From: Candidatus Parcubacteria bacterium
Lineage (GTDB): Bacteria > Patescibacteriota > Minisyncoccia > Minisyncoccales > JAGMDC01
NCBI GenBank assembly: GCA_023131895.1
Contig: JAGLYZ010000003.1
Span: 1,394 to 65,393, forward strand
DNA length: 64,000 bases
Direction of reading: 5' to 3'
In this document: one piece after another, positions 1-64,000 of the stretch
Layout: every line of letters starts with the position of its first letter
Position numbering within the stretch: the first letter of the stretch is position 1
Notes under the pieces: generated by a model
What the model was told of the DNA's origin: nothing
Database searches by the model: none
What the model saw: only the letters and a program-made list of their open reading frames with translations
Program-made: the position numbers and the translations under genes

Positions 1-1004
1 AGAATTGATTTATAACCAAGATGCATTTTCTGTTTTACTAACTCTAATGTCTTAGCTGCTTCTTTTTCTGTTTTTTTATTTCCAGCATTTAAGACATCTT
101 TAATAATGCCTTTTTGCTTGTTATAATAATTTCTCTTTTTTCGAATCGGCTCTAAAAATTCATTTATTGCCTTGGCGATTCTTTTTTTACAAGCAACGCA
201 GCCGATCTCCCCTTTCTTGCATTGTTCTCTAATCTCATCTATATCTTTATTAGCAAATGCTTTGTAATATTGGAATATATTACAAACTTCTGGATGGCCT
301 TTATCAAAAGAATGTATTCTTTTAGGATCAGTAATGGCTCTGTTAATTTTCTCCTCTACTGCTTTTTGAGAATCAGAAAGATTAATGGCATTGTTAAAAC
401 TTTTTGACATTTTTCTGCCGTCAAGACCTGGAAGACGCGCTACTTCGCTTGTCAACGCTTCTGGTATAGGAAAAACTCTGCCGAACAAGCGATTAAAATC
501 CCTGGCTATTTCTCTTGTCTGTTCAATATGGGAAAGCTGATCTTCTCCTACTGGCACCAAATCTGCCCTGACGCAAAGAATATCAGCTGCTTGAGCAATC
601 GGCCAGCCAATAAACCCATAGCTTGCCTTTGAAATGCCTCTGGTTTTTATTTCTTCTTTTATGGTCGGGTTTCTTTTTACTCGAGGCAAGCTCACAAACA
701 TTGAGAAAAGAAGCATTAACTCGGCAATCTGAGGAATTTTTGATTCAATAAAAATAAAGCTTTTCTTAGGATCTATTCCCAAAGATAAATAATCAAGAAC
801 AAGCCCATTTATGTTTTTCTCAAGCTCTTTTGTTCTGGATAAATGGTCTGTAAGAAACTCATAATCAGAAATAATAAAAAAGCATTCATATTTGTCCTGA
901 AGCTTTACTCTGTTTTCCAATGAACCTACATAATGTCCGAGATGTAAAGGGCCAGTGGGCCTGTCGCCTGTCAAAATTCTTTTTCTATTTATTGTTTTTG
1001 TCAT
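1..1004 (-). CDS. trpS: tryptophan--tRNA ligase, 3' end runs off the window
   Basis: Manual translation of the minus strand from ATG (1004-1002) gives MTKTINRKRILTGDRPTGPLHLGHYVGSLENRVKLQ... and later ...GRKMSKSFNNAI. Class I HLGH and KMSKS signatures are present. The frame has no stop down to base 1, so it is absent from the ORF track. Confidence 0.85.
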   Translation of the reverse strand, partial: MTKTINRKRILTGDRPTGPLHLGHYVGSLENRVKLQDKYECFFIISDYEFLTDHLSRTKELEKNINGLVLDYLSLGIDPKKSFIFIESKIPQIAELMLLFSMFVSLPRVKRNPTIKEEIKTRGISKASYGFIGWPIAQAADILCVRADLVPVGEDQLSHIEQTREIARDFNRLFGRVFPIPEALTSEVARLPGLDGRKMSKSFNNAINLSDSQKAVEEKINRAITDPKRIHSFDKGHPEVCNIFQYYKAFANKDIDEIREQCKKGEIGCVACKKRIAKAINEFLEPIRKKRNYYNKQKGIIKDVLNAGNKKTEKEAAKTLELVKQKMHLGYKSI

Positions 1005-1006
1005 TT

Positions 1007-2782
1007 TTATTCTTTGATTACGCGCAGAACTTCCTCAATACTGGTAAGCCCTTGCGCCGCCTTGACAAACCCATCCTCAATCATTGTTACCATTCCATCT
1101 CTCTGCGCCTGCTCCTGAATTTGGTCAGAAGTGGCTCCTTTTATAATTAGTTCTTTTATACTTTCAGTTATAGCAAGAACCTCGTAAATGCCAATTCTTC
1201 CTTTATACCCATCCTGACAATCCTTTGATGAAATTGGCTTGTAAAACACAATGTCTTCAATACCCTGATTCTTTTTTGCTATTTTTTCTTTTTCCAAAAT
1301 TTGCTGAATTTTTTCTAAATTGCAATATTTCTCTAGGTTTTTAATTTCTGACGCTTTTAATTTGTATGCCTGTTTATTGGAGCAAAACCGCCTAACTAAT
1401 CTTTGAGCAATAACAACATTTAAAGTAGAAGTAATTAAAAACGGTTCTGCTTTCATATCAATAAGACGGGGGATAGCGCCAGCTGCGTTAGTAGTATGTA
1501 AAGTAGATAATACCAAATGGCCGGTCAAAGCGGCATTAATAGCTAATCCAGCAGTTTCTTTGTCTCTGATCTCACCGACCATAATTATATCCGGGTCCTG
1601 CCGAACTAAAGAACGCAAGCCGTTAGCAAAAGTTAATCCGATTTTCGGCCTTACCTGGGTCTGATTAATTCTGGGAATTTGATATTCAATAGGGTCTTCA
1701 ACAGTAGAAATATTCACCTCTGGCGTGTTTAAAATGTCTAAAACAGCATAAAGGGTGGTGGTTTTTCCAGAACCAGTAGGACCAGTTACTAAAATCATTC
1801 CTACCGGCCTCCTGATATTAAACTGAATATTTTCCAAGGTATTTCCCCTTAAACCTAATGACTCTAAATTGAAGCTTTTTGATCCCTCTGGCAAAAGCCG
1901 CATAACAATCTTTTCTCCGTTAAAAACCGGCAGAATAGAAACCCTGATAGAATACTTATAGTCCTCACTCTCAATTTTAAAACGACCGTCTTGCGGAAGA
2001 CGGTGTTCATCCAACTTCAAATTAGATAAAACTTTAATTCGAGCGACAATTCCAGAAGCGGCCTGCTTAGGAAGAGTCATAGCATCGTGAAGAATACCGT
2101 CAACCCTATAACGGATAATAATTTCTTTTTCTATTGGCTCAATATGAATATCAGAAGCTCTCTGTAAAATAGCATGCTTTAACAGAGTATCTACAATTCT
2201 TATCACAGGCAGCTCCTCTGCCGCTTTTTTAAGGTTCTCTTTCTCTATGCCTATTTCCTTTTCTTTGATTGATTTTATAGCTCCAAGTTTTCCCTTGCCA
2301 GTAATGGTCTTTGCCTGGCCTATTATAATATCGCCAAATTCGGCTCTCAAGGTTTTCTGATACTGCTGCAAAACCTTTTTTATACTATTAGCAGTGGTTA
2401 ATCTTGCTAAAATTTTCAAACCTGCCTTTTTTTTGATAAACTCAATTGTCTGTAAATCCTCTGGATCAAGCATAGCTACCTCAAGATTGTTTTCTTTTTT
2501 TCTAAAAGCGACAATATTATGGGTTCTGGCAATTGGTTCAGGAATAATCTTTAAAACATCTATAGGAATACTCTCTTTTTCTAAATTAACAAAAGGTATC
2601 CCTAAAATATATGCTTGAAGCTTGATTAAATCGTTCTCGCTGATAAATTCTTCAGCAACTAAAATATCACCAATTTCTTGACCTGTCTTCTCAGCTTTTT
2701 TCTTAATTTCTTTAAACTGAGCTTCATTAACAATATTGGCATCGAGAAGAAAAGATTTTAATTGTCTTGCTTCCACTCTCAT
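1007..2782 (-). CDS. pilB: type IV pilus assembly ATPase (PilB/GspE family with N-terminal T2SSE_N-like domain)
   Basis: 591 aa with Walker A GPTGSGKTTT, DPDIIMVGEIRD and LTGHLVLSTLHT boxes. A long N-terminal extension is typical of PilB. Other pilus genes lie in the window. Confidence 0.85.
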   Translation of the reverse strand: MRVEARQLKSFLLDANIVNEAQFKEIKKKAEKTGQEIGDILVAEEFISENDLIKLQAYILGIPFVNLEKESIPIDVLKIIPEPIARTHNIVAFRKKENNLEVAMLDPEDLQTIEFIKKKAGLKILARLTTANSIKKVLQQYQKTLRAEFGDIIIGQAKTITGKGKLGAIKSIKEKEIGIEKENLKKAAEELPVIRIVDTLLKHAILQRASDIHIEPIEKEIIIRYRVDGILHDAMTLPKQAASGIVARIKVLSNLKLDEHRLPQDGRFKIESEDYKYSIRVSILPVFNGEKIVMRLLPEGSKSFNLESLGLRGNTLENIQFNIRRPVGMILVTGPTGSGKTTTLYAVLDILNTPEVNISTVEDPIEYQIPRINQTQVRPKIGLTFANGLRSLVRQDPDIIMVGEIRDKETAGLAINAALTGHLVLSTLHTTNAAGAIPRLIDMKAEPFLITSTLNVVIAQRLVRRFCSNKQAYKLKASEIKNLEKYCNLEKIQQILEKEKIAKKNQGIEDIVFYKPISSKDCQDGYKGRIGIYEVLAITESIKELIIKGATSDQIQEQAQRDGMVTMIEDGFVKAAQGLTSIEEVLRVIKE

Positions 2783-2784
2783 AT

Positions 2785-3153
2785 TTACTCGCTGAGTGCT
2801 TGCTTTACTTTTGTTATTACTTCTTTTAAACTGTAGTTTGCTTTTACTAAATAAGTAGTTGCGCCAAGCTCAATAGCTCTGTCAACATTATCCATTGTTT
2901 CTAAATTTGTTAAAACAATAATAGGAATGTCTTTTATCTCTTCATCTTCTTTAATCGCTTTTAAAACATCAAAACCATTTTGCTTTGGCAAGATAAGGTC
3001 AAGTAAAATTAAATCCGGTTTTTTTAATTTAGCTAATTTGAGGCCAACATCCCCGTCTAAAGCTGAAATTACTTTAAACCCTTCTTCTTCTAAAATTTTT
3101 CCAAAGGTTTTTTGAAGAGCAGCTTCGTCTTCAACAAATAGAACAGTTTTCAT
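2785..3153 (-). CDS. receiver-only (CheY-like) response regulator
   Basis: 122 aa: VLFVEDE...DLILLDLILP...VLTN...K pattern of a REC domain with no output domain. Its stop lies 2 nt from the pilB start. Confidence 0.85.
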   Translation of the reverse strand: MKTVLFVEDEAALQKTFGKILEEEGFKVISALDGDVGLKLAKLKKPDLILLDLILPKQNGFDVLKAIKEDEEIKDIPIIVLTNLETMDNVDRAIELGATTYLVKANYSLKEVITKVKQALSE

Positions 3154-3159
3154 AAAACT

Positions 3160-3247
3160 AAATCATTTTAACATCTTAACATTTTAACATATAAACATTC
3201 TGAATTTGAATTTTGTTAATACGTTAATACGTTAGTATGTTAATATG
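3160..3247. repeat. TAACAT/ATGTTA heptad palindromic element, copy A
   Basis: TCATTTTAACATCTTAACATTTTAACATATAAACAT...GTTAATACGTTAATACGTTAGTATGTTAATATGG. Related copies lie at 10118-10242 and 27290-27348. Confidence 0.7.
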
Positions 3248-3248
3248 G

Positions 3249-4214
3249 TTAGGTTATTGGTATTTTAAACCAAAAAGTTGAACTTTTCCCTTCATAGGAC
3301 TTAAAACCTATTTTACCGCCCATTTTATCTATTACTGATTTAGCAATAAACAAACCTAATCCGCTTCCCTGGGTTTGGTATCTTAAAGCATTGCTTGCCC
3401 TGAAGAATTTCTGAAAAATATATTTTTGGTCTTCTTTAGGGATACCAACACCTTGGTCTTTAACTTCAAAATAAATATTGTTCTGGGATTGCTTTAATTT
3501 TACTTCCACCGTGCCTGCCTTTTTAGTATAACGGACAGCATTATCTATAAAATTCTCTATAGGTAATTTAATCTGGCTAGGATCAATATAAATCATTGGC
3601 AAATTCTTCTGGCAATCAAATTTTACTTTAATATTTGAAGCATCAGCAAGGGCTTTAAATTCGAAAACAAATTTCTTGACTATTTTTTCTAAATCAGTCC
3701 TTTCTTTCTTTTCAGGTATTCCATCCTTTTCCATTCTGGAAACAATTAATAAATCATTTATTAACTCCTCCATTCTAGCACTGTTCTCTTTTAACATTTT
3801 TATAAAATTCAATAAATTTTCCTCTTTAACGTCTTCAATGCCTTCAGATATTATTAGTTCAATTCCCCACTTCAGATTAGTTAAAGGAGCTCTTAACTGA
3901 TGAGATACTATGCTGATAAACTCTGATTTCATACGACTGGCTTCTGCTAATTTTTCTAAACTATGGTTGATCACAAAGGAAATAATAAACAAAACTGTTG
4001 ATAATCCAAGAATAATTAAGGCTACTGTTTCTGGATTATCAAAATAACGAGTACCGATTAAATAAGTGCCAATGGCTGTAATAACAATAATACCACCCAT
4101 TACCACAAAAAGAAATTGTGGACATTCCCAAGTAGCCAAACCATATTTTTTACATTGCTTGAAAATATTTAATTGTTCTGAAATCTTTTTTTGTTTTTTA
4201 TACTCTGATATCAT
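3249..4214 (-). CDS. sensor histidine kinase
   Basis: 321 aa with two N-terminal hydrophobic helices, H-box SHQLRAPL and HATPase_c G-boxes (DQGVGI, GSGLGL). Confidence 0.85.
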   Translation of the reverse strand: MISEYKKQKKISEQLNIFKQCKKYGLATWECPQFLFVVMGGIIVITAIGTYLIGTRYFDNPETVALIILGLSTVLFIISFVINHSLEKLAEASRMKSEFISIVSHQLRAPLTNLKWGIELIISEGIEDVKEENLLNFIKMLKENSARMEELINDLLIVSRMEKDGIPEKKERTDLEKIVKKFVFEFKALADASNIKVKFDCQKNLPMIYIDPSQIKLPIENFIDNAVRYTKKAGTVEVKLKQSQNNIYFEVKDQGVGIPKEDQKYIFQKFFRASNALRYQTQGSGLGLFIAKSVIDKMGGKIGFKSYEGKSSTFWFKIPIT

Positions 4215-4305
4215 ATTATTATATTATATCATAATATTTTATTCTATCATATAGTATATCAAAGAATTGACTAAAAGCCAAAATTTTATTAAAATAAAGC
4301 TATTA

Positions 4306-4376
4306 CGGGGTATAGTGCAATGGCAGCACGAGTCCTTTGGGAGGATTTAATCCCAGTTCGAGTCTGGGTACCCCGA
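4306..4376 (+). tRNA. tRNA-Pro (anticodon TGG)
   Basis: Hand-folded cloverleaf: acceptor CGGGGTA/TACCCCG, anticodon arm AGTCC-TTTGGGA-GGATT, T arm CCCAG-TTCGAGT-CTGGG. CCA is not encoded. Confidence 0.85.
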
Positions 4377-4377
4377 C

Positions 4378-4448
4378 GCGGGTGTAGCTCAATGGCAGAG
4401 CTTCAGATTTCCAATCTGGTGATGAGGGTTCGATCCCCTTCACCCGCT
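4378..4448 (+). tRNA. tRNA-Gly (anticodon TCC)
   Basis: Acceptor GCGGGTG/CACCCGC, anticodon arm TCAGA-TTTCCAA-TCTGG, T loop TTCGATC, discriminator T. It starts 1 nt after tRNA-Pro. Confidence 0.85.
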
Positions 4449-4463
4449 CATAATCTTATATCT

Positions 4464-4492
4464 AAAAAACCGCGCCTATAACGCGGTTTTTT
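4464..4492. terminator. bidirectional rho-independent terminator (tRNA pair / hup)
   Basis: AAAAAACCGCG-CCTATAA-CGCGGTTTTTT, a stem with A and T runs on both sides, between convergent units. Confidence 0.75.
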
Positions 4493-4497
4493 GTTGG

Positions 4498-4770
4498 TTA
4501 TTTTACTGCTTCCTTTAAAATTTTTCCTGGTTTAAATTTAGGAACCTTAGCTGCTGGAATTTTAATCTTTTCTTTAGTTTGTGGATTAATACCCATTCTT
4601 TCCTTTCTCTTATTCACTACAAACTTGCCAAAACCAGTTAAGACAACTTCTCCTCCATTAGAAAGCTGCTTGGTAATTTCTTCCAAAACTACTGTTAAAC
4701 TTTCTTCAGCATCTCTTTTTGAAATGCCTACTTTTTTGCTTATTATTTCTGTTAATTCTTTTTTATCCAT
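4498..4770 (-). CDS. hup: HU/IHF-family DNA-binding protein
   Basis: 90 aa: ...GFGKFVVNKRKERMGINPQTKEKIKIPAAKVPKFKPGK..., the classic HU beta-arm. Confidence 0.9.
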   Translation of the reverse strand: MDKKELTEIISKKVGISKRDAEESLTVVLEEITKQLSNGGEVVLTGFGKFVVNKRKERMGINPQTKEKIKIPAAKVPKFKPGKILKEAVK

Positions 4771-4775
4771 AAATT

Positions 4776-6305
4776 TTATTTCGCGTATTCTATTACTCTT
4801 TTTTCTCTAATTAAAGTTACCTTTATTTCGCCTGGGTATCTCAATTCCTCTTGAATTCTTTTCGCAATCTCCCGCGCCAGTTTATCAGCAGCTAAATCAT
4901 CAACCTCTTCCGGCCTGACAAAAACCCTGATTTCCCTGCCTGCCTGCAATGCCCATGCTTTTTCCACTCCGGAAAAAGCATTAGCAATATCCTCAAGTTC
5001 GCCGAGCCGTTTAAGATAATTCTCAACTGTGTCTTTTCTGGCTCCAGGTCTGGCTCCGGAAATAGCATCAGCTGTCTGGACTAAAACCGCTTCTATACTT
5101 TCTACCGCGTATTCTCCGTGATGGGATTTCATAGCATCAATAACTTCTTTTTCTATGCCAAATTTTTCTAAAATCTTTATGCCTATTTCAGTATGCGAAC
5201 CCTCAACTTTCCAGTCAAGCGCCTTCCCAATATCGTGCAAAAGACCTGCTTCCCGAGCTACTTTGGCATTGGCTCCAATTTCCGATGCTAAGGCGCCTGC
5301 TAAATGAGAAACTTCTATAGAATGAAGCAAAACATTTTGGCCGTAGCTTGTTCTAAAACGGAGCCTGCCTAAAAGCTGAATAATTTTTGGATTTAGGCCA
5401 ACAATGCCTGTTTCATATACTGCCTGTTCGCCTGCTTCTTTTATTTGTAAAACAATTTCTTCTTCTGCCTTAGATACTGCTTCTTCAATTTTCACTGGCT
5501 GAATCCTGCCATCTTGAATCAATCTATCTAAAGCTGTTTTGGCAATCTGCCTGCGGACAGGATCAAATCCTGAAATAACTACTACTCCCGGCGTTTCATC
5601 AACAACTATCTCTACTCCAGTTAAAGATTCTAGAGTTCTAATATTTCTTCCTTCTTTGCCGATAATTCTCCCTTTTATTTCATCATTAGGCAAAGAAACA
5701 TTTGTTGTAGTAATCTCCTGCGCTTGAGAAATAGAGCATTTTTGAATCGCTGAAGCTAAAATTTCTTTTGCTCTCTTTTCAAATTTCTCCATTCCCTCCC
5801 TTTCTAGATTCCTCATTCTTTCCAAAATTTCCAACTCGTTTTCTTTTTCAACCTGTTTTAATAATTCCTTTTCTGCTTCCTTTTGAGATAATTTAGAAAT
5901 TTTCTCCAGTTTTTCCACAATCTCTTTCTTATAATTCTCTAAATTCTCTTTTATTTGCTTCAGTTTTTCTACTTTTAGATGAAATTCCTTTTCCTTATCC
6001 TCGAAATCAGAAATTTTCCTGTCTAAAATATTTTCCCTTCTCAATAAAACCTGCTCTGTTTTTAAAATATTTCTTCTTCTTTGGTCTTCCTCTTTTTTTA
6101 CTGATTCTAATATAGCAGAAGATTTTTCTTTCGCATTAGATGTTAATTCTTCTGCTTCTTTCTTGGCTTGGGCAATCTTTTTTTGGATTTTTTCCTCCAA
6201 GCTGCCAATTTGCTTTTTGGCAATTGACTGGCGCGCATAGTAACCCAAAAACGAACCAACAGCCAAGCAAACTATGCCCACTAAAAGTGAGATTAATAAA
6301 GTCAT
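4776..6305 (-). CDS. rny: ribonuclease Y
   Basis: 509 aa with an N-terminal TM helix, a Lys/Glu-rich coiled coil, a KH motif GKEGRNIR and an HD domain LLHDIGKA. Confidence 0.9.
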   Translation of the reverse strand: MTLLISLLVGIVCLAVGSFLGYYARQSIAKKQIGSLEEKIQKKIAQAKKEAEELTSNAKEKSSAILESVKKEEDQRRRNILKTEQVLLRRENILDRKISDFEDKEKEFHLKVEKLKQIKENLENYKKEIVEKLEKISKLSQKEAEKELLKQVEKENELEILERMRNLEREGMEKFEKRAKEILASAIQKCSISQAQEITTTNVSLPNDEIKGRIIGKEGRNIRTLESLTGVEIVVDETPGVVVISGFDPVRRQIAKTALDRLIQDGRIQPVKIEEAVSKAEEEIVLQIKEAGEQAVYETGIVGLNPKIIQLLGRLRFRTSYGQNVLLHSIEVSHLAGALASEIGANAKVAREAGLLHDIGKALDWKVEGSHTEIGIKILEKFGIEKEVIDAMKSHHGEYAVESIEAVLVQTADAISGARPGARKDTVENYLKRLGELEDIANAFSGVEKAWALQAGREIRVFVRPEEVDDLAADKLAREIAKRIQEELRYPGEIKVTLIREKRVIEYAK

Positions 6306-6392
6306 AATTTAAAATGAGAGATTGGTTATCTAACATAGTAATAAATAAAATGCGATACCAAAAACCATATTATTCTTAATATCTATAAAATC

Positions 6393-6420
6393 ATTATAGC
6401 AAAAACTAATTTTTTGTCAA
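6393..6420 (-). promoter_or_regulatory. sigma70-type promoter upstream of rny
   Basis: The minus strand reads TTGACA-17 nt-TATAAT (TTGACAAAAAATTAGTTTTTGCTATAAT). Confidence 0.6.
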
Positions 6421-6447
6421 AAAAAAAACGAAGGTCGGGCCTTCGTT
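6421..6447 (-). terminator. rho-independent terminator after the 608-aa gene
   Basis: The minus strand reads CGAAGG-CCCGA-CCTTCG followed by a T10 run. Confidence 0.7.
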
Positions 6448-6489
6448 AATTTAGAAATTCAATATCTAAATAAATACTTGCATTGATTT

Positions 6490-8316
6490 TTAATGAGGTG
6501 GAATTTCTTTCCAATCAGGATAAGGAAGTTTTGGTTCAATATCTTTAGAAATAACACAAGGACCAAATCCATCTTTATCAATAATAGAAAGTATTATTTC
6601 ACCAGATGAAAAAAGTTTAACCTTAGGATTTTCAAATGTTTCACTTGTGCCGCCTACAAAGATACCATCACAGTCAGAGATATCCCAAAAAAATGTTCCT
6701 CCTGAGCAGGAAACTTCTTCATTATTTATATCATAGCAAACACTCACATCTAAATCACAAAGCCCTAGTTCCTCAACTGCGCACAATTGAATAGATACAT
6801 CTACTACTGGAGGATCTGGTTCCAAAGTGAAATCAGGCCATGGAGAAGCATGAGCATCAGTAAAGAAAGAAGGACCAGCCTTCCATCCTGAATCAGCTCC
6901 TTTACTATCAAAAACTTTTACCCACCAATAATAAATAGTATTATAGGTAATTTTATCTTCTACAATAGGACTCATAACTATTATTGCTTGACTATTATCA
7001 GAGCCATCAGGATTACTAAGCCCGTCAAAACTTTTATCAACCTCTGGACTTAAATCATTAACATTATTGATATTGTTCACCCGAAAATCAAACCTTGATT
7101 CAGTGTCTCCGTCAGTATCTTTATATGTCCATTTAAAACCAATTAAACCAACGCCTGAACCAATTCCGCAATAGACCTGATATTGAATTGTTTGTGACCC
7201 TAACTCAATATATGGACAATCATTATCACAAGCTCCCCAAACGCAAGAAGAACTGCAGGTTTGTTGACCGCAACCTCCATTACAATCCTTGGTCGCTCCA
7301 GGAGAACAAACGCCTTCGCCAGCGCAGGAACCCCAGATACAATCTACTTGACAGATTTGGCTACCGCAGTCCCCACAACCTTGGTTCGCTCCCGGAGAAC
7401 AAACGCCTTCGCCGGTACAAGAATCCCAAGCGCCCCAAATACCGTTAGCTTGGCAAATTCTATCTTGAGTACCACAATTACCGCAGGATTGAGATTGAGT
7501 AGAACCTGGCGGATGACATTCAACTACTATAAACGATTCCTTAGAAGTTGCTGTATAATTAAAATTATTATCAGTTGCTGTCGCCTGGTATTCAATTAAT
7601 GTTCCTGCTGAATAAGGTCCAATAGTAATGAAATGGGTACCGCCGGTTGGCCATTCATCTACCGGCGAATGGAGCGCGCCATTAACCCAATATTTTATTT
7701 TATGATTTTGAATACCGCAATCATCCCAAGCAGTGGAAGAAAAAGTAATAGTATTAACATCATAGACAGTATTCAATGGACTTCTGGAGAGATTTACACC
7801 ATCAATAATAGCGTCGCAACTAGGCTCGCAGGCGCAATCGCTATCAGCGCAATCTGTTTGTCCGTCGCAATCGTCGTCTATGCTGTTGTGACAGATTTCG
7901 AGGGGGACGCCCACATTGACTGTGTTAGTGGCGCTACCATACCAAGATTCTATCGGAGGATCGTAAGCATCTACTCTTATTTTGGCATCACTCGCCCAAT
8001 CGCAACCTAGGGTGACGGAATAGGAACAGGAGAGAGAATAACCGTCTCCTGAACAGGACATTTTTTGGAAATTCACTTTAGTGGTTCCTGCTGGAGATTC
8101 TATTGTAATGTTAACTTCGTTCGGGTCCGCTGTTCCAAACGCCTGTGTCACTGTTGCCATAATAGTATTGCTTTGATTCTTTGTCATATCACCAGAGGTT
8201 ATTGAAACAACTATGGGAGCCCATGTGGCTAAGGACACATCAGCGCCAATCAAAAACATCCCCAAAAATCCTAAAAGAGTTATTGATAAAATTATTCTGG
8301 TTTTTGTTTTAATCAT
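6490..8316 (-). CDS. secreted cysteine-rich repeat protein (hypothetical)
   Basis: 608 aa with a signal-like N-terminus. It has a DDDCDGQTDCADSDC (MopE-type Cys/Asp) motif and three tandem ~35-aa units C..CG.Q...C...C.WG.C.GEGVCSPGA. Confidence 0.6.
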   Translation of the reverse strand: MIKTKTRIILSITLLGFLGMFLIGADVSLATWAPIVVSITSGDMTKNQSNTIMATVTQAFGTADPNEVNITIESPAGTTKVNFQKMSCSGDGYSLSCSYSVTLGCDWASDAKIRVDAYDPPIESWYGSATNTVNVGVPLEICHNSIDDDCDGQTDCADSDCACEPSCDAIIDGVNLSRSPLNTVYDVNTITFSSTAWDDCGIQNHKIKYWVNGALHSPVDEWPTGGTHFITIGPYSAGTLIEYQATATDNNFNYTATSKESFIVVECHPPGSTQSQSCGNCGTQDRICQANGIWGAWDSCTGEGVCSPGANQGCGDCGSQICQVDCIWGSCAGEGVCSPGATKDCNGGCGQQTCSSSCVWGACDNDCPYIELGSQTIQYQVYCGIGSGVGLIGFKWTYKDTDGDTESRFDFRVNNINNVNDLSPEVDKSFDGLSNPDGSDNSQAIIVMSPIVEDKITYNTIYYWWVKVFDSKGADSGWKAGPSFFTDAHASPWPDFTLEPDPPVVDVSIQLCAVEELGLCDLDVSVCYDINNEEVSCSGGTFFWDISDCDGIFVGGTSETFENPKVKLFSSGEIILSIIDKDGFGPCVISKDIEPKLPYPDWKEIPPH

Positions 8317-8317
8317 A

Positions 8318-8893
8318 TTACTTTTCTCTGATGCTCACCCCGCCTTCGCCGACAGCTATAATCTCAAAAACGTCTTTGAGCGAAGCGCTAAAAACTAAAT
8401 TATAATAATCATCTTTTTTTTCAAAAAGAGGAGTTTGATATCCTTTATCGGTTTTCACTATAAAAGATAAAATTTCACAATCACCTTTGGTAACTACACT
8501 TGTTTTAATTTCTAACTTGCCATTCTCGTATTTTTTCTCCAAGACCTCTGTCCATCCCTTGCATCTCTCCCTTGCTTCTTTTATTTTTTCTTTATCCGGT
8601 TTTGCCTGTTCCTTAACAATTGTTTCGTTCTCTCTGTCTTTAATTAAAATCCCGTATTTATCTCCGCAGTCATAAACACTGCAAGAAAAGAACTCTACTC
8701 CCTCGCAGAGAAAATAATAAGAGCAGTTCTTATCTAAACAGGAATCTGTTAGAAGCTGACAATTTTCAAAAGGAATCGGTTTTTCAACTGGACCAGGAAC
8801 TTGCTGACCAATAAAATAAAAAACTATGAGTAATAAAATTGTAAGAGAGAAGCTAATCCATATTATTAAATTTTTTTTCTTTATTGTTGCCAT
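8318..8893 (-). CDS. membrane-anchored cysteine-rich hypothetical protein
   Basis: 191 aa with an N-terminal TM helix and 8+ Cys. Its stop lies 1 nt before the start of the 608-aa gene (coupled). Confidence 0.55.
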   Translation of the reverse strand: MATIKKKNLIIWISFSLTILLLIVFYFIGQQVPGPVEKPIPFENCQLLTDSCLDKNCSYYFLCEGVEFFSCSVYDCGDKYGILIKDRENETIVKEQAKPDKEKIKEARERCKGWTEVLEKKYENGKLEIKTSVVTKGDCEILSFIVKTDKGYQTPLFEKKDDYYNLVFSASLKDVFEIIAVGEGGVSIREK

Positions 8894-9021
8894 ATTATTA
8901 TTATAAATTATTTTATTATCTTTTTTTATTATATCAAACTATAGAAAATAAAAAAGGTAAACTGTGGATAACTCAAAAACTAAAAATTGGAATTATTATC
9001 TTAATAAGCTATAATAAAATA

Positions 9022-9588
9022 ATGAAATCAGGATTCACTTTAATAGAGCTTTTATTAGTTGTTGCTATTATCTCTATTCTAACTGCTATAGTTACAATAG
9101 ATTATAGAACAGCAGGAAAAAAATTTTCCTTAGAAAGGTCTGCTAATAAATTAGCCCAAGAAATGCGAAAAACGCAGCAAATGACTATGTCAGCTGAACA
9201 AATTGGTTTACCTGGAGCAAAATTTTATCCGGAAGGAGGATATGGAATTCGTTTTGAAGAACCAGACGCTGGATCCCCCTTGGGTCAGGCATTTATTTTC
9301 GCTGATTGCGATAATAACGATCAATTTACACCCGGAAATGACATATGCAATGGCTCATTCTCTGAAAAAATTAAAGATATAGAATTAGAAAAAGACATTA
9401 AGATAAAGTCCCTTTTTCCTGTCTCTAATCTTGATATTACTTTTAAATCACCTGGCCCTACTATTATCTTTTTTTCTGAAAAAGCTGAATCGCTAGTACC
9501 TGAAGCTACAATAACCATTTCTTTTTTAGAAAACGGCAATACCAAAACTGTAAAAATCAACAAAGCTGGTTTAATAGAAGCAGAATAA
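9022..9588 (+). CDS. prepilin-type N-terminal cleavage/methylation protein (pilin/pseudopilin)
   Basis: The internal ATG at 9022 gives MKSGFTLIELLLVVAIISIL.... The upstream 46 codons of the tracked ORF (from 8884) are Tyr/Leu-rich AT-region read-through. Confidence 0.8.
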   Translation: MKSGFTLIELLLVVAIISILTAIVTIDYRTAGKKFSLERSANKLAQEMRKTQQMTMSAEQIGLPGAKFYPEGGYGIRFEEPDAGSPLGQAFIFADCDNNDQFTPGNDICNGSFSEKIKDIELEKDIKIKSLFPVSNLDITFKSPGPTIIFFSEKAESLVPEATITISFLENGNTKTVKINKAGLIEAE

Positions 9589-9607
9589 CAAAAATATAAT
9601 TATCTTT

Positions 9608-10117
9608 ATGAAAAACAAAGGTTTTACTATATTAGAGCTTTTAGTAACTATTTTTATTATTAGCATAGGCATATTAGGAGCTTCCGCGGCTATTAACAAA
9701 ACCATGAGTTTAACATCAAATTATTCCTCTAAACTTATTGCTGTTTCTCTTGCCCAAGAAGGTATTGAAATTGTTAGAAATATAAGAGACGGCAATTTTC
9801 TTGAGCAAAGGGCTTCTCCAGCTACACCTTGGAATGATGGATTTGTTACTCCTGGAGATTATGAAGCTGACTATACAATGGCAGATGGATTAGATAATTG
9901 GACTAACAGATATTTAAAAACCAATAGCAACGGTTTTTATTTTTATAGCGATAATCCTATTTATTCAGAAACTAAGTTTAAAAGAAAAATTACTATTTCG
10001 GAAATAGCCGATATTATAGACCCAAATTCCAGAGCAATCTTAGTTGAAGTATCTTGGCTGGAAAAAGGAGATACTAAAACAATTACTGCCAAAGAATATT
10101 TATGTAACTGGGAATAG
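9608..10117 (+). CDS. prepilin-type N-terminal domain protein (minor pilin)
   Basis: MKNKGFTILELLVTIFIISIGILG... Confidence 0.8.
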   Translation: MKNKGFTILELLVTIFIISIGILGASAAINKTMSLTSNYSSKLIAVSLAQEGIEIVRNIRDGNFLEQRASPATPWNDGFVTPGDYEADYTMADGLDNWTNRYLKTNSNGFYFYSDNPIYSETKFKRKITISEIADIIDPNSRAILVEVSWLEKGDTKTITAKEYLCNWE

Positions 10118-10242
10118 CAAGTCATACTAACATACTAACATTTTAACATTCTAACAAAATTCAATATAAAATGTTTATATGCTTACATGTTAGTACGTTA
10201 ATATGTTTAAATGTTAATATGTTAAAATGCTTAAATGTTAAA
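10118..10242. repeat. TAACAT/ATGTTA heptad palindromic element, copy B (inverted relative to copy A)
   Basis: CATACTAACATACTAACATTTTAACATTCTAACAAAATTCAATATAAAATGTTTATATGCTTACATGTTAGTACGTTAATATGTTTAAATGTTAATATGTTAAAATGCTTAAATGTTAAA. It ends at the ATG of the next pilin gene. Confidence 0.7.
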
Positions 10243-10824
10243 ATGACGAAAAGGGGTTTTACTTTAATGGAAATAATGGTTTCAGTAACTGCTTCTTTTT
10301 TGATTATAGGAGCTATCATCGGACTTTTTATTTCTATAAATCAATCTCAAAAAAGAATATTATCTACTTATGAACTTGTAAACCAAACCGGCTATGCTAT
10401 AGAATATATGAGCCGTGCGTTAAGAACAGGAGAAAAAGAATCAGGACAGGGGTGTCTTGCGTCTTCAGGATTGAATTATGAAATTCCAGTTATATATCAA
10501 ATTGGAGGAAATGAAAATTTAGGAACTGGCTTGAAATTTATAAATCATTTAGAGAATAATGACTGTCAGGAATTTTTTCTTGATGGAAGTCAACTAAAAT
10601 ACAGAAAAGGTATTGGAACCGTGAACGAACAAATATTAGCTTTAACTTCTAATGATCTTCAAATTATTGATTTTAAGTTTAAACTTTCAGGAAAAGACCA
10701 TGAAGACAATATTCAGCCAAGAATAACTATGCTTTTTGTTATTCAAGCTGGTGAAGAAGGGGCAAAAATCAATATTCAGACCACAGTGTCGCAAAGAAAC
10801 ATTGATACATATCAAATATATTAA
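10243..10824 (+). CDS. prepilin-type N-terminal domain protein (minor pilin)
   Basis: The ATG at 10243 gives MTKRGFTLMEIMVSVTASFLIIGAI.... The tracked start at 10171 lies inside the heptad repeat. Confidence 0.8.
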   Translation: MTKRGFTLMEIMVSVTASFLIIGAIIGLFISINQSQKRILSTYELVNQTGYAIEYMSRALRTGEKESGQGCLASSGLNYEIPVIYQIGGNENLGTGLKFINHLENNDCQEFFLDGSQLKYRKGIGTVNEQILALTSNDLQIIDFKFKLSGKDHEDNIQPRITMLFVIQAGEEGAKINIQTTVSQRNIDTYQIY

Positions 10825-10825
10825 A

Positions 10826-11206
10826 ATGGCAATCCAAAAATCAGAAAAAGGCGTTATTTTTTATTTAGCTTTAATAATACTGACTATTTCAATGGCTATT
10901 GTTTTAGGATTGAGTCCAATTTTAATAGGACAAATTAAAACAATCCAGCAAATGGAAAATTCAATGAAAGCATTTTTTGCGGCTGATACAGGGATAGAAA
11001 TAGCTCTTTATGACAAAAGCGAACCTGAATCAAGTTATTCAGGTTCTTTAAATGGCGCAACATACGAAGTAACAGTTGTCTGCAATGAGCTTTATTTAGA
11101 CTGCCCTTTTGGAATATGGGATAGTGACTGCAACGGTCATTTCTTTTGCTATGAGTCAATTGGCAGTTACAGAGAAATTAAAAGGGCAATTGAAATTATA
11201 AGATAA
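10826..11206 (+). CDS. PilX-like pilus-associated membrane-anchored protein (hypothetical)
   Basis: The ATG at 10826 gives MAIQKSEKGVIFYLALIILTISMAIVLG.... It is the last gene of the pilin cluster and begins 2 nt after the previous stop. Confidence 0.5.
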   Translation: MAIQKSEKGVIFYLALIILTISMAIVLGLSPILIGQIKTIQQMENSMKAFFAADTGIEIALYDKSEPESSYSGSLNGATYEVTVVCNELYLDCPFGIWDSDCNGHFFCYESIGSYREIKRAIEIIR

Positions 11207-11224
11207 AAAAAACAGACAATTTTT

Positions 11225-11812
11225 TTATGCTTTTTTAAAAATCACCTGGTCAATGATGCCGTATTCCTTTGCGTCCTGGGCTGATAAATAAAAATCTCTG
11301 TCAGTATCCTTTTCAATTCTGCTCAATGGCTGGTTTGTATGTTTAGCTAAAATTTTATTTAGCTTTTCTTTTATTTTAATAATCTGTTTTGCGGTAATTT
11401 CAATTTCTACTGCCGCCCCGCTTATGCCTCCACCGGCAACCTGATGAAGTAAAATTTCAGAATTAGGCAGGGCAAATCTTTTCCCTTTAGCGCCAGCGGC
11501 TAAAAGAATAGCGCCCATTGAAGCAGCTATGCCGATGCAAACCGTGGAAATAGGCGACTTAACATACTGCATTGTATCATAAATTGCCAAGCCGGAAGTT
11601 ACTACTCCGCCAGGAGTGTTGATATAAAGCTGGATATCTTTTTTCGGCTCCTGCGAAGCCAAAAAAAGCATCTGGGCAATAACTGAATTAGCCACTGAAT
11701 CAGTAATCGGTCCTGCTAAAAAAATAATTCTCTCTTTTAATAATCTAGAATAAATATCAAATGCCCGCTCTCCATATTTAGTTTTCTCAATGACAGTTGG
11801 AATCAAATTCAT
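11225..11812 (-). CDS. clpP: ATP-dependent Clp protease proteolytic subunit
   Basis: 195 aa: ...[22 protein letters not shown]...[14 protein letters not shown]...LLHQ... Confidence 0.9.
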
Positions 11813-11827
11813 AGTATTTAAATTTTA

Positions 11828-13042
11828 CTATTTAGATTTATTAGATGTTTTTTTCTCTTTTGTCTTTTTCTCTTTTTTTTCTTCCTTGTCCGCCGTAGTC
11901 CCGCGTGGCGGGACGGGTTTTCCTTCTTCCGGGCTTCTAACATCTATTTTCCAGCCAGTTAATTTGGCTGCTAAACGGACATTTTGGCCATTTTTGCCAA
12001 TAGCTAAAGAAAGCTGATCTTCCGGCACCAAAACCAATGCCTTGTTTTTCGGCATAATCTTAACCTCTAAAACTTTGGCTGGAGACAAAGAATTCGCAAT
12101 ATATTTTTCAGGGGCATCAGAATATTCAATAATATCAATCTTTTCTCCGCCTAATTCATTAATCACTGCTGTAACCCTTGTTCCTCTTTGGCCAACCATA
12201 GCGCCAATAGGATCCATGCCTTCTGCGTCAGAACTAACAGCAATTTTTGAACGGGACCCAGCTTCTCTTGCAATTGACTTTATGAAAACCTGATCAGTTG
12301 AAATCTCTGGCACCTCCAACTCAAAAAGTTTTGAAACCATTTTGGGATAAGCCCTGGACAAAATAATCTGCGGTCCTTTAGGCGTGAGCTCCACATTTAA
12401 AACATAAAGCCGAAACCTCTGGTTAAGACGGTAAAATTCCCCTAAAATCTGCTCCTCTCTTGGCAAAATGCCAACTGTCTTGCCAATATCAAAGAAAACT
12501 GCTCTTTGCTCAATTCTCTGGACTAATCCAGAAATTATTTCTCCTATTTTTGATTCAAACTCCTGAAGAATTGACTCTCTTTCTACTTCTTTAATCTTTT
12601 GTAAAATTACCTGCTTGGCTGTCTGCGCCGCAATTCGGCCATAATCATCCTGTGTTTCTAAAGATAGCTCTAATTCATCCCCAACTTTTATCTTCGGCTC
12701 TATCTTTTTCGCTTCTTCAAATATAATATGCTTTTCTGGATTAAAACGGATTTTTTCCTCCTTGTCCGCCGAAGCTTCAGCAGAGGCGGATTCCTTTAAC
12801 TCCTCCAGTTCATCTTCAGAATAAATCATATCCTCTGAAACAACCATCTTTATCTGCCAAAATTTTACACTCCCTGTTTTTGGAGAAAGCTTAGCTTTAA
12901 TAATCTGCCCTTTTTTACCATAATCCTTTTTATAGGCAGCAGCCAATGCCTGCTCAATAACCTCAATCACTTTTTCTTGAGGGATGCCTTTTTCTTCAGC
13001 AATCTGTGTTACAGCTGATGTAAATGATTTAATTTCAAACAT
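11828..13042 (-). CDS. nusA: transcription termination/antitermination factor NusA
   Basis: 404 aa with N-terminal, S1 and two KH regions (...GMDPIGAMVGQRGTRV...AIGKNGQNVRLAAKLTGWKIDV...) and a Lys/Glu tail. Confidence 0.9.
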   Translation of the reverse strand: MFEIKSFTSAVTQIAEEKGIPQEKVIEVIEQALAAAYKKDYGKKGQIIKAKLSPKTGSVKFWQIKMVVSEDMIYSEDELEELKESASAEASADKEEKIRFNPEKHIIFEEAKKIEPKIKVGDELELSLETQDDYGRIAAQTAKQVILQKIKEVERESILQEFESKIGEIISGLVQRIEQRAVFFDIGKTVGILPREEQILGEFYRLNQRFRLYVLNVELTPKGPQIILSRAYPKMVSKLFELEVPEISTDQVFIKSIAREAGSRSKIAVSSDAEGMDPIGAMVGQRGTRVTAVINELGGEKIDIIEYSDAPEKYIANSLSPAKVLEVKIMPKNKALVLVPEDQLSLAIGKNGQNVRLAAKLTGWKIDVRSPEEGKPVPPRGTTADKEEKKEKKTKEKKTSNKSK

Positions 13043-13120
13043 AAAAAATTTTTAGAAAAGTCCGTTGAAAAGAACGGACTGTTTTTATAATAGCAAATCT
13101 AATAACTTTGTCAACTATTT

Positions 13121-13474
13121 GGTGGTGTTTGTTGGACGAAATCCGAACTTTCTTTGAGCAAAATCCAGAGGATTTTGCGGATTGAATCCCGCCCAGCGTT
13201 TCCGCCCGCCTTTGCTTCGCTACGGCGAGCAAAACAGAAAAATTTTCTAAACATTTTTTAATCGCCTGCCCCAAATTTTTTTCAATTAAGGAAAAGAAAA
13301 TTTTTCTGTTTTGATATTCTACTAACGCAGAATTGCGGAAACGCTTTCCCACCCCATAGTCCCGCTTTGCGGGACTGGCAAGCTGGCAAAAATTCATTTT
13401 CCCTACACCCCTTTTTCTTTTTGCCCGCCTGTTCTTTGACTCTGTCCTGAAAATTTTTTTGGCTGGCGTCGGGG
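13121..13474. repeat. structured ~350-bp repeat, copy X1 (body 13121-13377, 41-bp palindromic core 13385-13425, tail to 13474)
   Basis: The body is about 80% identical to the reverse complement of 21064-21314. 13378-13474 is 100% identical to the reverse complement of 14865-14961. Confidence 0.85.
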
Positions 13475-13501
13475 ATATATTAAGAGAGAGCAAACATAAG
13501 G

Positions 13502-13993
13502 TTACAAACCCAGCCGTTCAATCATATCTTTTTTCAGATTTATTGCAAAATTTCTCGCATCTTCTAAATCTTTTTTATTAGGTCTGCCTTTGTTTAGTCC
13601 ACCAGTAAATTTCAAAAATGGAATGTATCTATCAAAAAGATATGTATCAAACCCTCTACAAGAAAACTTCCCTACAATATCAAACCCCTTTTCTAACAAT
13701 TTTTTAAAAAGTGGCCGATGATAAAACCATACAGGACCTATACCTCTTGTTGAAAAAATAAATGCCTTTTTGTTTTTCATTATAGGTAGATTATCAACAA
13801 GAGCAAGTAATGCTTTATGCTGTTTAAAAAAATAAATTCCTGAGCCAAACCCAATGAGGTCGTATTTGGAAAGAGTATTCACCTCAATCTTATTGGGTCT
13901 CAATAATTCTGCATTAAAGATTTTAGCCATTTCTTTAGCAATTTTTTCTGTATTACCATTATGTATTGATATGTAAATAATTAGAGTTTTCAT
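13502..13993 (-). CDS. flavodoxin-like fold protein
   Basis: 163 aa: MKTLIIYISIHNGNTEKIAKEMA...IGFGSGIYFFK... Confidence 0.6.
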   Translation of the reverse strand: MKTLIIYISIHNGNTEKIAKEMAKIFNAELLRPNKIEVNTLSKYDLIGFGSGIYFFKQHKALLALVDNLPIMKNKKAFIFSTRGIGPVWFYHRPLFKKLLEKGFDIVGKFSCRGFDTYLFDRYIPFLKFTGGLNKGRPNKKDLEDARNFAINLKKDMIERLGL

Positions 13994-14451
13994 ATTAACA
14001 TTTCTAGATTTTTAAACTCCTCTTTTGCGTGTTTTTCAAGCGCCTCTTCAAATGCTTTTGTAAGATAAAATTTTTTCAAAAGCAAATCGATTATTTTACC
14101 GAATAATCCTTTGTATCCAACCTCTATTTTATGAATTACTTTCGCGCCTGTGTTCGTAGATTCGAAAGCTAACGAAAAATAACCAGAAATAAGCGATTTC
14201 CATTTATAAAGCAAAAATCTATTTGGTTCAACCTTTACAAGTTTTCCAGTAAGTTTTAATCTGAAGTGGTTAAATTGTTCATCTAAATAGACAATACTTC
14301 CCATTTCATTGGGTGTTCGTTTAATAGTCTTCCATGCTTTATGGGCGGGGTGCCACTTCTTATATTTCTCATCATCCAAATCGAGAATCCAGTTATATAT
14401 CTGTTCTGGAGTTTTGCCTTTTATCTCAATTTTCGTAATTATAATAATCAT
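13990..14451 (-). CDS. SRPBCC/START-like hypothetical protein
   Basis: 153 aa. Composition and length fit the SRPBCC fold. ATGA overlap with the flavodoxin-like gene. Confidence 0.4.
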   Translation of the reverse strand: MIIIITKIEIKGKTPEQIYNWILDLDDEKYKKWHPAHKAWKTIKRTPNEMGSIVYLDEQFNHFRLKLTGKLVKVEPNRFLLYKWKSLISGYFSLAFESTNTGAKVIHKIEVGYKGLFGKIIDLLLKKFYLTKAFEEALEKHAKEEFKNLEMLI

Positions 14452-14520
14452 ATTATCTCTCCCTCATAAGTTTATAGATTTTTTTATTTATTAGATTTTT
14501 CTAAAGCGAGGTTAGGAATT

Positions 14521-14733
14521 TCATTTTATTAAATCGCCAATATCAACCTTTAATGCTTTAGCGATTTTCGTTAAAGTTTCAATAGTGGGATTTGGATTTT
14601 CACCAGATTCAATTTTTACAATAGTATTATAAGCGACATCAGCAAACTTAGAAAGCTTATCTTGAGAAATCTCAAGTTTCTTTCTATAATGCTTGATATT
14701 TTTCGCTATTGTGGATAATCTTCTTGTTGACAT
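14521..14733 (-). CDS. XRE-family helix-turn-helix transcriptional regulator
   Basis: 70 aa: ...IKHYRKKLEISQDKLSKFADVAYNTIVKIESGENPNPTIETLTKIAKALKV... Confidence 0.85.
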   Translation of the reverse strand: MSTRRLSTIAKNIKHYRKKLEISQDKLSKFADVAYNTIVKIESGENPNPTIETLTKIAKALKVDIGDLIK

Positions 14734-14864
14734 TTGACTAATAATTTAATACTATTATAGTAGATGTTAGATATTAGATATAGTATATTTTTTCTCATTA
14801 ACTAATATAATGATACTAAATTATTTTAGTAATGTAAAGCAGCAAATTTATCTTTTTCGATTTG

Positions 14865-14999
14865 CCCCGACGCCAGCCAAAAAAATTTTCAGGACAGAGT
14901 CAAAGAACAGGCGGGCAAAAAGAAAAAGGGGTGTAGGGAAAATGAATTTTTGCCAGCTTGCTTATTCACTCTCTGATTTAGAATTTTATTGCTCCTGAT
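14865..14999. repeat. partial repeat copy X3 (tail + core 14914-14954 + 38-bp S1 arm 14962-14999)
   Basis: 14865-14961 is the exact reverse complement of 13378-13474. 14962-14999 matches the reverse complement of 20977-21014 at 35/38. Confidence 0.85.
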
Positions 15000-15005
15000 T
15001 TTTCT

Positions 15006-15087
15006 CTATAACGAATCGAGGATAAAAGAAATTCTGCGAGGCAGAATTTGGACGGAGCAAAGCGGAGTCTTTTATCCTCTGTTATCG
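15006..15087 (-). other. attC-like folded palindrome 4
   Basis: The minus strand reads CGATAAC-A-GAGGATAAAAGA-(38 nt)-TCTTTTATCCTC-GATTC-GTTATAG. Confidence 0.55.
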
Positions 15088-15170
15088 GAGTCTTGGCAAG
15101 CTGAGACCGAGCCACGAAGTGGCGAAGAGTTGCGGGGCTTTAATTTTTGTCATTAAAAGTTTTTTTCTCT

Positions 15171-16298
15171 TCACTCAGTTGTAGGATATAAAAGTCTTTC
15201 CCCTGATGCGACTCTCTTTACTAAATCTAAATTAACAAGTCTACAAAGGTCTTCTACTTTAGATTTAGCTGAATAGAAACCTAATGGATGATTTTCCATT
15301 GGAGGTATCCAAGAATCCTTATAGATAGTAACCCTAAGTTGTTCTATTTCTTGAATTTCATCATTATTGAGTTCATGATCAAAATATAAGAAAAGTTTCA
15401 TTTCGTCTGTGATATTTTTTTGCATGGCTTGCATTACAACTAGACTTTCAAATTTTTTGCTGTCTCTAATATCTTCTAGGTCACATTCAATTATAGATGG
15501 TTTTGCCTTGCATCCACATTGTTTACTGTTTTCCTCTGTAATTAAATCTGAATTTGAAATCCATGGACAGGGTTCTGATTCGTTTTTGGCTATTGCTTTA
15601 CAATACTCTTCACAGTTAATTTCTCTTTTTACCGTGCATTTGTTATCAACGCAAATAGGTGTGAATTTCTCTAAATTTAGGCAGTGAGAACATTGTGGTG
15701 GTGAGTAATAAGGGCAAGTTGGCGGGCACTTTGCTTTCATCTCCTGTTCGATTTTTTCTTTACTCTCTTTATTCACAACATTTGGTGATTCTCTTTTACA
15801 TGGGTCTGGAGGTGGACAACATCTAATAAAATCCAAAAATACACAATCTGAATCTTTTTCACAATATTTTTCATTATCTATGACTTTTGTCTTTTGGCTA
15901 CAACAATCAAAATAACATGTCCAGTCATATCCAAAAACAAAATTGCCTGATTTCCTTTCTTTTACAGAAGAAGCTTTAATAAATTTACAATCGCGATCAA
16001 TAAGATTAATATTTTTATATCTTTGCCATTCATCATACCAAACAGAGTCTTTTCCAATCTCCTTAGAGCACATCACTTGGATAAAATCCTTTAATCTATT
16101 TTCACACAATCTTTTTTGTTCTTCTGCGTTGGCTGGAGGACCTGCCTCATCGCCGGCACCCATTTCAAAGTAAATATTACTACAATCTACCTTTACCTGT
16201 TGAGTTGGTTGACTGCTCCAAAGCCACAATCCACCAACTACAACAATTCCAATTACTAAACAAACTATTCCAATTTTAATTTTCTTTTCCATAGTCAT
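15171..16298 (-). CDS. membrane-anchored cysteine-rich hypothetical protein (cassette ORF)
   Basis: 375 aa with about 30 Cys. N-terminal anchor ...VVVGGLWLWSSQPTQQV. Confidence 0.55.
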   Translation of the reverse strand: MTMEKKIKIGIVCLVIGIVVVGGLWLWSSQPTQQVKVDCSNIYFEMGAGDEAGPPANAEEQKRLCENRLKDFIQVMCSKEIGKDSVWYDEWQRYKNINLIDRDCKFIKASSVKERKSGNFVFGYDWTCYFDCCSQKTKVIDNEKYCEKDSDCVFLDFIRCCPPPDPCKRESPNVVNKESKEKIEQEMKAKCPPTCPYYSPPQCSHCLNLEKFTPICVDNKCTVKREINCEEYCKAIAKNESEPCPWISNSDLITEENSKQCGCKAKPSIIECDLEDIRDSKKFESLVVMQAMQKNITDEMKLFLYFDHELNNDEIQEIEQLRVTIYKDSWIPPMENHPLGFYSAKSKVEDLCRLVNLDLVKRVASGERLLYPTTE

Positions 16299-16348
16299 AA
16301 TTTAATTGTATTAAAGTTAATAAATATTTTCAAAAGCCTCGCCATTTC

Positions 16349-16426
16349 CGATAACGTATCCCAGATATACGAAGTCCCGAAGGGATTTGAGCGTAACGAA
16401 GTGAAGCCGTATATCTGGTGTTAGAT
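16349..16426 (-). other. attC-like folded palindrome 3
   Basis: The minus strand reads ATCTAAC-A-CCAGATATACG-(36 nt)-CGTATATCTGG-GATAC-GTTATCG. The TAA inside ATCTAAC is the stop codon of the upstream ORF. Confidence 0.55.
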
Positions 16427-17173
16427 GTTGTAAATTTTTAGGGATTTTGCGAATCTTCTCTCCCTGTACAACAACATACCGGCATAGATAACGCTTACAT
16501 TTAAAACAATTTGGGAAACTATTTCTATAAAAATTATCAATGGATTAAATCCAAAGAATATGACATAGTCAATCGTTCCATCTAATAAACCATATACTGG
16601 TGGTACCAAAAGAAATGTCTCAAGCCACATATAGATAAACGGTATCATAGCAATGCTAAATAATGTTGCTCGTCCTAACCAGTTGTTTTTTATATCAAAA
16701 TGTAATGCTAACAATATGTTCAGCAGCATAAAAATAACGGGTATCCGAATTGAAGTTAATATAAAAACGAATTCTTCTAATCCCATCAGGTCCCCTAAAA
16801 TATATGAGCCAAACCACAGTGTAAAGGCGGGGAATAATCCGGGATGCTCTAATGCCATTTCAGGTGTCAATGAAGATGTACTTAAAGCGTCTATAGCCCC
16901 CCATGATGTTAAAATCACAAAAAACCAGATTGGAACCCCAATCAGACCACGATATAAGTCCCACTTATACAATTTTTTAAGATTACCTTCTGGTGGTTTA
17001 CTCATTAACATACTGATAAACAGAATTGTAAAGCCAGCAACAATAAATACCATTCCTAATGCGCCAATACCCGCTTGATCTTCTGTAATTTGCGGCTTTG
17101 ACATTGTATCCAAAACCATGAATATACCAATAATTCCTAAAATCAAACCAATTGCAAATATGATTTTTTTCAT
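16421..17173 (-). CDS. polytopic membrane protein (hypothetical, cassette ORF)
   Basis: 250 aa with about 7 hydrophobic helices. Confidence 0.55.
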   Translation of the reverse strand: MKKIIFAIGLILGIIGIFMVLDTMSKPQITEDQAGIGALGMVFIVAGFTILFISMLMSKPPEGNLKKLYKWDLYRGLIGVPIWFFVILTSWGAIDALSTSSLTPEMALEHPGLFPAFTLWFGSYILGDLMGLEEFVFILTSIRIPVIFMLLNILLALHFDIKNNWLGRATLFSIAMIPFIYMWLETFLLVPPVYGLLDGTIDYVIFFGFNPLIIFIEIVSQIVLNVSVIYAGMLLYRERRFAKSLKIYNI

Positions 17174-17244
17174 AATTAATCCTATTGAAAATCTTTATTA
17201 ATAAAACTTTTCCCGAGCAAAATCCCGTTAAGAAAATTTATTGC

Positions 17245-17345
17245 ATCTAACATCTGGGATATACGAAGTTTTTCTGGAACGAAGTGGAAGAAAAATTTGG
17301 GTGAGGGGCGAGCCGAGCCCCGAACCGTATATCCTCTTGTTGTAC
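17245..17345 (-). other. attC-like folded palindrome 2
   Basis: The minus strand reads GTACAAC-AAG-AGGATATACG-(60 nt)-CGTATATCCC-AGAT-GTTAGAT. Confidence 0.5.
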
Positions 17346-17522
17346 GCCCCGACGACTGAAGGGAGGAGAGCGCAGCGTGGCTTGAGTTCAAAAAATATTT
17401 TTCGTTCTTATCCATCAAATAGGCTTTCGTTTATTTCTTATAAATTTGATTTTTTCCTATTTTAAAAATGGAAGAGGGGTTAGGGGTGAATTTCATTTTT
17501 TATGGTCAACCATATCATTATA

Positions 17523-18344
17523 TTATTGATGTTTATCAAGATTAACAACTTCAAACTTTGGATAATGAACTACAAATTGCGGAACACTAACATTTGAGTC
17601 CAATAATATTTTTTTTGTCTTATCAATAAATTCATTAAACTGCGTTTCATCCACCAGTATTTGATAATTTCTCAGGTAGTTTTCTCTAAGTATCTTTTTA
17701 AATTCTCCACCAGCGGCTTTTAAATTCATCATTTCAACAATGTAGTAATCTGCAAAATTTTTTGTTTTTGAAATCAATAATTTGATATTGATTAATTCAG
17801 GAATTACTGGGGATATAAAACAAAAAGTTTTAATCCTATTATTTTTTAGAGTTTTCAACGCCTTTATTCTTTCTTCATTACTGGGAGAATGCGGTTCAAA
17901 TAAATCTTTTGTATTTCCTTCAAAAGTATTAATTGTCAAACCGACTTCTATTTTTTTGAATTGTTTTAATAAATCAATGTCCCTTGTTATTAAATCTGAT
18001 TTTGTTAATATTGAAAGTTCTGTGCGTTTGTCCATGCTTTGCAAAATACGGCGTGTCAACTGCAATTCTTTTTCTGCTGGCTGATAAGGGTCGGAGACAG
18101 AAGACATAATGACTTTTCCATTAACAATTTTTTTTGCGAGTTCAGGAGCATTGATTTTCGCTTCTACCCAATCACCCCATTTCCCGTGATTTTTCCACCG
18201 GCACATAAATTTTGCGTAGCAATAAGTACAAGCATATTCACAGCCAATATATTGGTTTATTACATACTTTGCACTAGGAGTTTTCGTTTTTGTAAATATA
18301 CTCTTTGCATTAATTTTAATTATTTTGGCAGTCATAGTAATCAC
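17523..18344 (-). CDS. radical SAM protein, SplB/DNA-photolyase-like (COG1533-type)
   Basis: 273 aa with a CxxxCxxC cluster motif GCEYACTYCYAKF near the N-terminus. Confidence 0.7.
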   Translation of the reverse strand: MITMTAKIIKINAKSIFTKTKTPSAKYVINQYIGCEYACTYCYAKFMCRWKNHGKWGDWVEAKINAPELAKKIVNGKVIMSSVSDPYQPAEKELQLTRRILQSMDKRTELSILTKSDLITRDIDLLKQFKKIEVGLTINTFEGNTKDLFEPHSPSNEERIKALKTLKNNRIKTFCFISPVIPELINIKLLISKTKNFADYYIVEMMNLKAAGGEFKKILRENYLRNYQILVDETQFNEFIDKTKKILLDSNVSVPQFVVHYPKFEVVNLDKHQ

Positions 18345-18850
18345 TTAGAAGCACTTGCCTTACAGAGAGATCTCATTTTGCATTGAGAGCATCCTTTCTT
18401 TCTTCCGAATTGGTTTATTATCATAATCACAATAAAACCCAATAGAGAGATTCCACCAGAAATTAAAAATTCTCTATTCAAAAATATAGCAATTGGAATA
18501 ACAATAATTGGAATGAGTGTTAATAATCCCCAAGTCATGCCTGCTAATTTCATTCCGAGTTTGTAATCTCCTGATTTTTGTTTAAACTGGCATGAACTTA
18601 ATTTGCTCCAGCCACTTCCGCATAATTTACCATAATAATAGCAATGTGTGCAAAGATGTTTTCTTAGGACAATTCCCAACATTACTAATGCAAATGACAA
18701 ATAGAGTATGGAAATAATAGGGAATCCTGCAAATTTAAATGCCGACATTCCGTACGCCGCTAATCCAAACCATAATAACAACAGCGTGTTGGTTAAAATT
18801 ACTGATGATTTTGGATAATTCTCCAATCCTTTTTCGTATAGTTTTTCCAT
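18341..18850 (-). CDS. membrane protein with CxxC motifs (hypothetical)
   Basis: 169 aa with 4 TM segments, plus CTHCYYYGKLCGSGW and GCSQCKMRSLC. It overlaps the radical SAM start by 4 nt. Confidence 0.5.
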   Translation of the reverse strand: MEKLYEKGLENYPKSSVILTNTLLLLWFGLAAYGMSAFKFAGFPIISILYLSFALVMLGIVLRKHLCTHCYYYGKLCGSGWSKLSSCQFKQKSGDYKLGMKLAGMTWGLLTLIPIIVIPIAIFLNREFLISGGISLLGFIVIMIINQFGRKKGCSQCKMRSLCKASASK

Positions 18851-18852
18851 AA

Positions 18853-19182
18853 TTACTTTTCTCCAAAGCGACCAATAAAATAACCCATCAAACTTCCGAT
18901 AATAAGATTTGTAACCAGCATTGGAACTAGTTCTTGGGGACTGCCAGCAACTACTACAATCATCATTGGAAAGGCTATTAAAAAGAAAATTAGCGTTCCT
19001 TTTAAAGTATTATTCAATTTTAGGTTTGATGTTGATATGAGAAAACCGCCGATAACACACATCAAAAATGCTGATACTAATGTGTCCCAAGTCATTTTCA
19101 TAAGCATCATAGGGATTATATCAACTATACCAAAAATAATACCAATGATAAGTCCTACTTTTGTTTTGCTCATTTTTTCCAT
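18853..19182 (-). CDS. small membrane protein (hypothetical)
   Basis: 109 aa with 3-4 TM segments. Its stop lies 2 nt before the next start. Confidence 0.5.
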   Translation of the reverse strand: MEKMSKTKVGLIIGIIFGIVDIIPMMLMKMTWDTLVSAFLMCVIGGFLISTSNLKLNNTLKGTLIFFLIAFPMMIVVVAGSPQELVPMLVTNLIIGSLMGYFIGRFGEK

Positions 19183-19381
19183 AATCTTTACCTCTTTATT
19201 AAATATAAATATCGTTATTATATAAGTTTTGTTTTTCTTTTCAATTTATAAGTTGTTTTCGTAACGGAGTGGAGAAAACACAAATTATCCCCCTCTTTTG
19301 TTTCAGAAAAAATCAAATTTATTTCCCTTTTTAGAAAGCCCGTCATTCTTTTGTCTTTTAGAAAAATATTTTTTGAATTGC

Positions 19382-19472
19382 GTATAACATATAGTGCTAA
19401 AAGAAGTTGTTGCGTAGCAACAATTTGGATGGAACGACCGCAGGGAGTGAAATCTTTTAGCACTTGTTAAGT
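19382..19472 (-). other. attC-like folded palindrome 1
   Basis: The minus strand reads ACTTAAC-A-AGTGCTAAAAG-(50 nt)-CTTTTAGCACT-ATAT-GTTATAC. The plus strand ends in GTTAAGT (fits GTTRRRY). Confidence 0.55.
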
Positions 19473-19501
19473 GAAGTATGACGCAGCCGCCGAGTTAAAA
19501 T

Positions 19502-19945
19502 CTATTTCATCTTCTCGAGTTCCATTATGTTGTTAGGAGGTGTGGTAGCTTCATGAACTGTTATTTTACCTGTGAAGTCCACAAATACGTATCTGCATGG
19601 GTGTGCCCAGTTGGCCCATGGAGCGTCATCAACGAAGAAGAACCAACCCTCCTTCTGTGGGAGTTCAATTGAACTGTGCCAACTTTCTATGGTTGTGCCA
19701 GCTTTCACTGGTTTGGGACCTACATATACCCATTTCCCTTCGGTACTTCCATTCAAAAGCTCTGATATGACCAGATTGTAAGCATCCGTCTTGGATATGT
19801 TTTTATCTGCTTCAAATTCTTTCCATTCCTCAACTTGATCTAGTTGTTGACTATTCCAAATCCACAATCCTCCAACTAAAACAATTACCATAATCAAAAT
19901 TCCAATAAAGATTTTTGTTTTTGAATTCATAATAGTTTTCCTCAT
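19502..19945 (-). CDS. membrane-anchored/exported hypothetical protein (first cassette ORF)
   Basis: 147 aa. The N-terminal anchor ...VLVGGLWIWNSQQLDQV is shared with the 375-aa ORF. Confidence 0.55.
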   Translation of the reverse strand: MRKTIMNSKTKIFIGILIMVIVLVGGLWIWNSQQLDQVEEWKEFEADKNISKTDAYNLVISELLNGSTEGKWVYVGPKPVKAGTTIESWHSSIELPQKEGWFFFVDDAPWANWAHPCRYVFVDFTGKITVHEATTPPNNIMELEKMK

Positions 19946-20010
19946 AATTTTATTGTTAGACTTATTTATTAATCTTATGAGTTTATATGCTCGGCGGCGA
20001 GTAATATTTC

Positions 20011-20086
20011 ATTTAACTCGTTTCTATACGAATTGAATGTATAATATCGACCTTTTGTTGCATATTATACGAACTTAATGTATAAT
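20011..20086. promoter_or_regulatory. attI-like region: GTTAAAT core plus two 21-bp direct repeats
   Basis: Minus-strand GTTAAAT at 20017-20011. TATACGAATTGAATGTATAAT (20025-20045) and TATACGAACTTAATGTATAAT (20066-20086) match 18/21, and each has inverted TATAC/GTATA ends. Confidence 0.45.
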
Positions 20087-20146
20087 TATTAATGAAATTA
20101 CTAATAATTACTTAACTAACTTTAGTTTACTAATTTTTATAAAATT

Positions 20147-20962
20147 ATGCAACAAAAATATTTGGAACAAACAAGGCGGGAATTAAAATTAAGAAATTAT
20201 AGTTTCAAAACCATAAAGGCCTATCTCGGTTGTTTAAAAGAATATTTTGATTTTAAAAAATTTAATTTAGAAAAAATAGACGAGGAAAATATAAAGCAGT
20301 TTTTATTAAATAAACAAGACAAAAATTATTCTTCACAAACGATAAATCTTTACTTAAATGCAATAAAATTTTTTTACCGCGAAGTATTGAAAATTCCCGA
20401 AAAGATAAATTTGAAATTCGCCAAGCGAAGTAAAAAACTACCGATTGTTCTATCAAGAGAAGAAATTGAAAACATCATTGAGTCAATCAAAAATCCAAAG
20501 CATAAATTAATAATCTCTTTAGCTTATGGCGCCGGCTTGAGAATCAGTGAAGTTATTAGTCTAAAAGTAAAAGATGTCGATTTAGAAGAATTAACTATCC
20601 ATCTTAAAAACGCCAAAGGCAAAAAGGACAGAATCACTATTTTCCCGGAAAAAATTAGAAGAGATATTCAAGGTTTAATAGCCAGAAAAAATTCGGACGA
20701 TTATCTTTTTGAAAGCGAACGGGGCGGAAAATTAACCGAGCGGACAGCCCAAAAAGTTTTTGAAAACGCACTCCGAGGAACGGGTATAAAAAAAGACGCT
20801 ACATTCCATTCGTTAAGACACAGCTTTGCAACACATTTATTAGAAAATGGTGTTGATGTCAGGTATGTGCAGGAACTTTTAGGGCATCAGAATATCAGAA
20901 CAACTCAAATTTATACTCAGGTAACAAATCCAAAACTCAAAAACATTAAAAGTCCGTTATGA
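20147..20962 (+). CDS. tyrosine site-specific recombinase (IntI/Xer-like, lacks the IntI-specific insertion)
   Basis: 271 aa: ...YSFKTIKAYLGCLKEYF..., KKLPIVLSREEI, LAYGAGLRISEVISLKVKDVDL, KGKKDR, HSLRHSFATHLLENGVDVRYVQELLGHQNIRTTQIYTQV...IKSPL. The R..K..HxxR..H..Y catalytic pattern is present. Confidence 0.9.
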   Translation: MQQKYLEQTRRELKLRNYSFKTIKAYLGCLKEYFDFKKFNLEKIDEENIKQFLLNKQDKNYSSQTINLYLNAIKFFYREVLKIPEKINLKFAKRSKKLPIVLSREEIENIIESIKNPKHKLIISLAYGAGLRISEVISLKVKDVDLEELTIHLKNAKGKKDRITIFPEKIRRDIQGLIARKNSDDYLFESERGGKLTERTAQKVFENALRGTGIKKDATFHSLRHSFATHLLENGVDVRYVQELLGHQNIRTTQIYTQVTNPKLKNIKSPL

Positions 20963-20976
20963 TTAAAACGGGAAAA

Positions 20977-21314
20977 ATCAGAAGCAATAAAACTCTAAAT
21001 CAGAAAGTGAATAAGCTTAGTAAGCAAAAAGAAAAAGGGATGTGGGGGAAATGAATTTTTGCCCGCCTGCTGTCCCTCAAAACGGGACTGGGGTTGGGAG
21101 CGTTTCCGCAATTCTGCGTTAGCAGAATATCAAAACAGAAAAATTTTCTTTTCCTTAATTGAAAAAAATTTTGCGAGGGGCTATTAAAAAAATGTAGAGA
21201 AAATTTTTCTGTTTTGCTCGCCGTCAGGCGAGTGAAAACGCTGGGTCGGGGTTCAAAAATCCGCTTGCGGATTTTTCTCAAAATGAGTTCGGATTTCGTC
21301 CAGCAAACACCACC
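20977..21314. repeat. structured repeat copy X2 (S1 arm 20977-21014, core 21023-21063, inverted body 21064-21314)
   Basis: Reverse-complement match to the X1 body. The S1 arm and core are shared with X3. Confidence 0.85.
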
Positions 21315-21398
21315 ACTTCGCTTTTTGTAATTATAGATTAATGTTTATTATGCTCGTGTTTGCACCACGTAGCTCCGAGGCGTAACCGAGGAGCGAAG

Positions 21399-21472
21399 TG
21401 GTGGACCCAGCGAGAGTCGAACTCGCGACATCGCAATGCCATTGCGATATTTTACCACTAAACTATGGGCCC
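21399..21472 (-). tRNA. tRNA-Ala (anticodon GGC), CCA encoded
   Basis: Acceptor GGGCCCA/TGGGTCC with the G3:U70 identity pair, anticodon arm TCGCA-ATGGCAT-TGCGA, T loop TTCGACT, then ACCA. Confidence 0.85.
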
Positions 21473-21982
21473 TTATTTTTTTCTATCTAAAATTTTTTTG
21501 CTTTTCTTTTCAACATCCTTGCGAAATGCTGATAAAATTTTCCTTCCTAGAATAATATGCTGTTCAATAACTTTTCTCCAGATATGATTCAGGTAAATAA
21601 TATTAAAAAGAACCACTGAAATAACCACTACCGCATCAAGACTGTGCCTAAGCCAATAATTATCATCTAAATGAAGCCACATTCCGAACTCGTCAAAAGC
21701 TAAAGCTAATCCAATGCCGTAAATTTTAGCTATTTTCAAGCGATGTTCTTCTTTTTCGCTTACCAGAAGCAAATAGCCGACAACAGCTAAAGTAAAAATG
21801 CCAATATTAAAATGATGGACTTCTATGCCTTTTATCATTAAAGACAGCTCTGGGATATACCCATAAGTCCAGGCATAAACTAATATTCTTACAATAACAA
21901 AAGTGGCAAAAAAATAAACCAAAACAACAAAAGGCACCTTCCTATTATGTTTTCCAAAAAGATTATAATAAAGTTTGTTCAT
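21473..21982 (-). CDS. membrane protein (hypothetical), sandwiched between two tRNA genes
   Basis: 169 aa with 4 TM segments. The ATG lies 7 nt after tRNA-Arg, and the stop codon abuts tRNA-Ala base 1. Confidence 0.55.
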   Translation of the reverse strand: MNKLYYNLFGKHNRKVPFVVLVYFFATFVIVRILVYAWTYGYIPELSLMIKGIEVHHFNIGIFTLAVVGYLLLVSEKEEHRLKIAKIYGIGLALAFDEFGMWLHLDDNYWLRHSLDAVVVISVVLFNIIYLNHIWRKVIEQHIILGRKILSAFRKDVEKKSKKILDRKK

Positions 21983-21989
21983 ATTACTG

Positions 21990-22061
21990 TGCCCTTGACA
22001 GGAGTCGAACCTGTATCAGAGGTTTAGGAAACCCCAATTCTATCCATTAAACTACAAGGGC
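21990..22061 (-). tRNA. tRNA-Arg (anticodon CCT)
   Basis: Acceptor GCCCTTG/CAAGGGC, anticodon arm GGGGT-TTCCTAA-ACCTC, T arm ACAGG-TTCGACT-CCTGT. Confidence 0.8.
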
Positions 22062-22070
22062 GTCATTTAA

Positions 22071-22118
22071 AGAATAGCATATCTTTTTCTTGCTGACAAT
22101 TGTGTTTTATGGTAAAAT
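22071..22118. promoter_or_regulatory. overlapping divergent promoters (tRNA-Arg operon on the minus strand; htrA on the plus strand)
   Basis: Minus: TTGTCA (22099-22094)-17-TATTCT (22076-22071). Plus: TTGCTG (22090-22095)-17-TAAAAT (22113-22118) with a TG extension. The plus TSS is predicted at or next to the htrA ATG. Confidence 0.45.
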
Positions 22119-22124
22119 AAATGA

Positions 22125-23150
22125 ATGGAAAAATCACCAATTATTAAAATAGTAAAAAAAGCCTGCCCAGCTGTTATTACTATTGTTATCTCAAAAGACC
22201 TTCCTAAAATAGATGGTTTTTACATGCTCCCTTTTGGCGGACAGAATTTTGTTGTTCCTAAAATAGAAAAGAATAAAAAAGAAAAAACAAAAATCGGAGG
22301 CGGTTCCGGCTTTATTATTTCTCCTGACGGCATAATTCTTACTTCCCAGCATGTGGTTGGCGATCCTCAAGCCGAATATACTATTGTTTTAGAGCCGGAA
22401 AAAAAATACCCTGCTAAAATTTTAGCTCGCGACTCTTTAAACGACATTGCTATTTTGAAAATTGAAGCTAAAAACCTGCCTTTTTTAAAATTAGGCAATT
22501 CAAACCAGATTGAGCTCGGTGAAACCGTTATTGCTATTGGCAATGCTTTGGGGGAATTCCATGACACTGTAAGCACTGGGGTTGTTTCCGGCTTAAGCAG
22601 GACTATTACTGCTTTTAATAATATTGCCCAGCAAGCAGAGAGCTTGCGCGGGCTTATCCAAACCGATGCCGCTATCAATCCAGGCAATTCTGGCGGACCA
22701 TTAGTAAATATTAATGGCAATGTTATCGGCGTTAATACTGCGATGGTCGCTATGGCCCAGAATATCGGCTTTGCTATCCCCATAAACTACGCTAAAAAGG
22801 ATTTGGAAGAAGTAAAAAAATACGGAAAAATCAAAAGGCCTTTTTTAGGAGTAAGATATATTCTCTTGAATAAAGATTTATCAGAAAAAAACAAGCTGCC
22901 AGTTGGTTATGGAGCTTTGATTGTTAGAGAAGCATTAGGCGAATCAGCAGTAATTCAAAACTCTGCAGCTGGAAAAGCAGGTTTAAAAGAATTTGATATT
23001 ATTTTGGAATGCAATAATAAAAAAATCACTACTGATAATCCATTATCGGCTATTTTACAGAAACATAAAATAGGAGAAGAGGTTGAATTAAAAATCCTGC
23101 GGGACAAAAAAGAAATATTAGCAAAAGTAAAATTGGAAGAAAAAAAGTAA
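22125..23150 (+). CDS. htrA: HtrA/DegP-family serine protease with C-terminal PDZ
   Basis: 341 aa: GSGFIISPDGIILTSQHVV (His box), DIAILK (Asp), GNSGGPLVN (Ser). Confidence 0.9.
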   Translation: MEKSPIIKIVKKACPAVITIVISKDLPKIDGFYMLPFGGQNFVVPKIEKNKKEKTKIGGGSGFIISPDGIILTSQHVVGDPQAEYTIVLEPEKKYPAKILARDSLNDIAILKIEAKNLPFLKLGNSNQIELGETVIAIGNALGEFHDTVSTGVVSGLSRTITAFNNIAQQAESLRGLIQTDAAINPGNSGGPLVNINGNVIGVNTAMVAMAQNIGFAIPINYAKKDLEEVKKYGKIKRPFLGVRYILLNKDLSEKNKLPVGYGALIVREALGESAVIQNSAAGKAGLKEFDIILECNNKKITTDNPLSAILQKHKIGEEVELKILRDKKEILAKVKLEEKK

Positions 23151-23168
23151 ACTCACGATCGTGAGTTT
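23149..23168 (+). terminator. perfect 20-bp palindrome after htrA
   Basis: AAACTCACGATCGTGAGTTT, overlapping the stop codon. Confidence 0.5.
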
Positions 23169-23502
23169 ACTGAAACATTTAAATATTTATTACCGAACTA
23201 TTGCTTAGCTTAGCTAAACAATAGTCAAAGCCCCTCACAAATGCGAGAGGTTTTTAGTTTACAACTTTAGTAAAGATTAAAAATCAAAAGTTGTAAACCT
23301 GGCTGGAAACATTTAATCAAAAACTCTATAAGAACGATTCTCGTAGAATTTACTTAGGAAATATCATCGGCAGGTTTTCTAAATTCATTTTTTTTCTCAT
23401 GTAATTTATAATTTCAATTATTTATTAATTTATTTCTTCAAAAAAAGAAGGGGTATAAAAATGCCCCTATGTTTTTAGTTTTTGACGTACCTTCTCCATG
23501 CT

Positions 23503-23712
23503 CTACAACAAGTGCTCAAAAGGTTGTTTTTCCTTTTTTATTGTATTCGGCTTCTCTTCAAAGTTTTTGCATACAAAGTAATTTCCGATTACTTTTAGTT
23601 CTATTTCATTTTTTGTGCATGTGCCTTTGCATAAACCAAATGGTATATGTAGAGTCCAGTGTATACAATCCTTTCTTTTACATTCACTTTCTATCTTAAT
23701 TTTGGTATCCAT
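23503..23712 (-). CDS. small cysteine-rich protein (hypothetical)
   Basis: 69 aa with 6 Cys (C..KDC...CKGTC...C). Strong SD AGGAGGTG about 10 nt upstream, and a hairpin terminator (about 23445-23475) downstream. Confidence 0.55.
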   Translation of the reverse strand: MDTKIKIESECKRKDCIHWTLHIPFGLCKGTCTKNEIELKVIGNYFVCKNFEEKPNTIKKEKQPFEHLL

Positions 23713-23770
23713 TTTCTTCTTTTCACCTCCTATTTTTTATTCTCAACGAACCATGAATTTTCGTTTGTCT

Positions 23771-23803
23771 AAAAACGAAAACCCCTTCCTTCTCAGGAAG
23801 GGG
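23771..23803 (-). terminator. rho-independent terminator of hisS
   Basis: The minus strand reads CCCCTTCC-TGAGAA-GGAAGGGG followed by TTTTCGTTTTT. Confidence 0.75.
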
Positions 23804-23912
23804 CTATTTTGATAATTTTTAAAATATCAACACAACCCTTTCCTGAGAAAGAAAAAGTTATGATGATGAGAATCTACTACTTTATTTAATTGTTTTAAAT
23901 TTATAAAATTCA

Positions 23913-25169
23913 TTATTTTATTATCTCTTTTAATTTTTCTAATAACTCTTTTTCTTTTACTTTAATTTGTTCTCCGGTTTTCATATTTCTAAGAGTTATT
24001 TGATTTTTTATTGCTTCTTCCGGACCAATAATTATGACAAAAGGAATTTCTTTTTTATTCGCATATCTTAGTTGTTTTTCCAAACTGGTTTCAAAATCAA
24101 GATAAATTTCATTATTAATATTTTCGGAACGCAATGCTTGAGAAATTTTTATACACTGGTCTAAAAAAGATTTATCAATTATGGTAATTAAAATTTTAGT
24201 GTTTGTTGAAGAAATTTCAGGCCAAAGATTTAATTCTTGTATAGCATCAACTATTCTGTCAATTCCTATTGTTGTGCCGCACGCAGGAATGTCTTTTTCC
24301 GCGAACATTCCGATTAGTTTATCATATCTTCCGCCGCCGGCAATTGAACCAATTTTTGGCTTTTCAACAACTGCTTCATAAATAGGTCCTGTATAATAAT
24401 CCAGTCCTCTTGCTAAAAATGGATCAAATTTGAGAAAATTTTCTGGCACGCTTAATTTTTTTACAAGTAATAATACCTGTTGAAGAAACAAATCCGGTTT
24501 TGCTTTTTTAATAAGCTGAAAAATTTTTTCAGCTGTTTGCGTTTCAATATTTTTTTCTATCAATTCTTGTTTAACTTGCTCAAAAGAAATTTTGTCTAAT
24601 TTATCAATAGATTGTATGGCTGAAAGAATTTTGTCTTGAGATACACCAGCGTTTTTCATAATAGAAAATAGAATTTGGCGGCTATTAATGCGGATTATAA
24701 ATTTTTCAAAACCAATTTTTCGCAGAACCGTATAAATAATTGCGATAATTTCAGCATCAGCCAAAGATGATTTACTGCCAATAGTGTCAATATCACATTG
24801 AGTAAATTCTCTATAACGGCCCTTTTTTGGTTTGTCTGCTCTCCAAACCGGCTGGATTTGGTAGCGTTTAAATGGTTTTGGAATATTGAGATACTGGGCA
24901 ACAAATCGCGACAAAGGAACAGTAAGGTCATACCGTAAAGCTACATCGCGACTGCCTTGATCTTTGAAACGATAAACTAATTTATTTGCTTCACTTCCTA
25001 ATTTACTTAGTAATATCTCAGAGTATTCCAAGCTTGGTGTTTCAATCGGGACAAAGCCATAAGATTCAAAAACATTTTTTACAATATCAAAAACCTTTTG
25101 GCGAATAATCATTTGTTCAGGTGAAAAATCACGAAATCCTTTTAAAATTTTTGGTTCAATTTTTTCCAT
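23913..25169 (-). CDS. hisS: histidine--tRNA ligase
   Basis: 418 aa: ...KGFRDFSPEQM...YRFKDQGSRDVALRYDLTVPLSRF...YQIQPVWRADKPKKGRYREFTQCD...GGGRYD... Confidence 0.9.
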   Translation of the reverse strand: MEKIEPKILKGFRDFSPEQMIIRQKVFDIVKNVFESYGFVPIETPSLEYSEILLSKLGSEANKLVYRFKDQGSRDVALRYDLTVPLSRFVAQYLNIPKPFKRYQIQPVWRADKPKKGRYREFTQCDIDTIGSKSSLADAEIIAIIYTVLRKIGFEKFIIRINSRQILFSIMKNAGVSQDKILSAIQSIDKLDKISFEQVKQELIEKNIETQTAEKIFQLIKKAKPDLFLQQVLLLVKKLSVPENFLKFDPFLARGLDYYTGPIYEAVVEKPKIGSIAGGGRYDKLIGMFAEKDIPACGTTIGIDRIVDAIQELNLWPEISSTNTKILITIIDKSFLDQCIKISQALRSENINNEIYLDFETSLEKQLRYANKKEIPFVIIIGPEEAIKNQITLRNMKTGEQIKVKEKELLEKLKEIIK

Positions 25170-25176
25170 ATTTTTG

Positions 25177-25251
25177 GGTGGACGACGGGGAACGATCCCG
25201 CATCCCTAGCTCCACAAGCTAGTACTCTAAACCAATTGAGCTACATCCACC
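25177..25251 (-). tRNA. tRNA-His (anticodon GTG) with G-1; atypical T loop
   Basis: G-1 + GTGGATG/CGTCCAC + C73, anticodon arm CTAGC-TTGTGGA-GCTAG, T arm GCGGG-ATCGTTC-CCCGT (A54/T58 instead of T54/A58). Confidence 0.7.
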
Positions 25252-25261
25252 ATAAAACAAA

Positions 25262-25575
25262 AAACTCCCGTTCCTCTTACAAGATAAGAAAAATCATTAT
25301 AGATTTTTCCCAGAGGAACGAGAGTTTTAATATAAAATTCCCGCGGTCCCATCCTCGTTTCCTAACACCTTAAAAGGTAGCAGGACACTTGATTAAGTTA
25401 ACGATGAGTGACACCGTCTCAGCTTGTATCTTCTTAGGATTTTCTTGCCGAGCTGCTCCAGAGGCGTGTTTAGAAATTTTTTAGCGCTTGGCTTTCACTA
25501 CCCCAAGCTCGCTTTAGCTTATATTATATTTCTTACTATTCCTCTGTACAAACGCATTTCGTATTTAATTTTAAT
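25262..25575 (-). ncRNA. T-box riboswitch leader, His specifier (CAC)
   Basis: Stem I: CAGAGG/CCUCUG base, specifier loop AAUAGUA / AAA-CAC-G, distal GCUUGG-GGUAGUGAAAG-CCAAGC. Antiterminator: GAGGA-UGGGACC-GCGGGA..UCUCGU-UCCUC. Terminator: AAAACUCUCGUUCCUCU..AGAGGAACGGGAGUUUUUU. Confidence 0.85.
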
Positions 25576-25586
25576 CTCTATTATAA

Positions 25587-25614
25587 AGTATATGGATTCT
25601 AAAAAATTTGTCAA
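25587..25614 (-). promoter_or_regulatory. candidate promoter of the T-box leader
   Basis: The minus strand reads TTGACA-16 nt-TATACT. Confidence 0.5.
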
Positions 25615-25625
25615 GTTTTTTTGTG

Positions 25626-25698
25626 GGCGAACGAGGAGATTCGAACTCCCCCTTAGATCTCCACAGGATCTAGTGCTAACCACTACACTACGTTCGCC
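25626..25698 (-). tRNA. tRNA-His (anticodon GTG), canonical
   Basis: G-1 + GCGAACG/CGTTCGC + C73, anticodon arm AGATC-CTGTGGA-GATCT, T arm GGGAG-TTCGAAT-CTCCT. Confidence 0.8.
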
Positions 25699-25708
25699 AT
25701 TTATCATA

Positions 25709-25782
25709 TGCCCTCGGGAGGACTCGAACATCCACTCTTGACCTTAGAAGGGTCCTGCTTTATCCAATTAAGCTACGAGGGC
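25709..25782 (-). tRNA. tRNA-Arg (anticodon TCT)
   Basis: Acceptor GCCCTCG/CGAGGGC and anticodon loop CTTCTAA. There is one mismatch each in the anticodon and T stems. Confidence 0.7.
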
Positions 25783-25809
25783 AGATTATTATATTATAAA
25801 ACAAAATTA

Positions 25810-26145
25810 TCATTCGGTCAAATTCTCTTCCTCCTCTTCTAAAAGAGAAACTTCCTCTCTTAATAAATCAGGATACTTTTTTGCATCAGCTGCATTAAAT
25901 TTTACTTCTCGTTCATCCCATTTTTCTAAAATATTTTTGAAAATATTTTCTTTGAATTCAATCGGCTTTTTTAAAACCTCTGGCTGTTTTTTTTCAGCCA
26001 AAACACTATATTTATAGAATAAAACACAACCAAAAATCAAAGCAAGACAAACTAAAATCATAAAAGAACGAAAAGCGTTTTTTGCTAAGTTTCTCGGCAA
26101 TTTTTTCAAAAATTTTTCCAGTTTATCTGTTTTTATTCTCTTCAT
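25810..26145 (-). CDS. single-pass membrane protein (hypothetical), last gene of the pilMNO unit
   Basis: 111 aa with one TM helix and an acidic C-terminus. Confidence 0.45.
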   Translation of the reverse strand: MKRIKTDKLEKFLKKLPRNLAKNAFRSFMILVCLALIFGCVLFYKYSVLAEKKQPEVLKKPIEFKENIFKNILEKWDEREVKFNAADAKKYPDLLREEVSLLEEEEENLTE

Positions 26146-26204
26146 GTATCATTTGAGCTTGTGCTCAACCAGGTTAAGCACAAGCCATAATCAGCTTAGT
26201 TAGC

Positions 26205-26747
26205 TTATTTCGTATAGGCCTTTATTGTTAAATTAGCTTGAGCGTTTTTATTTAAATCAGCAGAATCTTTCTTTATATTTAAGTTAGAGATTTCAATTAA
26301 ATAAGGAGCGTTTTCCAGCTTTTCCAAAAATTTTAAAATATTAGAAAATGAACCCTCAAGAGATAGCTGGGAATTATTAAAATTCCATGCATCTAATTCT
26401 GCTTTCTTAACTGGAAGATTTAATATTTCAATTGGAAGACCGCAATCTTTAGCATTATTTTCTAAAAATTCCATAAAAGCGGTAAATTCAACAGGATCGC
26501 TTGAATTAATAAATAAAGCATCAATTCTTTTCAAATCCTGTTTATAGGTTTGATAAAAAAATTTTAATTTCTTGAAATTTGCTTCTCTTTCTTGAAGTTC
26601 GGCAAAGCTGTTTTTTTGAAGCACAAAGTTAGAAGAATTTTCTCTAATTTGAGTTAAAAGCGGATAAATAACAAGGAAAGCAAAAACTAAAGCTGCTGTG
26701 GTAAATAAACCCAAAGATATATAAATTTTTTTATTAAAATCCGTCAT
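26205..26747 (-). CDS. pilO: PilO-like pilus assembly protein
   Basis: 180 aa with an N-terminal TM helix plus a coiled-coil segment. It overlaps the pilN stop by 4 nt. Assigned by position and architecture only. Confidence 0.5.
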   Translation of the reverse strand: MTDFNKKIYISLGLFTTAALVFAFLVIYPLLTQIRENSSNFVLQKNSFAELQEREANFKKLKFFYQTYKQDLKRIDALFINSSDPVEFTAFMEFLENNAKDCGLPIEILNLPVKKAELDAWNFNNSQLSLEGSFSNILKFLEKLENAPYLIEISNLNIKKDSADLNKNAQANLTIKAYTK

Positions 26748-27289
26748 ATTTTAAAATTAAGAGAAAAATCTATATCAACCGGCTTTGTCCAAGTAGATTG
26801 AGGGAAACTTGAATCTTTAAAAAATTCTTGTTTTTTCTTAATATTGCTTTCTAATTCAAGCAGAAGCTCGCGGCTTGGAGAAAAACCAGAAAGAGAAACT
26901 AAAAATCTATAATCTTTTTCTTTACTGGTATTTATAGAAATATTATTCAAATATATTCCATCTGGAAGGATATTTGAAATCTCTTCTGAAATTTTAATAA
27001 TAGAGGTTTGATTTTCGTAAAAAAGAGCTAATTTAGAAACATTTTCATTAACAAATTTTATTTTCTGTTCTAAATCTTCAATCTCTGAAAACTTCATTTC
27101 CTTTTGAGATTGTTCAATAAATTGTTTTTTTATTTCAAGCTGGCCAGAAACGTAAATTTCTATAGAAAGCAAAATCAAACTGAAACAAAATAGAAAAAGT
27201 AAAACAAAAATTCCTAAATTAAGAACGATTTTGAACTGTTCCTCTTTTGATAATTCCTTTTTATATTCCGGCGGAAGTAAGTTAATCAC
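26744..27289 (-). CDS. pilN: PilN-like fimbrial assembly protein (GTG start)
   Basis: 181 aa with an INLLPPEY N-terminal motif followed by a TM helix. Confidence 0.7.
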   Translation of the reverse strand: MINLLPPEYKKELSKEEQFKIVLNLGIFVLLFLFCFSLILLSIEIYVSGQLEIKKQFIEQSQKEMKFSEIEDLEQKIKFVNENVSKLALFYENQTSIIKISEEISNILPDGIYLNNISINTSKEKDYRFLVSLSGFSPSRELLLELESNIKKKQEFFKDSSFPQSTWTKPVDIDFSLNFKI

Positions 27290-27348
27290 AAATCATTTTA
27301 ACATTTAAGCATTCTAACATTTAAGCATTTGTTTATATGTTAGTATGT
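27290..27348. repeat. TAACAT/ATGTTA heptad palindromic element, copy C
   Basis: AAATCATTTTAACATTTAAGCATTCTAACATTTAAGCATTTGTTTATATGTTAGTATGTTTATATG fills the whole pilM-pilN gap. Confidence 0.7.
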
Positions 27349-28488
27349 TTATATGTTTTCGGTTATGCCGCGGAGAGCTAATCCTATGGCTGTAGTATAT
27401 TCAAGTGATTTTTCTAACGGCATTTCTATTTCTTTTGAAATATTAATCCAAGGGTTTCCCGGCTGGACTAAAATTTTTAATTCAAGAGAAAGAAACTTAG
27501 AAATGCCCTTTAAATTTGCCCCTCCGCCGCAAAGAATAATTTTTTCCGGCTCTTTATTCTTGCTATGCGATTTATAATAATCAATATAAGATTTAGTTTG
27601 CTCAACCAAATCAGTGAGAATCGGGATTAATGCCTCAAAAATTCTTTCTTGGCATATAATTTCTTTCTTAAACCCTGCTTTATTTTTTTTACCTTTCAAA
27701 TGAATTGTTTCCGGATTTTTTAACCCGTATTTGGTCTTTAACTTTTCTGCTCTTTTAATATCAACTTCTAGCGCCCGGGAAATTACTTCAGTAAACTTCT
27801 GGCTAGAAATAGGAATAGAAGCAGTAAATCTTAAAGAGTTATCGCTGAACATTATAAAAGAAGTTTTAGCCGCTCCTAAATCTATCAAAAGAACGGTGTT
27901 TAAACTTTTTTTATTTTTAAGCAATGCTCTAACAATAGAAATTGAATCAACTTCCAACGCCTTAATTTTTAGCCCGGCTTTTTTAAAGCAGGAAACATAA
28001 GGATCTACTATATCTTTAGGCATAGCAGCAAGCAAGACCTTAAAATAATTCTGTTTCTTGTTTCCGGAAGGAATAATTTGAAAATCAAGATAGACTTTAT
28101 GAATAGGCATAGGGATATAATTTTCTACTTCAAAACGGATAGCGCTTTCCATTTCTTCTCTTTCCATTTTTGGCATTTTAATTACTTGCAAAAAAGCATT
28201 TTTTTCCGGAAAAGAAGCCGTAACGTACCTTGTTTTCAATTTTTCGCCTTTTATATTACTAACTGCTTTTTGAATAGCCTTTACTAATGCAAGTTCATTC
28301 CTAATTCTTCCTTCTTTTATAATGCCTGATTTTATAGATGTTTGTCCAAAAGAAGCTAAAGACAGGCCTTGTCCCGCCGTGGGCTCGCCTCGGCCCTTTT
28401 TCTTAAGTTTTACAATCCTTATAGACAAATCAGATATGTCTATGCCAAATGCCTCTGGATTTAAATTTAAATAATCTAATATTTTCAT
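27349..28488 (-). CDS. pilM: type IV pilus assembly protein PilM (actin-like ATPase fold)
   Basis: 379 aa: ...FGIDISDLSIRIV...LIDLGAAKTSF...ILCGGGANLKG... Confidence 0.8.
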   Translation of the reverse strand: MKILDYLNLNPEAFGIDISDLSIRIVKLKKKGRGEPTAGQGLSLASFGQTSIKSGIIKEGRIRNELALVKAIQKAVSNIKGEKLKTRYVTASFPEKNAFLQVIKMPKMEREEMESAIRFEVENYIPMPIHKVYLDFQIIPSGNKKQNYFKVLLAAMPKDIVDPYVSCFKKAGLKIKALEVDSISIVRALLKNKKSLNTVLLIDLGAAKTSFIMFSDNSLRFTASIPISSQKFTEVISRALEVDIKRAEKLKTKYGLKNPETIHLKGKKNKAGFKKEIICQERIFEALIPILTDLVEQTKSYIDYYKSHSKNKEPEKIILCGGGANLKGISKFLSLELKILVQPGNPWINISKEIEMPLEKSLEYTTAIGLALRGITENI

Positions 28489-28492
28489 ATGT

Positions 28493-29824
28493 TTATTCTA
28501 TTTCCTTCCATTCAGCTATTTTCCAGGAGCCTGACGGCCCGCTGGAAAAGCTAGCATCTTGAAGGCCTACTTCATATTCAATTTCAGCATTATTACCAAG
28601 ATAAAGCTTGTATCCAGTAGCTTCTCTAATTTTCATATTATTGCGTAAACAGATTAAGCCGTCAGATGTATAAAAAACTGCTCCTGCGGAATTGTTGTCT
28701 ACATTAATAGCTGGATTAGCAGGATCTAAAGAAGAATTGGTGGAAAGAAGCATAGCATAGCTTCCCCCTGCTCCTGAACCTTGGATACTGCCGCCGTTTT
28801 TAACATCAATAAGCCCGTCAGCAATAATCACTCCACTGGTTGAGCCATATCCAGCATCCAGTTTCATAACAGCATTGTTATTAATTATAATATCTTGAAT
28901 TACATAAATCGTTCCAGTCATTATTAATGTAGCATTATTTTTTATCTCTAAATTGCCAGTAATTTTTATAGGACCAAGAGATTCAGTTTCTCCTCCGCTA
29001 ATTGTATAATTTCCATCAAAAACATTAACTTCCGCTTCAGTCTTCCATACACTAATTTGCGCATCAGAAATTGGCAAAGGAAGAGGATCTATCTGACTCG
29101 GCCGAGTTTTAGTTGCTAAGGCGGCAACACAACCCGTGCTTGTTCCGTCATCTCCTGGAACCCCTGTTCCTGTTCCAGAAACGAAAGTCAAAGTTCCTCC
29201 AATCTTACAATCTTTACAAGTATGAACTGTAGCATCTTTTTCAACCCACAACCATTTAATTTTTTTACCTTTATTAGCCACTATAATATCATCAGTTATA
29301 TTAGAATTTGCTCCAAATGCTCCGCTTAAATTGACAACATCTCCGTTTGAGAAAACATTACCCTTAATTCTGCTATTGCTTTGCATTTCCATACCTCCAT
29401 CGCCGACTTGAGCGCCATAATGGAAAGCAACGCTGACACTAGAAATAGTTATAACAACCCTTACTTTTCTGATTCTATCGTCAACATCCGCTTGGGAAAT
29501 AATTTCTCTTGTTCCAGCAATAATATCCCCAATATCGCGTATAGCTGTTCCCTCTCCAAAACTTAAAGTGCTAGGATTAACAGCCGGCAGTTCTATGCCT
29601 TTGTTATTTCTTAAAAGTATATCTTCTATTCCTGCCTCAGCTAAATAATAACTTTTTAAAGATTTAGTAAAGTTCTTAGTTGTCTTTATTTCATTTAAAG
29701 CTAAAGTTCCAAAAGCCAAAGCAATGAGCAAAGAAACAGACAATACAATAATGGCTGTTATTAAAGCAGCAAATCCTTTATTTTGAGATTTATCTTTAGA
29801 TTGAGCTTGAAATACGTATTTCAT
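28493..29824 (-). CDS. large PilX-N-like pilus-associated protein with repetitive Gly/Asn-rich beta region
   Basis: 443 aa. N-terminus KGFAALITAIIVLSVSLLIALAFG...YYLAEAGIED (PilX-type anchor), followed by repeated GN/GD turns. Confidence 0.5.
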   Translation of the reverse strand: MKYVFQAQSKDKSQNKGFAALITAIIVLSVSLLIALAFGTLALNEIKTTKNFTKSLKSYYLAEAGIEDILLRNNKGIELPAVNPSTLSFGEGTAIRDIGDIIAGTREIISQADVDDRIRKVRVVITISSVSVAFHYGAQVGDGGMEMQSNSRIKGNVFSNGDVVNLSGAFGANSNITDDIIVANKGKKIKWLWVEKDATVHTCKDCKIGGTLTFVSGTGTGVPGDDGTSTGCVAALATKTRPSQIDPLPLPISDAQISVWKTEAEVNVFDGNYTISGGETESLGPIKITGNLEIKNNATLIMTGTIYVIQDIIINNNAVMKLDAGYGSTSGVIIADGLIDVKNGGSIQGSGAGGSYAMLLSTNSSLDPANPAINVDNNSAGAVFYTSDGLICLRNNMKIREATGYKLYLGNNAEIEYEVGLQDASFSSGPSGSWKIAEWKEIE

Positions 29825-30307
29825 TTATCTTAAACTTGAGCTTGAACTCAAGGTTATTTCTCTCTGATATTTTACCTTGGGAGAACGATAACGGACAGTG
29901 ATGTCAGTTTTTACTGAGTCAATTAAATAATTAAAAGTTAAGGCAGTAATCTCTACTTTTTCAGAAGTTAATGGCTGCGCATCTGCTCCTTCCCTTTTCA
30001 CGCATAATATTCCATTGTCTAAATAAAAATCAACATAAGTATTTATTTCTCCAGAAGGAGGATTTAGATTAGTTTCTAAGCTAAGCTGATTCACATTGCT
30101 TGTAGGAGTATAAATACTGGAAGCATGCTTTACTTCTAAAAGAATTGTATTTAAACCAGAATGAGCATTATTTAAAACTGCTCTATTAAAACGACTGATA
30201 TTATAAAATTCAATCAAGCCGAGCATAGCTGCAACAATAGCTCCAGTAACCACGGCTAAAATAGCTGAATAAACTAAAACTTCAATAAATGTAAAGCCAT
30301 TTTTCAT
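29825..30307 (-). CDS. prepilin-type N-terminal domain protein
   Basis: MKNGFTFIEVLVYSAILAVV... Confidence 0.8.
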   Translation of the reverse strand: MKNGFTFIEVLVYSAILAVVTGAIVAAMLGLIEFYNISRFNRAVLNNAHSGLNTILLEVKHASSIYTPTSNVNQLSLETNLNPPSGEINTYVDFYLDNGILCVKREGADAQPLTSEKVEITALTFNYLIDSVKTDITVRYRSPKVKYQREITLSSSSSLR

Positions 30308-30308
30308 A

Positions 30309-30809
30309 TTAAAAATTAGTAATAAGAGTTACTAATGTTAAATCTTTTGTCTCGCCTTTTTCCAGCCAGCTGATTTTTGCGTTTATCTTAAGAGAATGAG
30401 CATCTTTATTAAGAGCATTGTAGACGTCCTCAATATCGCCTGTAACAGGATCTCGAGAAATAGGTTCAAAAGTAATTTTTCGGCTAAAGCGGTTATCAAC
30501 AAGACCAGGGTTAATAGTCGTCATTTCCCAGCTTGCTCCAGAAATAGTCAAATAATAAGTATTGGCAGTATTTATTTCCCCAAGACCAGTTTTTCCATCA
30601 GCTGGATCGTCCCAATCAACTTGGTTTCTAACGCTTCTAACTGCTTCTATGTATTCTTCTGCCAAATAACCTGCTTTCATTTCATTTTTTGTTTGTTCTA
30701 AAATTGTAAAAGAGAAAACAGCAGCTTGATAAAAACCAATAATAGCCACTACCAAAATAAAAATGGCAATCATTAATTCTATTACGCTAAAAGATTTTTG
30801 ATAAAACAT
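30309..30809 (-). CDS. prepilin-type N-terminal domain protein
   Basis: ...QKSFSVIELMIAIFILVVAIIG... Confidence 0.7.
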   Translation of the reverse strand: MFYQKSFSVIELMIAIFILVVAIIGFYQAAVFSFTILEQTKNEMKAGYLAEEYIEAVRSVRNQVDWDDPADGKTGLGEINTANTYYLTISGASWEMTTINPGLVDNRFSRKITFEPISRDPVTGDIEDVYNALNKDAHSLKINAKISWLEKGETKDLTLVTLITNF

Positions 30810-31681
30810 TATTGTAGTTGAGGATCGCTTGCAAAAACAGAGCTGCCTTTTGCCACTGTTCCATCTGCAGTATAGCTAATCAAAGTACCTGCTTCTCCGC
30901 TAATACTGATGGTCAAGCTTTTATTATTATATCTCCTATCGCGATGAATACAAAATTGGGTATACAGAATAGGATCATTCAGCCAATGAGTATGAATACG
31001 AATTTTTTGATCATCAGTCCCCACTGTGACTGTTCCCTCCCAATCAAATTGCCCTCCTATCATAAAATCACTAATTTTTATATTTTCAATAACAGCCCCC
31101 TCGCTAAAACTTAAAATTATTATTCCATCCGTTGTATCTATTATATTTCCATCATAAACAAAATGAATATGACGGGAATCAGTTACTCGGGGCGAGGGAA
31201 TTGAAAGAGGAACAGCGGTTCCTTGAATACTTGCTTGTCCTGACGCAGCTATTTCTATAATTCTAAACTGATTAGGATCTTTTTTCAGCTCAAGTTTAAC
31301 AGTGCCGAATTCAGAAGTAAAACCGCTAATCCTATCAAAAATTATTTCCGTTCCGCCTCCATTAAGAGATATGTTTGAAATTTCTACGCGCGAAGAAAAA
31401 TCATGCATTTCATTATTGGGATCCAATGCGTCATAAACATCTCCTTTAAACAAAACTATTTTATCTTGTTCAAGGTGAACTCCATATTCAGAAGCTCCTT
31501 CTGAACTCAATGTTTTTGACTGTGATAATCTTAAAACGCTAAGAATTTCCTCTGAACTTGTGTTTAATTCGCTATGGGAACGAAAAGAAGAATAAACACT
31601 CGCTGTTATGCCAATTAAAATAATAATAACAGCTATAATAACCAAAACCTCTATTAAAGTGAATGATTTTGAAAATTTCAT
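30809..31681 (-). CDS. prepilin-type N-terminal domain protein (large)
   Basis: MKFSKSFTLIEVLVIIAVIIILIGI... Confidence 0.75.
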   Translation of the reverse strand: MKFSKSFTLIEVLVIIAVIIILIGITASVYSSFRSHSELNTSSEEILSVLRLSQSKTLSSEGASEYGVHLEQDKIVLFKGDVYDALDPNNEMHDFSSRVEISNISLNGGGTEIIFDRISGFTSEFGTVKLELKKDPNQFRIIEIAASGQASIQGTAVPLSIPSPRVTDSRHIHFVYDGNIIDTTDGIIILSFSEGAVIENIKISDFMIGGQFDWEGTVTVGTDDQKIRIHTHWLNDPILYTQFCIHRDRRYNNKSLTISISGEAGTLISYTADGTVAKGSSVFASDPQLQ

Positions 31682-32895
31682 TACATTGATCCCACCATTG
31701 AATACATTGGCTGAATCATAGATACAGCGAAAAAGCCGACTGCGCCTCCAATAATGAGCATTAAAACTGGCTCTATAATAGAAGATAGGTTTTTAGTCGC
31801 GTTAGAAACTTCTTCTTCATAGAAATCAGCCATTTTTGCTAAAATATCTGATGTCTCGCCAGTCTCTTCTCCTACTTTAACCATCTCAATAATAGTTAAA
31901 GGATAAATATCTGTGTAAGACATTAAAATATCAGACAGTTTTTCTCCTTTTGCTACTTTTTTAGCCGCTTCGTTTAAAGCTTGTTTGTAATAAAAATTAC
32001 TTAATGAATTAGCAGTAATTTCCAAACCGCGAACAATAGGAATACCAGCAGAAATTAAAGAGCTCAAGGTTCTGGACGTAAAAGCAGTATTTGTCTTTTG
32101 GATTAAAGAAGAAATAACTGGAATTTTCAACAGTAAACCATCAAGTTTTTTCTTTCCTTTCTTGCTTTTCAAAGCCATGCGAAAAAGAAAAGCAAAAGCA
32201 ATAAGAGCTGAAATAAACAAATACCACTTTTCAACCATAAATGTGCCAAGAAAAATAACGCATCTTGTAGTAATTGGAAGCTCAATTTCTAAATCTTCAA
32301 AAACAGCTGCTAAGCTCGGCACAACAATAACAAGCATTAACATTCCAATTCCAATCATAGCGCAAAGAATTACTGCTGGATAAATCAATGCTCCTATTAT
32401 TTTTGACTTCAATTCAACACTCCTTTCTATCTGGCGAGTAAGGGATTTTAAAACATCCTCTAATGTGCCTGATTCTTCTCCCGCTTTTACCATATTGCAA
32501 AAAAGTTCGGAAAATATATCAGGAAATACTTCCAAAGATTCTGAAAAGGTCTTGCCTTTTATTATCTCGCCTTTTATTTTTAATAAAGCATCTTTAAATT
32601 TCTTATTTTCAGAAACAGCAGCTAAAATATCCAATGCGCGCGGTAAAGACATGCCTGTAGCAATCATAATGCGCAGGTTTCTGGTAAAAAATAATTTCTC
32701 TTTCGCGCTCACTCCTAAAAAGGGAATGGAAATATCCATTTTTCCTTTTTTTACTTTGCCTTTTTCCTCTGCTTTAACCAAAATATAACCTTGGCTGCGC
32801 AAATCACGAGCCAATACACGCTCGTCTTTGGCTTCAGCTGTTCCAGAATGAACCTCTCCTTCTAATGATTTAGCTGTATAGAAATAATTAGGCAC
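31681..32895 (-). CDS. pilC: type IV pilus inner-membrane platform protein (PilC/GspF family)
   Basis: 404 aa with two repeated T2SSF halves and 3 TM segments: ...MVKAGEESGTLEDVL... / ...MVKVGEETGETSDIL... Confidence 0.85.
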   Translation of the reverse strand: MPNYFYTAKSLEGEVHSGTAEAKDERVLARDLRSQGYILVKAEEKGKVKKGKMDISIPFLGVSAKEKLFFTRNLRIMIATGMSLPRALDILAAVSENKKFKDALLKIKGEIIKGKTFSESLEVFPDIFSELFCNMVKAGEESGTLEDVLKSLTRQIERSVELKSKIIGALIYPAVILCAMIGIGMLMLVIVVPSLAAVFEDLEIELPITTRCVIFLGTFMVEKWYLFISALIAFAFLFRMALKSKKGKKKLDGLLLKIPVISSLIQKTNTAFTSRTLSSLISAGIPIVRGLEITANSLSNFYYKQALNEAAKKVAKGEKLSDILMSYTDIYPLTIIEMVKVGEETGETSDILAKMADFYEEEVSNATKNLSSIIEPVLMLIIGGAVGFFAVSMIQPMYSMVGSM

Positions 32896-32916
32896 AATAC
32901 TAAAATAATTTTTAAT

Positions 32917-33492
32917 TTATTTCCCTATTATTTTCAGGATTTCTTTCACTTTTTCCTCAGTATTTTCTATCTCTTTAGGAATTTTAGATAATGCGTCTTT
33001 TACTGCTGCCTTAGAAAATCCCAAATTAACTAATGCTCCAAAAGCCGGATCTTCTGTCGCTCTTTCTTGTTTCTTGTTTAAAAATTCATCCTCTTTTATC
33101 TTGCCGGAAAGCTCCAAAAGAATTTTTTTGGCTTTTTTTCTGCCAATGCCTAAAATTCCTTCAAATATTGCTCCATTACCTTCTTGAATTGCTCGCTTTA
33201 ATTTATCCAAAGGACCTAATGAAGAAATCTCTAAAGCCGCTTTTGGACCCACTCCGGAAATACCAATTAAAAACTCAAATAATTCGCGCTCTTCCCAGCT
33301 TAAAAAACCATATAAGTCCAAAATATTTTCCCTTACATAGAGAAAAGAGAAAAGCTTGATTAAGTCAACTTCTTTTGATATGCTGTTAAGAGTTTTTTTA
33401 GAAAGAAAAATCCTATAACCAATATTATTGACGTTCAAAATTATAAACTTTTCTTTTTTCAAAATAATTCTCCCTTGGAGGCAGCTAATCAT
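32917..33492 (-). CDS. ruvA: Holliday junction DNA helicase subunit RuvA
   Basis: Start moved to the internal ATG giving MISCLQGRIILKKEKFIILNVNNIGYRIF.... HhH motifs GISGVGPKAALEI / GIGRKKAKKILLEL. Confidence 0.8.
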   Translation of the reverse strand: MISCLQGRIILKKEKFIILNVNNIGYRIFLSKKTLNSISKEVDLIKLFSFLYVRENILDLYGFLSWEERELFEFLIGISGVGPKAALEISSLGPLDKLKRAIQEGNGAIFEGILGIGRKKAKKILLELSGKIKEDEFLNKKQERATEDPAFGALVNLGFSKAAVKDALSKIPKEIENTEEKVKEILKIIGK

Positions 33493-33579
33493 TGTTTTAT
33501 TATAACAGCTATTGATAAAAAATAAAAACATGCTACCATAAAGTAAATTAAAAAGTTTTTAATTTGAGCGATAGCGAAT

Positions 33580-33843
33580 ATGGCTATAACTAAATCAGTA
33601 AAAAAGGCAATACGCCAAAACATTAAACGTAGGAAAAAAAATCTGATTTACAAAAATAAAATAAAAGACCTTATTAAAAAGGCCAGAGCTTTAGTTAAAG
33701 AAAAAAAAGCAAAAGAGGCAAAAGAACTTCTGCCTCAAATATACAAAATCTTAGATAAAGCTGCTAAGAAAGGAGTAATCAAAAAAAATACTGCTTCAAG
33801 AAGAAAATCAAGAATCACTAAAATGATAACTTCTAATTTCTAA
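33580..33843 (+). CDS. rpsT: 30S ribosomal protein S20
   Basis: 87 aa: MAITKSVKKAIRQNIKRRKKNLIYKNKIK... Confidence 0.9.
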   Translation: MAITKSVKKAIRQNIKRRKKNLIYKNKIKDLIKKARALVKEKKAKEAKELLPQIYKILDKAAKKGVIKKNTASRRKSRITKMITSNF

Positions 33844-33859
33844 ATTATGTTTAAGCGAA

Positions 33860-33945
33860 GAAAACCAATTTTTTAAATTGTAGGTGTGGGCGTGCGCCCG
33901 AGCGAAGCGAGGGTAGGGATAAGCAATTTAAAAAATTTGGTTTTC
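33860..33945. terminator. long palindrome between convergent rpsT and holA
   Basis: GAAAACCAATTTTTTAAATTG-(43-nt GC-rich loop)-CAATTTAAAAAATTTGGTTTTC, 21-bp arms with a 1-nt bulge. Confidence 0.55.
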
Positions 33946-33951
33946 GTAGCC

Positions 33952-34881
33952 TTAAATCCCAGCAATCAGCAAATCAATAGCAGTAATGGGTTCTATTTTT
34001 CCAGTTTTAATGTCAAAATCTGCCTTAAAAAGTTTCCGGTAGATTTTTTTTAATTCTTCTAATTTAAATTTCTTCGCTTGAAAAAAACTTTTTCTCGCAA
34101 CATATGGATGAATGCCTGGAATTTTAGGCAAACCATAAAAAGACTGCTTTTCTGGAATAAAGCTCTTTACCGCAAGTATGTTTCTAAATTGGAAAACAAT
34201 CATTGAAAAAAGATATAATGGCGAATCGCCTTTATCTAAATGCTTATGAAGTAAAAAAAGAGCTGTTTTCTTATCTTTTGAAGCAATAGCATCAATTGTT
34301 TTGAAAATGTCGGTCTGAATTTTCGGCTTTACTAAGAGATTAATATCCTCAATTACAACGGCTTCCTTGTTTTTATAATTTATAAGCTTATTTATTTCAT
34401 TTGACATCCGCCATAAATCCTGGCCAACATAATCAACAAGCAATTCTAATGCTTTTGATTCTATTTTTACACTGTTAAATTCTTTTTTTGCCCAGTCTTT
34501 TAATTCTAAACCATCTAATAATTTAAATTCCTGAAAGCGAGCCTCTTTTTTAAGTAGATTAAATAAACTATTATTCTTGTGGATTTCTTTCTCCTCGTAA
34601 AATAAAATAATATCTTTTAATTCTTTAATTTTCTTTATATTTTTAGAAAATTTTTCTTTGAAGTTTTGCTTCGTAAAAGCGTTTTTTAAAACAATCAACT
34701 TTTTTTCTTTCAACATTGGCCTTATTTGAAAATCATTTTCAAAATCCTCAAAATCTTGTTCTTTCATATCCAAAAACTTTAAACTTAATCCGCTCTTGTG
34801 GATTTTTTTGTAATGTTCAATTATCTCTGTCAGCTTTTGGCGCGACCTGTATGTATCTGAACCATAAAGAAAAATAATCAT
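33952..34881 (-). CDS. holA: DNA polymerase III delta subunit
   Basis: 309 aa. N-terminus MIIFLYGSDTYRSRQKL... and length are typical of HolA. Assigned by pattern recognition only. Confidence 0.6.
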   Translation of the reverse strand: MIIFLYGSDTYRSRQKLTEIIEHYKKIHKSGLSLKFLDMKEQDFEDFENDFQIRPMLKEKKLIVLKNAFTKQNFKEKFSKNIKKIKELKDIILFYEEKEIHKNNSLFNLLKKEARFQEFKLLDGLELKDWAKKEFNSVKIESKALELLVDYVGQDLWRMSNEINKLINYKNKEAVVIEDINLLVKPKIQTDIFKTIDAIASKDKKTALFLLHKHLDKGDSPLYLFSMIVFQFRNILAVKSFIPEKQSFYGLPKIPGIHPYVARKSFFQAKKFKLEELKKIYRKLFKADFDIKTGKIEPITAIDLLIAGI

Positions 34882-34938
34882 AAGAGAAATAAAAGTCCTT
34901 TTCAGGACTTTTTTTCTTAACTCTTGAATAGCTCATTT

Positions 34939-35307
34939 CTACTCCAGCACCTTCTTCACCTTCTCAATAATTTCATTAGGGGTGAAATGGGCCTTGATTA
35001 AAAAATCAATTGCTCCTAATTGCAAGCCTTTTTCTATATCTTCCTTTTGCCCTAAATTGGATAAAATAATCACTGGTATTTGGGATAATTCCGAATCCTT
35101 TTTTATCCTTGATAAAACTTCAAAGCCGTCAATACCTGGCAGAATCAAATCAAGCAAAACTAAATCAGGTTTTTCTTCTTTGATTTTTTTCACACCTTCC
35201 TCACCGTCAATCGCCGCCGGCGCTTCATAACCATCGTCAATTAATTTTTTAACGATCAATTCTCTTAAAAATTTATCATCTTCTACAATTAAAATTTTTT
35301 TAGCCAT
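34939..35307 (-). CDS. receiver-only response regulator
   Basis: 122 aa: KILIVEDD...DLVLLDLILPGIDGFEV...ILSN...K. Confidence 0.85.
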   Translation of the reverse strand: MAKKILIVEDDKFLRELIVKKLIDDGYEAPAAIDGEEGVKKIKEEKPDLVLLDLILPGIDGFEVLSRIKKDSELSQIPVIILSNLGQKEDIEKGLQLGAIDFLIKAHFTPNEIIEKVKKVLE

Positions 35308-35333
35308 ATAATTATTATGTGTTATGTGAATTA

Positions 35334-35699
35334 TCAGCCGATTTGTTTTTTTACTTTTTCAACTACTTCCATGGGGTCAAACTCAGTCTTTATAAGCCAA
35401 TCTCTTGCGCCTAATTCTTTTGCCCTGTCTAATTCTACCTCTTGCCCTGAATTAGAAATTATAACTATTGGAATATTCTTTAAATCCTCATCACTGTGCA
35501 TTTCTTCCATAACTTCAAAGCCGTCTTTTTTTGGCATAACAATATCAAGTAAAACAATGTCAGGCATTACCTTTCTCATTATCTCAAGACCTTGCTCACC
35601 ATTAACAGCAATGGAAACATCATACCCTTCTTCAATTAATTTCTTTTGAAGCAAGCTAAGAAGAACTTCTTCATCTTCTATAATTAATATTTTTTTCAT
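35334..35699 (-). CDS. receiver-only response regulator
   Basis: 121 aa: KILIIEDE...DIVLLDIVMPKKDGFEV...IISN...K. Confidence 0.85.
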   Translation of the reverse strand: MKKILIIEDEEVLLSLLQKKLIEEGYDVSIAVNGEQGLEIMRKVMPDIVLLDIVMPKKDGFEVMEEMHSDEDLKNIPIVIISNSGQEVELDRAKELGARDWLIKTEFDPMEVVEKVKKQIG

Positions 35700-35755
35700 A
35701 TTGGTTCTCCCTGTTAAATAATTTTGCCTTCGGTAAAATTGCTGCGAAGCAGCAT

Positions 35756-37207
35756 TTAATAGGGTAAACTAAAACAAAAAGTGGATCCTTGTCCTTCTTT
35801 GGATTGAAACCAAATTCGACCTTTGTGAGCTTCAACAATATTTCTAGCGATATAAAGGCCAAGCCCAGTGCCTTCTGTATTTATTTTCAACACATTAGCT
35901 CCTCTAAAAAACTTGGAGAATACTCTATCTAACTGGTCTTTAGGGATTCCTATGCCCGTATCTTTTACACAAAGCTCTGCTTTCATATTAGCACTTTTTA
36001 AAGAAATTGTCACTTCTCCATTGCAAGGAGTATACTTAAGGGCATTTTCAACAAGATTCTGAATAGCTAATGTTATCTTCTCCTTATCTAATTTAACCTT
36101 AGGAAGTTTCTCGTCTGGTTGCTGAAAAACAAGCTTAATATTCCTCTGTTTCGCCATTTCTCGAAAAGAATCAGCCACTGTTTGGCATATTTCTTGAATA
36201 TCAAAAAGAAAAACCTTAAAAATATATCTTCCCTCTTCAATTCTAGTCACGTTTAAAAGATCATTAATCAAAGTGATCATCCTTTCGTTGCTCTTATATG
36301 TTTTTTCTAAAAATTCTTTTTGCTTTTCAGTAACTGCGCCTAAATCACCGTCCAGCAGCATTCTTAATGTCCACTTAATTGCTGATAAAGGCGTTCTCAA
36401 TTGATGCGCAGAAATGCTTACAAATTCTGTCTTCATGTTCTCAATCATTTTTTCCCGAGTAATATTATGCAAGCTAACCAATCTGCCTGTCCTTTCTCTT
36501 CCACGCATGATAAAAATAGCAGAAACCTCTAAAACCAGATTTTTACGAATAATCAGTTCCTCTCTAAACATCTCTTTCTTTTCTTCTCCTAAAAGATCTA
36601 TTAATTTCCCAAAATCCCCAAACTTATGAATCTCTGAAATATGTTTATTAACAACTTCTTCGCTTTCAACATTTAAAAATTCTTTAGCCTGGGGATTTAT
36701 TAAAGCAAGGCATCTTTCTTTATTAAAAACCAGCAAGCCATCGCTGAAATTATTAATAATATCCAATGTTTTGTTCTTTTCTTCTTCTGTTTTTAATCTT
36801 GCTTCGTTTAAATAAACATTGAAACGTCTCAAACTTTTTATGGTCGCATTAAAGGTCTCTGATAATTCACCAATTTCTGTGCCAGCAAAAACAGGAATCT
36901 TAACATTCAAATTGCCTTTTCTTATTTCTTGGCATGCGAAAATAATTTCTTTTAACGGCTTTAAAAATCTATTTAATATAAAAAGCAATGATATAACAAA
37001 AAATATCAATATGCCAAAAAGCGTTATAATATCGCGAATCCATATCTCTTGAATTGCCTCATCTATTTCTTTCTCTGTAGCTTCTTGAAAAACAATATTA
37101 ATTAATTCAGTTCTGCTTTGGTTTAAAGAAAAAAATATTAATCCAGAACTTATAATCGCAAAAACTAAAATGAATATTAAAACTTTAACGTATATTGAAT
37201 ATTTCAT
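35756..37207 (-). CDS. sensor histidine kinase (TM-HAMP-PAS-HisKA-HATPase)
   Basis: 483 aa with two TM helices, H-box SAHQLRTPL, and DTGIGI / GTGLGL boxes. Confidence 0.85.
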   Translation of the reverse strand: MKYSIYVKVLIFILVFAIISSGLIFFSLNQSRTELINIVFQEATEKEIDEAIQEIWIRDIITLFGILIFFVISLLFILNRFLKPLKEIIFACQEIRKGNLNVKIPVFAGTEIGELSETFNATIKSLRRFNVYLNEARLKTEEEKNKTLDIINNFSDGLLVFNKERCLALINPQAKEFLNVESEEVVNKHISEIHKFGDFGKLIDLLGEEKKEMFREELIIRKNLVLEVSAIFIMRGRERTGRLVSLHNITREKMIENMKTEFVSISAHQLRTPLSAIKWTLRMLLDGDLGAVTEKQKEFLEKTYKSNERMITLINDLLNVTRIEEGRYIFKVFLFDIQEICQTVADSFREMAKQRNIKLVFQQPDEKLPKVKLDKEKITLAIQNLVENALKYTPCNGEVTISLKSANMKAELCVKDTGIGIPKDQLDRVFSKFFRGANVLKINTEGTGLGLYIARNIVEAHKGRIWFQSKEGQGSTFCFSLPY

Positions 37208-37217
37208 TATAAAAAAA

Positions 37218-38105
37218 TTAAGGCAATCTGTTAATTAAAGTATAAAAGCTATATTTTTTCAGAACTTCAACTGCTTTTTCCCTATTATAACCTTTCCATT
37301 CACATTTTGCCAAACTAAATGCCAAAGGCACGTCTGTCCGCGCCTTTGCCAAGTCATAAGAAAGAAATACCTGATCCTTATAATCCAATAATAACTCCTT
37401 GGTATGTATTTTTATATCCCATGCTTCGCCTGCTTCTATTGTCTTATAAAGATTTTCAATGCTGCCATATTCTTGAAGCAGTTCAATTGCTGTTTTCTTG
37501 CCAATGCCAACAGCGCCTGGAATATTATCTGACGGATCGCCGGCTAAGGCTTTAAAGTCAACCACTTGCCTTGGCAAAATGCCAAACCGTTCCTTGATTT
37601 TCTCCTCGTCATAAATAACAGTATCCTTAATCCCTTTTCCCAGAGTATAAACTTTGACATATTGGTTAACGAGCTGAAGAGCATCCAAGTCGCCTGTTAA
37701 AATCATAATTTCAATTTTAGGCTCCGCCAGCTGGAGGAACTGCTTTTCGGCAAGTTTTGCAATAGTGGCAATTAAATCATCTGCTTCAAAATCTTGTTTC
37801 TCAAAAATATGGATTTGAAAACAATTTAAAACTTGCTTTATCTTTGGAATCTGCTCATATAATTCATCCGGTGCTTTAATTCTTTTCGCCTTGTATCCAG
37901 CAAATTTTTTATGCCTAAAACTTGGCGCTGGAAAATCAAAACAGGCAGCAATATAATCTGGTTCTAATTCTTTTAAGACTTTTAAAAGAATAGAAAAATA
38001 TCCGTAAACAGCATTAACCAGTTCGCCTTTCTTTGTTGTCAAAGGAGGCAAGGCATGATATGCCCTGTGTACAAGAGCATTACTGTCAATGATTAATAAT
38101 TTCAT
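37218..38105 (-). CDS. 5'-3' exonuclease (stand-alone Pol I N-terminal/FEN-like domain)
   Basis: 295 aa: MKLLIIDSNALVHRAYHALP...TGDLDALQLV...GDPSDNIPGAVGIGKKTA... Confidence 0.85.
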   Translation of the reverse strand: MKLLIIDSNALVHRAYHALPPLTTKKGELVNAVYGYFSILLKVLKELEPDYIAACFDFPAPSFRHKKFAGYKAKRIKAPDELYEQIPKIKQVLNCFQIHIFEKQDFEADDLIATIAKLAEKQFLQLAEPKIEIMILTGDLDALQLVNQYVKVYTLGKGIKDTVIYDEEKIKERFGILPRQVVDFKALAGDPSDNIPGAVGIGKKTAIELLQEYGSIENLYKTIEAGEAWDIKIHTKELLLDYKDQVFLSYDLAKARTDVPLAFSLAKCEWKGYNREKAVEVLKKYSFYTLINRLP

Positions 38106-38117
38106 AAGTATAGCAGC

Positions 38118-40619
38118 TTATTTCTCTGATTCTTCGTTTTCAAGTTTCTCTGGGGTTTTAAACTTGCCTGATTCTAATTCCTCTATCTTGTCTTGGACAT
38201 CCTGATTGCCTGGATTTAACTGAAGAACCTGTCTGAAACTTTGAAGCGCCTTGTCTGTATCTCTTTTAGAAGCATAAGCCACGCCCAGTGAATAATAAGC
38301 ATTGGAATAATTTGGCATCAAAACAACTGATCCTTCAAAAAAAGTAATGGCTCTGTCTGCTTCATTATTATTGTAATAAAGCCGGCCCATTTGAAACAAG
38401 ATCTCCGCATTTTCCGGAAAACTGGCATAGACCGATTCCATTTTTTTAATCGCTTCTTCTAATTCACCGTCTCTTTCATAAAATAATGCCTCCTGAATTA
38501 GCGCGGTTACATAATCGCCTTTCAATTCTAATGCTTTTGTAAATGCCTCTTTCGCTTTATCTGTCTCTCCTTTGTTTAAATAAAGCTTGCCCAGTTCAAT
38601 ATGAAAAGCTGGATTGGTCGGTTCTAATTCAGATGCTTTTTCAAAAGATGTAATTGCCCAGTTCAAAGCGCCTGCGGCCACGCCTTGAATATTCCTGTAA
38701 ATCATAGCTAAAATCTCCCAGTTTGCTACACGATTCTCTGATATTTCCACTGCGCCTTTTATATACTTGCTTTTTAGCTCCCCGGTTTCTGCGATATAAT
38801 CTATATTTCCGCCCTTGCTAAAGGCAAGGGCATATGAAATATACTTTGTAACTTCAGCTTGCGCTTGCTCCCCGTCTGCCGCGACTCTTAATGCTTGGGC
38901 AATATATGTCCTGGAAAGAACAATCCTGTAATTGGCCTCATAAGGATTCAAATCAACTGCTTTTTCCAATTCTGCGACTCTCTGATCGCTTGTAAGCTGG
39001 GATGACTTTATTGCCTGCGCATAAGCAATATCAGCAGAATAAAACCTGTAAGTAAAAAAGTAAATGCTAAACACTGCAACGACAAACACAATAAAAATAA
39101 TATTAAACACCAAACCCATTTCAGGAAATTTCTGAAGAGAAATAACTTTCTCCCTGACTATGCCCTGCTGTTTTAATTTGCTCTCCGAGAAAGAAGATAA
39201 AACAATTATTAAAAGAGCCAATACCAGCCAAAAAGTAAATCCCAAAACAATGTTTTGATAATAGATAAACTGCGCTAACAAAAGCGCTATAAAAGCAAAA
39301 GCCAAAGGAAAGATATAAGACAAGTCATCAGTAAGTATTGGTTTTTTCTCTTTTTTGGCAATCTGCTGTTCCGCAATCTTCAGTTTTGTCTGCACCAGCA
39401 GCCATAAAACGAGCAAAAGCAGAACTATAATACTGAAATAGGCAAGAATGCCTAATATTCCCATAGTGGCTATTATTTCCAGAATATAGTTGCCAGGCCT
39501 GTCAAACCTTATCTGCCAAAACCTGTTTTGATTAAATTCCAATGGTTTGAACTTGGCAAAATCATAATGAAATGTTCCAATTCCTGTGCCAATAAACGCG
39601 GATTTAACACTGCTGGTAACTGCTCCTTTTGTTATTTCAAACCCTGTTCCAGCATCTAATTTATACTCTTGAATGAAATTCGCCGCGCTCAAAGGCACTT
39701 GCGCGTCTTGATTGTTTACTGGTTTGAAAGGCGAACTTATCAAAAACACCATTGCGATAATAATTATTAAAATAGGCAGAATCAAGCGATTCACATCCTG
39801 TTTAAAAATTCTTTTCCATAAAGCAAAACTGATAAAGGAAACCAGTGTAATTAAAATAATAATCCAGACAGGAGTATAATCAATAATAACTAATAATCCC
39901 AAGACGCTGAATAACAGAACAAATAAAGGAATGCCTTTCAGCTTCTTTGGTATATTCACTATTAGCAAACCTGCTGTCATTACTAAAATCACTGTTAAAA
40001 ACATTGCCGCTCCTTCAATAGAATTGCCTATCGGATTAAATGTTTTCTGAATCATAACTACGGGCAGCTTTACGCCTGCCTGAATTATTTTCTGCCATAT
40101 GCCTAATAAGGAAAAATAGCTCGTCAAAACTACCAAAAAAGAAGAACATAAAAGCGTTCTTATTAAACCGCGTACCGACACTATGTTTGCTTTATTGAAT
40201 TGGTTAACAAGCAGGAAATATAAAAGCCCAAAACAGATGAGAACCATTAAGCCATCGCTGAATTTGCCGTAAAACCCGAATATGCTGGACATTGCGTCAA
40301 CTGAAAAGACGACTGACAAGATAGCGAAAACAATAAAACCTAAAATAGGAATATCCAAAATCGTTCTTTTTATGCGGATTTCCTTGTCAATAAATATCAT
40401 TTTCCCCAGCCATCCGATATAGCCGAGCAAAACCAAAACTAATAATAAATACTGCTTGTTAAACTCAAATGCCTCAAAACTAAAAGGCATAAAGAAAACA
40501 GGCAAAAGAAACACGAGCAGATAAATGCTCCACCTCGTAAGACGAGAAAATATATTTGGCATATACTTTTTATCTTGAAAAACCTTATCAGATAATCTTA
40601 TTGGATAATCCTGTATCAA
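38118..40619 (-). CDS. polytopic O-antigen-ligase-like (Wzy_C-type) membrane protein fused to C-terminal TPR repeats
   Basis: 833 aa with 12 or more TM helices, a ...GTGIGTFHYDF... motif, and about 6 C-terminal TPR units. The TTG start is uncertain. Confidence 0.55.
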   Translation of the reverse strand: MIQDYPIRLSDKVFQDKKYMPNIFSRLTRWSIYLLVFLLPVFFMPFSFEAFEFNKQYLLLVLVLLGYIGWLGKMIFIDKEIRIKRTILDIPILGFIVFAILSVVFSVDAMSSIFGFYGKFSDGLMVLICFGLLYFLLVNQFNKANIVSVRGLIRTLLCSSFLVVLTSYFSLLGIWQKIIQAGVKLPVVMIQKTFNPIGNSIEGAAMFLTVILVMTAGLLIVNIPKKLKGIPLFVLLFSVLGLLVIIDYTPVWIIILITLVSFISFALWKRIFKQDVNRLILPILIIIIAMVFLISSPFKPVNNQDAQVPLSAANFIQEYKLDAGTGFEITKGAVTSSVKSAFIGTGIGTFHYDFAKFKPLEFNQNRFWQIRFDRPGNYILEIIATMGILGILAYFSIIVLLLLVLWLLVQTKLKIAEQQIAKKEKKPILTDDLSYIFPLAFAFIALLLAQFIYYQNIVLGFTFWLVLALLIIVLSSFSESKLKQQGIVREKVISLQKFPEMGLVFNIIFIVFVVAVFSIYFFTYRFYSADIAYAQAIKSSQLTSDQRVAELEKAVDLNPYEANYRIVLSRTYIAQALRVAADGEQAQAEVTKYISYALAFSKGGNIDYIAETGELKSKYIKGAVEISENRVANWEILAMIYRNIQGVAAGALNWAITSFEKASELEPTNPAFHIELGKLYLNKGETDKAKEAFTKALELKGDYVTALIQEALFYERDGELEEAIKKMESVYASFPENAEILFQMGRLYYNNNEADRAITFFEGSVVLMPNYSNAYYSLGVAYASKRDTDKALQSFRQVLQLNPGNQDVQDKIEELESGKFKTPEKLENEESEK

Positions 40620-40960
40620 TTAGTCAAGAATTAATTAATTATATTGAAAAGCGAAGAAAACAGATTTTTCAAATTAGGTTGGCAAGGATTTTGAATTTTC
40701 CGAGACGCGTAGGGCTCCAGCTTCAGCGGGATAAAGCGCGAGGAAAATTATTCATATAATCCATATATTTTCTGAACTTCCAGAGAAGCTGGGAATAACT
40801 CTCGGTCTGTTGGTATTCGGTCTGTTGGTATTTGATACCAACACACTGTACTGTGCTACTTTTTACTCAAAATTGGATTTTATTTTATCTTTTTGGTTGT
40901 AGTTTTGGCTTTTTTAATTTGTGCTTTGGGTTTGCATAGATTAGAAATTAAAAATTTAAG

Positions 40961-43900
40961 TCATACTCCGTCTTCGGAAGGCGTGGTTGTGTCAACTGGA
41001 GGAATATCTGGAACATCTGGAACATCTGGCTCGCTCCCTTCGACTTCAACACACTCGCCGAGTTGCTTTTGCCATTCGCCATTTTCAATCCAGGTACACC
41101 AAACATGGCCAGTAGCTTTATCCCGCATCTCCATTTGCTCAGCCGCCATTGTTTTTGTCTTTAATTTTTGGACCTCCAAAGTACCGTATTCACTGACGAT
41201 TAAGCCGAGATTAGATAGATTATTGATAATTGATAATTGATCATCATTGAGAATATTATCGTTCTCGTCAGTAATAACTGCCAAATCCTGGCCCTGCCAG
41301 CCAACATTAACCAAAGTCATCACCTTGCCGATTTCGCTTTGTACTACTTCACAACTTTCAGGTTCTATATCTTCTCCTTCTTCGTTTTTAATAAAGCTGA
41401 TTTCACAATTAGTCACTGTACCGTCAAACGGCTCAAAGGCCTGACCAATAATCCTGCCAGGGCCAGTGGCTTTCATAGCCACCCCTGGCTCAGAAGAAGA
41501 AGTTAAAAAATCACCGATTTTAATAGGCCCGTTTTCCAGATTAACTTTAACCGGCACTCTACCAACTAAAGCAACCGGAACCTGGAAAGGATAATCTTCG
41601 GTATTACAACCGCTACCTAAAATTAAACCTGGTTTAGTTGAAATTACACCAATTATTGTTTGTTCGTAAGAACTTACTGTTTTTTCAACTAAGTTTGATT
41701 CTTTAATTCTGACTACATCTCCTGGTTCAAGTTCTTTGTTTGAGAAAAATAATTCAGCGACATCAGATTCGCCGCTATGAGCAGTGCCATAATAAATATC
41801 TCCGGCTATATTGCCAGCGCAATCATTACCGTCTGCTCTTACGCATAACGCTCCTACAACCTTTAATTTAGCAGTGGGCGTTGTGTCGCCAATACCAACA
41901 CTGCCTTCAATGATTACTCCATCAGTGGGTGAAGTAGTGGTCATATAGCTAGAGCCGAAAGCAGCATTACCGGCTACGGATAACATTGCTAAGGGCACGG
42001 TTGTGCCAATGCCCAGGTTGCCGCCAAAATAGGCATCTCCTTTGCCAGAGATATTGCCTGCGCTGAACAAACCACCAGAACCGATATTGACGCCGCCGCT
42101 AATCTGGAGCTGGCCCTGAGCGATAATATCATTTCTTACCTGAAGACTGCCAGCTTCCAAAGAATGAGCCATAATTGATGTTGCCTCAATTCCTTTAATA
42201 TCCACCACTACTACTCTGGCTGGGGATGTACATGTTAAAATATAGGCGTATCTTCCTGAGACAGCAATGGAATAACCATAGTTTTCACCCGTATCCAGGA
42301 TGACTGCGCCAATTCGGATTGGGCTAACAGGATTAGAAATATCCACCACTACTACTCTCGCTGGAGATGTCCATGTTAAAACATAGGCATATCTGCCCGA
42401 GACAGCAATGGAATAACTAATGTTTTCACCCGCAGCCAGGGTGACTGCGCCAATTCGGGTTGGAGAGGCAGGATTAGAAATATCCACCACTACTACCATG
42501 GCTGGGGATGTGTATGTTGAAACATAGGCGTATCTTCCAGAGACAGCAATGGAATAACCCCAGTCTTCACCCGCAGCCAGGGTAACTGCGCCAACTCGGG
42601 TTGGAGAGGCAGGATTAGAAATATCCACCACTACTACTCTGGCTGGGGATGTCTCTGTTGAAACATAGGCATATCTTCTCGAGACAGCAATGGAAAGACC
42701 TTCGTCTTCACCCGCAGCCAGGGTGACTGCGCCAACTCGGGTTGGGCTAACAGGATTAGAAATATCCACCACTACTACTCTGGCTGGGGATGTGCCTGTT
42801 GAAACATAGGCATATCTTCCCGAGACAGCAATGGAATAACCATAGTTTTCACCCGCAGCCAGGGTGACTGCGCCAACTCGGGTTGGGCTAACAGGATTAG
42901 AAATATCCACCACTACTACTCTGGCTGGGTTTGTAAATATTGAAACATAGGCGTATCTTCCCGAGACAGCAATGGAATAACCAGTGTTTTCACCCGCAGC
43001 CAGGGTGACTGCGCCAATTCTGGTTGGGCTAACAGGATTAGAAATATCCACCACTACTACCCTGGCTGGGGATGTGTATGTTGAAACATAGGCGTATCTT
43101 CCAGAGACAGCAATGGAATAACCAGTGTTTTCACCCGCAGCCAGGGTGACTGCGCCAACTCGGGTTGGAGAGGCATCAGCATTGGCGATATTTTGAATAT
43201 TCCCCACAACATCCAATTTTGTTCCTGGCGTTGCTGTTCCTATTCCGACATTGCCATTTACAAAAGCAGCTGCATACTCTGCACCTGCTCCTGTGCCAGC
43301 ATCTACATACAGGCCATAGCCAGTTGTTCCTGATGCTGCTGTAATTGTTGAGTATAATCCATAGATTGTATCTGCTCCTGATGCAGTGAAGTAGCCAGCA
43401 ATATTAATGGAAGTTGTGCCAGTATTGGCAACTGAAGAATATATACCATAAGCTGTATGGGACGCATTAGCATTGGTGCCAGAGCGAGAGAGGTTGAGAA
43501 GCTTTGAGGTCCCGCTTGCTCCGCCAGCAGTGGAAGTAGAAGTAATATCTAAACCAGTTCCAGTTATTAAGCCATTAACTGAAAGAGCCATTCCAGTGCC
43601 GGAGGTAATTGAGTCGCCAGTGAGATTTACAATATCACCAGTGCCGGCTTGGGTCACGGTGAGAGCGGTGAGAGTGGCATCTGAATCTGTCTCAATTACA
43701 AATAATCCTTCCCCTGCGGCGCCGGTGCGGTTGCCGGCAATAGAAGTAGCGGCGCCAACAACAGAAAGCCCGTCGGTTGTTTTATTGCCGCGAAGGTCAT
43801 TATCAGAAATAGTGTTGTAATTTGAAGAGCCTGTCTCTTCTATTCCATATTCCTGTGTCTTTGTCCCCTGAGTATCAGTACAACGATTATCGCTAATGAT

Positions 43901-46900
43901 ATTATATGTGGAATCGTGAATTTTTATTCCATCGTCATCATTTAGATAAATACCTGTTGGGTCTTGCCCATTATTTATACAAACATTACCGGAAACAGTA
44001 TTATTATCTGAACTATGAGTAAGCCAAATTCCTTCAAAATTATTTTTATAGCAATTATTATTATTCACTACATTTCCATCAGAATATTCCAAAGCAATTC
44101 CGGCTTTCTGATTTTCATAACAACTGTTGCCAGTAATAGTATTATAATGAGCGCCATCGCTTCCAATACTTTTCTCAAGCAAAATCCCAGCGTCAGCATT
44201 ATTATAGCAAACATTTCCTTCTACTATATTATAATTAGCGCTGCTGTAAAGAGTTATACCATCTGTGCCGTTATTATTGCAGGTATTACCTATAATTTTA
44301 TTATTATCTGCTCCATCAATAAAAATACCTCTACTGCTACAACTATCAATTTCATTATACGAAATAGTGTTAAAACCAGAAGAAACATAAACACCGTACA
44401 CGCCGGTTGTGATCCTATTTTTTATCACAATATTATAATTACCTCCGATTTCAATCCCATTACCAGCGCCAGAATCACAATAGTTATTCTCAATCTTGTT
44501 ATAATTTGATGAACTTAAGGCGATATTTGTCGGTGATCCTGTAATGACATTGTTGCTGAAAACATTATTATCTGATGAATTTAACTCCACTCCGTTGGCT
44601 GAAGGAGTTCTACCTATAATAGTATTGCCAGAGATTATATTTTTAGAGCAGGATGTTACTTTAAGATAATATATGTATTTGTTGCCGCGTATTATGTTAG
44701 AATTTGATGACGTCAAAATCATATACCCTAGATTACCGAAATAATTATTAATGATGGAATTATTCGATGAAGACAATATTCTCATTAAAGCATTAAGTTC
44801 GTTATTCTCAACTAAGCAATTAGATGAAGAATCTAATCCAAGAGTTGCACCGCGATTGAAACTGCAACTTGAAATATTAGATTGCGAAGAAGATTTTAAT
44901 AAAACTCCAAAGTCCTGTAAACTATCTAAGTAATTAGGTGAGGTAAATTTAATTTTTTCAACCGAAACCATACTTCTATTTTCAACATTTATAATGCCAT
45001 CATATAATTGCTTAACATAATTATCATCTGGATATGGTGGATCCCCCGCGGAATAGTTATTTTGAAGATTATCCACCATTGTAAGAATATCATTTGATAT
45101 AGAAGCAATTGTATTGATTTCACTTGTTTCTCCTTCTTCCATAGAATAGATATAAACTTTTTCACCTACATAATATTGAGATGCATCAAGAACTTCTATA
45201 TCCGGCTGACCACTGGAAGCACTAGCCGCAATGCCTGATTTATATACTGCGGCATTTAGAATGGTCGCTCCTTTTGCCGCACCTGTTATCACAACATTAT
45301 TTTTATTAACCACAACTGGTTGTTTCAAATTGTAAGTTCCTTCTAACAAATAAACCAAACCGCCGGCAGAAGGCAAGGCAGTTATCGCCGCATTTATCTG
45401 AACATCATCTGCTGTTCCATCGCAGACATAATCCGCTTTTTCTTTGTTTTGGGAGTCGCTGGCTGCCACGATTTTGGTTGCTGTTGTTCTGTCTGTGTGC
45501 CAGCGAGAATCACCCGCGTCATAAACATAGAGTTGATTTTTGTCAGTGGCAAAATATATTTGGCCTTCAACTGGAGCAGGCGAACTCGGCAGATTAGCGT
45601 AAGTGCCGGAATGAATTACCGGTTCAATAATCTGGTGCTGGTTCATATCCAAATTAGCGCCAGCGAAAATTACTCCTGCGCCAGAAGGAGTTATTGTTAT
45701 GTCTTGATTTGTTCCTCTGGCAGTAAGGTCAATGGCGCCATTGGCATCAACAGCAAGAATTGCTTCGGTGCCTCGTTTTAATTGATAGACACCAGTAGCG
45801 GCAAAAACATTATAAAGGGAAGCCAGAGAAGTAAAAGTAATATTTCCAGAAGAGCCGCAAGCCACTGTTAAATAATTAGAAGCGTCATATCCAACCGTGA
45901 GTTGAGGAGTTGAAGTAGAAGTAATTGTTGTTTGGCCGCCATTGGCAATAATAAAATTGTCTGCGCCGTCTGTCTGAAAGCGAACAACATTGCCTGCACC
46001 TTGCTGATTAACTAATAAACCGTCTGCTGACGAAGTCACAGTAAAAACAGCGGCGCCGGAATAGGTCTGGGCGCCGGTCACAGTAAAATCGCCGCCGACA
46101 ACAATATTGCCGTCTGTATTAACATTGCCGCTTGTGTCTACTGTAAAACTTGCATCGCTGCCTGTTTCGCCTATGGTTAAAGTATTGTTAATAGTTACAG
46201 GCGCTCCAAAATTAGATGTGGCATTAACTGTAAGGGTATCAGTTTTGTTAGTTCCCAAAACAGTATTGTCGGCAACATCCAGATATTGGAAACCGCCGGC
46301 AGAAACACCTAATGAAGTAACAGTGCCTGTTCCGCCAACGCTAACTGTGCCAGAACCAATATAAGAACTTGGAAATGAAGCAATGTTTGATTGGAGATTT
46401 TTAATATTATTTTCTGCTTGAGCTAATTGCGATTTTATTTCTGTTAATGACGCGCTGTCAAGAATTTTTATTTCTTTGGTAATTTCTTTGAGCGGCTCTA
46501 TCTGGGTTATTTTTTGAACCTCTTTTATAATTTCTTTTTGCGGCAGTCCTTCTCTTTCCATTTTTTCAATCTTTGCCTGAAGCTCTACTAAAGCTTGTTC
46601 TAATTCCTTATCTATTTTTTCTTTTTCAACAACAATTTCTTCTTTTTCTTCCGGCCATTCTGGTTCTTCTCCCCAAAGAGACCTGTATGCTTGACTTAAT
46701 TTTTCTTCAACAAAATCATTGGCATTTTGATATTCCTGTTTAAAAGCAATACTAGTATTCATTATTTTCTGACCGATATTTGACGGTGCTTCTTTTATTA
46801 TTTTACTTACAACAAGAGCCTGCTCTCCATACCATCGGATAAATTTCTGAAAGATATTGAGGCTGTATTTAAAGTCATCGTCTGTCTCGCCAACCACTTC

Positions 46901-47290
46901 TGCTAAAAAGGTTTTGGAATTCACAATGGAACCACCGATTATTGTTGTTAATTTATCTAAAGAAATAACTGACCAAATAGCATCTTTACTAAAGACGATA
47001 CCGGTAAAAAGTAAAGAAAAAACCAAAATTCCAGCTAATGCGTATCGGAAAGCATATCGGAATTTTGGTTGTTTAAATGAATTTGAAAACGATATTACTG
47101 GTTTTTTAATCTCTTTGCATTTCTTTGAATTGCTCTTTAAATATTCCTCCAACCATTCTTTTTTAGTTACCCATTTCTTGCCGAATTTAACTGACTTTAA
47201 CTTTCCTTGTCTAGCTCTCAATGACAAATATTCCTGTGAATAATCACAGTATCGGGTTGCTTCTGTAAGAGAAATATAATCCTCATTCAT
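40961..47290 (-). CDS. giant membrane-anchored surface protein: HTH_17-like N-terminus, TM helix, coiled coil, parallel beta-helix repeats, 7 LVIVD-type repeats, tail-fibre-like C-terminus
   Basis: 2109 aa. aa 5-52 ISLTEATRYCDYSQEYLSLRARQGKLKSVKFGKKWVTKKEWLEEYL; TM about aa 83-101; NN..GN..I.. beta-helix rungs about aa 800-1150; repeats ...GRYAYVST.TSPARVVVVDISNP...; GIGTT.P...L.V motifs near the C-terminus. Confidence 0.8.
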   Translation of the reverse strand: MNEDYISLTEATRYCDYSQEYLSLRARQGKLKSVKFGKKWVTKKEWLEEYLKSNSKKCKEIKKPVISFSNSFKQPKFRYAFRYALAGILVFSLLFTGIVFSKDAIWSVISLDKLTTIIGGSIVNSKTFLAEVVGETDDDFKYSLNIFQKFIRWYGEQALVVSKIIKEAPSNIGQKIMNTSIAFKQEYQNANDFVEEKLSQAYRSLWGEEPEWPEEKEEIVVEKEKIDKELEQALVELQAKIEKMEREGLPQKEIIKEVQKITQIEPLKEITKEIKILDSASLTEIKSQLAQAENNIKNLQSNIASFPSSYIGSGTVSVGGTGTVTSLGVSAGGFQYLDVADNTVLGTNKTDTLTVNATSNFGAPVTINNTLTIGETGSDASFTVDTSGNVNTDGNIVVGGDFTVTGAQTYSGAAVFTVTSSADGLLVNQQGAGNVVRFQTDGADNFIIANGGQTTITSTSTPQLTVGYDASNYLTVACGSSGNITFTSLASLYNVFAATGVYQLKRGTEAILAVDANGAIDLTARGTNQDITITPSGAGVIFAGANLDMNQHQIIEPVIHSGTYANLPSSPAPVEGQIYFATDKNQLYVYDAGDSRWHTDRTTATKIVAASDSQNKEKADYVCDGTADDVQINAAITALPSAGGLVYLLEGTYNLKQPVVVNKNNVVITGAAKGATILNAAVYKSGIAASASSGQPDIEVLDASQYYVGEKVYIYSMEEGETSEINTIASISNDILTMVDNLQNNYSAGDPPYPDDNYVKQLYDGIINVENRSMVSVEKIKFTSPNYLDSLQDFGVLLKSSSQSNISSCSFNRGATLGLDSSSNCLVENNELNALMRILSSSNNSIINNYFGNLGYMILTSSNSNIIRGNKYIYYLKVTSCSKNIISGNTIIGRTPSANGVELNSSDNNVFSNNVITGSPTNIALSSSNYNKIENNYCDSGAGNGIEIGGNYNIVIKNRITTGVYGVYVSSGFNTISYNEIDSCSSRGIFIDGADNNKIIGNTCNNNGTDGITLYSSANYNIVEGNVCYNNADAGILLEKSIGSDGAHYNTITGNSCYENQKAGIALEYSDGNVVNNNNCYKNNFEGIWLTHSSDNNTVSGNVCINNGQDPTGIYLNDDDGIKIHDSTYNIISDNRCTDTQGTKTQEYGIEETGSSNYNTISDNDLRGNKTTDGLSVVGAATSIAGNRTGAAGEGLFVIETDSDATLTALTVTQAGTGDIVNLTGDSITSGTGMALSVNGLITGTGLDITSTSTAGGASGTSKLLNLSRSGTNANASHTAYGIYSSVANTGTTSINIAGYFTASGADTIYGLYSTITAASGTTGYGLYVDAGTGAGAEYAAAFVNGNVGIGTATPGTKLDVVGNIQNIANADASPTRVGAVTLAAGENTGYSIAVSGRYAYVSTYTSPARVVVVDISNPVSPTRIGAVTLAAGENTGYSIAVSGRYAYVSIFTNPARVVVVDISNPVSPTRVGAVTLAAGENYGYSIAVSGRYAYVSTGTSPARVVVVDISNPVSPTRVGAVTLAAGEDEGLSIAVSRRYAYVSTETSPARVVVVDISNPASPTRVGAVTLAAGEDWGYSIAVSGRYAYVSTYTSPAMVVVVDISNPASPTRIGAVTLAAGENISYSIAVSGRYAYVLTWTSPARVVVVDISNPVSPIRIGAVILDTGENYGYSIAVSGRYAYILTCTSPARVVVVDIKGIEATSIMAHSLEAGSLQVRNDIIAQGQLQISGGVNIGSGGLFSAGNISGKGDAYFGGNLGIGTTVPLAMLSVAGNAAFGSSYMTTTSPTDGVIIEGSVGIGDTTPTAKLKVVGALCVRADGNDCAGNIAGDIYYGTAHSGESDVAELFFSNKELEPGDVVRIKESNLVEKTVSSYEQTIIGVISTKPGLILGSGCNTEDYPFQVPVALVGRVPVKVNLENGPIKIGDFLTSSSEPGVAMKATGPGRIIGQAFEPFDGTVTNCEISFIKNEEGEDIEPESCEVVQSEIGKVMTLVNVGWQGQDLAVITDENDNILNDDQLSIINNLSNLGLIVSEYGTLEVQKLKTKTMAAEQMEMRDKATGHVWCTWIENGEWQKQLGECVEVEGSEPDVPDVPDIPPVDTTTPSEDGV
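42200..43186 (-). repeat. seven tandem 141-bp (47-codon) near-identical coding repeats
   Basis: The ATCCACCACTACTAC landmark recurs at 42200, 42341, 42482, 42623, 42764, 42905 and 43046. Confidence 0.9.
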
Positions 47291-47398
47291 ATTATTTTAT
47301 TTTCTCATAAGTAAACCTGCTGTCAAATATAAAACTGTGGATAACTATCGGATATTAAATACCCATCAACTCTATTTTTTAATTGTAATTGTACTACA

Positions 47399-48328
47399 TT
47401 ACTCTTTAGTTTCAAACTTTACTCCTTGTTCTCTCAATATTTTGAGTTTTTCTAAAAAATCTCCTAATTTTCTTTCTAATCCTGGATTAAATTCAATCGC
47501 TTTTTCCAAATATTCAATAGTAGCATCAATATCAAGCAATTTATTAAAGGAAAAAATCGCAATTGCCAAATAATAACGGTCATTGTAAGCTATATCTTTA
47601 TCTGCTTCTTCTTTTAATCCTTGAATTATAGCTTCATAATCTTGTTTTTGAGCATATCTTAAGCTATTAAACTTGCTGTGCGGATAACCTGACCCCACTG
47701 CTTTAACGATCCAATTAACTCCTTTTTCTTGATTAGACACAGCAAAATAAAATTGGCCTAATTCCCAGCGAGTACGGTTAAAGTCTTCATTTAAATTTAA
47801 TGCTTTTTGATAAAAAGCAAAAGATTGATCATACTCTTCCTGCATTAATTTAATATCTGCTATTTCTAAATACGGTTCCGCTCTGTTCGGGGTTAATTCT
47901 ATAATTCCCTGAAAAACCTGTTCTGCTTCATTATAATACGTCGAGTCGCTCATACTTAAAAGCCTATATTGAAGCCCTTGTGTAATTCTCCATTTCATTT
48001 CTTGAGGATGTTTTTCTATATTTTTTTCTAATCCATTAATATTAAATTTAACCAATTTTTCAGTCCTTTCTTGCTCTATTTTAGAATATCCTTGGATAAT
48101 AAGATTGGCTGAAATATATCTGATTTCATCTGAAATAAAAGTATTATAATCAAATGTCTTGTTAAACCCTGAAAAAACTTGTTCCAATTCTTTGCCTAAA
48201 ACCATATAATCTATAGCAGTTTTCCCTTGGCGAGCAGCTAAAAATGGCCGTAAAGTGCCGAAATAAACCATGCAACTGATTCCTGCTGCGGTTATTATTA
48301 TTAATAAAATTTTAGAAAATTTATTCAT
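47399..48328 (-). CDS. TPR-repeat protein with N-terminal anchor
   Basis: 309 aa with several A..YY..A/L..P TPR-like units. Confidence 0.6.
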   Translation of the reverse strand: MNKFSKILLIIITAAGISCMVYFGTLRPFLAARQGKTAIDYMVLGKELEQVFSGFNKTFDYNTFISDEIRYISANLIIQGYSKIEQERTEKLVKFNINGLEKNIEKHPQEMKWRITQGLQYRLLSMSDSTYYNEAEQVFQGIIELTPNRAEPYLEIADIKLMQEEYDQSFAFYQKALNLNEDFNRTRWELGQFYFAVSNQEKGVNWIVKAVGSGYPHSKFNSLRYAQKQDYEAIIQGLKEEADKDIAYNDRYYLAIAIFSFNKLLDIDATIEYLEKAIEFNPGLERKLGDFLEKLKILREQGVKFETKE

Positions 48329-49694
48329 ATGTTGATGTAATGTGATAAACTACGCCTAATGTTGCGAAAAACATAATATACGAACTCAAAGTATCAAGCA
48401 TTAATTGATTCTGAAAAAAGTAAGCAAAGAGCAAACCAATAAGACAGGAACAAGATAAAACAATAACTTTATTATCCTTATTATCTTTTATTTTTTTAAA
48501 AAGCTTGAATAATACTGCTCCAAAAATTGAAAGATAAGCCAATAAACCTAAAATTCCTGTATTAACCATTGTTTCTAATGTCTTATTATGCGGTCTGTCA
48601 AACCATTCATTAGAATAAGAAAGAATTTTAGGATTGTAAAACTTAGAAAAAACAATTGAATAATTTTCTGTCCCCCAGCCCAAAATCGGTTTTTCTTTAA
48701 ATCCTTGGAAACCAATCTGCCAGGACTGAAGCCGGCTTTGAAAAGAACTGCCCTGTGTCATATTGCTAAACCGGGCTAACAAAGGCTTTTCTTTTAACCA
48801 GGGCTGGTCTTTATTTAAATATAAAAACCCTAAAAAAGAAAAGAAAATCAATAAAAAGATTAAAATAGCAATCTTACTCCACTTACGAAATTTTTCATTA
48901 CCAGAGAAAAAACTATAAATTCCAATAAAAATTAAAACGCCAAAAATCACTCCTAAAAACGCGCTTCTGCCGCCAGTCAGAATCAAAGTATAGCCGATTA
49001 AAAGAAAACAAAAAAAATAAGACAAACACCAGTAATGATTTTTGAGGATGGACGTATCTAGGTCAGACCTCGACAGTTTTTCTTGTGAACTTGTCCAAAA
49101 AAAGAGGAAAATGCTTAAAAACAAAGGAAAAATTAAATAACCGGCTAAAAGGGCAGAATTGCCAATTGGTCCTGGAACCCGAATCGGCGTCAACCCATAA
49201 TCAATGTATTCTTGAATATGCTTTAATCCTAAAAAACCGAATTTCTGGCCAATACTATAAATGCTTACAAAGGCTGCTGAAATTAAAGCAAATCTCAAAA
49301 ACCACAGCCACTCTATTTTGGTCTTAAAAACAGAAATAATGATAATAAAAAATACTAAAAGATGGAAAAAGCTGAAAAATCCTTCCATCCTCTCCATATT
49401 GCCCCAAAAACTGTGATAAGAATCAACGCTAAAAACAGTAGCAATGCCTAAAACCGCAAAAAATAAAAAAACAGTTAATGTGATTGAATTTAAAGAAGGC
49501 AGAAATCTTTTTTCTGGATAATCCAAAATCAAAAGAATAAGCCATAAAATTAACAATACGCCAATCAAGGATTGGAAAAACACTGCCTTGCCTACTATAA
49601 AAGGAAAAGGAGTAATGCGCAAAATAACCAATGGCGTAAATAAGGCCAAAACTAATCCGCCTTGAATAATTCTTAAAATATAGCTTTGAATCAT
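48321..49694 (-). CDS. O-antigen-ligase-like (Wzy_C-type) polytopic membrane protein
   Basis: 457 aa with about 11 TM helices and a ...GWGTENYSIVF... motif. It overlaps the TPR gene start by 8 nt. Confidence 0.55.
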   Translation of the reverse strand: MIQSYILRIIQGGLVLALFTPLVILRITPFPFIVGKAVFFQSLIGVLLILWLILLILDYPEKRFLPSLNSITLTVFLFFAVLGIATVFSVDSYHSFWGNMERMEGFFSFFHLLVFFIIIISVFKTKIEWLWFLRFALISAAFVSIYSIGQKFGFLGLKHIQEYIDYGLTPIRVPGPIGNSALLAGYLIFPLFLSIFLFFWTSSQEKLSRSDLDTSILKNHYWCLSYFFCFLLIGYTLILTGGRSAFLGVIFGVLIFIGIYSFFSGNEKFRKWSKIAILIFLLIFFSFLGFLYLNKDQPWLKEKPLLARFSNMTQGSSFQSRLQSWQIGFQGFKEKPILGWGTENYSIVFSKFYNPKILSYSNEWFDRPHNKTLETMVNTGILGLLAYLSIFGAVLFKLFKKIKDNKDNKVIVLSCSCLIGLLFAYFFQNQLMLDTLSSYIMFFATLGVVYHITSTYE

Positions 49695-49702
49695 AATTTT
49701 AA

Positions 49703-50059
49703 TTATGTAATGCTTTCATAATGCTGAATACGGCTTAATTTATGATTCTGGTCTAAGACCACGCAAACAGCATCTATGCGATATTGTCCTTTCCATCTTT
49801 TTATCGCGCTGTAAGCATCAGCGCTTCTTATCAATCTTCTGATTTTCTCTTTATTGATAGTTTCTTCAGGCGAACCAAACCTTTCACTGGTTTTTGTTCT
49901 CACCTCTATAAAAACAAGAACATCATCTTTTTTAGCAATTAAATCAATCTCTGAGTATCTGGTTTTACAGTTTTGTTCTATTATATCATAACCCTTATCT
50001 TCTAAATAATCTCTGGCTATCTCCTCTCCTATTCTGCCAATTTTAATATTATTTTTCAT
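49703..50059 (-). CDS. yraN: YraN-family (UPF0102) endonuclease-like protein
   Basis: 118 aa: GRIGEEIARDYLEDKGYDIIEQN...EIDLIAKKDDVLVFIEVRTK. Confidence 0.8.
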   Translation of the reverse strand: MKNNIKIGRIGEEIARDYLEDKGYDIIEQNCKTRYSEIDLIAKKDDVLVFIEVRTKTSERFGSPEETINKEKIRRLIRSADAYSAIKRWKGQYRIDAVCVVLDQNHKLSRIQHYESIT

Positions 50060-51584
50060 ACATTTTTACTGGCTGCGCGTATTGCAATGCCTCTGCCATA
50101 TGGGAAACTTGTATCTCTAGCGAGCCTTCCAAGTCAGCAATCGTTCTGGCCGCTTTAATCATTTTGTAATAAGAACGGGCGGAAATCTGAAGCATTACTC
50201 CTGCCTGATGAAGTATCTTTTTCACTTCTTTTGATAAGGGACAGAATTTTTTTATCTGATTGTTTTTCATTTCAGAATTAGTATAAATGCCTTGGCCTTG
50301 GAATCTTTGCACCTGAATTTTTCTTGCCTTTGCCACTCTTTTCCTTATATCTATTGATTTTTCCAAGGACTGCTTTTCCTGTGAAAGTTCTTGTATATCA
50401 ACTGGCGGAACTTCTGTAAAAAGGTCAATTCTGTCTAAAATTGGGCCGGATGTCCGCTTCCTATATTTAAAAACTTCTCTGGGACTGCAAATGCAGGCCT
50501 TCTTCGGATGGTTTAAATAACCGCAGGGACAGGGATTGCTGGAAGCAACCAGCATAAATTCAGCAGGATATTTGACTCTTGCTTTGGAGCGGGCGATAGA
50601 AACAATTCCATCTTCCAAAGGCTGCCTCAACGCCTCTAACACAGAACGCGGAAATTCATTAAATTCGTCTAAAAACAGGATTCCGCGATGAGCCAGACTT
50701 ATTTCTCCGGGACTGGGATTGGTTCCGCCGCCGATCAGTCCCACCTGCGAAATAGTGTGATGAGGAGATCTAAACGGACGTATTCTTATCAAAGAGCCTT
50801 GGGCAGGAATATTACCTGTAACAGAATATATTTTTGTCACTTCCAAAGACTCTGGATCCTGAAGAGGCGGTAAAATTCCCGGCAGAGCCCGGGCAAGCAT
50901 TGTCTTGCCAGCCCCAGGACTGCCAACCATAAAGATATTATGGCCTCCTGCAGCAGCAATTTCCACTGCCCTCTTTGCCTGCTCCTGTCCTAAAATTTCT
51001 GACATATCAAAATCAACTCTATTCTCGTCTAATTCAAAGCAAGCAGAGTTATTATATTTTGCCGGCTTTAAAAGTTTTTTGTTAAGTAAATGATCTAAAA
51101 GTTGGGACAAGCTTTCCACAGGATAAACTTTAATTTCTGGGACAATGGCTGCTTCATTGGCTGACGCTTTAGGAATAAAAATCTGCTTAAACCCTGCCTC
51201 TTTGGCAAAAAGAGCTAAAAGCAATGCTCCTTTTGTATGCCTTAAATCCCCGTCTAAAGAAAGCTCGCCAAAGAAAAGGGATTTCTTTGGAACAGAAAAG
51301 CCAATTTCTGCGCAAAGAATACCTACTGCAATAGGCAAATCATAAAATGATCCCTCCTTGGGAACATCAGCAGGAGCCAAATTAACTGTTATTTTTCTTG
51401 CTGGAAAATCAATATTTGAATTTATAATGGCTGTCCTCACTCTTTCCTTACTTTCATCAACTGCCTTGCTCGGCAAGCCGACAATATCAAAACCAGGCAG
51501 TCCTCTGCTTGCTACGTTTATTTCGCAATCAACTGCCATAGTATCCAATCCTATGTTCAAAGCTGACCCTATTTTAATCAACAT
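50049..51584 (-). CDS. comM: YifB/ComM-family Mg-chelatase-like AAA+ ATPase
   Basis: 511 aa: ...GGHNIFMVGSPGAGKTMLARALPGILPPL...GILFLDEFNEF... Confidence 0.85.
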   Translation of the reverse strand: MLIKIGSALNIGLDTMAVDCEINVASRGLPGFDIVGLPSKAVDESKERVRTAIINSNIDFPARKITVNLAPADVPKEGSFYDLPIAVGILCAEIGFSVPKKSLFFGELSLDGDLRHTKGALLLALFAKEAGFKQIFIPKASANEAAIVPEIKVYPVESLSQLLDHLLNKKLLKPAKYNNSACFELDENRVDFDMSEILGQEQAKRAVEIAAAGGHNIFMVGSPGAGKTMLARALPGILPPLQDPESLEVTKIYSVTGNIPAQGSLIRIRPFRSPHHTISQVGLIGGGTNPSPGEISLAHRGILFLDEFNEFPRSVLEALRQPLEDGIVSIARSKARVKYPAEFMLVASSNPCPCGYLNHPKKACICSPREVFKYRKRTSGPILDRIDLFTEVPPVDIQELSQEKQSLEKSIDIRKRVAKARKIQVQRFQGQGIYTNSEMKNNQIKKFCPLSKEVKKILHQAGVMLQISARSYYKMIKAARTIADLEGSLEIQVSHMAEALQYAQPVKMYEK

Positions 51585-52491
51585 AATATTTATTGCCTTG
51601 TTTGGAAATTATGCCATGTATTTGCATTAAAGAAAGAACAGTTCCGAGCTTGGCGATTGGGACTTTTAAATTTCGTGAAAGAATATCTATCCCCAATGGC
51701 TCTCTTTGAAGATTTTCAATGATTTTTCTCTCTAAATTTCTTTCTAGGAGAGCAGGATTATGGCTGTGAATGGAGGGGTTAGGGTGCGGCGAGGCCGAAG
51801 GCCGAGTAGGGAGAACGGAATGAACAGCCATATCATGCTCTCTAATATAATAACGTAAAACATCTTTCGCTGAAATAGCCATTTGAGCGCCTTCCTTAAT
51901 CAACTGCAAAGTTCCTTTTGAATTCTCGCTTGTTACTGGTCCAGGAACAGCAAAAAGCTTTCTTTTATATTTATTAGCAAGCCTAGCAGTAATTAAAGAA
52001 CCGCTTTTTTCTCCTGCCTCAACCACCAAACAAGCTTGCGACAAACCAGCCACAATTCTGTTTCTTTTTGGATATGTCCAAAGAGCTGGAGCTAAATCTT
52101 TTTCAAATTCAGAAACAATTAAGCCGTTATTATTTAAAATCTCAAAGTACAAATCTTTCTGGTATTCCGGGCTGATTATATCTATTCCGCATGGCATTAC
52201 TGCAATTGTCCGTCCGCCTGCCCTTAAAGCAGCCCTATGCGCTCCAGCATCTATTCCATACATAAACCCTGAAACAATCGTAATGCCAGCCATAGCAATT
52301 TCTGTAATAAATCTTTCCACAACCTGCCTTCCATAAACTGTCATTCTCCGAGAGCCCACAACTGCCAAACAATTTTCAAAAATCTCTGAATTCCATTTTC
52401 CCTTATAATACAACTGCTTCGGCGCATCGCTGATTTCCTTTAATGGCCTTGGATATGCTTTGTCATCTTTTAAGATAATCCCTTCTTCCAT
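51574..52491 (-). CDS. dprA: DNA processing protein DprA
   Basis: 305 aa: ...AVVGSRRMTVYGRQV...IVSGFMYGIDAGAHRAAL...GSLITA... Confidence 0.85.
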   Translation of the reverse strand: MEEGIILKDDKAYPRPLKEISDAPKQLYYKGKWNSEIFENCLAVVGSRRMTVYGRQVVERFITEIAMAGITIVSGFMYGIDAGAHRAALRAGGRTIAVMPCGIDIISPEYQKDLYFEILNNNGLIVSEFEKDLAPALWTYPKRNRIVAGLSQACLVVEAGEKSGSLITARLANKYKRKLFAVPGPVTSENSKGTLQLIKEGAQMAISAKDVLRYYIREHDMAVHSVLPTRPSASPHPNPSIHSHNPALLERNLERKIIENLQREPLGIDILSRNLKVPIAKLGTVLSLMQIHGIISKQGNKYYVD

Positions 52492-52609
52492 AATTTGTAT
52501 CTAATATTTAATTGAAAATTAGAAATTGAAAATTAACATCAAATTGATGAAAATTATAAAAATGGGTTAAAATATAATTTTTAGCAAAAGAAGCTGAAGT
52601 TTTTACTGT

Positions 52610-53593
52610 TTACCAAGCCAGAAAAATCCTATTTTCAATAAAGTCGTTTGCGTTTTGATAATCCTGCCTAAAAATAATACCAGTATTAACTATTTTCTGA
52701 CCTACAACAATGGCTTGCTCTTTATACCACTGCGTAAATCTCTGAAAAACACTAAATACATATGTAAGGCTATCTTCTGCATCAGCACCTGCTTCAGCTA
52801 AAAAAGAATGAGTATTTTTACTTGTTAGTAAAATACTTGCTCCTAAATTATAAAAGTAGCTTTTTGTTTCTGCTTCTAATTCATCTGACCTCGCTATTAC
52901 TCCTTTTCTCCATTCATATACTGAGTTATTTATCTGTATTAAAGCTTGATTGAGAAATGGTTTTGAATTTACTATAGAACCGCCTATTATTATTGTTAAT
53001 GTGTTTAAGAAATCATCTGTTTTTTGAGAGATAAACGATATTCCTTTAGAACTGTTTTTAGCAACAAAATTTATAGTGTCTTTGAAATCCTGTATCGGAT
53101 GCAGTCCTGAAAAAAACAAGGATATCTGTTGTTTTTTTGCTGTTATATTTATAGGAATAGAAAATTTAGGAATTGATATGGATGCTTTCACAACACCGAA
53201 CATAGTATCGGAAGCTGTAATAGATAGTTCTGTGCCAGTTTTTATTAAAGTGTCTTTTATTGACCAAAAAATGTCTTTATTAAAATCAAAAACAACCCCT
53301 GTTGTAAGCAAACAAAAAACCAAAACTCCTGCTATTATATATTCTAAAGCATATCGGAGTCTTGGCAGAGATATCTTTTTATCCAATGCTTTTTGGAAAA
53401 TTACTCTTTTTTCTTTATTATTTTTTCTGGAATTAGTTTTTAAATATTCATCCAGCCATTCTTTCTTTGTTACCCAATTCCTGTCAAATTTAACTGCTTT
53501 TAGCTTTCCCTGCCTGGCTCTCAATGACAAATACTCCTGTGAATAATCGCAGTATCGGATCGCTTCTGTAAGAGAGATATAATCCTCATTCAT
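52610..53593 (-). CDS. short paralogue of the giant protein's N-terminal module (HTH_17-like + TM)
   Basis: 327 aa. The first ~55 aa are nearly identical to the giant protein (MNEDYISLTEAIRYCDYSQEYLSLRARQGKLKAVKF...). The C-terminal ...FQRFTQWYKEQAIVV...YQNANDFIE matches giant aa ~150-200. Confidence 0.7.
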   Translation of the reverse strand: MNEDYISLTEAIRYCDYSQEYLSLRARQGKLKAVKFDRNWVTKKEWLDEYLKTNSRKNNKEKRVIFQKALDKKISLPRLRYALEYIIAGVLVFCLLTTGVVFDFNKDIFWSIKDTLIKTGTELSITASDTMFGVVKASISIPKFSIPINITAKKQQISLFFSGLHPIQDFKDTINFVAKNSSKGISFISQKTDDFLNTLTIIIGGSIVNSKPFLNQALIQINNSVYEWRKGVIARSDELEAETKSYFYNLGASILLTSKNTHSFLAEAGADAEDSLTYVFSVFQRFTQWYKEQAIVVGQKIVNTGIIFRQDYQNANDFIENRIFLAW

Positions 53594-53664
53594 ATTGCTT
53601 TATTTTCTCATAATTAAAGTTACTGTCAAATTTAAAACTGTGGATAAATATCGGATATCAAAAT

Positions 53665-53696
53665 CCCGCACCACTTTTAATAAAAGGTGGTGCGGG
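53665..53696 (-). terminator. hairpin terminator after tsaE
   Basis: CCCGCACCAC-(12 nt)-GTGGTGCGGG, followed on the minus strand by ATTTTGAT. Confidence 0.55.
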
Positions 53697-53715
53697 ATAA
53701 TTAACTAGGATTATC

Positions 53716-54123
53716 TTAGCTAATGATTATTTTTCTCGTGTTTTTGTCAATAAATTTGAATTTTATTTTTATGATATTTTTTGGCAGGATTTTTTTGATT
53801 TTTTCCGGCCATTCTATAGCAACAATATTGTTCGGATTAGAAATAATTTCTTTAAATCCGATACTTAAAATTTCTTCTGGCGTCTGAATGCGGTAACAAT
53901 CAATATGATAGAAATTTTTAAAATTTTTTAAAATTACAAATGTCGGGCTTGTGATTTTTTCCTTAATACCAAGGCCTTTGGCAAAGCCCTGGATAAAAGT
54001 TGTTTTGCCTGAACCCAAATTTCCCTCCAGAGCAATAATTCCTCTTGAGGTTTTTCGGGCCAGCATTCCTCCCAGTTTTCTAGTTTCTCCAGCACTGTTG
54101 GTTTGGTATATTTTTTTCCACAT
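53716..54123 (-). CDS. tsaE: tRNA t6A37 biosynthesis ATPase TsaE
   Basis: 135 aa: ...IIALEGNLGSGKTTFIQGFAKGLGI...SPTFVI... Confidence 0.85.
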   Translation of the reverse strand: MWKKIYQTNSAGETRKLGGMLARKTSRGIIALEGNLGSGKTTFIQGFAKGLGIKEKITSPTFVILKNFKNFYHIDCYRIQTPEEILSIGFKEIISNPNNIVAIEWPEKIKKILPKNIIKIKFKFIDKNTRKIIIS

Positions 54124-54178
54124 TGACTAGATTGTTTATTTAAGTTAAGTTGTAATAATATTTACTTATCTCTATAAT

Positions 54179-55474
54179 ATGAATAAAAAAATAACTGGTC
54201 AAATTATTATATCACCTCAGACCATTTCTAATATAGAAAAGAAAGTAAAAAATCTTTCTGGTTTCAAAAAAAACATTGAATCAGTTTTAGAAGAAAACAT
54301 AACTGAAGTTTTAGAAAATATTTTAATAGGCGCAATTAATTTAAATGCTTCAGATATTCATATTGAACCAAGGAAAAAAGAAATAAAAATCAGAATAAGA
54401 ATTGACGGAATGCTCCAAGAGATTATCTCTTTAGATAAAAAAATATTTGAATCTCTTCTCTCTAGAATCAAACTTTTAAGCGCTCTGAAGCTTAACGTTT
54501 CTGACCGTCCGCAAGACGGCAGGTTTTCTATTATTTCAAAACAGGAAACTATAGAAATTAGGGTCTCTTCCCTGCCGTCTGAATACGGAGAGTCAATTGT
54601 TTTAAGAATTCTAAATCCTAAATCATTAATTGAGGTTGAAGGATTAGGATTAAGAAAAGACCTGCTTGAACTCTTTTTAAAAGAAATAAAAAAGCCGAAT
54701 GGAATGATTATTGTAACCGGTCCGACCGGCTCTGGAAAAACAACCACACTTTACGCTTTTCTTAAAAGAATTAAAAGCCCGGAAGCTAAAGTTATAACGA
54801 TTGAAGATCCTATTGAATACCACCTCAAAGGCATCTCACAAACCCAAGTAGAGCCGGAAAAAGGATATGATTTTTCCAATGGACTTCGTTCTATTATGAG
54901 ACAAGACCCAGACGCAATTCTTGTTGGAGAGATCAGGGATACAGAAACAGCTAAAATTGCCATTCAGTCCGCTCTCACCGGCCATTTAGTTTTGACTACC
55001 TTGCACACAAATGATGCTGCCGGAACTATTGCCCGTTTAATAAATTTAGGCGCCAAGCCGGTAAATATCGGACCAGCAGTGAATATGATTATTGCGCAAA
55101 GATTAGTAAGAAAAATATGCAAGAAATGCGCTAAATTAGAGAAAGCGTCAATACTGGAAGTTGAAAAATTAAAAAACGGGTTAAAGAGCCTTTCTAAAGA
55201 AATTAGTTATAAAATTGATAGTGATTTAAAAATTCTAAAGCCAAATGGATGCAAGGATTGCAATAATACAGGATACAAAGGAAGAACTGGAATTTTTGAA
55301 GCAATTTTAATTGATGATGTAATGGAAAACTTTATTTTAGAAAACCCTTCAATCTCTGCTTTAAGGAAGGCAGCATTTAAAAAAGGAATGGCAACAATGA
55401 AGCAGGATGGTTTTCTAAAAGTTTTAAATAAAGAAACCACTATAGAAGAAATAGAAAGAGTGGCTGGCGAATAG
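54179..55474 (+). CDS. second GspE/PilB-family secretion ATPase (short, no T2SSE_N domain)
   Basis: 431 aa with Walker A GPTGSGKTTT and a tetracysteine CKKC...CKDCNNTGYKGRTGIFE. Confidence 0.8.
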   Translation: MNKKITGQIIISPQTISNIEKKVKNLSGFKKNIESVLEENITEVLENILIGAINLNASDIHIEPRKKEIKIRIRIDGMLQEIISLDKKIFESLLSRIKLLSALKLNVSDRPQDGRFSIISKQETIEIRVSSLPSEYGESIVLRILNPKSLIEVEGLGLRKDLLELFLKEIKKPNGMIIVTGPTGSGKTTTLYAFLKRIKSPEAKVITIEDPIEYHLKGISQTQVEPEKGYDFSNGLRSIMRQDPDAILVGEIRDTETAKIAIQSALTGHLVLTTLHTNDAAGTIARLINLGAKPVNIGPAVNMIIAQRLVRKICKKCAKLEKASILEVEKLKNGLKSLSKEISYKIDSDLKILKPNGCKDCNNTGYKGRTGIFEAILIDDVMENFILENPSISALRKAAFKKGMATMKQDGFLKVLNKETTIEEIERVAGE

Positions 55475-55648
55475 CCCGGAGCCGGGGACAGGACTTTAGC
55501 TTGAGAACTTAAAGTTCAGAATCTCTTTGAGGAATAAGCCAGCATTACCTGAATTATCCATTAACTGAAAGAAATTCCTATATCCCCGGCTCTGGGCTAT
55601 CTTTAGCTTTAATTATAATAAATAATATGAATTTGTCAACCCCTACAT

Positions 55649-56680
55649 ATGATTATATCTAAAAAAAACAATTGTATTCTAAAAAAAGATAAATCCTGCA
55701 AAGATGACGAAATTTTAGATAATGCTTTACGGCCAAAAAACTGGGAAGAATATATCGGCCAGGAAAAATTAAAGAAAAATCTAAGAATAATTATTCAAGC
55801 AGCCAAGCAAAGAAAGGAAGCTCCTGACCACTTGCTTTTCTACGGAAGCCCTGGACTTGGAAAAAGCACAATTTCCCATCTCATTGCTAAAGAAATGGAA
55901 GCTGATATTAAAACTACCTCTGGCCCAGCCATTGAAAAAGCTGGCGATTTAGCTTCTATTCTAACCAATCTTGAAGATGGTGATGTTCTTTTCATTGATG
56001 AAATCCACCGTTTAAACAAGGTCTGCGAAGAAATATTTTACCCGGCAATGGAGGATTTTAAACTGAATCTTATCTTGGGAAAAGGCCCAATGGCAAGAAC
56101 AATGGAAATGAAGCTGCCCAGCTTTACTTTAATAGGGGCAACAACCCGTTTAGCTCTTTTATCATCGCCTCTAAGAAACCGTTTTGGCGCTATTTTCCAA
56201 ATTGATTTTTATGACTCCAAAGATATTGAGAAAATTGTTGAGCACTCCAGTAAAATTCTAAACATAGCGATAGAGCCAAAAGCAGTTACAATAATCGCTA
56301 AATGCTCGCGTTATACTCCTAGGGTAGCCAACCGCTTGCTGAAAAGAATTAGAGATTTCGCCCAGGTAGAAGGCGATGGAATTATTGATGAAAAAATCAC
56401 TAAATCAGCTATGAAGTTTTTAGAAATTGATGAGCTTGGATTAGAGCCAGGCGATAGAAAAATTATTCAAACAATTATTAAAAAATTTGAAGGAGGTCCA
56501 GTAGGATTAAAAACCCTGTCAGCTGCTACTTCTGAAGAAGAAGACACTATTTTAGACATCTACGAGCCATACTTAATGCAATTAGGATTTATAGAAAGAA
56601 CTCCTAAGGGAAGAATGGCTACTTTGAATGCTTATAAACATCTTGGGATAAAATATAAGAGAGAACAGAATCTGCTTTAA
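55649..56680 (+). CDS. ruvB: Holliday junction DNA helicase RuvB
   Basis: 343 aa: ...LRPKNWEEYIGQEKLK...FYGSPGLGKSTISHLIA...LFIDEIHRL... Confidence 0.9.
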   Translation: MIISKKNNCILKKDKSCKDDEILDNALRPKNWEEYIGQEKLKKNLRIIIQAAKQRKEAPDHLLFYGSPGLGKSTISHLIAKEMEADIKTTSGPAIEKAGDLASILTNLEDGDVLFIDEIHRLNKVCEEIFYPAMEDFKLNLILGKGPMARTMEMKLPSFTLIGATTRLALLSSPLRNRFGAIFQIDFYDSKDIEKIVEHSSKILNIAIEPKAVTIIAKCSRYTPRVANRLLKRIRDFAQVEGDGIIDEKITKSAMKFLEIDELGLEPGDRKIIQTIIKKFEGGPVGLKTLSAATSEEEDTILDIYEPYLMQLGFIERTPKGRMATLNAYKHLGIKYKREQNLL

Positions 56681-56744
56681 ACAGAATTTAAACAATCTTT
56701 GCACTGCTTTTAAACAGTTTTTAAACAGTTTTTTTTACAGCAAA

Positions 56745-57944
56745 ATGGAAAAAACTTTAAAATTTTTTTTGTTAATAATTATAGCACTAATCGGTTTTCA
56801 AACCGATTTTATTTTGGCTGTTGAAAATTCAGTAGTTATTAACGAAATTGCATGGATGGGTACTAAAAACTCTCATAACGATGAATGGATTGAATTGTAT
56901 AATAATAGCTACACTAATGTAAATCTTGATGAATGGATATTAAAAGCTAATGACAAAAGCCCAGAAATTAAATTATCTGGTTTTATTTTATCTAAAGGCT
57001 TTTATCTTTTAGAAAGAACTGACGATGACAGTGTAAATGAAGTTTCTGCTGATATAATTTATAAAGGGGCTTTAAATAATAAAGGAGAAATTTTAGAGCT
57101 CTTTGACAGTAATGACAATCTAATTGATAAATTAGATTGTCATGAAGCATGGTTTGCTGGAGACAATCAATCCAAACAAACTATGGAAAGGAAAAATAGC
57201 AATTGGCAGACAAGCCAAGAGCCAGGTGGAACGCCAAGAAGAGAAAATAGCGATGGTAAGTCCGATGACGAAGAAGCTAATTACGAGGATGATAACGAGG
57301 CCAAACATCTTATGGATGTTCCGCCTCGAAATAATTATCCTTCTGGGATAGTTATTAATGAAGTACTCCCCTCGCCCGAAGGTCCGGATGCGGAAAATGA
57401 ATGGATAGAGATTTTTAATAAAAATAATTTTGATGTAGATATTTCAAAATGGAAAATTTCTGACACTATTGGTAAAGTTAAAGAATATATTTTCCCAATA
57501 GGAACAAAAATTTCAGGAAAAGGGTTTTTGGTTTTAGAGCGTCCTGAAACAAAAATTACCCTAAACAATAATAGTGATGGATTAAAAATTTTTAATCCTA
57601 ATAAAGAAATTGTTGACGAAGTAAGTTTTGAAAAAGCGATTTTGGGACAGTCATATAACAAATTTGAATTTAACTGGCAATGGTCAGAAAATTTAACACC
57701 AGGATCTATTAATGTCCTGTCATCTCTAAAAGAAAAATATACAGAGACCCGATCTCTGTTAAGTGAAAGAGCCACAGAGAGCGGATCTCTGTCAGACGAC
57801 TCTATCGAAGCAAGCATCAGCCAAGGATTTAAAGGATTCTACGAGAACAGTTCTCGTAGAATGGCTATTGTAATCGCTTTAATAATTTCTTTTTATTCAG
57901 CTGTTATTATTTTAATTTTAAAAAAGAATTTGAAAAGTAATTAA
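56745..57944 (+). CDS. secreted protein with two lamin-tail (LTD) domains and a C-terminal TM anchor
   Basis: 399 aa: VVINEIAWMGT...DEWIELYN and IVINEVLPSPEG...NEWIEIFN. Confidence 0.7.
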   Translation: MEKTLKFFLLIIIALIGFQTDFILAVENSVVINEIAWMGTKNSHNDEWIELYNNSYTNVNLDEWILKANDKSPEIKLSGFILSKGFYLLERTDDDSVNEVSADIIYKGALNNKGEILELFDSNDNLIDKLDCHEAWFAGDNQSKQTMERKNSNWQTSQEPGGTPRRENSDGKSDDEEANYEDDNEAKHLMDVPPRNNYPSGIVINEVLPSPEGPDAENEWIEIFNKNNFDVDISKWKISDTIGKVKEYIFPIGTKISGKGFLVLERPETKITLNNNSDGLKIFNPNKEIVDEVSFEKAILGQSYNKFEFNWQWSENLTPGSINVLSSLKEKYTETRSLLSERATESGSLSDDSIEASISQGFKGFYENSSRRMAIVIALIISFYSAVIILILKKNLKSN

Positions 57945-57964
57945 AAATTTAGTAAGATGAAAAC

Positions 57965-58690
57965 ATGAGCGGACATTCGCATTTTAGTTCAATAAAGCAT
58001 AAAAAAGCCATTACTGACGCCAAACGCGGTAAAATTTTCTCTAAAATAGCCAGGCAGATTCTGATTGCTGTTAGAGAAAAAGGAAACGACCCGGAAACCA
58101 ACTCTGGCTTGCGCTTAGTTGTTGAAAAAGCTAAGTCAGTGAATATGCCAAAAGATAATATAGAAAGAGCGATAAAAAGAGGAACTGGAGAATTAGAAGA
58201 AGAAAAACTGGAAGAAGTAATTTATGAAGCATACGGACCCTCTGGAATAGCTATTATTATTGAAGCAATTACTGATAATAAAAACAGGTCGTTGGGAGAG
58301 ATTAGACAAATTTTAAATCAGGCAAACGGCAAGCTGGCTGGAGAAGGCTCAGTTAAATGGATGTTTGAGAGGAAAGGAGCTATCACAGTAAACAATGAGC
58401 AGAAAACAATGAACAAAGAAGATTTAGAGCTAAAAGTAATAGAGGCAGGAGCAGATGATATTTACTGGCATAATTCTCTTTTAGATATTTATACAAAGCC
58501 AGAGGATTTAGAAAAAGTTAAAAAAAATATTGAAGCGCAAAACATTGAAATTGAATCTGCGTCATTGGACTGGGTAGCAAAAGAGGAAATTAAATTAGAA
58601 GAAAAAGATAAACAAAAAACAGAAAAATTATTTGAACTGTTAGACGAAAACGAAGCGGTTCAAGAAATTTATTCTAATCTTAAAACATAA
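57965..58690 (+). CDS. yebC: YebC/PmpR-family transcriptional regulator
   Basis: 241 aa: MSGHSHFSSIKHKKAITDAKRGKIFSKIARQI... Confidence 0.9.
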   Translation: MSGHSHFSSIKHKKAITDAKRGKIFSKIARQILIAVREKGNDPETNSGLRLVVEKAKSVNMPKDNIERAIKRGTGELEEEKLEEVIYEAYGPSGIAIIIEAITDNKNRSLGEIRQILNQANGKLAGEGSVKWMFERKGAITVNNEQKTMNKEDLELKVIEAGADDIYWHNSLLDIYTKPEDLEKVKKNIEAQNIEIESASLDWVAKEEIKLEEKDKQKTEKLFELLDENEAVQEIYSNLKT

Positions 58691-58692
58691 CT

Positions 58693-59163
58693 ATGATTAT
58701 TATAGGTATAGATCCTGGTATTGCTACTACTGGGTACGGCATAATAAAAAAAACTCAAAAATCAAAAATCTTAAGGTGTCTTGGATATGGATGCATCAGC
58801 ACTAAACCAGGATTTAGCGACGGAGAAAGGCTTAAAAAAATAAATACAGAACTTAATAAAATAATTAAACAATACAATCCAAAAGTAATGGCAGTAGAAA
58901 ATATATATTTTTTTAAGAATTTAAAAACCGCTTTTCCCGTGAGCCAGGCAAAAGGAGTAATATTGTTTACAGCTGCTAAGAAAAAAATCCCTATTTACGA
59001 ATTTACTCCTCTTCAAATAAAAATGGCAATAACAGGTTATGGAAAAGCAGACAAACAGCAAATTCAAAAAATGATAAAGGTTATTCTTAATCTAAAAGAA
59101 CTGCCAAAGCCAGATGATGCTGCTGATGCCTTGGCAACAGCAGTTTGTTATACTAATTTATGA
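58693..59163 (+). CDS. ruvC: crossover junction endodeoxyribonuclease RuvC
   Basis: 156 aa: MIIIGIDPGIATTGYGII...AVENIYFFKN...DDAADALATAVC. Confidence 0.9.
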   Translation: MIIIGIDPGIATTGYGIIKKTQKSKILRCLGYGCISTKPGFSDGERLKKINTELNKIIKQYNPKVMAVENIYFFKNLKTAFPVSQAKGVILFTAAKKKIPIYEFTPLQIKMAITGYGKADKQQIQKMIKVILNLKELPKPDDAADALATAVCYTNL

Positions 59164-59172
59164 TAAAAAGCC

Positions 59173-59200
59173 TTGACAAGTTTTTAAAAACACATATAAT
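59173..59200 (+). promoter_or_regulatory. consensus sigma70-type promoter
   Basis: TTGACA (59173-59178)-16 nt-TATAAT (59195-59200). Confidence 0.6.
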
Positions 59201-59297
59201 GGAGATATAGCTTGGAAAGGTCGATGATAATAGAGTAGAAATTAAAAATCACTCTTTTTTTATTTACTGTGAAGAGAGTGATATTCTTTAAAAAATT

Positions 59298-59567
59298 ATG
59301 ATTTACGAATTTACTAGTGAAGGAGAAGAAGAAACAACTGACGCTCCTGAAACTCCTGCCACTGACGCTCCTGTAGAAGGAGAAACAACTAATCAGTTGG
59401 AAGGAGAAGAAGCTACTGGAGAAGAAACTCCTAAAGAAGAAGCTGAAGGAACTCCTGAAACCGAAGGAACTCCTGAAACCGAAGGAGCACCTAAGGAAGT
59501 CCCAGAAACTGAAAAAACTACTGAAGAAGGTTCTGAAGAAAAACCAGAAGAAACTCCAGTTGTGTAA
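59298..59567 (+). CDS. highly acidic low-complexity small protein (hypothetical)
   Basis: 89 aa rich in Glu/Thr/Pro, with tandem EGTPET units. It has its own promoter and a downstream terminator but no clear SD. Confidence 0.4.
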   Translation: MIYEFTSEGEEETTDAPETPATDAPVEGETTNQLEGEEATGEETPKEEAEGTPETEGTPETEGAPKEVPETEKTTEEGSEEKPEETPVV

Positions 59568-59570
59568 TTT

Positions 59571-59596
59571 AAAAATCCCGCCTCTGCGGGATTTTT
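59571..59596. terminator. bidirectional terminator (acidic ORF / tyrS)
   Basis: AAAAATCCCGC-CTCT-GCGGGATTTTT. Confidence 0.75.
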
Positions 59597-60794
59597 AAAT
59601 TATCTTAATAAATCTTCTTTTCCCGACTTGAATTATTATGCCTTTTTTTATTTTAATCTTTGCCTGCCAGTCATTTTGAATTTTATTATCTATTTTAACT
59701 CCCTTTTGCAAGACCAATCTTTTAGCTTCTGACTTTGAGGAAGCTATTTTTATTTCCTTCAACAAGTCCAAAATATCCCAATCGCCAGCCTTCAACTTGA
59801 TTGCAGGGATTTTAGACGGCAGTTTTTTTTCTTTAAAAACCCTGTTAAATTCCTTTTCAGCCTTTCCTGCCGCTTTTTTACTATAATAGAGAGCAACAAT
59901 TTCCCGAGCCAATCTTTGTTTTAAATCCTTGGGGTTTATTTTTTTTAATTTTAAATCTTTTTTTACCTGAGTAATCTTTTCTAATGGAATATCTGTGGCT
60001 AATTCAAAATAATGAAGAATTAAATTATCAGGGACAGACATTGTCTTTCCATACTGCTCTGTCGGAGGTTCAGTAATCCCAATATAATTATCTAAACTTT
60101 TACTCATTTTGTCTTTGCCGTCTAATCCAACCAGAAGCGAAGTAGTCATCACATCCTGTTGAGGTTGATTAAATCTTTTCTGAAGCTTTCTGCCCATCAA
60201 CATATTAAAGGTTTGGTCGGTCCCCCCTATTTCAAGGTCTGACTTTATAACTATGGAATCATATCCTTGTAAAATCGGGTAAATTATTTCATGGGGATAA
60301 ATATCAATTTTTCCTTTCATTCTCTTTTCAAAATCATCTCTTTCTAAAATTCGAGCTAAAGTAATTTTACTGAATAGTTTTATAAAATCGTCTGGGGCCA
60401 TCTTATCGTACCACTCACTGTTTCTTTTAATTTCTATTTTTTTTGTATCAATCACCTTTCTCACCTGTTCAAGGTAGGTTTTAGCATTCTCATTGACTTG
60501 TTTATTTGAAAGTTGAGGCCGAGTTTTTGATTTGCCTGAAGGGTCGCCGATTCTACCAGTAAAATCACCAATAATAAAAACGATTTGATGCCCCAGTTTT
60601 TGAAATTCTTGGAGTTTTTTTAAGGGAACAGTATGACCTAAATGAATATCAGGTCTTGAAGGGTCAACTCCAAATTTTATTCTTAATCTTTTTCCGGAAA
60701 GCAGTTTCTTTTCTAAATCTTTCTTTATAATCATTTCTTCTACTCCTCGAGTCAACACCTCTTCAATTTTTTCAGGATTGGTATCTATTTTCAT
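59595..60794 (-). CDS. tyrS: tyrosine--tRNA ligase
   Basis: 399 aa with HLGH, KMSKS (KMSKSLDNYI) and a C-terminal S4-like domain. Confidence 0.9.
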   Translation of the reverse strand: MKIDTNPEKIEEVLTRGVEEMIIKKDLEKKLLSGKRLRIKFGVDPSRPDIHLGHTVPLKKLQEFQKLGHQIVFIIGDFTGRIGDPSGKSKTRPQLSNKQVNENAKTYLEQVRKVIDTKKIEIKRNSEWYDKMAPDDFIKLFSKITLARILERDDFEKRMKGKIDIYPHEIIYPILQGYDSIVIKSDLEIGGTDQTFNMLMGRKLQKRFNQPQQDVMTTSLLVGLDGKDKMSKSLDNYIGITEPPTEQYGKTMSVPDNLILHYFELATDIPLEKITQVKKDLKLKKINPKDLKQRLAREIVALYYSKKAAGKAEKEFNRVFKEKKLPSKIPAIKLKAGDWDILDLLKEIKIASSKSEAKRLVLQKGVKIDNKIQNDWQAKIKIKKGIIIQVGKRRFIKII

Positions 60795-60822
60795 ACTTTT
60801 ATGATAGCAAAAGTATTTAAAT

Positions 60823-62817
60823 TTGCCAAATAGGATAAAATCTACTAAAGTTAATGGTAGAAAGTCTATGGCAAAAAGAGTATATCATCGAAAAATATTT
60901 GGAGAAAATAAAAAGATAAGACAGATTAAAAAATTGGCAAAATTTTTAGTCTTTTGTTTTGGCTTTTTGTTCTTTGTTCTTTGTTCTTTGTTCTTTTATT
61001 ATGCCAAAGATCTACCCAGGCCGGAAAACTTTATGGAAAAGGTCTTCATTGAATCAACAAAAATATACGATCGGACTGGCGAAGTTCTTTTATATAATAT
61101 CTATGGAGAAGAAAAAAGAACCATAGTCTCCATAGAAACAGTGCCAGAGCAATTGATACAAGCAATCATCACAGCAGAAGATAGATCTTTTTATAAACAC
61201 CATGGAATTGATTATAAAGGCGTTACAAGGGCTGTCCTGACAAATCTTAAATTAAAAAAGCCTGCGCAGGGCGGTTCTACTATTACACAGCAATTAATTA
61301 GATCTAGTTTTTTAACCCTAAGTAAAACAGCTGAAAGAAAAATAAGAGAGATTATTCTAACAATAGAGCTGGAAAGAAAATATACCAAAAATGAAATAAT
61401 GGAATGGTATTTAAACCAAGTGCCCTTCGGCTCCAACGCTTATGGAGTAGAAGCGGCAAGCCAGACATATTTCAAAAAACCAGTTCAAGACCTTTTTCTG
61501 GAAGAATCTGCTATACTGGCTTCGCTTATCTGCGGGCCAAGCAGGCTTTCTCCTTATGGGAAAAACAAAGACCGTCTACTGGGAAGAAAAGACTATGTCT
61601 TAGACGCAATGGCAGAGCAAGGATATATATCTAAAAAACAAGCAGAAGAAGCAAAGAGAAAAGAAATAATTTTTGCGTCTAAGGCTGTGGAAATAAAAGC
61701 GCCTCATTTCACTATCTATATTAAAAGCAAATTAGAAAAACAATACGGAAGCGAATTTTTAAAAGAAAACGGATTAAAGGTCTATACCTCTCTGGATTGG
61801 GATCTTCAGCAATTAGCAGAAAAATCAGTGGAGGAGAGAGTAAAAATTAATGAAAATTACCAAGCGCATAACGCGGCATTGGTTGCCTTAAATCCGAAAA
61901 ACGGCGAGGTTTTGGCAATGGTCGGTTCAAAAGATTATTTCGCTGGATCCTATCCAGAAGGATGTACTTCAGGAAAAGATTGTTTATTTGAACCAAAGGT
62001 AAACATTCCTATTTACGGCATTGGAAGGCAGCCAGGCTCTGCTTTTAAGCCGTTTGTTTATGTTACTGCTTTTCAAAACGGCTATGACGATGAAACTACG
62101 GTGATAGACGAAAAAACAAACTTTGGCCTTTGGGGAGATAAAGAATATGTTCCTCAAAACTATGATAATAAATTCAGGGGAGAAGTAACCTTAAGAGAAG
62201 CATTAGCTCAATCAATTAATGTGCCAGCAGTAAAAGTTTTAGTCAATTTTTGCGGCCCTACAGTACAGGAAAGCATTAAGAACAGCGTTGAGACAGCTCA
62301 AAAATTAGGGCTTACTACTTTAAGACCTCCTTATGGACCAGCCATTGTTTTGGGCGGCTGGGAAGTAAGATTACTGGAAATGACCTCTGCCTATGGCGTT
62401 TTTGCAACCGAGGGTTTAAAGGTGCCGCCAGTAACTATTTTAAAAATTGAAGACGCGCAAGGCAATATAATAAAAGAAAACAAAAAAAACCCTCAAAGGG
62501 TTTTAGGAATTCAAGAAACTCGCCTGCTCAACGATATTCTTTCAGATAATGAAGCAAGAGCGCCTCTTTTTGGATATAATTCATCTCTATATATTAAAGA
62601 TTTTGATACAGCTGCTAAGACAGGAACTACTCAGGAATATAAAGATGCTTGGACAATCGGCTACAGCCCCTCAATTGTATGCGGCGTTTGGGCAGGAAAC
62701 AATAATAATTCTCCAACAAGTAAAAAACCAGGTATTACCCTGTCTGCGCCTATTTGGAAAGCATTTATGTCAGAAGCTCTTAAAAAATTCCCCAAAGAAG
62801 AATTTATGTCGCCTTAA
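60823..62817 (+). CDS. class A penicillin-binding protein (glycosyltransferase + transpeptidase)
   Basis: 664 aa: GT51 motifs EDRSFYKHHGID, GGSTITQQL, RKIRE; TPase SAFKP, KTGT. The tracked start is TTG; the ATG at 60868 is an alternative. Confidence 0.85.
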   Translation: MPNRIKSTKVNGRKSMAKRVYHRKIFGENKKIRQIKKLAKFLVFCFGFLFFVLCSLFFYYAKDLPRPENFMEKVFIESTKIYDRTGEVLLYNIYGEEKRTIVSIETVPEQLIQAIITAEDRSFYKHHGIDYKGVTRAVLTNLKLKKPAQGGSTITQQLIRSSFLTLSKTAERKIREIILTIELERKYTKNEIMEWYLNQVPFGSNAYGVEAASQTYFKKPVQDLFLEESAILASLICGPSRLSPYGKNKDRLLGRKDYVLDAMAEQGYISKKQAEEAKRKEIIFASKAVEIKAPHFTIYIKSKLEKQYGSEFLKENGLKVYTSLDWDLQQLAEKSVEERVKINENYQAHNAALVALNPKNGEVLAMVGSKDYFAGSYPEGCTSGKDCLFEPKVNIPIYGIGRQPGSAFKPFVYVTAFQNGYDDETTVIDEKTNFGLWGDKEYVPQNYDNKFRGEVTLREALAQSINVPAVKVLVNFCGPTVQESIKNSVETAQKLGLTTLRPPYGPAIVLGGWEVRLLEMTSAYGVFATEGLKVPPVTILKIEDAQGNIIKENKKNPQRVLGIQETRLLNDILSDNEARAPLFGYNSSLYIKDFDTAAKTGTTQEYKDAWTIGYSPSIVCGVWAGNNNNSPTSKKPGITLSAPIWKAFMSEALKKFPKEEFMSP

Positions 62818-63973
62818 TCGGCATTATTACATAAAGATAACTTTCATCGCCTACTGGTTTTAAAACAGAAGGACCGTCTTCTTTATTTATATCAAAAACA
62901 ACTTCTGAGCTTTTTATATTAGCTAATCCTTCAATTAAGAATTTCCAATTAAAAGAAACTTTTATTTCCTTGCCTGTTATATTACATGGAAGAATCGATT
63001 TATTTTCACCAAGCTCTGTGCTTTGAGAAGAAATTTCTATCTGCTTCTTTTCAGGCACTGCCTTTAACTTAACCTCATTAACCTTGCCGCTAAAAAGAGA
63101 AGCTGTTTTTATTTTATTTAAAAATTCATTTTTATCTAAAATAGCCCGTGTTTCATATTTTTTAGGAATAATCTCCTGATAATCTGGATAGTCGCCTTCA
63201 ATCAAGCGGGAAATAAGTTGAATTTGCGGTTTAGTAATTTCTGGAAACAATATCTCAAACAGGACTTGATTAGAGGAGAAATAAATTCTAATCTTTTTAG
63301 AATCCATTTTTTTAACAGCATCACTGTCTTTTTCGGAAAAAACATTAAGAAGCTCTCTACTTGTTTTTAACGGAAGAATAAAAGAATATCCTTGCTCAGG
63401 AATTAAATCGCTGTCTATTTTATTTTTAAAATAAAGTGTTTTTTCAGCCAGTCTAAAACTATCAGTGCTTGTTATTTTTAATTGGTTTTTTTTAAAATTA
63501 AAATATATTCCAGATAATTCCGCTCTGGTTTGGCTAGGGCTTGTGAAGGCAATTACTTGAGAAATTCCTTCATAAAAAGGATTAATATTAATTTCTAAAA
63601 ATTTTTCATTATCAATTTTAGGAATAATTGGAAACTCTTCTGTTTTCTGTCCTTTAATTTGCGCTTTTTGATTTTTACACTCAATATGTAAAATATTATT
63701 TTTTACATCTAATATTATTTTCTCATTAGGAAGAAAATTAATAAAATTAGACAAAAACCTGGCTGGAATAGTTATTTTCCCTTGTTTCTCTACTTTAGCT
63801 AAAACCCAGTATTTTATTCCTACTTCAAGGTCAGTTGTAATAAGATTTAGAAGATTGCCTTCAGTTGAAATTAAAACATTATTTAAAATGGGAAGAGTAA
63901 GATTTTTACCAGTTATTTTTTCTACAATATCTAATCCTTTTTTTAAATTTTCTTTTAAAATTACTATTTTCAT
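62804..63973 (-). CDS. dnaN: DNA polymerase III beta sliding clamp
   Basis: 389 aa. N-terminus MKIVILKENLKKGLDIVEKITGKNLTLPILNNVLI and a three-domain length. Confidence 0.85.
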   Translation of the reverse strand: MKIVILKENLKKGLDIVEKITGKNLTLPILNNVLISTEGNLLNLITTDLEVGIKYWVLAKVEKQGKITIPARFLSNFINFLPNEKIILDVKNNILHIECKNQKAQIKGQKTEEFPIIPKIDNEKFLEININPFYEGISQVIAFTSPSQTRAELSGIYFNFKKNQLKITSTDSFRLAEKTLYFKNKIDSDLIPEQGYSFILPLKTSRELLNVFSEKDSDAVKKMDSKKIRIYFSSNQVLFEILFPEITKPQIQLISRLIEGDYPDYQEIIPKKYETRAILDKNEFLNKIKTASLFSGKVNEVKLKAVPEKKQIEISSQSTELGENKSILPCNITGKEIKVSFNWKFLIEGLANIKSSEVVFDINKEDGPSVLKPVGDESYLYVIMPIKAT

Positions 63974-64000
63974 ATTATTAATATTAGTTAATTAAATAAA

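Follow-up and report, generated by a model that had tools for sequence, protein, structure and literature searches.

The window analysed here, the whole stretch of 64,000 nt from a Candidatus Parcubacteria bacterium (GCA_023131895.1 JAGLYZ010000003.1:1394-65393), contains an island of 8.28 kb (13120-21398) between the 3' end of a tRNA-Ala(GGC) gene and the promoter of nusA. The features of the island and its flanks are as follows.

11828-13042, - strand: nusA, left flank
13087-13114, - strand: nusA promoter (TTGACA-16-TATTAT; promoter scan), host DNA
13120-13474, + strand: repeat copy A (family-1), with outer module 13120-13166 (TGGTGGTGTTTGTTGGACGAAATCCGAAC...), nested hairpins, X hairpin 13378-13424 and Y module 13425-13474
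13378-14961: nested module, with a perfect 97-nt inverted repeat (13378-13474 / 14865-14961)
13502-13993, - strand: flavodoxin-like gene of the nested module (Pfam)
13990-14451, - strand: SRPBCC gene of the nested module (Pfam)
14521-14733, - strand: HTH_3 gene of the nested module (Pfam)
14960-15004, + strand: left A2 module, 93% complementary to 20972-21016
15005-15099, + strand: attC-like site 4 (nhmmer, alignment, covariation), 3' end of the ORF375 cassette (15171-16298, -)
16346-16430, + strand: attC-like site 3 (nhmmer, alignment), 3' end of the ORF250 membrane-protein cassette (16421-17173, -)
17242-17352, + strand: attC-like site 2 (nhmmer, alignment; Pfam for the genes), 3' end of the three-gene cassette
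17523-18344, 18341-18850 and 18853-19182, all - strand: radical SAM gene, ORF169 and ORF109 of the three-gene cassette
19379-19482, + strand: attC-like site 1 (nhmmer, alignment), 3' end of the ORF147 cassette (19502-19945, -)
20014-20146, + strand: attI-like region, conserved in 8 loci
20147-20962, + strand: IntI-like tyrosine recombinase, 271 aa (Pfam), divergent from the cassettes
20972-21016, - strand: right A2 module, beginning 10 nt past the recombinase stop codon
21024-21315, - strand: repeat copy B (family-1), with outer module 21315-21269, nested hairpins and X hairpin 21070-21024
21316-21398, - strand: filler of 83 nt between the CCA end of the tRNA gene and the tip of copy B
21399-21472, - strand: tRNA-Ala(GGC), the putative insertion target, 3' end ...GGGTCCACCA
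beyond tRNA-Ala: tRNA-Arg and htrA, right flank

The core genes named in a preliminary description of this DNA, nusA on the left and tRNA-Ala, tRNA-Arg and htrA on the right, are found as given there, and the accessory block that it placed at 13121-21314 does lie next to the tRNA gene but extends to 21398. On the far side, the boundary is marked by the nusA promoter, which comes within 5 nt of the copy A tip. Three ORFs predicted across the repeats (13035-13493, 14810-14998 and 21000-21281) had been judged artefacts, and we concur: both strands encode one and the same peptide, PTPAKKIFRTESKNRRAKRKRGVGKMNFCQLA, and the reading frame is lost at the indels that distinguish the copies.

The two repeats had been estimated by eye to be roughly 80% identical with small indels. 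By blastn, 13120-13424 (+) matched 21315-21024 (-) with 82.6% identity over 311 columns (E 7e-84), and in the global alignment 257 of the 311 columns were identical, with nine indels of 3, 6, 1, 9, 1, 1, 2, 1 and 1 nt; a separate repeat search recovered these arms too. While inverted copies are indeed present at 13121-13377 and 21064-21314, the repeats are longer than these extents, at about 305-350 nt, with an interruption in the left one. Since copy B runs on for a further 45 nt at 21016-20972, matching 14960-15004, the left copy is split by the nested module at 13378-14961. The left A2 module extends the inverted repeat inward and directly adjoins the last attC-like site at its R''-like TATAAC; A2 is also present in L042. 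Both hairpins quoted in the preliminary description were recovered, CAAAACAGAAAAATTTTCT and AGAAAATTTTTCTGTTTTG forming an exact 19-nt stem in A and in B, and AGCGTTTCCGC and GCGGAAACGCT pairing over a long range in the consensus fold of the family. The conserved 47-nt module points outward in both copies. With an identity of only 82.6%, A and B may have arrived separately.

The recombinase scored 241.7 bits against the NCBIfam model XerA_Arch (cutoff 220) and 226.3 bits against the integron integrase model TIGR02249, under its cutoff of 265. Its best match in the PDB, and so its closest solved relative, was IntI4 (2a3v, 161.8 bits, E 2.7e-46), with XerA (4a8e) at 152.1 bits. The alignment with IntI4 comprises two stretches, residues 4-198 with 4-203 and residues 195-271 with 241-317, and because it splits there IntI4 residues ~204-240 are without a counterpart; by this alignment, the IntI-specific additional domain (around patch III) was not found in the 271-aa protein. 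The best 120 homologues of the recombinase are all of 242-293 aa. The extra domain of IntI has been reported as necessary for activity (Messier and Roy 2001, as related in PMC9668308). Since the recombinase lies above the threshold of XerA_Arch, the archaeal-type model, it could be a chromosome-dimer resolvase that is merely located here.

Conservation of the attI-like region, about 130 nt in length, extends to 8 of 8 loci and stops exactly at ..YTAAC/TCGTTTC (a slash marks a junction), the sequence upstream being unlike in each locus. In the window this junction reads ...TTTAAC/TCGTTTC at 20014-20017/20018, and cassettes are joined to the region at ...TAAC/, that is, at G/TTA on the cassette strand, as in integrons. 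The region contains two direct repeats, TATACGAAyTkAATGTATAAT, at 20025 and 20066, and the promoter scan found a promoter-like site on the - strand (20092-20064) aimed into the cassettes. These are small genes, mostly promoterless, arrayed on one strand, and the recombinase gene diverges from them, again as in integrons. At the identical attI junction, different cargo is found in the window, in L135 and in other loci.

At the end of each of the four cassettes is an attC-like hairpin of 85-110 nt; these are the GC-richer structured spacers noted in the preliminary description, which did not include the integron-like cassette platform within the block. All four sites detected in the window by nhmmer fall within the block and in one orientation, and arrays of 2-6 occur in six other loci with a constant orientation to the recombinase. 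Like the cassette ends of integrons, they are imperfect palindromes with R''-like (..YTAAC) and R'-like (GTTA...) boxes and a covarying inner stem. In an alignment of 20 sequences, 91.3% of cells were paired vs 78.6% in shuffles, compensatory changes were seen in 10 of 18 pairs, and TAAC and TGTTA were invariant; the covariation score was 0.375 vs at most 0.12 for slid controls, and none of 500 shuffles reached the observed score. The strand antisense to the cassettes had 31 G.T pairs and the other strand 6, a bias that matches the bottom-strand folding of integrons. At the level of sequence, which on metagenome-assembled genomes is the basis of all our comparisons, the core of the island is an integron-like gene-capture platform.

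Comparison with relatives, a check suggested in the preliminary description, revealed both absence of the block and a different occupant, which supports its reading of an accessory block between inverted structured repeats. In L133, whose NusA is 88% identical, tRNA-Ala is followed after 8 nt by the homologous nusA promoter (TTGACA..TAAACT), the junction reading GGGTCCA/CAAAAAAG/TTGACA, whereas in the window it reads GGGTCCACCA/...8.28 kb...CACCACCA/AATAG/TTGACA. Since tRNA-Ala is 8 nt from the nusA promoter in L133, 13120-21398 is present or absent as a single block, a difference that may represent gain or loss, L133 being of another species than the window genome. The 83-nt filler is likewise missing from the L133 empty site and had no match in any other locus compared; with its ends, CTTCGC and GCGAAG, the inverted repeat CCACCA / TGGTGG reaches 12 nt. 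In L135 (NusA 87%) a smaller block with other cargo occupies the identical insertion site, with A2 on both sides of the island. We therefore consider it probable that the 8-kb block is a strain-variable island, an integron-like gene-capture platform with an unusually short integrase directly after the tRNA-Ala gene, and that both of its inverted repeats are members of a hairpin-rich family that brackets accessory genes in many Patescibacteria genomes.

The outer module was matched in at least 120 species genomes. Many copies lie 40-250 nt from a contig end, with unique flanks; the family often breaks assemblies. A tRNA 3' end is faced by 25 of 132 outer modules (17 tRNA-Ala, 6 tRNA-Val), and among the 21 tRNA-facing modules examined in detail the end is CCACCA in 18. 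With its last 7 nt removed, the outer module still outdid shuffles in its alignment to the neighbouring tRNA 3' end in 21 of 21 loci. On the tRNA strand copy A ends ...CACCACCA, so that its tip (complement of 13120-13125) provides, at the far boundary, a direct repeat of the CCACCA with which tRNA-Ala ends; in the window this repeat is of 6 nt only. At L103 the hairpin downstream of the tRNA recurs as a direct repeat of 39-45 nt on either side of the island, and in L009 one flank module is joined either to a tRNA end or to the outer module, at TGGTGG.

From these observations we infer that A and B may be the attachment-site arms of the island, which would enter and leave by site-specific recombination at a CCACCA core. 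In the excised circle the outer modules would be positioned head-to-head, predicted to be symmetric enough for integration in either orientation. Against this reading, a metagenome-wide scan found head-to-head outer modules 2-32 nt apart in one contig only (L140), the spacer in L012 being 66 nt, neither an excised circle nor a same-strain empty site was seen, and islands such as L070 and L103 have no recombinase inside. Integration could be the work of the IntI-like recombinase or of a large serine recombinase, which is found at the tRNA-proximal position in 15 other loci and is missing in the window block. Once the island was in place, the short IntI-like enzyme would exchange cassettes at attI and attC.

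Both copies have closer relatives elsewhere than in each other: A matches L070 1926-2239 at 92.7% over 312 nt and B matches L097 1808-2101 at 91.6%, with only 82.6% between the two. This would be expected if A and B were independent insertions of a selfish MITE-like repeat flanking an accessory-gene hot spot, the inverted layout then being functionless and the island boundaries set otherwise, as would the multi-copy family with unique flanks, the empty miniature forms of the repeat pair in L122 and L130 and the retention in L135 of the integron at the same site without outer modules. We regard this as unlikely, however, since inverted pairs with identical or near-identical arms bracket unrelated cargo in L006 (195 nt identical), L070 and L103, and since the block boundary in the empty-site comparison coincides with the tip of copy A. 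Furthermore, no target-site duplication was found (no duplicated flank in the window, L006, L070, L122 or L130), and no transposase recurs inside the repeat pairs examined.

The inverted repeats enclose their own recombinase, as would those of an invertible segment in which the enzyme flips either the 8 kb or, between the inverted ..ATAAC cores by A2, the attI-intI unit together with the cassettes, as a phase-variation switch. The position of the integrase, which adjoins the tRNA in the window and is on the cargo side away from it in L005, would also fit. We nevertheless find such a switch improbable. Inversion of the whole segment, raised in the preliminary description, found no support: the window, L139 and L002/L003, all three independent, have one orientation, although minor variants would escape notice in assemblies. 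Moreover, an arm identity of 82.6% argues against frequent exchange, and a switch leaves the presence or absence of the block and the turnover of its cargo in relatives unexplained.

Little probability is likewise given to the repeats being structured ncRNA genes (two paralogues), or RNA-level insulators or terminators that keep read-through out of nusA and the tRNA. Compared with shuffles, each strand folds much better (z = -5.5), many loops are CTTCG, and the A strand of the family consensus fold has 28 G.U pairs vs 12 A.C cells. One hairpin position is, however, either CTTCG or CGAAG depending on the member, the repeat ends have no conserved promoter or terminator and their outer flanks are unique, and the copies break assemblies and bracket cargo in the manner of mobile DNA. 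Against Rfam 15, neither the window nor 6 loci gave a hit that reached the gathering threshold, and those at E <=10 were of chance level only. As it has no Rfam match and is multi-copy in many genomes, the repeat is not a known once-per-genome housekeeping ncRNA, which had been part of the alternative set out in the preliminary description. Finally, repeats of this family are often at contig ends in other genomes, but an assembly or binning artefact of the metagenome-assembled genome is scarcely credible and already contradicted, since contigs from two other samples plus one Logan assembly contain both junctions and the nested 97-nt inverted repeat at 99.6-100% identity, L139 covering the nusA side with both 97-nt arms and L002/L003 the tRNA side.

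The island, read as a mobile integron-like platform with the repeats as its putative ends, can be compared with several known systems. MITE-bracketed integrons (integron mobilization units) and class 1 integrons with Tn402 IRi/IRt ends also consist of an integron between inverted short non-autonomous repeats that are found elsewhere as well, with no transposase inside. Unlike these, the window has no target-site duplication and its repeats are at least 300 nt and modular; their link with tRNA ends speaks for site-specific recombination and against DDE transposition. From integrons in general the platform differs in its 271-aa recombinase, which lacks the IntI-specific domain and falls under the TIGR02249 cutoff, in attC-like sites that share the internal motifs GAAGTT and AATTTGGG across distant hosts, and in being bracketed by 300-nt inverted repeats, and it is known here from sequence alone. 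No plasmid or phage record matched and no published description of the system was found. Islands that target tRNA or tmRNA genes, such as the serine-recombinase ssrA islands of Dehalococcoides (PMC3146451) and those of the Islander catalogue (PMC4383910), likewise insert exactly at the tRNA 3' end and repeat it at the far boundary, with a tRNA-proximal recombinase gene and presence or absence among relatives, and in sister loci a large serine recombinase lies beside the tRNA. In the window, by contrast, the direct repeat is CCACCA only, the enzyme is of the arm-less Xer/IntI type rather than a phage-type integrase, and both ends carry a long hairpin-rich inverted repeat foreign to classical islands. 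The pdif modules of Acinetobacter plasmids, reviewed among the mobile elements of that genus (PMC9771954), are discrete accessory-gene modules between inverted Xer-type recombination sites, nested or adjacent, whereas the bracketing units of the window are hundreds of nucleotides in length, in a chromosome and linked to tRNA, and no dif-like site of the 11-6-11 form was identified.

The nested 1.5-kb module, also reproduced in the independent contig L139, may be a later insertion of the same bracketed kind. Elsewhere its SRPBCC and flavodoxin pair is found as an attC-bounded cassette (L141, 81.6% DNA identity).

The accessory block lies between the 3' end of tRNA-Ala(GGC) and the nusA promoter, and comprises the following features.

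13120-21398, the whole island
13120-13474 (+), copy A of the inverted family-1 repeat, 47-nt outer module pointing outward
13378-14961, nested module inside the left copy
14960-15004, left A2 module (inner continuation of the inverted repeat)
15005-15099, attC-like site
16346-16430, attC-like site
17242-17352, attC-like site
19379-19482, attC-like site
20147-20962 (+), tyrosine recombinase of 271 aa with Phage_integrase and SAM_4 domains
20972-21016, right A2 module
21024-21315 (-), copy B of the inverted repeat, 47-nt outer module pointing outward

In a relative with 88% identical NusA (L133), the order is htrA, tRNA-Arg, a 169-aa gene and tRNA-Ala(ggc), followed after only 8 nt by the nusA promoter, and the empty site reads GGGTCCA, CAAAAAAG, TTGACA. 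On the tRNA strand of the window, GGGTCCACCA is instead followed by 83 nt of filler, copy B, the recombinase, the cassettes and copy A, which ends in CACCACCA before AATAG and TTGACA. From this comparison it follows that 13120-21398 is present or absent as one block, and that CCACCA stands as a direct repeat at both its boundaries. The variable occurrence among relatives expected of an accessory region was therefore found: the block is absent from L133, and in a second relative (L135; NusA 87% and recombinase 93% identical) this site is occupied by a smaller block that carries two other cargo genes. The inversion of the whole segment that had also been envisaged was not seen, with a single orientation in the assemblies of the window and of other-sample contigs. 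The window belongs to a metagenome-derived Candidatus Parcubacteria genome. Since contigs from other samples reproduce both sides, an assembly artefact is ruled out; the nusA side including both 97-nt arms recurs at 99.6% in L139, and the side running from the recombinase through copy B and the tRNA to htrA recurs in L002 and L003. The NusA identity of database matches falls fast (100, 87, 87, 88, 85, 78, then 77% or less), whereas recombinase homologues form dozens of clusters at 87-93% identity, a contrast that would fit either horizontal spread or unusually strong constraint.

The inverted repeats at the ends of the block are far beyond chance (13120-13424 on the plus strand against 21315-21024 on the minus strand, 82.6% over 311 columns, blastn E 7e-84), and global alignment of the two copies gives 257 identical columns with nine indels of 3, 6, 1, 9, 1, 1, 2, 1 and 1 nt. 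The hairpins quoted in the preliminary description are present: in each copy CAAAACAGAAAAATTTTCT and AGAAAATTTTTCTGTTTTG form an exact stem of 19 nt. The length of about 255 bp given there for the repeat did not hold, as copy B runs on at 21016-20972 with a counterpart at 14960-15004 (93%). Since this continuation matches sequence lying beyond the nested 1.5-kb module, whose edges form a perfect 97-nt inverted repeat, the left copy is interrupted by that module. Each A2 module, 45 nt long, sits between the conserved X hairpin (GGGCAAAAATT, a C-rich loop, AATTTTTGCCC) and a box ending in ATAAC; the left box is part of the last attC-like site and the right one overlaps the recombinase stop codon (CCGTTATGA). 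Since such a box adjoins A2 on each side, inverted core-like boxes flank the attI-intI-cassette segment.

Open reading frames across the repeats had been called artefacts, and rightly so: the indels break the frame and one peptide is read from both strands, which rules them out as coding. Both strands of the repeat fold strongly (z about -5.5), as expected of hairpin-rich DNA. An Rfam search gave nothing above chance, which rules out any Rfam family as the identity of the repeat, and a tmRNA or tRNA-like RNA with a CCA end is also excluded, none being found at the repeats by ARAGORN and Rfam and no T-arm being drawable. The motif CGAAGTGG occurs four times against 0.5 expected, and was dismissed as a separate signal since it sits in the inner hairpins of the attC-like sites and in the filler.

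The interior of the island is an integron-like platform. The best solved relative of the recombinase by sequence is the integron integrase IntI4 (2a3v, E 2.7e-46), with archaeal XerA structures close behind. The alignment to IntI4 falls into two stretches that skip its residues from about 204 to 240, the IntI-specific domain, and this absence rules out canonical IntI membership. NCBIfam scores lie above the XerA_Arch cutoff and below that for integron integrases. The tyrosine recombinase classification of Smyshlyaev et al. (PMC8138268) includes a Xer-related group, 'Cand', from candidate phyla, to which no mobile function was assigned.

A stretch of about 130 nt upstream of the recombinase gene is conserved in each of the eight loci for which this part is available. 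This attI-like region contains two direct repeats of TATACGAAyTkAATGTATAAT, and its conservation ends exactly between YTAAC and TCGTTTC, preceded by sequence that differs in each locus (GCCTAAC, GTCTAAC or GTATAAC; ATTTAAC at 20014-20017 in the window). The junction is placed as in integron attI, between G and TTA on the cassette strand, and the genes past it are on the opposite strand in every case. Their 3' ends carry a second repeat family, the attC-like sites, of which the window holds only four in 64 kb. The GC-richer spacers of the preliminary description are real and correspond to these sites. Arrays of two to six, always in the same orientation, occur in six other loci (L005, L009, L012, L039, L063 and L141). 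In an alignment of 20 sites, invariant TAAC and TGTTA boxes pair, followed by an asymmetric internal loop and an 11-bp stem; paired cells amount to 91.3% (78.6% in shuffles), 10 of the 18 pairs show compensatory changes, and the covariation score reaches 0.375 (shuffles, 0.166; partners slid, 0.12 at most). The strand antisense to the cassette genes has 31 G.T pairs and its complement 6, a bias that parallels the bottom-strand folding of integron attC.

As to cassette mobility, the SRPBCC and flavodoxin gene pair of the nested module has 81.6% DNA identity to a two-gene attC-bounded cassette in L141/L142. The match runs from 13543 to 14524 in the window and from 2933 to 3915 in L141, an unrelated array; in the window the pair, along with an HTH gene, is bracketed by the 97-nt inverted repeat instead. 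Within ORF147 of the first cassette (19532-19754), L002 is 123 nt shorter, an in-frame length variant at strain level.

The bracketing repeat belongs to a widespread family. The pattern of its outer module (TGGTGTTTnnTGGAnnnnnTCnGAACnnnnTTTGA) was found in at least 120 stretches of one-genome-per-species contigs, and the matches listed are mostly from many classes of Patescibacteria, with some in bins labelled as other phyla. The repeat type is also present in a complete Atrimonadaceae chromosome (CP184673.1; L063, 649-2229), where at least three attC-like sites come after it along with small genes on the same strand; this occurrence in a complete non-Patescibacteria chromosome suggests spread across phyla. 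Inward of the outer module lie interchangeable hairpin modules and the X hairpin. Conservation of the window's subtype extends across about 320 nt (14 loci). Copy A shares 92.7% identity with a copy in L070, and copy B 91.6% with one in L097, both more than A and B share with each other. Inverted pairs enclose varied cargo: MFS and ChrB genes with the same recombinase between identical 195-nt arms (L006), a restriction-modification and AAA_15 module (L070) and glycoside phosphorylase genes (L103). Empty miniatures of 275 nt (L122) and 77 nt (L130) occur as well. Many matches stand close to a contig end (40-250 nt away), where their interior is cut off, and the outer flanks are unique; the family accounts for many contig breaks in CPR assemblies. 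The loops GCTTCGC and GCGAAGC are very frequent at many loci in family-1 repeats, attC-like sites and the region upstream of the serine recombinase described below, and one stem carries either loop depending on the member (L044 or L057). As d(GCGAAGC) is an unusually stable DNA mini-hairpin, these loops would fit folding at the level of DNA rather than RNA.

That the repeat is simply the site of the tyrosine recombinase is ruled out, such a gene being near it in only 1 of about 120 genome loci listed. A DDE-type transposon is likewise rejected: no target-site duplication was seen at the repeat loci examined, and there is no transposase among recurrent neighbours. Searches of viral contigs, plasmids and phages with the repeat gave no match. 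The commonest neighbour among the listed loci is a large serine recombinase, which is missing from the window.

A tRNA 3' end is faced by 25 of 132 outer modules (17 tRNA-Ala, 6 tRNA-Val, 1 tRNA-Leu and 1 tRNA-Pro), with a CCACCA end in 18 of the 21 examined. The distance between them is 9-166 nt in nine cases and a constant 1753-1806 nt in fifteen, and these long gaps hold the large serine recombinase gene, bounded by inverted repeats of 83-136 nt. The unit (for example L044 1652-3435, L006 11008-12799, L070 201-1881, and 12 more loci) sits between the 3' end of tRNA-Ala or tRNA-Val and the TGGTGG tip of the repeat, and consists of a gene of about 500-550 aa together with about 265 nt of conserved, structured sequence upstream. 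By appearance, the short gaps in L012 (66 nt) and L099 (9 nt) are miniature remnants of it. Either side of the L103 island carries, as a direct repeat, the 39-45-nt hairpin found after its tRNA-Ala. In L009, tRNA-Ala is the neighbour of a flank module that in other loci adjoins the outer module, and the joint is the same TGGTGG. Furthermore, when the outer module is shortened by its last 7 nt, its reverse complement still outscores shuffles in alignment to the 3' part of the neighbouring tRNA (mean -5.0, shuffles -10.1), and does so in 21 of 21 loci. We infer that the outer module may be a tRNA-end-like attachment sequence.

Observation covers the anatomy of the island, its presence in some relatives and absence from others, the cassette-type junctions, the sites that covary and the repeated appearance of the bracket; the mechanism is only partly established. 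We propose that site-specific recombination inserts the island at the CCACCA end of tRNA-Ala, that the outer modules of A and B would be the two arms of the attachment site, that the short IntI-like enzyme may shuffle the cassettes, and that the nested module is probably a later event of the same kind. The integrating enzyme could be the IntI-like recombinase, a large serine recombinase that this copy has lost, or an enzyme acting in trans. Excision would be expected to leave GGGTCCACCA+AATAGTTGACA and to yield a circle in which CAAACACCACCA is joined to CTTCGCTCC or directly to TGGTGGTGTTTG; head-to-head outer modules, the sign of such a circle, were found in only one of the metagenome contigs searched. 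A more far-reaching reading is tentative and less likely than not: a class of mobile integrons, not described before, in Patescibacteria and some neighbours of the same habitats, with a minimal IntI-like recombinase lacking the domain thought to be essential for recognising attC, carried on islands targeting tRNA-Ala or tRNA-Val whose long, modular, hairpin-forming end repeats mimic the tRNA 3' end.

Of the closest known systems, MITE-bracketed integrons offer one comparison. Integrons in general share their logic with the island but differ in integrase architecture, and pdif modules (PMC9771954) are a partial parallel. Islands targeting tRNA or tmRNA genes, including the serine-recombinase islands at ssrA (PMC3146451, PMC4383910), follow the same logic of target choice but lack long inverted arms. 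We found no description of such a system in the literature on integrons or tRNA islands in Patescibacteria, and two papers on integron distribution (PMC9024848, PMC9668308) do not mention the phylum.

Little is understood of how accessory genes come and go in Patescibacteria (CPR), whose genomes are tiny. Should this reading be true, a large share of their variable genes, including those for restriction-modification, defence, transport and redox functions, would sit in one common modular system of integron-type cassettes and repeat-bracketed cargo modules anchored at tRNA genes. The tRNA-mimicking end repeats would represent a new kind of structured-DNA attachment site organising accessory and defence genes in reduced genomes. 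The reading would also mean that attC-type recombination is possible with an integrase without the IntI-specific domain, which bears on the origin of integrons from Xer-like recombinases, and that current integron finders, which require that domain, overlook a whole class.

Elsewhere in the window, the minus strand has seven copies of GTAGTGGTGG at a spacing of 141 nt (42202-43057), a tandem repeat that is probably inside a large repetitive protein gene. At 25311-25561, upstream of hisS and beside two tRNA-His genes, is a T-box leader that scores 93.2 bits (gathering score 93). Type IV pilin-like genes whose N-terminal leaders are of the methylation type form a run at 8884-11206 that adjoins clpP and nusA and is ordinary for Patescibacteria.

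Follow-up and report, generated by a model that had tools for sequence, protein, structure and literature searches.

The window, the whole 64-kb stretch of DNA that was analysed, carries a small minus-strand operon between two inverted copies of a non-coding repeat (Table 1). Domain matches identified all three genes, confirming the HTH–SRPBCC–flavodoxin operon that an initial annotation had placed there. In a repeat search, arms A and B proved to be exact reverse complements over 97 nt (100% complementary, with a spacing of 1,390 nt). This agrees with the perfect repeats, and the sequence, given in that annotation; the pair is the longest inverted repeat of the entire window. The SRPBCC–flavodoxin pair is captured cargo: it recurs at 84% identity in other loci (L130–L133) that have no HTH gene, core or arms. 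When PADLOC was run on the cargo, the HTH protein alone gave a weak match, and the SRPBCC, flavodoxin and cassette 2 proteins gave none.

Table 1 Features of the repeat locus, in window coordinates
Feature	Position	Strand	Description
Boundary unit A	13120–13474	+	LSR remnant, structured spacer, core, tail
LSR remnant in unit A	13120–13185	+	Last 21 codons, WWCLLDEIRTFFEQNPEDFAD, and stop
Arm A	13378–13474	+	7-nt outer half-arm, 41-nt core, inner half-arm, ~42-nt T-rich tail Y
Core copy A	13385–13425	+	1 mismatch to family consensus
Flavodoxin_5, flavodoxin-like cargo gene	13502–13993	-	Domain match
Polyketide_cyc2/SRPBCC cargo gene	13990–14451	-	Domain match
HTH_3 gene, 70 aa	14521–14733	-	XRE-type, controller-protein-like; conserved first cassette gene of the family
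Promoter-like site for HTH operon	14810–14838	-	TTTACA-17-TATCAT; within the segment, not in an arm
Arm B	14865–14961	-	Core and tail copy, upstream unit absent; downstream of a 375-aa gene
Core copy B	14914–14954	-	Same single mismatch as copy A
Tail X	14962–15004	+	Outer side of arm B; complementary to X' (20972–21016)
Tyrosine recombinase, XerA/integron-integrase type, 271 aa	20147–20962	+	Part of cassette 2
Boundary unit C	20972–21315	-	Inverted relative to A; spacer, core, then tail X' (20972–21016)
Core copy C	21023–21063	-	3 mismatches
LSR C-terminal remnant in unit C	21315–21253	-	20 codons, WWCLLDEIRTHFEKNPQADF, and stop

The inverted repeat is not an assembly artefact. A 44.6-kb scaffold from a different sample (L125) is 100% identical to the window across 13 kb, and a distinct strain (L002), with 4 SNPs within 12900–15013, spans both arms, which are identical and oriented as in the window. 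A collapsed or mis-joined repeat, which the initial annotation had itself raised, is barely conceivable. The interior was assembled alone in one sample, as a 1,383-nt contig (L003) with termini exactly at the arm edges, and a Logan contig ends 30 nt inside arm B. However, such breaks are expected at a 97-nt repeat with short k-mers, the two strain-distinct assemblies (L002, and L125 together with the window) read through both arms identically, and the same architecture occurs in more than 100 unrelated contigs. The orientation is the same in the window, L125 and L002, as judged from contigs only; L003 and L126 break at the arms.

Each arm contains a 41-nt core with the termini GGCAAAAA and TTTTTGCC in the window (GGCAAAAATTCATTTTCCCCACACCCCTTTTTCTTTTTGCC in the family); 100 shuffles yielded an expectation of 0 matches by chance. 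The core had been described as a 41-bp palindrome. It is present in each arm, but palindromy is confined to its outer 8 nt (15 nt with flanks), and the central 25 nt form an asymmetric pyrimidine tract. Copies A and B have in common a C>T change at core position 20 and a G>T change in the flank, both absent from the other 61 distinct family sites. As inferred from these two private substitutions, the arms appear to have undergone concerted evolution. The annotation had read the perfect identity as a sign of exchange; the private changes point to exchange or duplication between the arms, but active inversion is unsupported. The roughly 80%-identical neighbouring parts that it noted are also present, at 83% (13120–13424 versus 21024–21315) and 93% (14960–15004 versus 20972–21016) identity, although they relate copy A to a third copy, C, rather than A to B.

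Copies A and C each belong to a boundary unit of about 345 nt. Both units align over their full length to the reference unit of another locus, L057 (84% and 81% identity), with the consensus base pairs kept. Arm B, like many distal copies in related loci, lacks the upstream unit, and its alignment to the reference begins at reference position 940. The C terminus of the large serine recombinase (LSR) of L057 matches the window at 13111–13182 (83% over 24 aa, E = 2e-9) and again at 21315–21256; tblastn found no LSR gene body in the 64-kb window, only the 21-codon (A) and 20-codon (C) C-terminal remnants. As tails X and X' are 93% complementary, they constitute the inverted ends of a second cassette (cassette 2; 15005–20971). 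We rejected a tRNA or tmRNA reading of the unit, the 5' end of which resembles a reverse-complemented tRNA 3' end, as ARAGORN returned nothing there. We also rejected a protein-coding reading, as the open reading frames (13035–13493 and 21000–21281) read the repeat in opposite senses and the copies are offset from one another by indels of 1, 2 and 5 nt.

A pattern search located the core in 18 stretches from GTDB and in at least 100 from metagenomes, most of them patescibacterial; the scan of GTDB genome_contigs returned 0 loci from the source contig or assembly. There were no matches to the core or unit in IMG/VR, PLSDB plasmids or INPHARED phages, and literature searches, among them one for the letters of the core, turned up no account of either. 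The window locus belongs to this family of LSR-linked boundary-unit cassettes, which is apparently undescribed and widespread in the ultra-small CPR/Patescibacteria. Elsewhere in the family, the core lies around 180 nt downstream of an LSR gene that adjoins the unit and encodes a protein of about 520 aa with Resolvase, Recombinase and Zn_ribbon_recom domains. Cores occur as convergent inverted pairs in 17 of 20 cases and enclose cassettes of 2–8 kb, mostly restriction–modification (R–M) systems in which a 70-aa HTH gene comes first; the cargo includes R–M methylases, nucleases, AAA_15 ATPases and similar proteins. The perfect inverted repeats of the family are 65–141 nt long and reach 12–71 nt to the cargo side, such that the 7+33+57 split in the window (7 nt on the outer side and 57 nt on the cargo side) is typical. 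Homologues of the HTH protein (44 in 40 loci, 43–66% identity) start 189–243 nt past the core in 37 of the 116 instances, and in 14 of 17 pairs one end and not the other has such a homologue; in the window, 181 nt separate core B from the HTH start codon (ATG, 14733), with core and gene in the same direction. Because more than 100 other contigs have cassettes bracketed by the unit of which the arms form the 3' part, we consider the repeat to be a trait of the family rather than a local switch.

Individual loci illustrate how the parts are combined. The closest relative of the window, L014 (around 88% nucleotide identity), has the order nusA, core, X, other cargo, the same tyrosine recombinase, unit C and tRNA-Ala, and lacks cassette 1. 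L057 is a circularly permuted contig of 8,026 bp with a 448-bp perfect inverted repeat between a recombinase segment and a cargo segment. Its opposite isomer, L050, was left out of the evidence for orientation polymorphism, and neither isomer was counted, because a perfect repeat of 448 nt makes the path chosen by the assembler arbitrary. Two contigs with palindromic ends (L042 and L124) were handled as possible mis-joins.

The initial annotation had further proposed that the segment is invertible and had pointed to a recombinase gene 5 kb away. The perfect repeat around the operon and the gene both exist, and the encoded tyrosine recombinase, of the Xer/integron-integrase/invertase superfamily, matches the XerA/integron-integrase model NF040815 but falls under the cut-off of the integron-integrase model TIGR02249 (226 bits against 265). 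These features would suit a phase-variation switch in which that enzyme flips the HTH–SRPBCC–flavodoxin operon as a programmed segment, yet we consider this very improbable. Of 118 related loci, only that of the sister genome L014 has both the enzyme and the repeat, whereas the usual companion of the repeat is the ~520-aa LSR; moreover, the tyrosine recombinase sits within the neighbouring cassette and has candidate sites of its own. No second orientation was found among the assemblies that span the arms, and 97-nt arms well exceed the usual length of invertase sites. The operon has a single good promoter-like site (14838–14810), which, like all three genes, lies wholly between the arms and would not be disconnected by flipping. 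We do not read the arms as a promoter-type on/off inverton, or the tyrosine recombinase nearby as their enzyme. We nevertheless concur with the annotation that recombination is the relevant biology.

We consider it likely that the arms are instead the paired, inverted 3' modules of an LSR-linked mobile cassette unit, of which the window holds a decayed copy without a recombinase. Each module consists of a dyad-symmetric site of about 55 bp with an invariant 41-bp centre, followed by a T-rich tail of about 42 bp. In Patescibacteria elements, the unit starts inside the last ~21–24 codons of the LSR gene, and a convergent pair of modules brackets the cargo cassettes, with the small XRE-type HTH gene first. 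The window copy, set between nusA and tRNA-Ala, would then read as a first part comprising LSR remnant, spacer, core and tail Y, the leftward-reading flavodoxin, SRPBCC and HTH genes, and Y' with core'. A second part would follow, with X, cassette 2 including the tyrosine recombinase, and X', closed by core', spacer' and LSR remnant'. Judging from sequence identity, the arms may have been kept alike by recombination between them, through gene conversion and/or occasional inversion, with RecA or an LSR supplied in trans. The cores would be the places at which cassettes are joined, flipped or swapped between backbones, and the tails may act as inward-facing terminators or insulators. A canonical hairpin and T-run tail is present in most family copies; for tail Y, a simple scan gave no terminator call.

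The core could be a recombination site, or a hairpin in RNA or single-stranded DNA (ssDNA). Across the family, 93.7% of positions in the dyad arms are paired, with compensatory changes in 7 of 15 pairs, a result that none of 500 shuffles equalled. The outer half-arms of A and B in the window pair at 4 of 7 positions, as a mismatched hybrid (GCAAGCT/CGCCTGT), and the window arm folded alone is no better than shuffles (z = 0.69). For the whole unit, a predicted secondary structure of nine helices is supported by covariation, with 21 of 73 pairs compensatory compared with 1–8 in slid controls; in a subfamily, long-range helices are swapped for different complementary sequences. As one subfamily supplies most of the compensatory changes, independent covariation events are few. 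Searches of Rfam with 13120–13474, 14865–15004 and 20972–21315 gave 0 matches at the gathering score or at E ≤ 1.

It is a serious, if minority, possibility that the unit is chiefly a structured RNA, either the 3' end or 3' untranslated region of the LSR mRNA or an independent non-coding RNA, or else a folded ssDNA signal such as a single-strand origin. The arms would then constitute its 3' domain, made up of a terminator and a hairpin whose 25-nt pyrimidine loop does not vary. An inverted second copy would give this domain to the other strand or end of each cassette, insulating the cassette against transcription from outside or priming either strand on uptake, and the inverted repeat would be a by-product of a function at the single-strand level. 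Besides the helices and the hairpin tails, this is favoured by frequent G–U pairs on the forward strand of the unit, by hairpins with UUCG-type loops, by a core loop that is invariant even among LSRs that are 43–50% identical, and by the tails of each pair, both of which point inward to the cassette. The absence of Rfam matches and the small number of independent events argue against it, as does an invariant loop that termination would not need; co-varying dyad arms also fit binding by a dimeric protein, and the arm types track the LSR clades.

Alternatively, the core could be the site-specific recombination site of the family LSR, which, provided in trans by another element of the cell, would invert the segment between A and B and excise or exchange cassettes in a natural form of recombinase-mediated cassette exchange, leaving the locus mobile or invertible today. 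The site, dyad-symmetric over about 55 bp, has the size of an LSR attachment site and adjoins the LSR gene, and the hybrid half-arms, found in A/B, in C and in L014, are those expected of recombinant sites. Differing spacers and differing tails meet at the core borders, where similarity among copies stops, although the breakpoint histogram cannot tell selection from recombination. Relative to the LSR, the same cargo can face either way in related contigs, and it occurs on more than one backbone (L027/L034 versus L067, 94–98% identity); the window and L014 also differ in what their cassettes contain. We nonetheless think this rather unlikely. The central 25 nt are asymmetric, the window has no LSR, all assemblies show one orientation, and homologous exchange could likewise be sustained by 41 nt of identity. 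There is also a clear integration junction away from the core: unit boundaries cluster at TGGTGGTG, which adjoins LSR coding sequence in some copies and unrelated DNA in others. For the family, the integration crossover seems to be at the TGGTGGTG boundary and not at the core, and the LSR appears to have its integration junction inside its own 3' coding end.

A TIR transposon or MITE-like element would account for cassettes in which core and tail form inverted repeats with no upstream unit or LSR nearby, as in L045, part of a 113-kb contig. There is general precedent in R–M and other genes that lie between long inverted repeats as apparently mobile units, some of which lack a linked mobility gene (PMC2853133). 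We consider such an element improbable here, as the arm ends bear no target-site duplication (GGGACTG at 13371–13377 versus TTATTCA at 14962–14968), no transposase recurs among 847 open reading frames of family loci, and the arms belong to a larger unit that is linked to an LSR. The units of PMC2853133 are also heterogeneous single cases with imperfect inverted repeats of 60–65 nt and, sometimes, target duplications, whereas the family has one conserved site in more than 100 contigs, an LSR, a conserved HTH protein and no duplication.

Among known systems, the staphylococcal and enterococcal cassette chromosome (SCC) elements, mobilized by the LSRs CcrAB or CcrC, resemble the family in carrying accessory or defence cassettes in arrays between repeated attachment-type sites, and in that many cassettes have no recombinase of their own and rely on one in trans. 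The family LSR matches the XisF, CcrB, CcrA and CcrC models weakly, in every case under the curated cut-off (CcrB, 91 bits versus 900). Unlike SCC sites, which are short direct repeats at rlmH, the family sites are 55–97-nt modules in inverted convergent pairs, within a structured ~345-nt unit that overlaps the 3' end of the recombinase gene; the flanks in the window are nusA and tRNA-Ala, and the hosts are Patescibacteria. The pdif modules of Acinetobacter plasmids are likewise small gene modules shuffled among backbones between inverted recombination-type sites. The Xer sites of pdif modules measure 28 bp and are substrates of the host tyrosine recombinases XerC/D, whereas those of the family are larger, have an invariant 41-nt centre and are accompanied by a serine recombinase.

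Invertons and shufflons (Hin/Gin/Cin, FimB/E, Rci and type I hsdS) also combine a segment flanked by inverted repeats with a site-specific recombinase. However, the classical examples have sites of 10–30 bp, an adjacent invertase and an inversion that rewires a promoter or coding sequence, none of which is seen in the window. L057, with its recombinase and long inverted repeat, and with both isomers present in assemblies, recalls FLP/FRT of the yeast 2-micron plasmid and the beta recombinase of pSM19035, although no replication gene was identified, the isomers are possibly assembler choices, and the window copy is chromosomal and has no recombinase. Integron attC cassettes share structured boundary sites with covarying stems and short conserved sequence, and cassette 2 is similarly an array of small, promoter-poor genes beside a tyrosine recombinase. 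By contrast, attC sites are in direct orientation and are recombined by IntI, which has an extra domain, whereas the 97-nt arms form an inverted pair with a link to a serine recombinase.

The genomes of CPR/Patescibacteria are tiny and their mobile genetic elements poorly known. The window repeat is a relic boundary pair rather than a demonstrated phase switch, and it ties the locus to an architecture present in 118 contigs, in which an invariant site, present as inverted copies, encloses defence cassettes. Should the core prove to be a recombination site, the family would represent a compact natural serine-recombinase system that flips or exchanges multi-kilobase cassettes, and would interest genome engineers. 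Should the unit instead prove to be an RNA, it would be a type of structured, recombinase-associated RNA so far undescribed for serine recombinases. We tentatively put forward the possibility that the unit belongs to a new class of recombinase-associated structured RNA, made from the LSR gene 3' end, or of folded ssDNA, in which the invariant 25-nt pyrimidine loop and the covarying stems are needed for the mobility of a whole family of CPR elements; the inverted 3' domains around every cassette would enable the LSR to flip defence cassettes or swap them among backbones by natural cassette exchange. Such a structured unit may also serve the strand taken up by naturally competent cells, in which case the window arms would be a still-recognizable docking pair.

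The two arms are exact reverse complements over 97 nt (100% complementarity), lie 1,390 nt apart and form the longest inverted repeat found in the window by a repeat search. Both contain the 41-nt core GGCAAAAATTCATTTTCCCTACACCCCTTTTTCTTTTTGCC, which recurs, slightly diverged, as a third copy at 21023-21063 (minus strand); shuffled sequence yielded no match to the core. A 44.6-kb scaffold from another sample (L125) is completely identical to the window over 13 kb, and L002, a scaffold of 4.9 kb assembled from a third sample, represents a different strain (4 SNPs in 12900-15013) and spans both arms, which are identical and oriented as in the window. A contig from a fourth assembly (L003) comprises exactly the 1.39-kb interior and nothing more, and a Logan contig ends 30 nt inside arm B; this is the behaviour expected of short k-mers at a 97-nt repeat. 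The perfect inverted repeat described in the initial annotation is real, and all three genes of the interior operon (HTH, SRPBCC and flavodoxin) were found on the minus strand. Neighbouring repeat parts, previously put at about 80% identity, do exist in diverged form, with 83-95% identity between units A and C and 93% complementarity between tails X and X'. The stretch separating the promoter-like site from the start codon of the HTH gene contains a 7-nt indel polymorphism (14771-14777, ATATTAG), equal to a single unit of a short TAGATAT tandem repeat; L003, which derives from another sample, lacks it.

Features of the cassette locus, from left to right
Feature	Position	Strand	Description
nusA	11828-13042	-	Left flank
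Unit A	13120-13474		~355 nt, non-coding; spacer, core, tail Y
Arm A	13378-13474	+	3' end of unit A
Flavodoxin_5 gene	13502-13993	-	Cassette 1, interior of arms
SRPBCC/Polyketide_cyc2 gene	13990-14451	-	Cassette 1, interior of arms
HTH_3 gene	14521-14733	-	Cassette 1, interior of arms
Arm B	14865-14961	-	Core and tail only (Y' and core'), after cassette 1
Tail X	14960-15004		45 nt, outer side of arm B
Cassette 2	15005-20971		Between X and X'; six small genes and a tyrosine recombinase
Palindrome	15018-15029/15068-15079		Cassette 2
Palindrome	16344-16371/16408-16435		Cassette 2
Palindrome	19393-19404/19453-19464		Cassette 2
Tail X'	20972-21016		Inner end of unit C
Unit C	20972-21315		Inverted copy of unit A; core', spacer'
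tRNA-Ala	21399-21472		Right flank, after unit C

The arms are the pair of boundary modules that delimit a decayed cassette belonging to a family of Patescibacteria elements linked to large serine recombinases (LSRs); family membership and the relic status of the window cassette are both well supported. We found no prior description of this family, which is of more interest than the local repeat; the finding is a variant on known cassettes that have inverted sites at their boundaries and a linked recombinase. A degenerate pattern covering 33 nt of the core matched 18 stretches in GTDB species genomes and 100 in JGI metagenomes, with no match in IMG/VR, PLSDB or INPHARED. The GTDB matches are mostly labelled Patescibacteria, Saccharibacteria, Falkowbacteria or Minisyncoccales; the few labelled Bacillota or Omnitrophota may be binning errors. 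The cores form a convergent inverted pair in 17 of 20 two-core loci, bracketing 2-8 kb. In relatives, the perfectly repeated stretch that includes the core usually spans 65-141 nt; it extends 12-71 nt on the cargo side but, except where both copies are full units, just a few nt on the outer side. The 7 + 33 + 57 nt split in the window is typical.

Cargo in related cassettes consists chiefly of restriction-modification genes and AAA_15/AbiEii-type ATPases. Of 116 instances, 37 have an HTH homologue starting 189-243 nt past the core, and it is found at exactly one end in 14 of 17 core pairs; in the window, 181 nt separate core B from the HTH ATG. This placement identifies the HTH gene as part of the vehicle. 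The SRPBCC-flavodoxin pair is instead captured cargo: it occurs elsewhere (84% nucleotide identity) in contigs without the HTH gene, core or arms. In many cassettes, GGGTGGNGGGTGGG-like boxes (G-rich, in L015, L017, L024, L034) lie just inside one tail and a complement-type box, GTCGCCCTTGYCCCAC, inside the other (C-rich in L012, L016, L023, L032). These boxes are 30-60 nt beyond the tails and, read on one strand, make up a direct repeat enclosed by the inverted tails; they are absent from the window cassette.

Over 63 distinct sites, the central 41 nt show almost no variation, and the core is identical even between relatives with LSRs that are just 43-50% identical. Variation in the two 7-nt flanks is complementary (for example, GCAAGCG/CGCTTGC, GCAGGCG/CGCCTGC, GCAGACG/CGTCTGC, GGGCGGC/GCCGCCC and TTTAGTA/TACTAA), with 93.7% of positions paired and compensatory changes in 7 of 15 pairs; none of 500 shuffles paired as well, and slid controls reached 42-58%. 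RNAalifold applied to 16 diverse full units returned nine helices with 73 pairs, 21 of which show compensatory changes, although the structure was derived from the alignment that was also used for covariation and many changes come from one subfamily. These helices include a long-range 10-bp helix (GCGTTTCCGC/GCGGAAACGC), a 17-bp helix for which different complementary sequences substitute in a subfamily, and a hairpin with a UUCG-type loop and covariation in 6 of 7 pairs. G-U pairs are common on the forward strand. Controls gave 0/500 for shuffles and 1-8 compensatory pairs for slid alignments. The window arm folds no better than shuffles because its outer half-arms are mismatched. Most tails in relatives comprise a hairpin and T-run directed into the cassette; window tail Y is a degenerate version, in which a simple terminator scan detected no terminator. 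The core may serve as a site of recombination, form a hairpin in RNA or single-stranded DNA, or do both.

Proteins of ~520 amino acids with Resolvase, Recombinase and Zn_ribbon_recom domains adjoin units in relatives; their top NCBIfam matches, XisF and CcrB, are both under cut-offs. The unit starts within the LSR gene: the LSR of L057, a related contig, ends in ..IWWCLLDDVRTFFEQNPEDFAD, compared with translations of WWCLLDEIRTFFEQNPEDFAD at window 13120-13185 and WWCLLDEIRTHFEKNPQADF in unit C, each followed by a stop codon. Only these C-terminal remnants are present in the window; the rest of the LSR gene is absent. Left boundaries cluster, with ~25 copies (A and C included) beginning at TGGTGGTG, preceded in some cases by coding sequence of the LSR (..CTAATTCAATA|TGGTGGTG) and in the others by AT-rich DNA unrelated to it; copies differ in their first 2-3 nt. 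In L017 (around 7073-7160), the other half adjoins the 3' end of a tRNA (..CTCCACCA|TAACGAATTTG). The sharp, recurrent junction, (T/A)NGTGGTG, falls within the last ~21-24 LSR codons, at window positions 13120 and 21315. We infer from these junctions that the integration crossover of the elements takes place at the unit left boundary, inside the LSR 3' end; the junctions suggest an attachment site within the recombinase gene, which integration would split. Because the crossover is read as lying there, units A and C would be two facing element ends from which the recombinase has been lost. L057 is circularly permuted and carries the LSR, a perfect inverted repeat of 448 bp and a restriction-modification cassette led by an HTH gene. 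Its positions 1-3955 and 8027-11981 (of 1-12034, ERZ795060 NODE_4345) are 100% identical, a repetition that implies an 8,026-bp circle or tandem.

The segment had been proposed to undergo exchange by inversion or conversion. Arms A and B share two substitutions that occur in no other family site, which, with their identity, argues that they were homogenised or copied within this lineage; relatives also speak for inversion, with many spacer and tail combinations joined at the core and the same cargo (94-98% identity) in opposite orientations relative to the LSR and on different backbones (L027/L034 versus L067). Against inversion in the window, the assemblies that span the arms all share one orientation, the LSR gene is missing, and the segment itself contains the operon promoter-like site (14838-14810). 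Apparent opposite isomers such as L050 versus L057, which may be assembler choices, were rejected as evidence of inversion because their inverted repeats are too long for assembler resolution. The recombinase noted 5 kb away is unlikely to be the enzyme: it is a tyrosine recombinase of the XerA/integron-integrase type (NF040815, 241.7 bits; cut-off of 220) and, outside the window, occurs with the repeat in L014, the sister genome, alone.

L014, a Minisyncoccales MAG, is the closest relative (~88% nucleotide identity), with the order nusA, core-X, two different cargo genes, tyrosine recombinase (the same protein, 93% amino acid identity), unit C and tRNA-Ala; cassette 1 is absent and the nusA-side spacer almost absent. 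Gene content from 15086 to 20004 differs completely between the two, and L014 has a palindrome after X (1207-1275) analogous to that of cassette 2. Cassette 2 looks integron-like: the 271-amino-acid recombinase (20147-20962) is divergent from the six small minus-strand genes, and imperfect palindromes of 60-90 nt lie between those genes. Two direct copies of TATACGAAyTkAATGTATAAT (about 20025-20045 and 20066-20086) lie immediately upstream of the recombinase.

Other repeats occur elsewhere in the window. A 141-nt (47-codon) repeat is present head to tail in at least six copies, 84-90% identical, at 42197-43201, in the most GC-rich part (0.46-0.48). Blocks of 8-nt period, TTAACATN or its complement GTTAATAN, lie at 3152-3255, 10119-10247 and 27290-27355 and are mutually inverted; the second immediately precedes a gene whose protein product has a type-IV-pilin-like N terminus. 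Upstream of hisS (23913-25169) is a T-box leader (25311-25561, minus strand) that barely reaches the gathering score of 93, at 93.2 bits, and has tRNA-His genes on either side (25176-25250 and 25625-25697). Several collinear direct repeats (70-245 nt, 73-85% identity) between 46635-47364 and 52634-53815, ~6.3 kb apart, suggest that one gene, or a pair of genes, has been duplicated.

Follow-up and report, generated by a model that had tools for sequence, protein, structure and literature searches.

A probable composite island at a tRNA-Ala gene of a CPR bacterium, with an integron-like unit among its cargo

In the 64-kb stretch of DNA analysed here (the window), a tyrosine recombinase gene and a cassette array lie between two direct copies of a short palindromic core. 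A preliminary description raised the question whether this 6-kb segment is an element that entered the locus by recombination at the core. We consider it likely, at a probability of about 75%, that positions 13120-21398 form a composite island at a tRNA-Ala gene, with integron cargo and without a large serine recombinase (LSR) gene. Its cargo falls into two units. One comprises three genes, among them an HTH gene (the HTH three-gene unit); the other, 6 kb long and integron-like, is cargo of the island rather than a proven self-inserting element. The features of the island are as follows.

13120-13377, minus strand: body of module A, whose tRNA-like 3' end ...AACACCACCA at 13127-13120 is the left island boundary
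13378-13474, minus strand: apical hairpin of module A (core 13385-13424) and 50-nt "tail", together one of the two arms of a perfect 97-nt inverted repeat
13502-14733, minus strand: cargo unit 1, the HTH three-gene unit
13502-13993, minus strand: flavodoxin-like gene of cargo unit 1
13990-14451, minus strand: SRPBCC/polyketide-cyclase-like gene of cargo unit 1
14521-14733, minus strand: XRE HTH gene of cargo unit 1
14865-14961, plus strand: copy B, tail and complete hairpin (core 14915-14954, stem halves CAGGCGG/AGCTTGC)
14960-15004, plus strand: S1, left arm of a 45-nt inverted repeat, abutting the R'' box of the last attC-like site
15003-19479, minus strand: cassette array
15003-15098, 16346-16433, 17242-17345 and 19379-19479: four attC-like sites
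15171-16298, 16421-17173, 17523-18344 (radical SAM), 18341-18850, 18853-19182 and 19502-19945, minus strand: cassette ORFs
19946-20146: attI-like region with two 21-nt direct repeats (20025-20045 and 20066-20086)
20147-20962, plus strand: XerA-like tyrosine recombinase, 271 aa
20972-21016, plus strand: S1', right arm of the 45-nt inverted repeat
21017-21070, plus strand: hairpin of copy C (core 21024-21063), with non-complementary stem halves TTAGTAA/CGCCTGC
21071-21315, plus strand: body of module C, ending in ...AACACCACCA at 21308-21315
21316-21398: 83-nt spacer at the site of the large serine recombinase gene of related islands (comparison with L034, L117, L097 and L132)
21399-21472, minus strand: tRNA-Ala(GGC), convergent with module C

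The three core copies reported in the preliminary description were all recovered with a 1-nt shift, the earlier coordinates being off by one: the core is 40 nt long and lies at 13385-13424(-), 14915-14954(+) and 21024-21063(+). A degenerate 40-mer matched these sites without mismatch against 0.00 expected (100 shuffles), and the looser pattern GCAAAAA-N18-32-TTTTTGC returned the identical three sites in the window (0.05 expected). The direct copies B and C match at 37 of 40 positions, and their hairpins differ at three loop positions and in both stem halves. The terminal inverted repeat described inside the direct cores (S1/S1') is real and longer than first noted, joining 14960-15004 and 20972-21016 over 45 nt at 93% complementarity. 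The mosaic flanks also proved larger: a perfect 97-nt inverted repeat (13378-13474/14865-14961) common to copies A and B flanks the 1.39-kb HTH unit, and copies A and C share the ~250-nt body (13120-13377(-) and 21071-21315(+), identity 83%-95%). This arrangement recurs at 99.6%-100% identity in independent assemblies of sibling samples (source samples of the window strain: SRR13892599 and SAMN18200499-501), in which contigs cross both the tail-core-S1 junction (L021/L024, L022, L025) and the S1'-core-body junction (L002, L003). Thus, it does not stem from misassembly. The ends of contig L023 coincide with the repeat boundaries, which may reflect nothing more than repeat collapse.

What, then, is the core? 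Sequence analysis revealed 143 exact copies in 123 loci from many CPR genomes (exact-core loci: 17 in genomes and 105 in metagenomes). The core is almost certainly the apical hairpin of a structured end-module of ~310-350 nt, ordered tail, apical hairpin and body, with 88 full-length modules across loci, the window included. The consensus structure comprises 56 pairs with 97.5% of cells paired, and 28 pairs show compensatory change against 12.3 in shuffles (0 of 500) and at most 10 in slid controls. The 25-nt loop is invariant, and the strand of the module is fixed by invariant G-U pairs. In Rfam 15, the module has no match at gathering thresholds and chance-level matches alone at E <= 5; the module family and its islands are previously undescribed. 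Our best guess is that the module serves the LSR transcript as a structured 5' leader and also bears the att half-site. The frequent breaks of contigs in CPR assemblies are explained by this module, many copies of which are located at the ends of contigs. The core had been taken for a recombinase-associated site, a claim that did not survive the wider comparison: homologues of this tyrosine recombinase occur in just 2 of 122 other core-bearing loci, where associations with HTH and LSR genes prevail. A divergent XRE HTH gene accompanies 42 of 120 core copies (the HTH-to-core distance is 184-246 nt in 42 other copies), and an LSR lies downstream of 20 of 66.

The modules define a family of islands at tRNA genes. 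They usually form inverted pairs, 2-8 kb apart, around RM and other defence cargo, and the last 6-10 nt of a module are a copy of the 3' end of the adjoining tRNA. In complete members, the LSR gene is located between the module and the convergent tRNA (as in L012, L019, L027, L034, L043, L049, L117 and L132) and is itself flanked by inverted repeats, with at least 70 nt after the module end identical on both LSR sides. Direct CCACCA repeats mark the tRNA-Val end and the far module end in L012. L059 is a self-repeat with a period of 8,026 nt, showing that an 8,026-bp circular or tandem island form exists; its LSR lies between perfect 448-nt inverted repeats. Family scores of these LSRs are weak even for the closest, XisF (120 bits, cutoff 375). 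Collapsed derivatives without an LSR were found as well (L013, L047, L097, L009, L135).

The window island conforms to this anatomy. Inverted tail-hairpin-body modules, bodies outward, occupy both of its ends: module A matches nhmmer profile positions 2-310 at 13431-13117(-), its fold being also supported by structure analysis, and module C matches positions 4-310 at 21019-21318(+). The same two-ended layout is present in L012, L018, L026, L027, L032, L049, L056, L061, L098, L100, L103 and L130. Copy B has no body, and its match is limited to model positions 2-63. At the left boundary, synteny with the related locus L010 breaks at 13121. At the right, the end of module C, ...CACCACCA followed by CTTCGCT (21308-21322), copies the tRNA-Ala end, ...TCCACCA followed by CTTCGCT (21392-21406), and a 13-nt inverted repeat CCACCACTTCGCT lies at 21310-21322/21392-21404. 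The tRNA-Ala(GGC) gene is presumed to be the integration target of the island. No LSR homologue was found in the 64-kb window, and merely 83 nt separate 21315 from 21399. L139, which is syntenic at tRNA-Ala/HtrA, possesses another RM/HTH island together with an LSR remnant between intI and tRNA-Ala.

The 6-kb segment is indeed a discrete unit, an S1-bounded integron-like platform, and S1 repeats abut the hairpin in five other genomes. All attC-like sites had been placed within it, in agreement with a covariance model trained on the four sites of the window and one from L010, which finds just those four in the 64-kb window (E <= 1). The model also recovers 10 non-training sites beside homologous recombinases in 7 other loci, and this attC family was seen solely beside such recombinases. 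The four sites fold as imperfect palindromes on both strands (z -1.8 to -4.5) and have in alignment a common architecture of R''/R' (AAC/GTT) boxes, unpaired spacer, L boxes and variable loop. The recombinase sequence carries the catalytic motifs GLRISE, HSLRHSFATH, LLGH and IYT, and its best family is NF040815 (XerA/"integron integrase"; 241.7 against a cutoff of 220). The IntI-specific additional domain was not found in it (TIGR02249, 226.3 against a cutoff of 265, in two stretches), and PRK15417 scored 144 against a cutoff of 435. It is 75%-93% identical across more than 120 protein clusters, the named matches being Patescibacteria/CPR. Between the window and L010, intI and ~140 nt upstream are conserved (89%, from near 20010), as are the distal attC and S1; the cassettes are unrelated.

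How did this unit come to lie between direct cores? Among 130 loci, the direct orientation is confined to the window. L010 is syntenic on both sides, encodes a 93% identical recombinase and holds the integron between inverted S1'-hairpins, without window positions 13120-14907. Inverted hairpins also surround the same integron in L132, and likewise the array ends in L004, L016 and L080, whose array-distal ends all run from S1' to hairpin in the canonical orientation. Given the inverted hairpins in these relatives (L010, L132, L004), the direct B/C arrangement is derived. L132-134 have the order module(-), attC, cassettes, intI, variant hairpin, short body, CACCACCA, LSR and tRNA-Val, and in L135 intI is followed by a module abutting tRNA-Ala.

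One explanation for the direct pair in the preliminary description was a circular integron with an S1'-hairpin-S1 site and a resident tail-hairpin-body module, in whose hairpin the circle was inserted through reciprocal site-specific recombination. Copies B and C would be attL and attR, the XerA-like or another recombinase would catalyse the exchange, and the unit could re-excise; the predicted circle junction is ...GTGAATAAGCTTAGTAAGCAAAAAG...TTTTTGCCAGCTTGCTTATTCACTC... and the restored site ...AGAACAGGCGGGCAAAAAG...TTTTTGCCCGCCTGCTGTCCCTC. This single event predicts B and C exactly. Folding gives -8.3 kcal/mol for hairpins A and B and no canonical hairpin for C; B-left CAGGCGG and C-right CCGCCTG are perfectly complementary and, when joined, rebuild a perfect canonical 14-bp stem (-15.8 kcal/mol, z = -4.1). 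The S1-proximal stem halves resemble S1'-side variants (CAAGCTG versus CAAGCGG in L080/L016; TTAGTAA versus TTAGTAG in L010), and uninterrupted modules are abundant, copy A and the 88 full-length ones among them. Furthermore, mosaic flanks with breakpoints at the hairpin base, 6-10 nt from the core, recur across the family (L012, L027 and the pairs L061/L083 and L028/L035). Against this, the S1'-hairpin-S1 junction is present in none of ~140 loci; the assemblies examined contained neither the circle junction nor an inverted isoform nor an orthologous empty site, the uninterrupted modules being paralogous. All other integron ends have inverted hairpins, the hairpin lacks GTT/AAC boxes and Xer-type arms, and hairpin-bounded cargo mosaics also occur in islands encoding no tyrosine recombinase. 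The right stem half of A equals that of B, and a crossover inside the core would need extra gene conversion. Finally, in L010 the integron stands at this same locus and the HTH island is missing, which makes the integron appear the resident and the HTH unit the later arrival. We regard integration of a circle as somewhat unlikely. The two direct copies do look like two module halves, as the attL/attR reading held; the core is not specific to the recombinase, and the predicted junctions were unseen.

Our best reading, held tentatively and at a little less than even odds, is that the direct pair arose by accretion of two islands and collapse of the palindromic junction between them. Initially, an LSR would integrate the circular form of an island at a tRNA 3' end. 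Each integration would recreate a tRNA-like end at the distal module, at which more islands could therefore accrete. An HTH-type island may have accreted in this way onto the distal module of a resident integron island. Afterwards, the near-palindrome (module, LSR, inverted module) would have collapsed by deletion at the hairpin bases, leaving one fused hairpin B, direct to C, and the island's own LSR by tRNA-Ala would have been lost likewise, with 83 nt remaining. The direct cores would be a by-product, and any recombination between them could still permit excision. We infer the LSR-mediated steps from the anatomy of other loci. The A/B identity (97 nt, 100%) stops exactly at the start of S1, as would be the case for a hairpin B that belonged to the HTH island itself. 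However, no accretion intermediate (module, LSR and inverted module between cargo units) was found in any relative, and the non-complementary stem halves of C beside the perfect B-left/C-right match are explained more directly by a single reciprocal exchange. A chance match is plausible, since CAGGCGG/CCGCCTG is a common stem variant.

In another scheme the cargo is shufflon-like or invertible: recombination would recur at the hairpins or at the whole 350-450-nt inverted modules, cargo segments would be flipped or swapped by homologous recombination or by an LSR acting in trans, and the present order would be one isoform. The perfect 97-nt inverted repeat around the 1.39-kb HTH unit would suit this, as would the varying position of the HTH end, beside the LSR-proximal module in L027, L059, L061, L070, L100 and L105 and beside the distal module in L012 and L049. 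In L004, the integron is inverted relative to tRNA-Ala compared with the window; in L014, the LSR adjoins a 1.65-kb segment between inverted hairpins, and the 448-nt repeats around the L059 LSR fit as well. We find it quite unlikely. All four independent assemblies of the window strain have one orientation, and inversion alone cannot produce the direct B/C pair. Contig pairs differing by inversion (L052/L059, L028/L129) are explicable by assembly ambiguity across identical repeats, and the LSR appears to have its att site at the tRNA-like end of the module rather than at the hairpin.

An S1-bounded transposon, analogous to Tn402-type mobile integrons, might instead have targeted the hairpin and duplicated it whole as a target-site duplication. 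The 45-nt terminal inverted repeats, with S1 and S1' meeting the hairpin exactly at its 3' and 5' bases, would fit. Nevertheless, the unit has no transposase or tni-like gene, the hairpin copies differ at three loop positions and in both stem halves, and the flanking hairpins of L010 are inverted, which is incompatible with target duplication and largely refutes this highly improbable scheme. S1 as a transposon end was rejected: in relatives it belongs to the long inverted terminal repeat of the island, being its inner extension, akin to the "tail" of other islands.

A bolder possibility, which we also regard as unlikely, is that the hairpin is a dedicated recombination joint of new CPR serine-recombinase islands. 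Exchange between hairpins would insert, replace or remove cargo units, each of them having its own inverted "adaptor" (tail, S1, or X in L132); the surrounding ~350-nt module would act together with the recombinase, either as functional structured RNA or as single-stranded DNA.

Like sedentary chromosomal integrons, the window has a recombinase divergent from an array of promoterless cassettes, which are separated by 85-105-nt imperfect palindromes with AAC/GTT boxes, L stems and a bulged spacer; relatives differ in their cassettes and share a conserved intI and attI. Unlike them, the recombinase is a 271-aa XerA-type protein without the IntI-specific insert, cassette recombination is predicted from sequence, and the platform is cargo of a tRNA-targeting island, bracketed by hairpin modules, in a CPR bacterium. 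As in Tn402/Tn5053-type class 1 integron carriers (IRi/IRt), the platform lies between short terminal inverted repeats beyond intI and the last cassette; in contrast, it has no tni genes, its 45-nt repeats are followed on the outside by the 54-nt hairpin and then by the structured body of ~250 nt, and the repeat belongs, in relatives, to the long inverted module at the end of the island.

A further comparison is with serine-integrase integrative elements (phiC31/A118-type large serine integrases, the Ccr of SCC elements) and with tandem accretion at tRNA genes, as described for ICESt1/ICESt3-type islands. The family resembles these in having the LSR gene at the element edge beside the attachment site, an att half-site that copies the target end, and successive elements at one locus. 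It differs in its apparent target, the extreme 3' end of tRNA genes, in the inverted repeats of 70 to 448 nt flanking the LSR gene, and in the conserved structured module with an invariant 25-nt loop at both island ends. The yeast 2-micron architecture is a circle divided by two long inverted repeats, with a recombinase. Similarly, two perfect 448-nt inverted repeats split the 8,026-bp form of L059 into recombinase and cargo segments; its recombinase is a serine rather than a tyrosine enzyme, it has no recognisable replication gene, and flipping is putative.

In summary, the LSRs of this family seem to be directed at the very 3' end of tRNA genes, their att half-site being readable from the module end, and such LSRs are sought as genome-integration tools. 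A strongly covarying ~350-nt module outside Rfam can be tested for three roles, those of leader RNA, protein-binding hairpin and recombination joint; in the last case, if true, the islands would constitute a second-order cassette system in which an entire integron is one cassette. A gene-capture platform inside a larger mobile vehicle suggests a route by which it may spread between CPR genomes.

Within the window, the degenerate 40-mer GCAAAAAGAAAAAGGGRTGTRGGGRAAATGAATTTTTGCC matches three sites with no mismatch, none being expected in shuffles, and the same three sites were recovered with a looser hairpin pattern. This search returned all three core copies of the preliminary description, two direct and one inverted. 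The inverted repeats reported just inside the direct cores also exist, but their length is 45 nt rather than 38 bp; likewise, the other repeats are present but extend further than first seen, namely to a 97-nt repeat shared by copies A and B and to a ~250-nt body.

Repeats and selected features of the window island (coordinates, strand, feature)
13120-13377 (-) and 21071-21315 (+): ~250-nt body, 83-95% identity between the two copies
13378-13474 and 14865-14961: perfect inverted repeat common to copies A and B
13385-13424 (-): core copy A
14727-14761 (+): sigma-70-like promoter directed into copy B
14915-14954 (+): core copy B
14960-15004 and 20972-21016: S1/S1' inverted repeat arms inside direct cores B and C, 93% complementary
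20147-20962 (+): ORF of a tyrosine recombinase
21024-21063 (+): core copy C

Both junctions of the 6-kb segment recur in independent assemblies of sibling samples; therefore, the structure is real. At 19532-19754, what looked like a difference between locus L002 and the window is only a run of N.

Exact cores are present on 105 metagenome contigs and, among species-representative genomes, in 17 stretches that come mostly from Patescibacteria MAGs. The viral contigs of IMG/VR gave 0 matches, and a phage origin was rejected on this ground. Most core copies are preceded by a ~45-nt tail and followed by the same body. Searching for this whole module of ~310 positions with an nhmmer profile yielded 88 full-length modules across loci, including the two in the window. 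Aligning 45 non-redundant modules gave a consensus structure with 56 pairs in 8 helices, and 97.5% of cells are paired. Compensatory changes occur in 28 pairs against 12.3 in shuffles, none of 500 shuffles reaching 28, and slid controls gave at most 10. Furthermore, two entire helices are swapped for complementary alternatives in one module subgroup. The structured strand runs from tail through core to body, as fixed by invariant G-U pairs, and the core forms the tip of helix 2, which combines a 14-bp stem, co-varying in its outer 7 bp, with an invariant loop of 25 nt. The core is thus almost certainly the apical hairpin of a widespread structured module.

Comparison with Rfam 15 gave no match to the module at gathering thresholds nor at E <= 5, and a known RNA family was set aside. 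A tmRNA or tRNA-like gene, which the ...ACCACCA end might suggest, was detected by neither ARAGORN nor Rfam. A rolling-circle or oriT-type nick site in the loop was rejected, as the complete 8-kb locus L059 has no Rep or relaxase. A coding ORF from the loop ATG is contradicted by the compensatory substitutions and by the ATG-less variant loop of L132, and a hairpin target-site duplication was rejected, since the copies differ and, in the syntenic locus L010, are inverted. Candidate functions of the module are an LSR (large serine recombinase) leader RNA, a protein-binding hairpin or a single-stranded DNA structure. Variant hairpins that combine another loop sequence (TTGGAAGGGTTCAAGGGGAGGAAA) with a short body were seen in two integron-bearing loci (L132, 10866-11028 and 7778-7939; L135, 10867-11019); therefore, the core family extends beyond the exact 40-mer used for the search. 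In the window, the stretch 14717-14848, which separates the HTH gene from copy B, holds a 47-nt imperfect inverted repeat with divergent sigma-70-like promoters, a candidate operator for the HTH protein.

Across loci, modules usually form inverted pairs 2-8 kb apart with their bodies outward, enclosing restriction-modification (RM) and other defence genes. A divergent XRE HTH gene lies on the tail side, 184-246 nt from the core, at 42 of 120 copies. On the body side, a co-directional gene for a generic LSR lies 282-563 nt downstream at 20 of 66 copies and separates the module from a convergent tRNA gene. The final 6-10 nt of the module are identical to the 3' end of this tRNA (CCACCA with tRNA-Ala/Val, CTGCCA with tRNA-Trp, CCCGCTCCA with tRNA-Gly), and at least 70 nt following the module end are identical on both sides of the LSR. 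As this end co-varies with the neighbouring tRNA (GCTCCA beside tRNA-Gly), an att half-site fits better than a tRNA-like function. Moreover, CCACCA occurs in L012 as a direct repeat, once where tRNA-Val ends and once at the far module end, which is the pattern expected of an element inserted at a tRNA 3' end. The sequence of locus L059 (1-12034) recurs every 8,026 nt (1-3955 equals 8027-11981, 100%). It represents an 8-kb element, circular or in tandem, whose LSR lies between 448-nt perfect inverted modules; besides the LSR, the element encodes a C-protein HTH, two methyltransferases, a DpnII-like endonuclease and a KAP NTPase. Derivatives without an LSR are common (L009, L013, L047, L097, L135). 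At L013 (7074-7128) and L047 (6084-6144), the modules are cut after a small GC hairpin and joined to the inverted LSR flank beside the tRNA; with the short repeat GCYTTCGGCGG at the ends of these deletions, the two loci show how LSR segments disappear. At another locus, L014 (3118-6768), an LSR gene adjoins a 1.65-kb segment with inverted 121-nt repeats that contain the hairpin without the body; the layout resembles that of a classical invertible segment.

On the minus strand, the window reads tRNA-Ala; 83 nt; module C, inverted; S1, intI, attI, cassettes and S1'; hairpin B and tail'; HTH, SRPBCC and flavodoxin genes; module A as tail, hairpin and body; and ...CACCACCA followed by the NusA promoter. 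Synteny with L010 ends exactly at 13121. Given this break and the element order, 13120-21398 is one island at tRNA-Ala. It has canonical outer modules A and C, with two cargo units parted by the extra hairpin B, and no LSR is present within it. We therefore regard the region as a composite island at tRNA-Ala, bounded by modules and carrying integron cargo, at a probability of roughly 0.75. Elsewhere in the window, a T-box leader (25311-25561, -) lies upstream of a histidyl-tRNA synthetase gene (23913-25169, -) and is flanked by two tRNA-His(GTG) copies (25176-25250 and 25625-25697).

The 271-aa recombinase passes the NCBIfam XerA/'integron integrase' model (241.7, cutoff 220); it falls short of the canonical IntI models, and the IntI insert is absent. 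Divergent from its ORF, six upstream ORFs form four blocks separated by 85-105-nt imperfect palindromes with an attC-like fold (TAAC/GTTA boxes, bulged spacer and L stems). A covariance model trained on four window sites and one L010 site gave no other site in the window, which bears out the earlier claim that the element holds all attC-like sites, and gave ten non-training sites adjoining homologous recombinases in seven other loci. L010, whose recombinase is 93% identical, keeps intI, ~140 nt of attI, the distal attC and S1, whereas its cassettes are unrelated. Judged from sequence, the 6-kb segment would work like an integron with a recombinase other than canonical IntI. The attI-like region contains two 21-nt direct repeats (TATACGAAYTKAATGTATAAT; 20025-20045 and 20066-20086), 41 nt apart and kept in L010, which are candidate recombinase-binding sites. 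A 76-nt direct repeat of 72% identity (16208-16283 and 19846-19921) encodes hydrophobic stretches at the N-termini of two cassette proteins of 375 and 147 aa, suggesting related secretion or membrane anchors.

Relatives carry the integron in several arrangements. Examples of close relatives, whose recombinase is 90-93% identical, are JBARPC01 and GCA_017973875.1. The order in L132-134, with an 87% identical recombinase, is inverted short module, attC, cassettes, intI, variant hairpin, short body ending in CACCACCA, LSR and tRNA-Val. In L135, a short module that abuts tRNA-Ala comes after intI, and in L010 the integron is flanked by inverted S1'-hairpin units. The array-distal ends of L004, L016 and L080 read attC, S1' and hairpin in canonical orientation; in L004 this end, not intI, faces tRNA-Ala. 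S1 is confined to this integron sub-lineage and is the counterpart of the HTH-island tail, that is, the inner part of a long terminal inverted repeat. Locus L139 (4485-11473), syntenic at tRNA-Ala/tRNA-Arg/HtrA, has no S1'; the ~7 kb between its intI and tRNA-Ala comprise the C-terminal fragment of an LSR, what is left of a module 3' end, and an HTH-containing RM system. Island accretion at this shared locus follows a different order here.

The direct pair B/C was found only in the window among 130 loci. Our preferred reading, held tentatively and at a little under even odds, is accretion plus collapse. The integron island would have been resident first, since L010 has the integron at this locus but no HTH unit. 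Next, an HTH island would integrate at the tRNA-like end of the distal module of the resident island, and deletion of the resulting module-LSR-inverted-module palindrome at the hairpin bases would fuse the HTH-island hairpin to S1. This reading explains why the A/B identity ends exactly at the S1 boundary and why both LSRs are lost, uses only features seen in the family, and fits L139, in which another RM/HTH island, bearing an LSR remnant, separates intI from this tRNA-Ala. The preliminary description instead proposed reciprocal hairpin-by-hairpin integration of a circle, which would produce B and C in a single step. B-left CAGGCGG and C-right CCGCCTG are perfectly complementary, with a joined fold of -15.8 kcal/mol, which favours this proposal; the folding energy of hairpins A and B is -8.3 kcal/mol, and no canonical hairpin forms at C. 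However, this stem variant is common, tyrosine-recombinase-type arms are absent from the hairpin, and hairpin-bounded mosaics also occur in islands without a tyrosine recombinase. The predicted circle junction is GTGAATAAGCTTAGTAAGCAAAAAGAAAAAGGGATGT/AGGGAAAATGAATTTTTGCCAGCTTGCTTATTCACTC and the restored site AGAACAGGCGGGCAAAAAGAAAAAGGGGTGT/GGGGGAAATGAATTTTTGCCCGCCTGCTGTCCCTC, yet no locus contains a circle junction, and we consider such integration doubtful. Recurrent inversion or exchange seems quite improbable. Apparent inversion isoforms (L052/L059 and L028/L129) were set aside, as the repeats are identical and longer than reads and assembly ambiguity may explain the difference. Across the family, L012, L027 and the window have partner modules that stop matching 6-10 nt 3' of the core. 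Moreover, some locus pairs have the same body but unrelated tails, others the same tail but unrelated bodies, and the breakpoints lie 3-9 nt from the core. On this evidence, the hairpin base would be a recombination-prone joint under either accretion plus collapse or circle integration.

Integrons, tRNA-targeting islands and serine integrases are all already known. Our literature search found no description of the structured module, of the hairpin as a recurrent breakpoint, of integrons with this recombinase in candidate-phyla bacteria (CPR), or of LSR islands at tRNA in Patescibacteria. Four features appear to be new, namely a structured module at the island ends that is built around an invariant hairpin, an LSR that lies between inverted repeats right at the tRNA 3' terminus, breakpoints that recur at the hairpin, and the integron-like platform with a short XerA-type recombinase as cargo of such CPR islands. 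Recombinase homologues of 75-93% identity fall into more than 120 protein clusters (including P0001-P0120) in differing genomic contexts, and the matches with a named source belong to Patescibacteria/CPR. Because the recombinase is much more conserved than vertical inheritance would lead one to expect, these data suggest a horizontally spreading integron-like platform.
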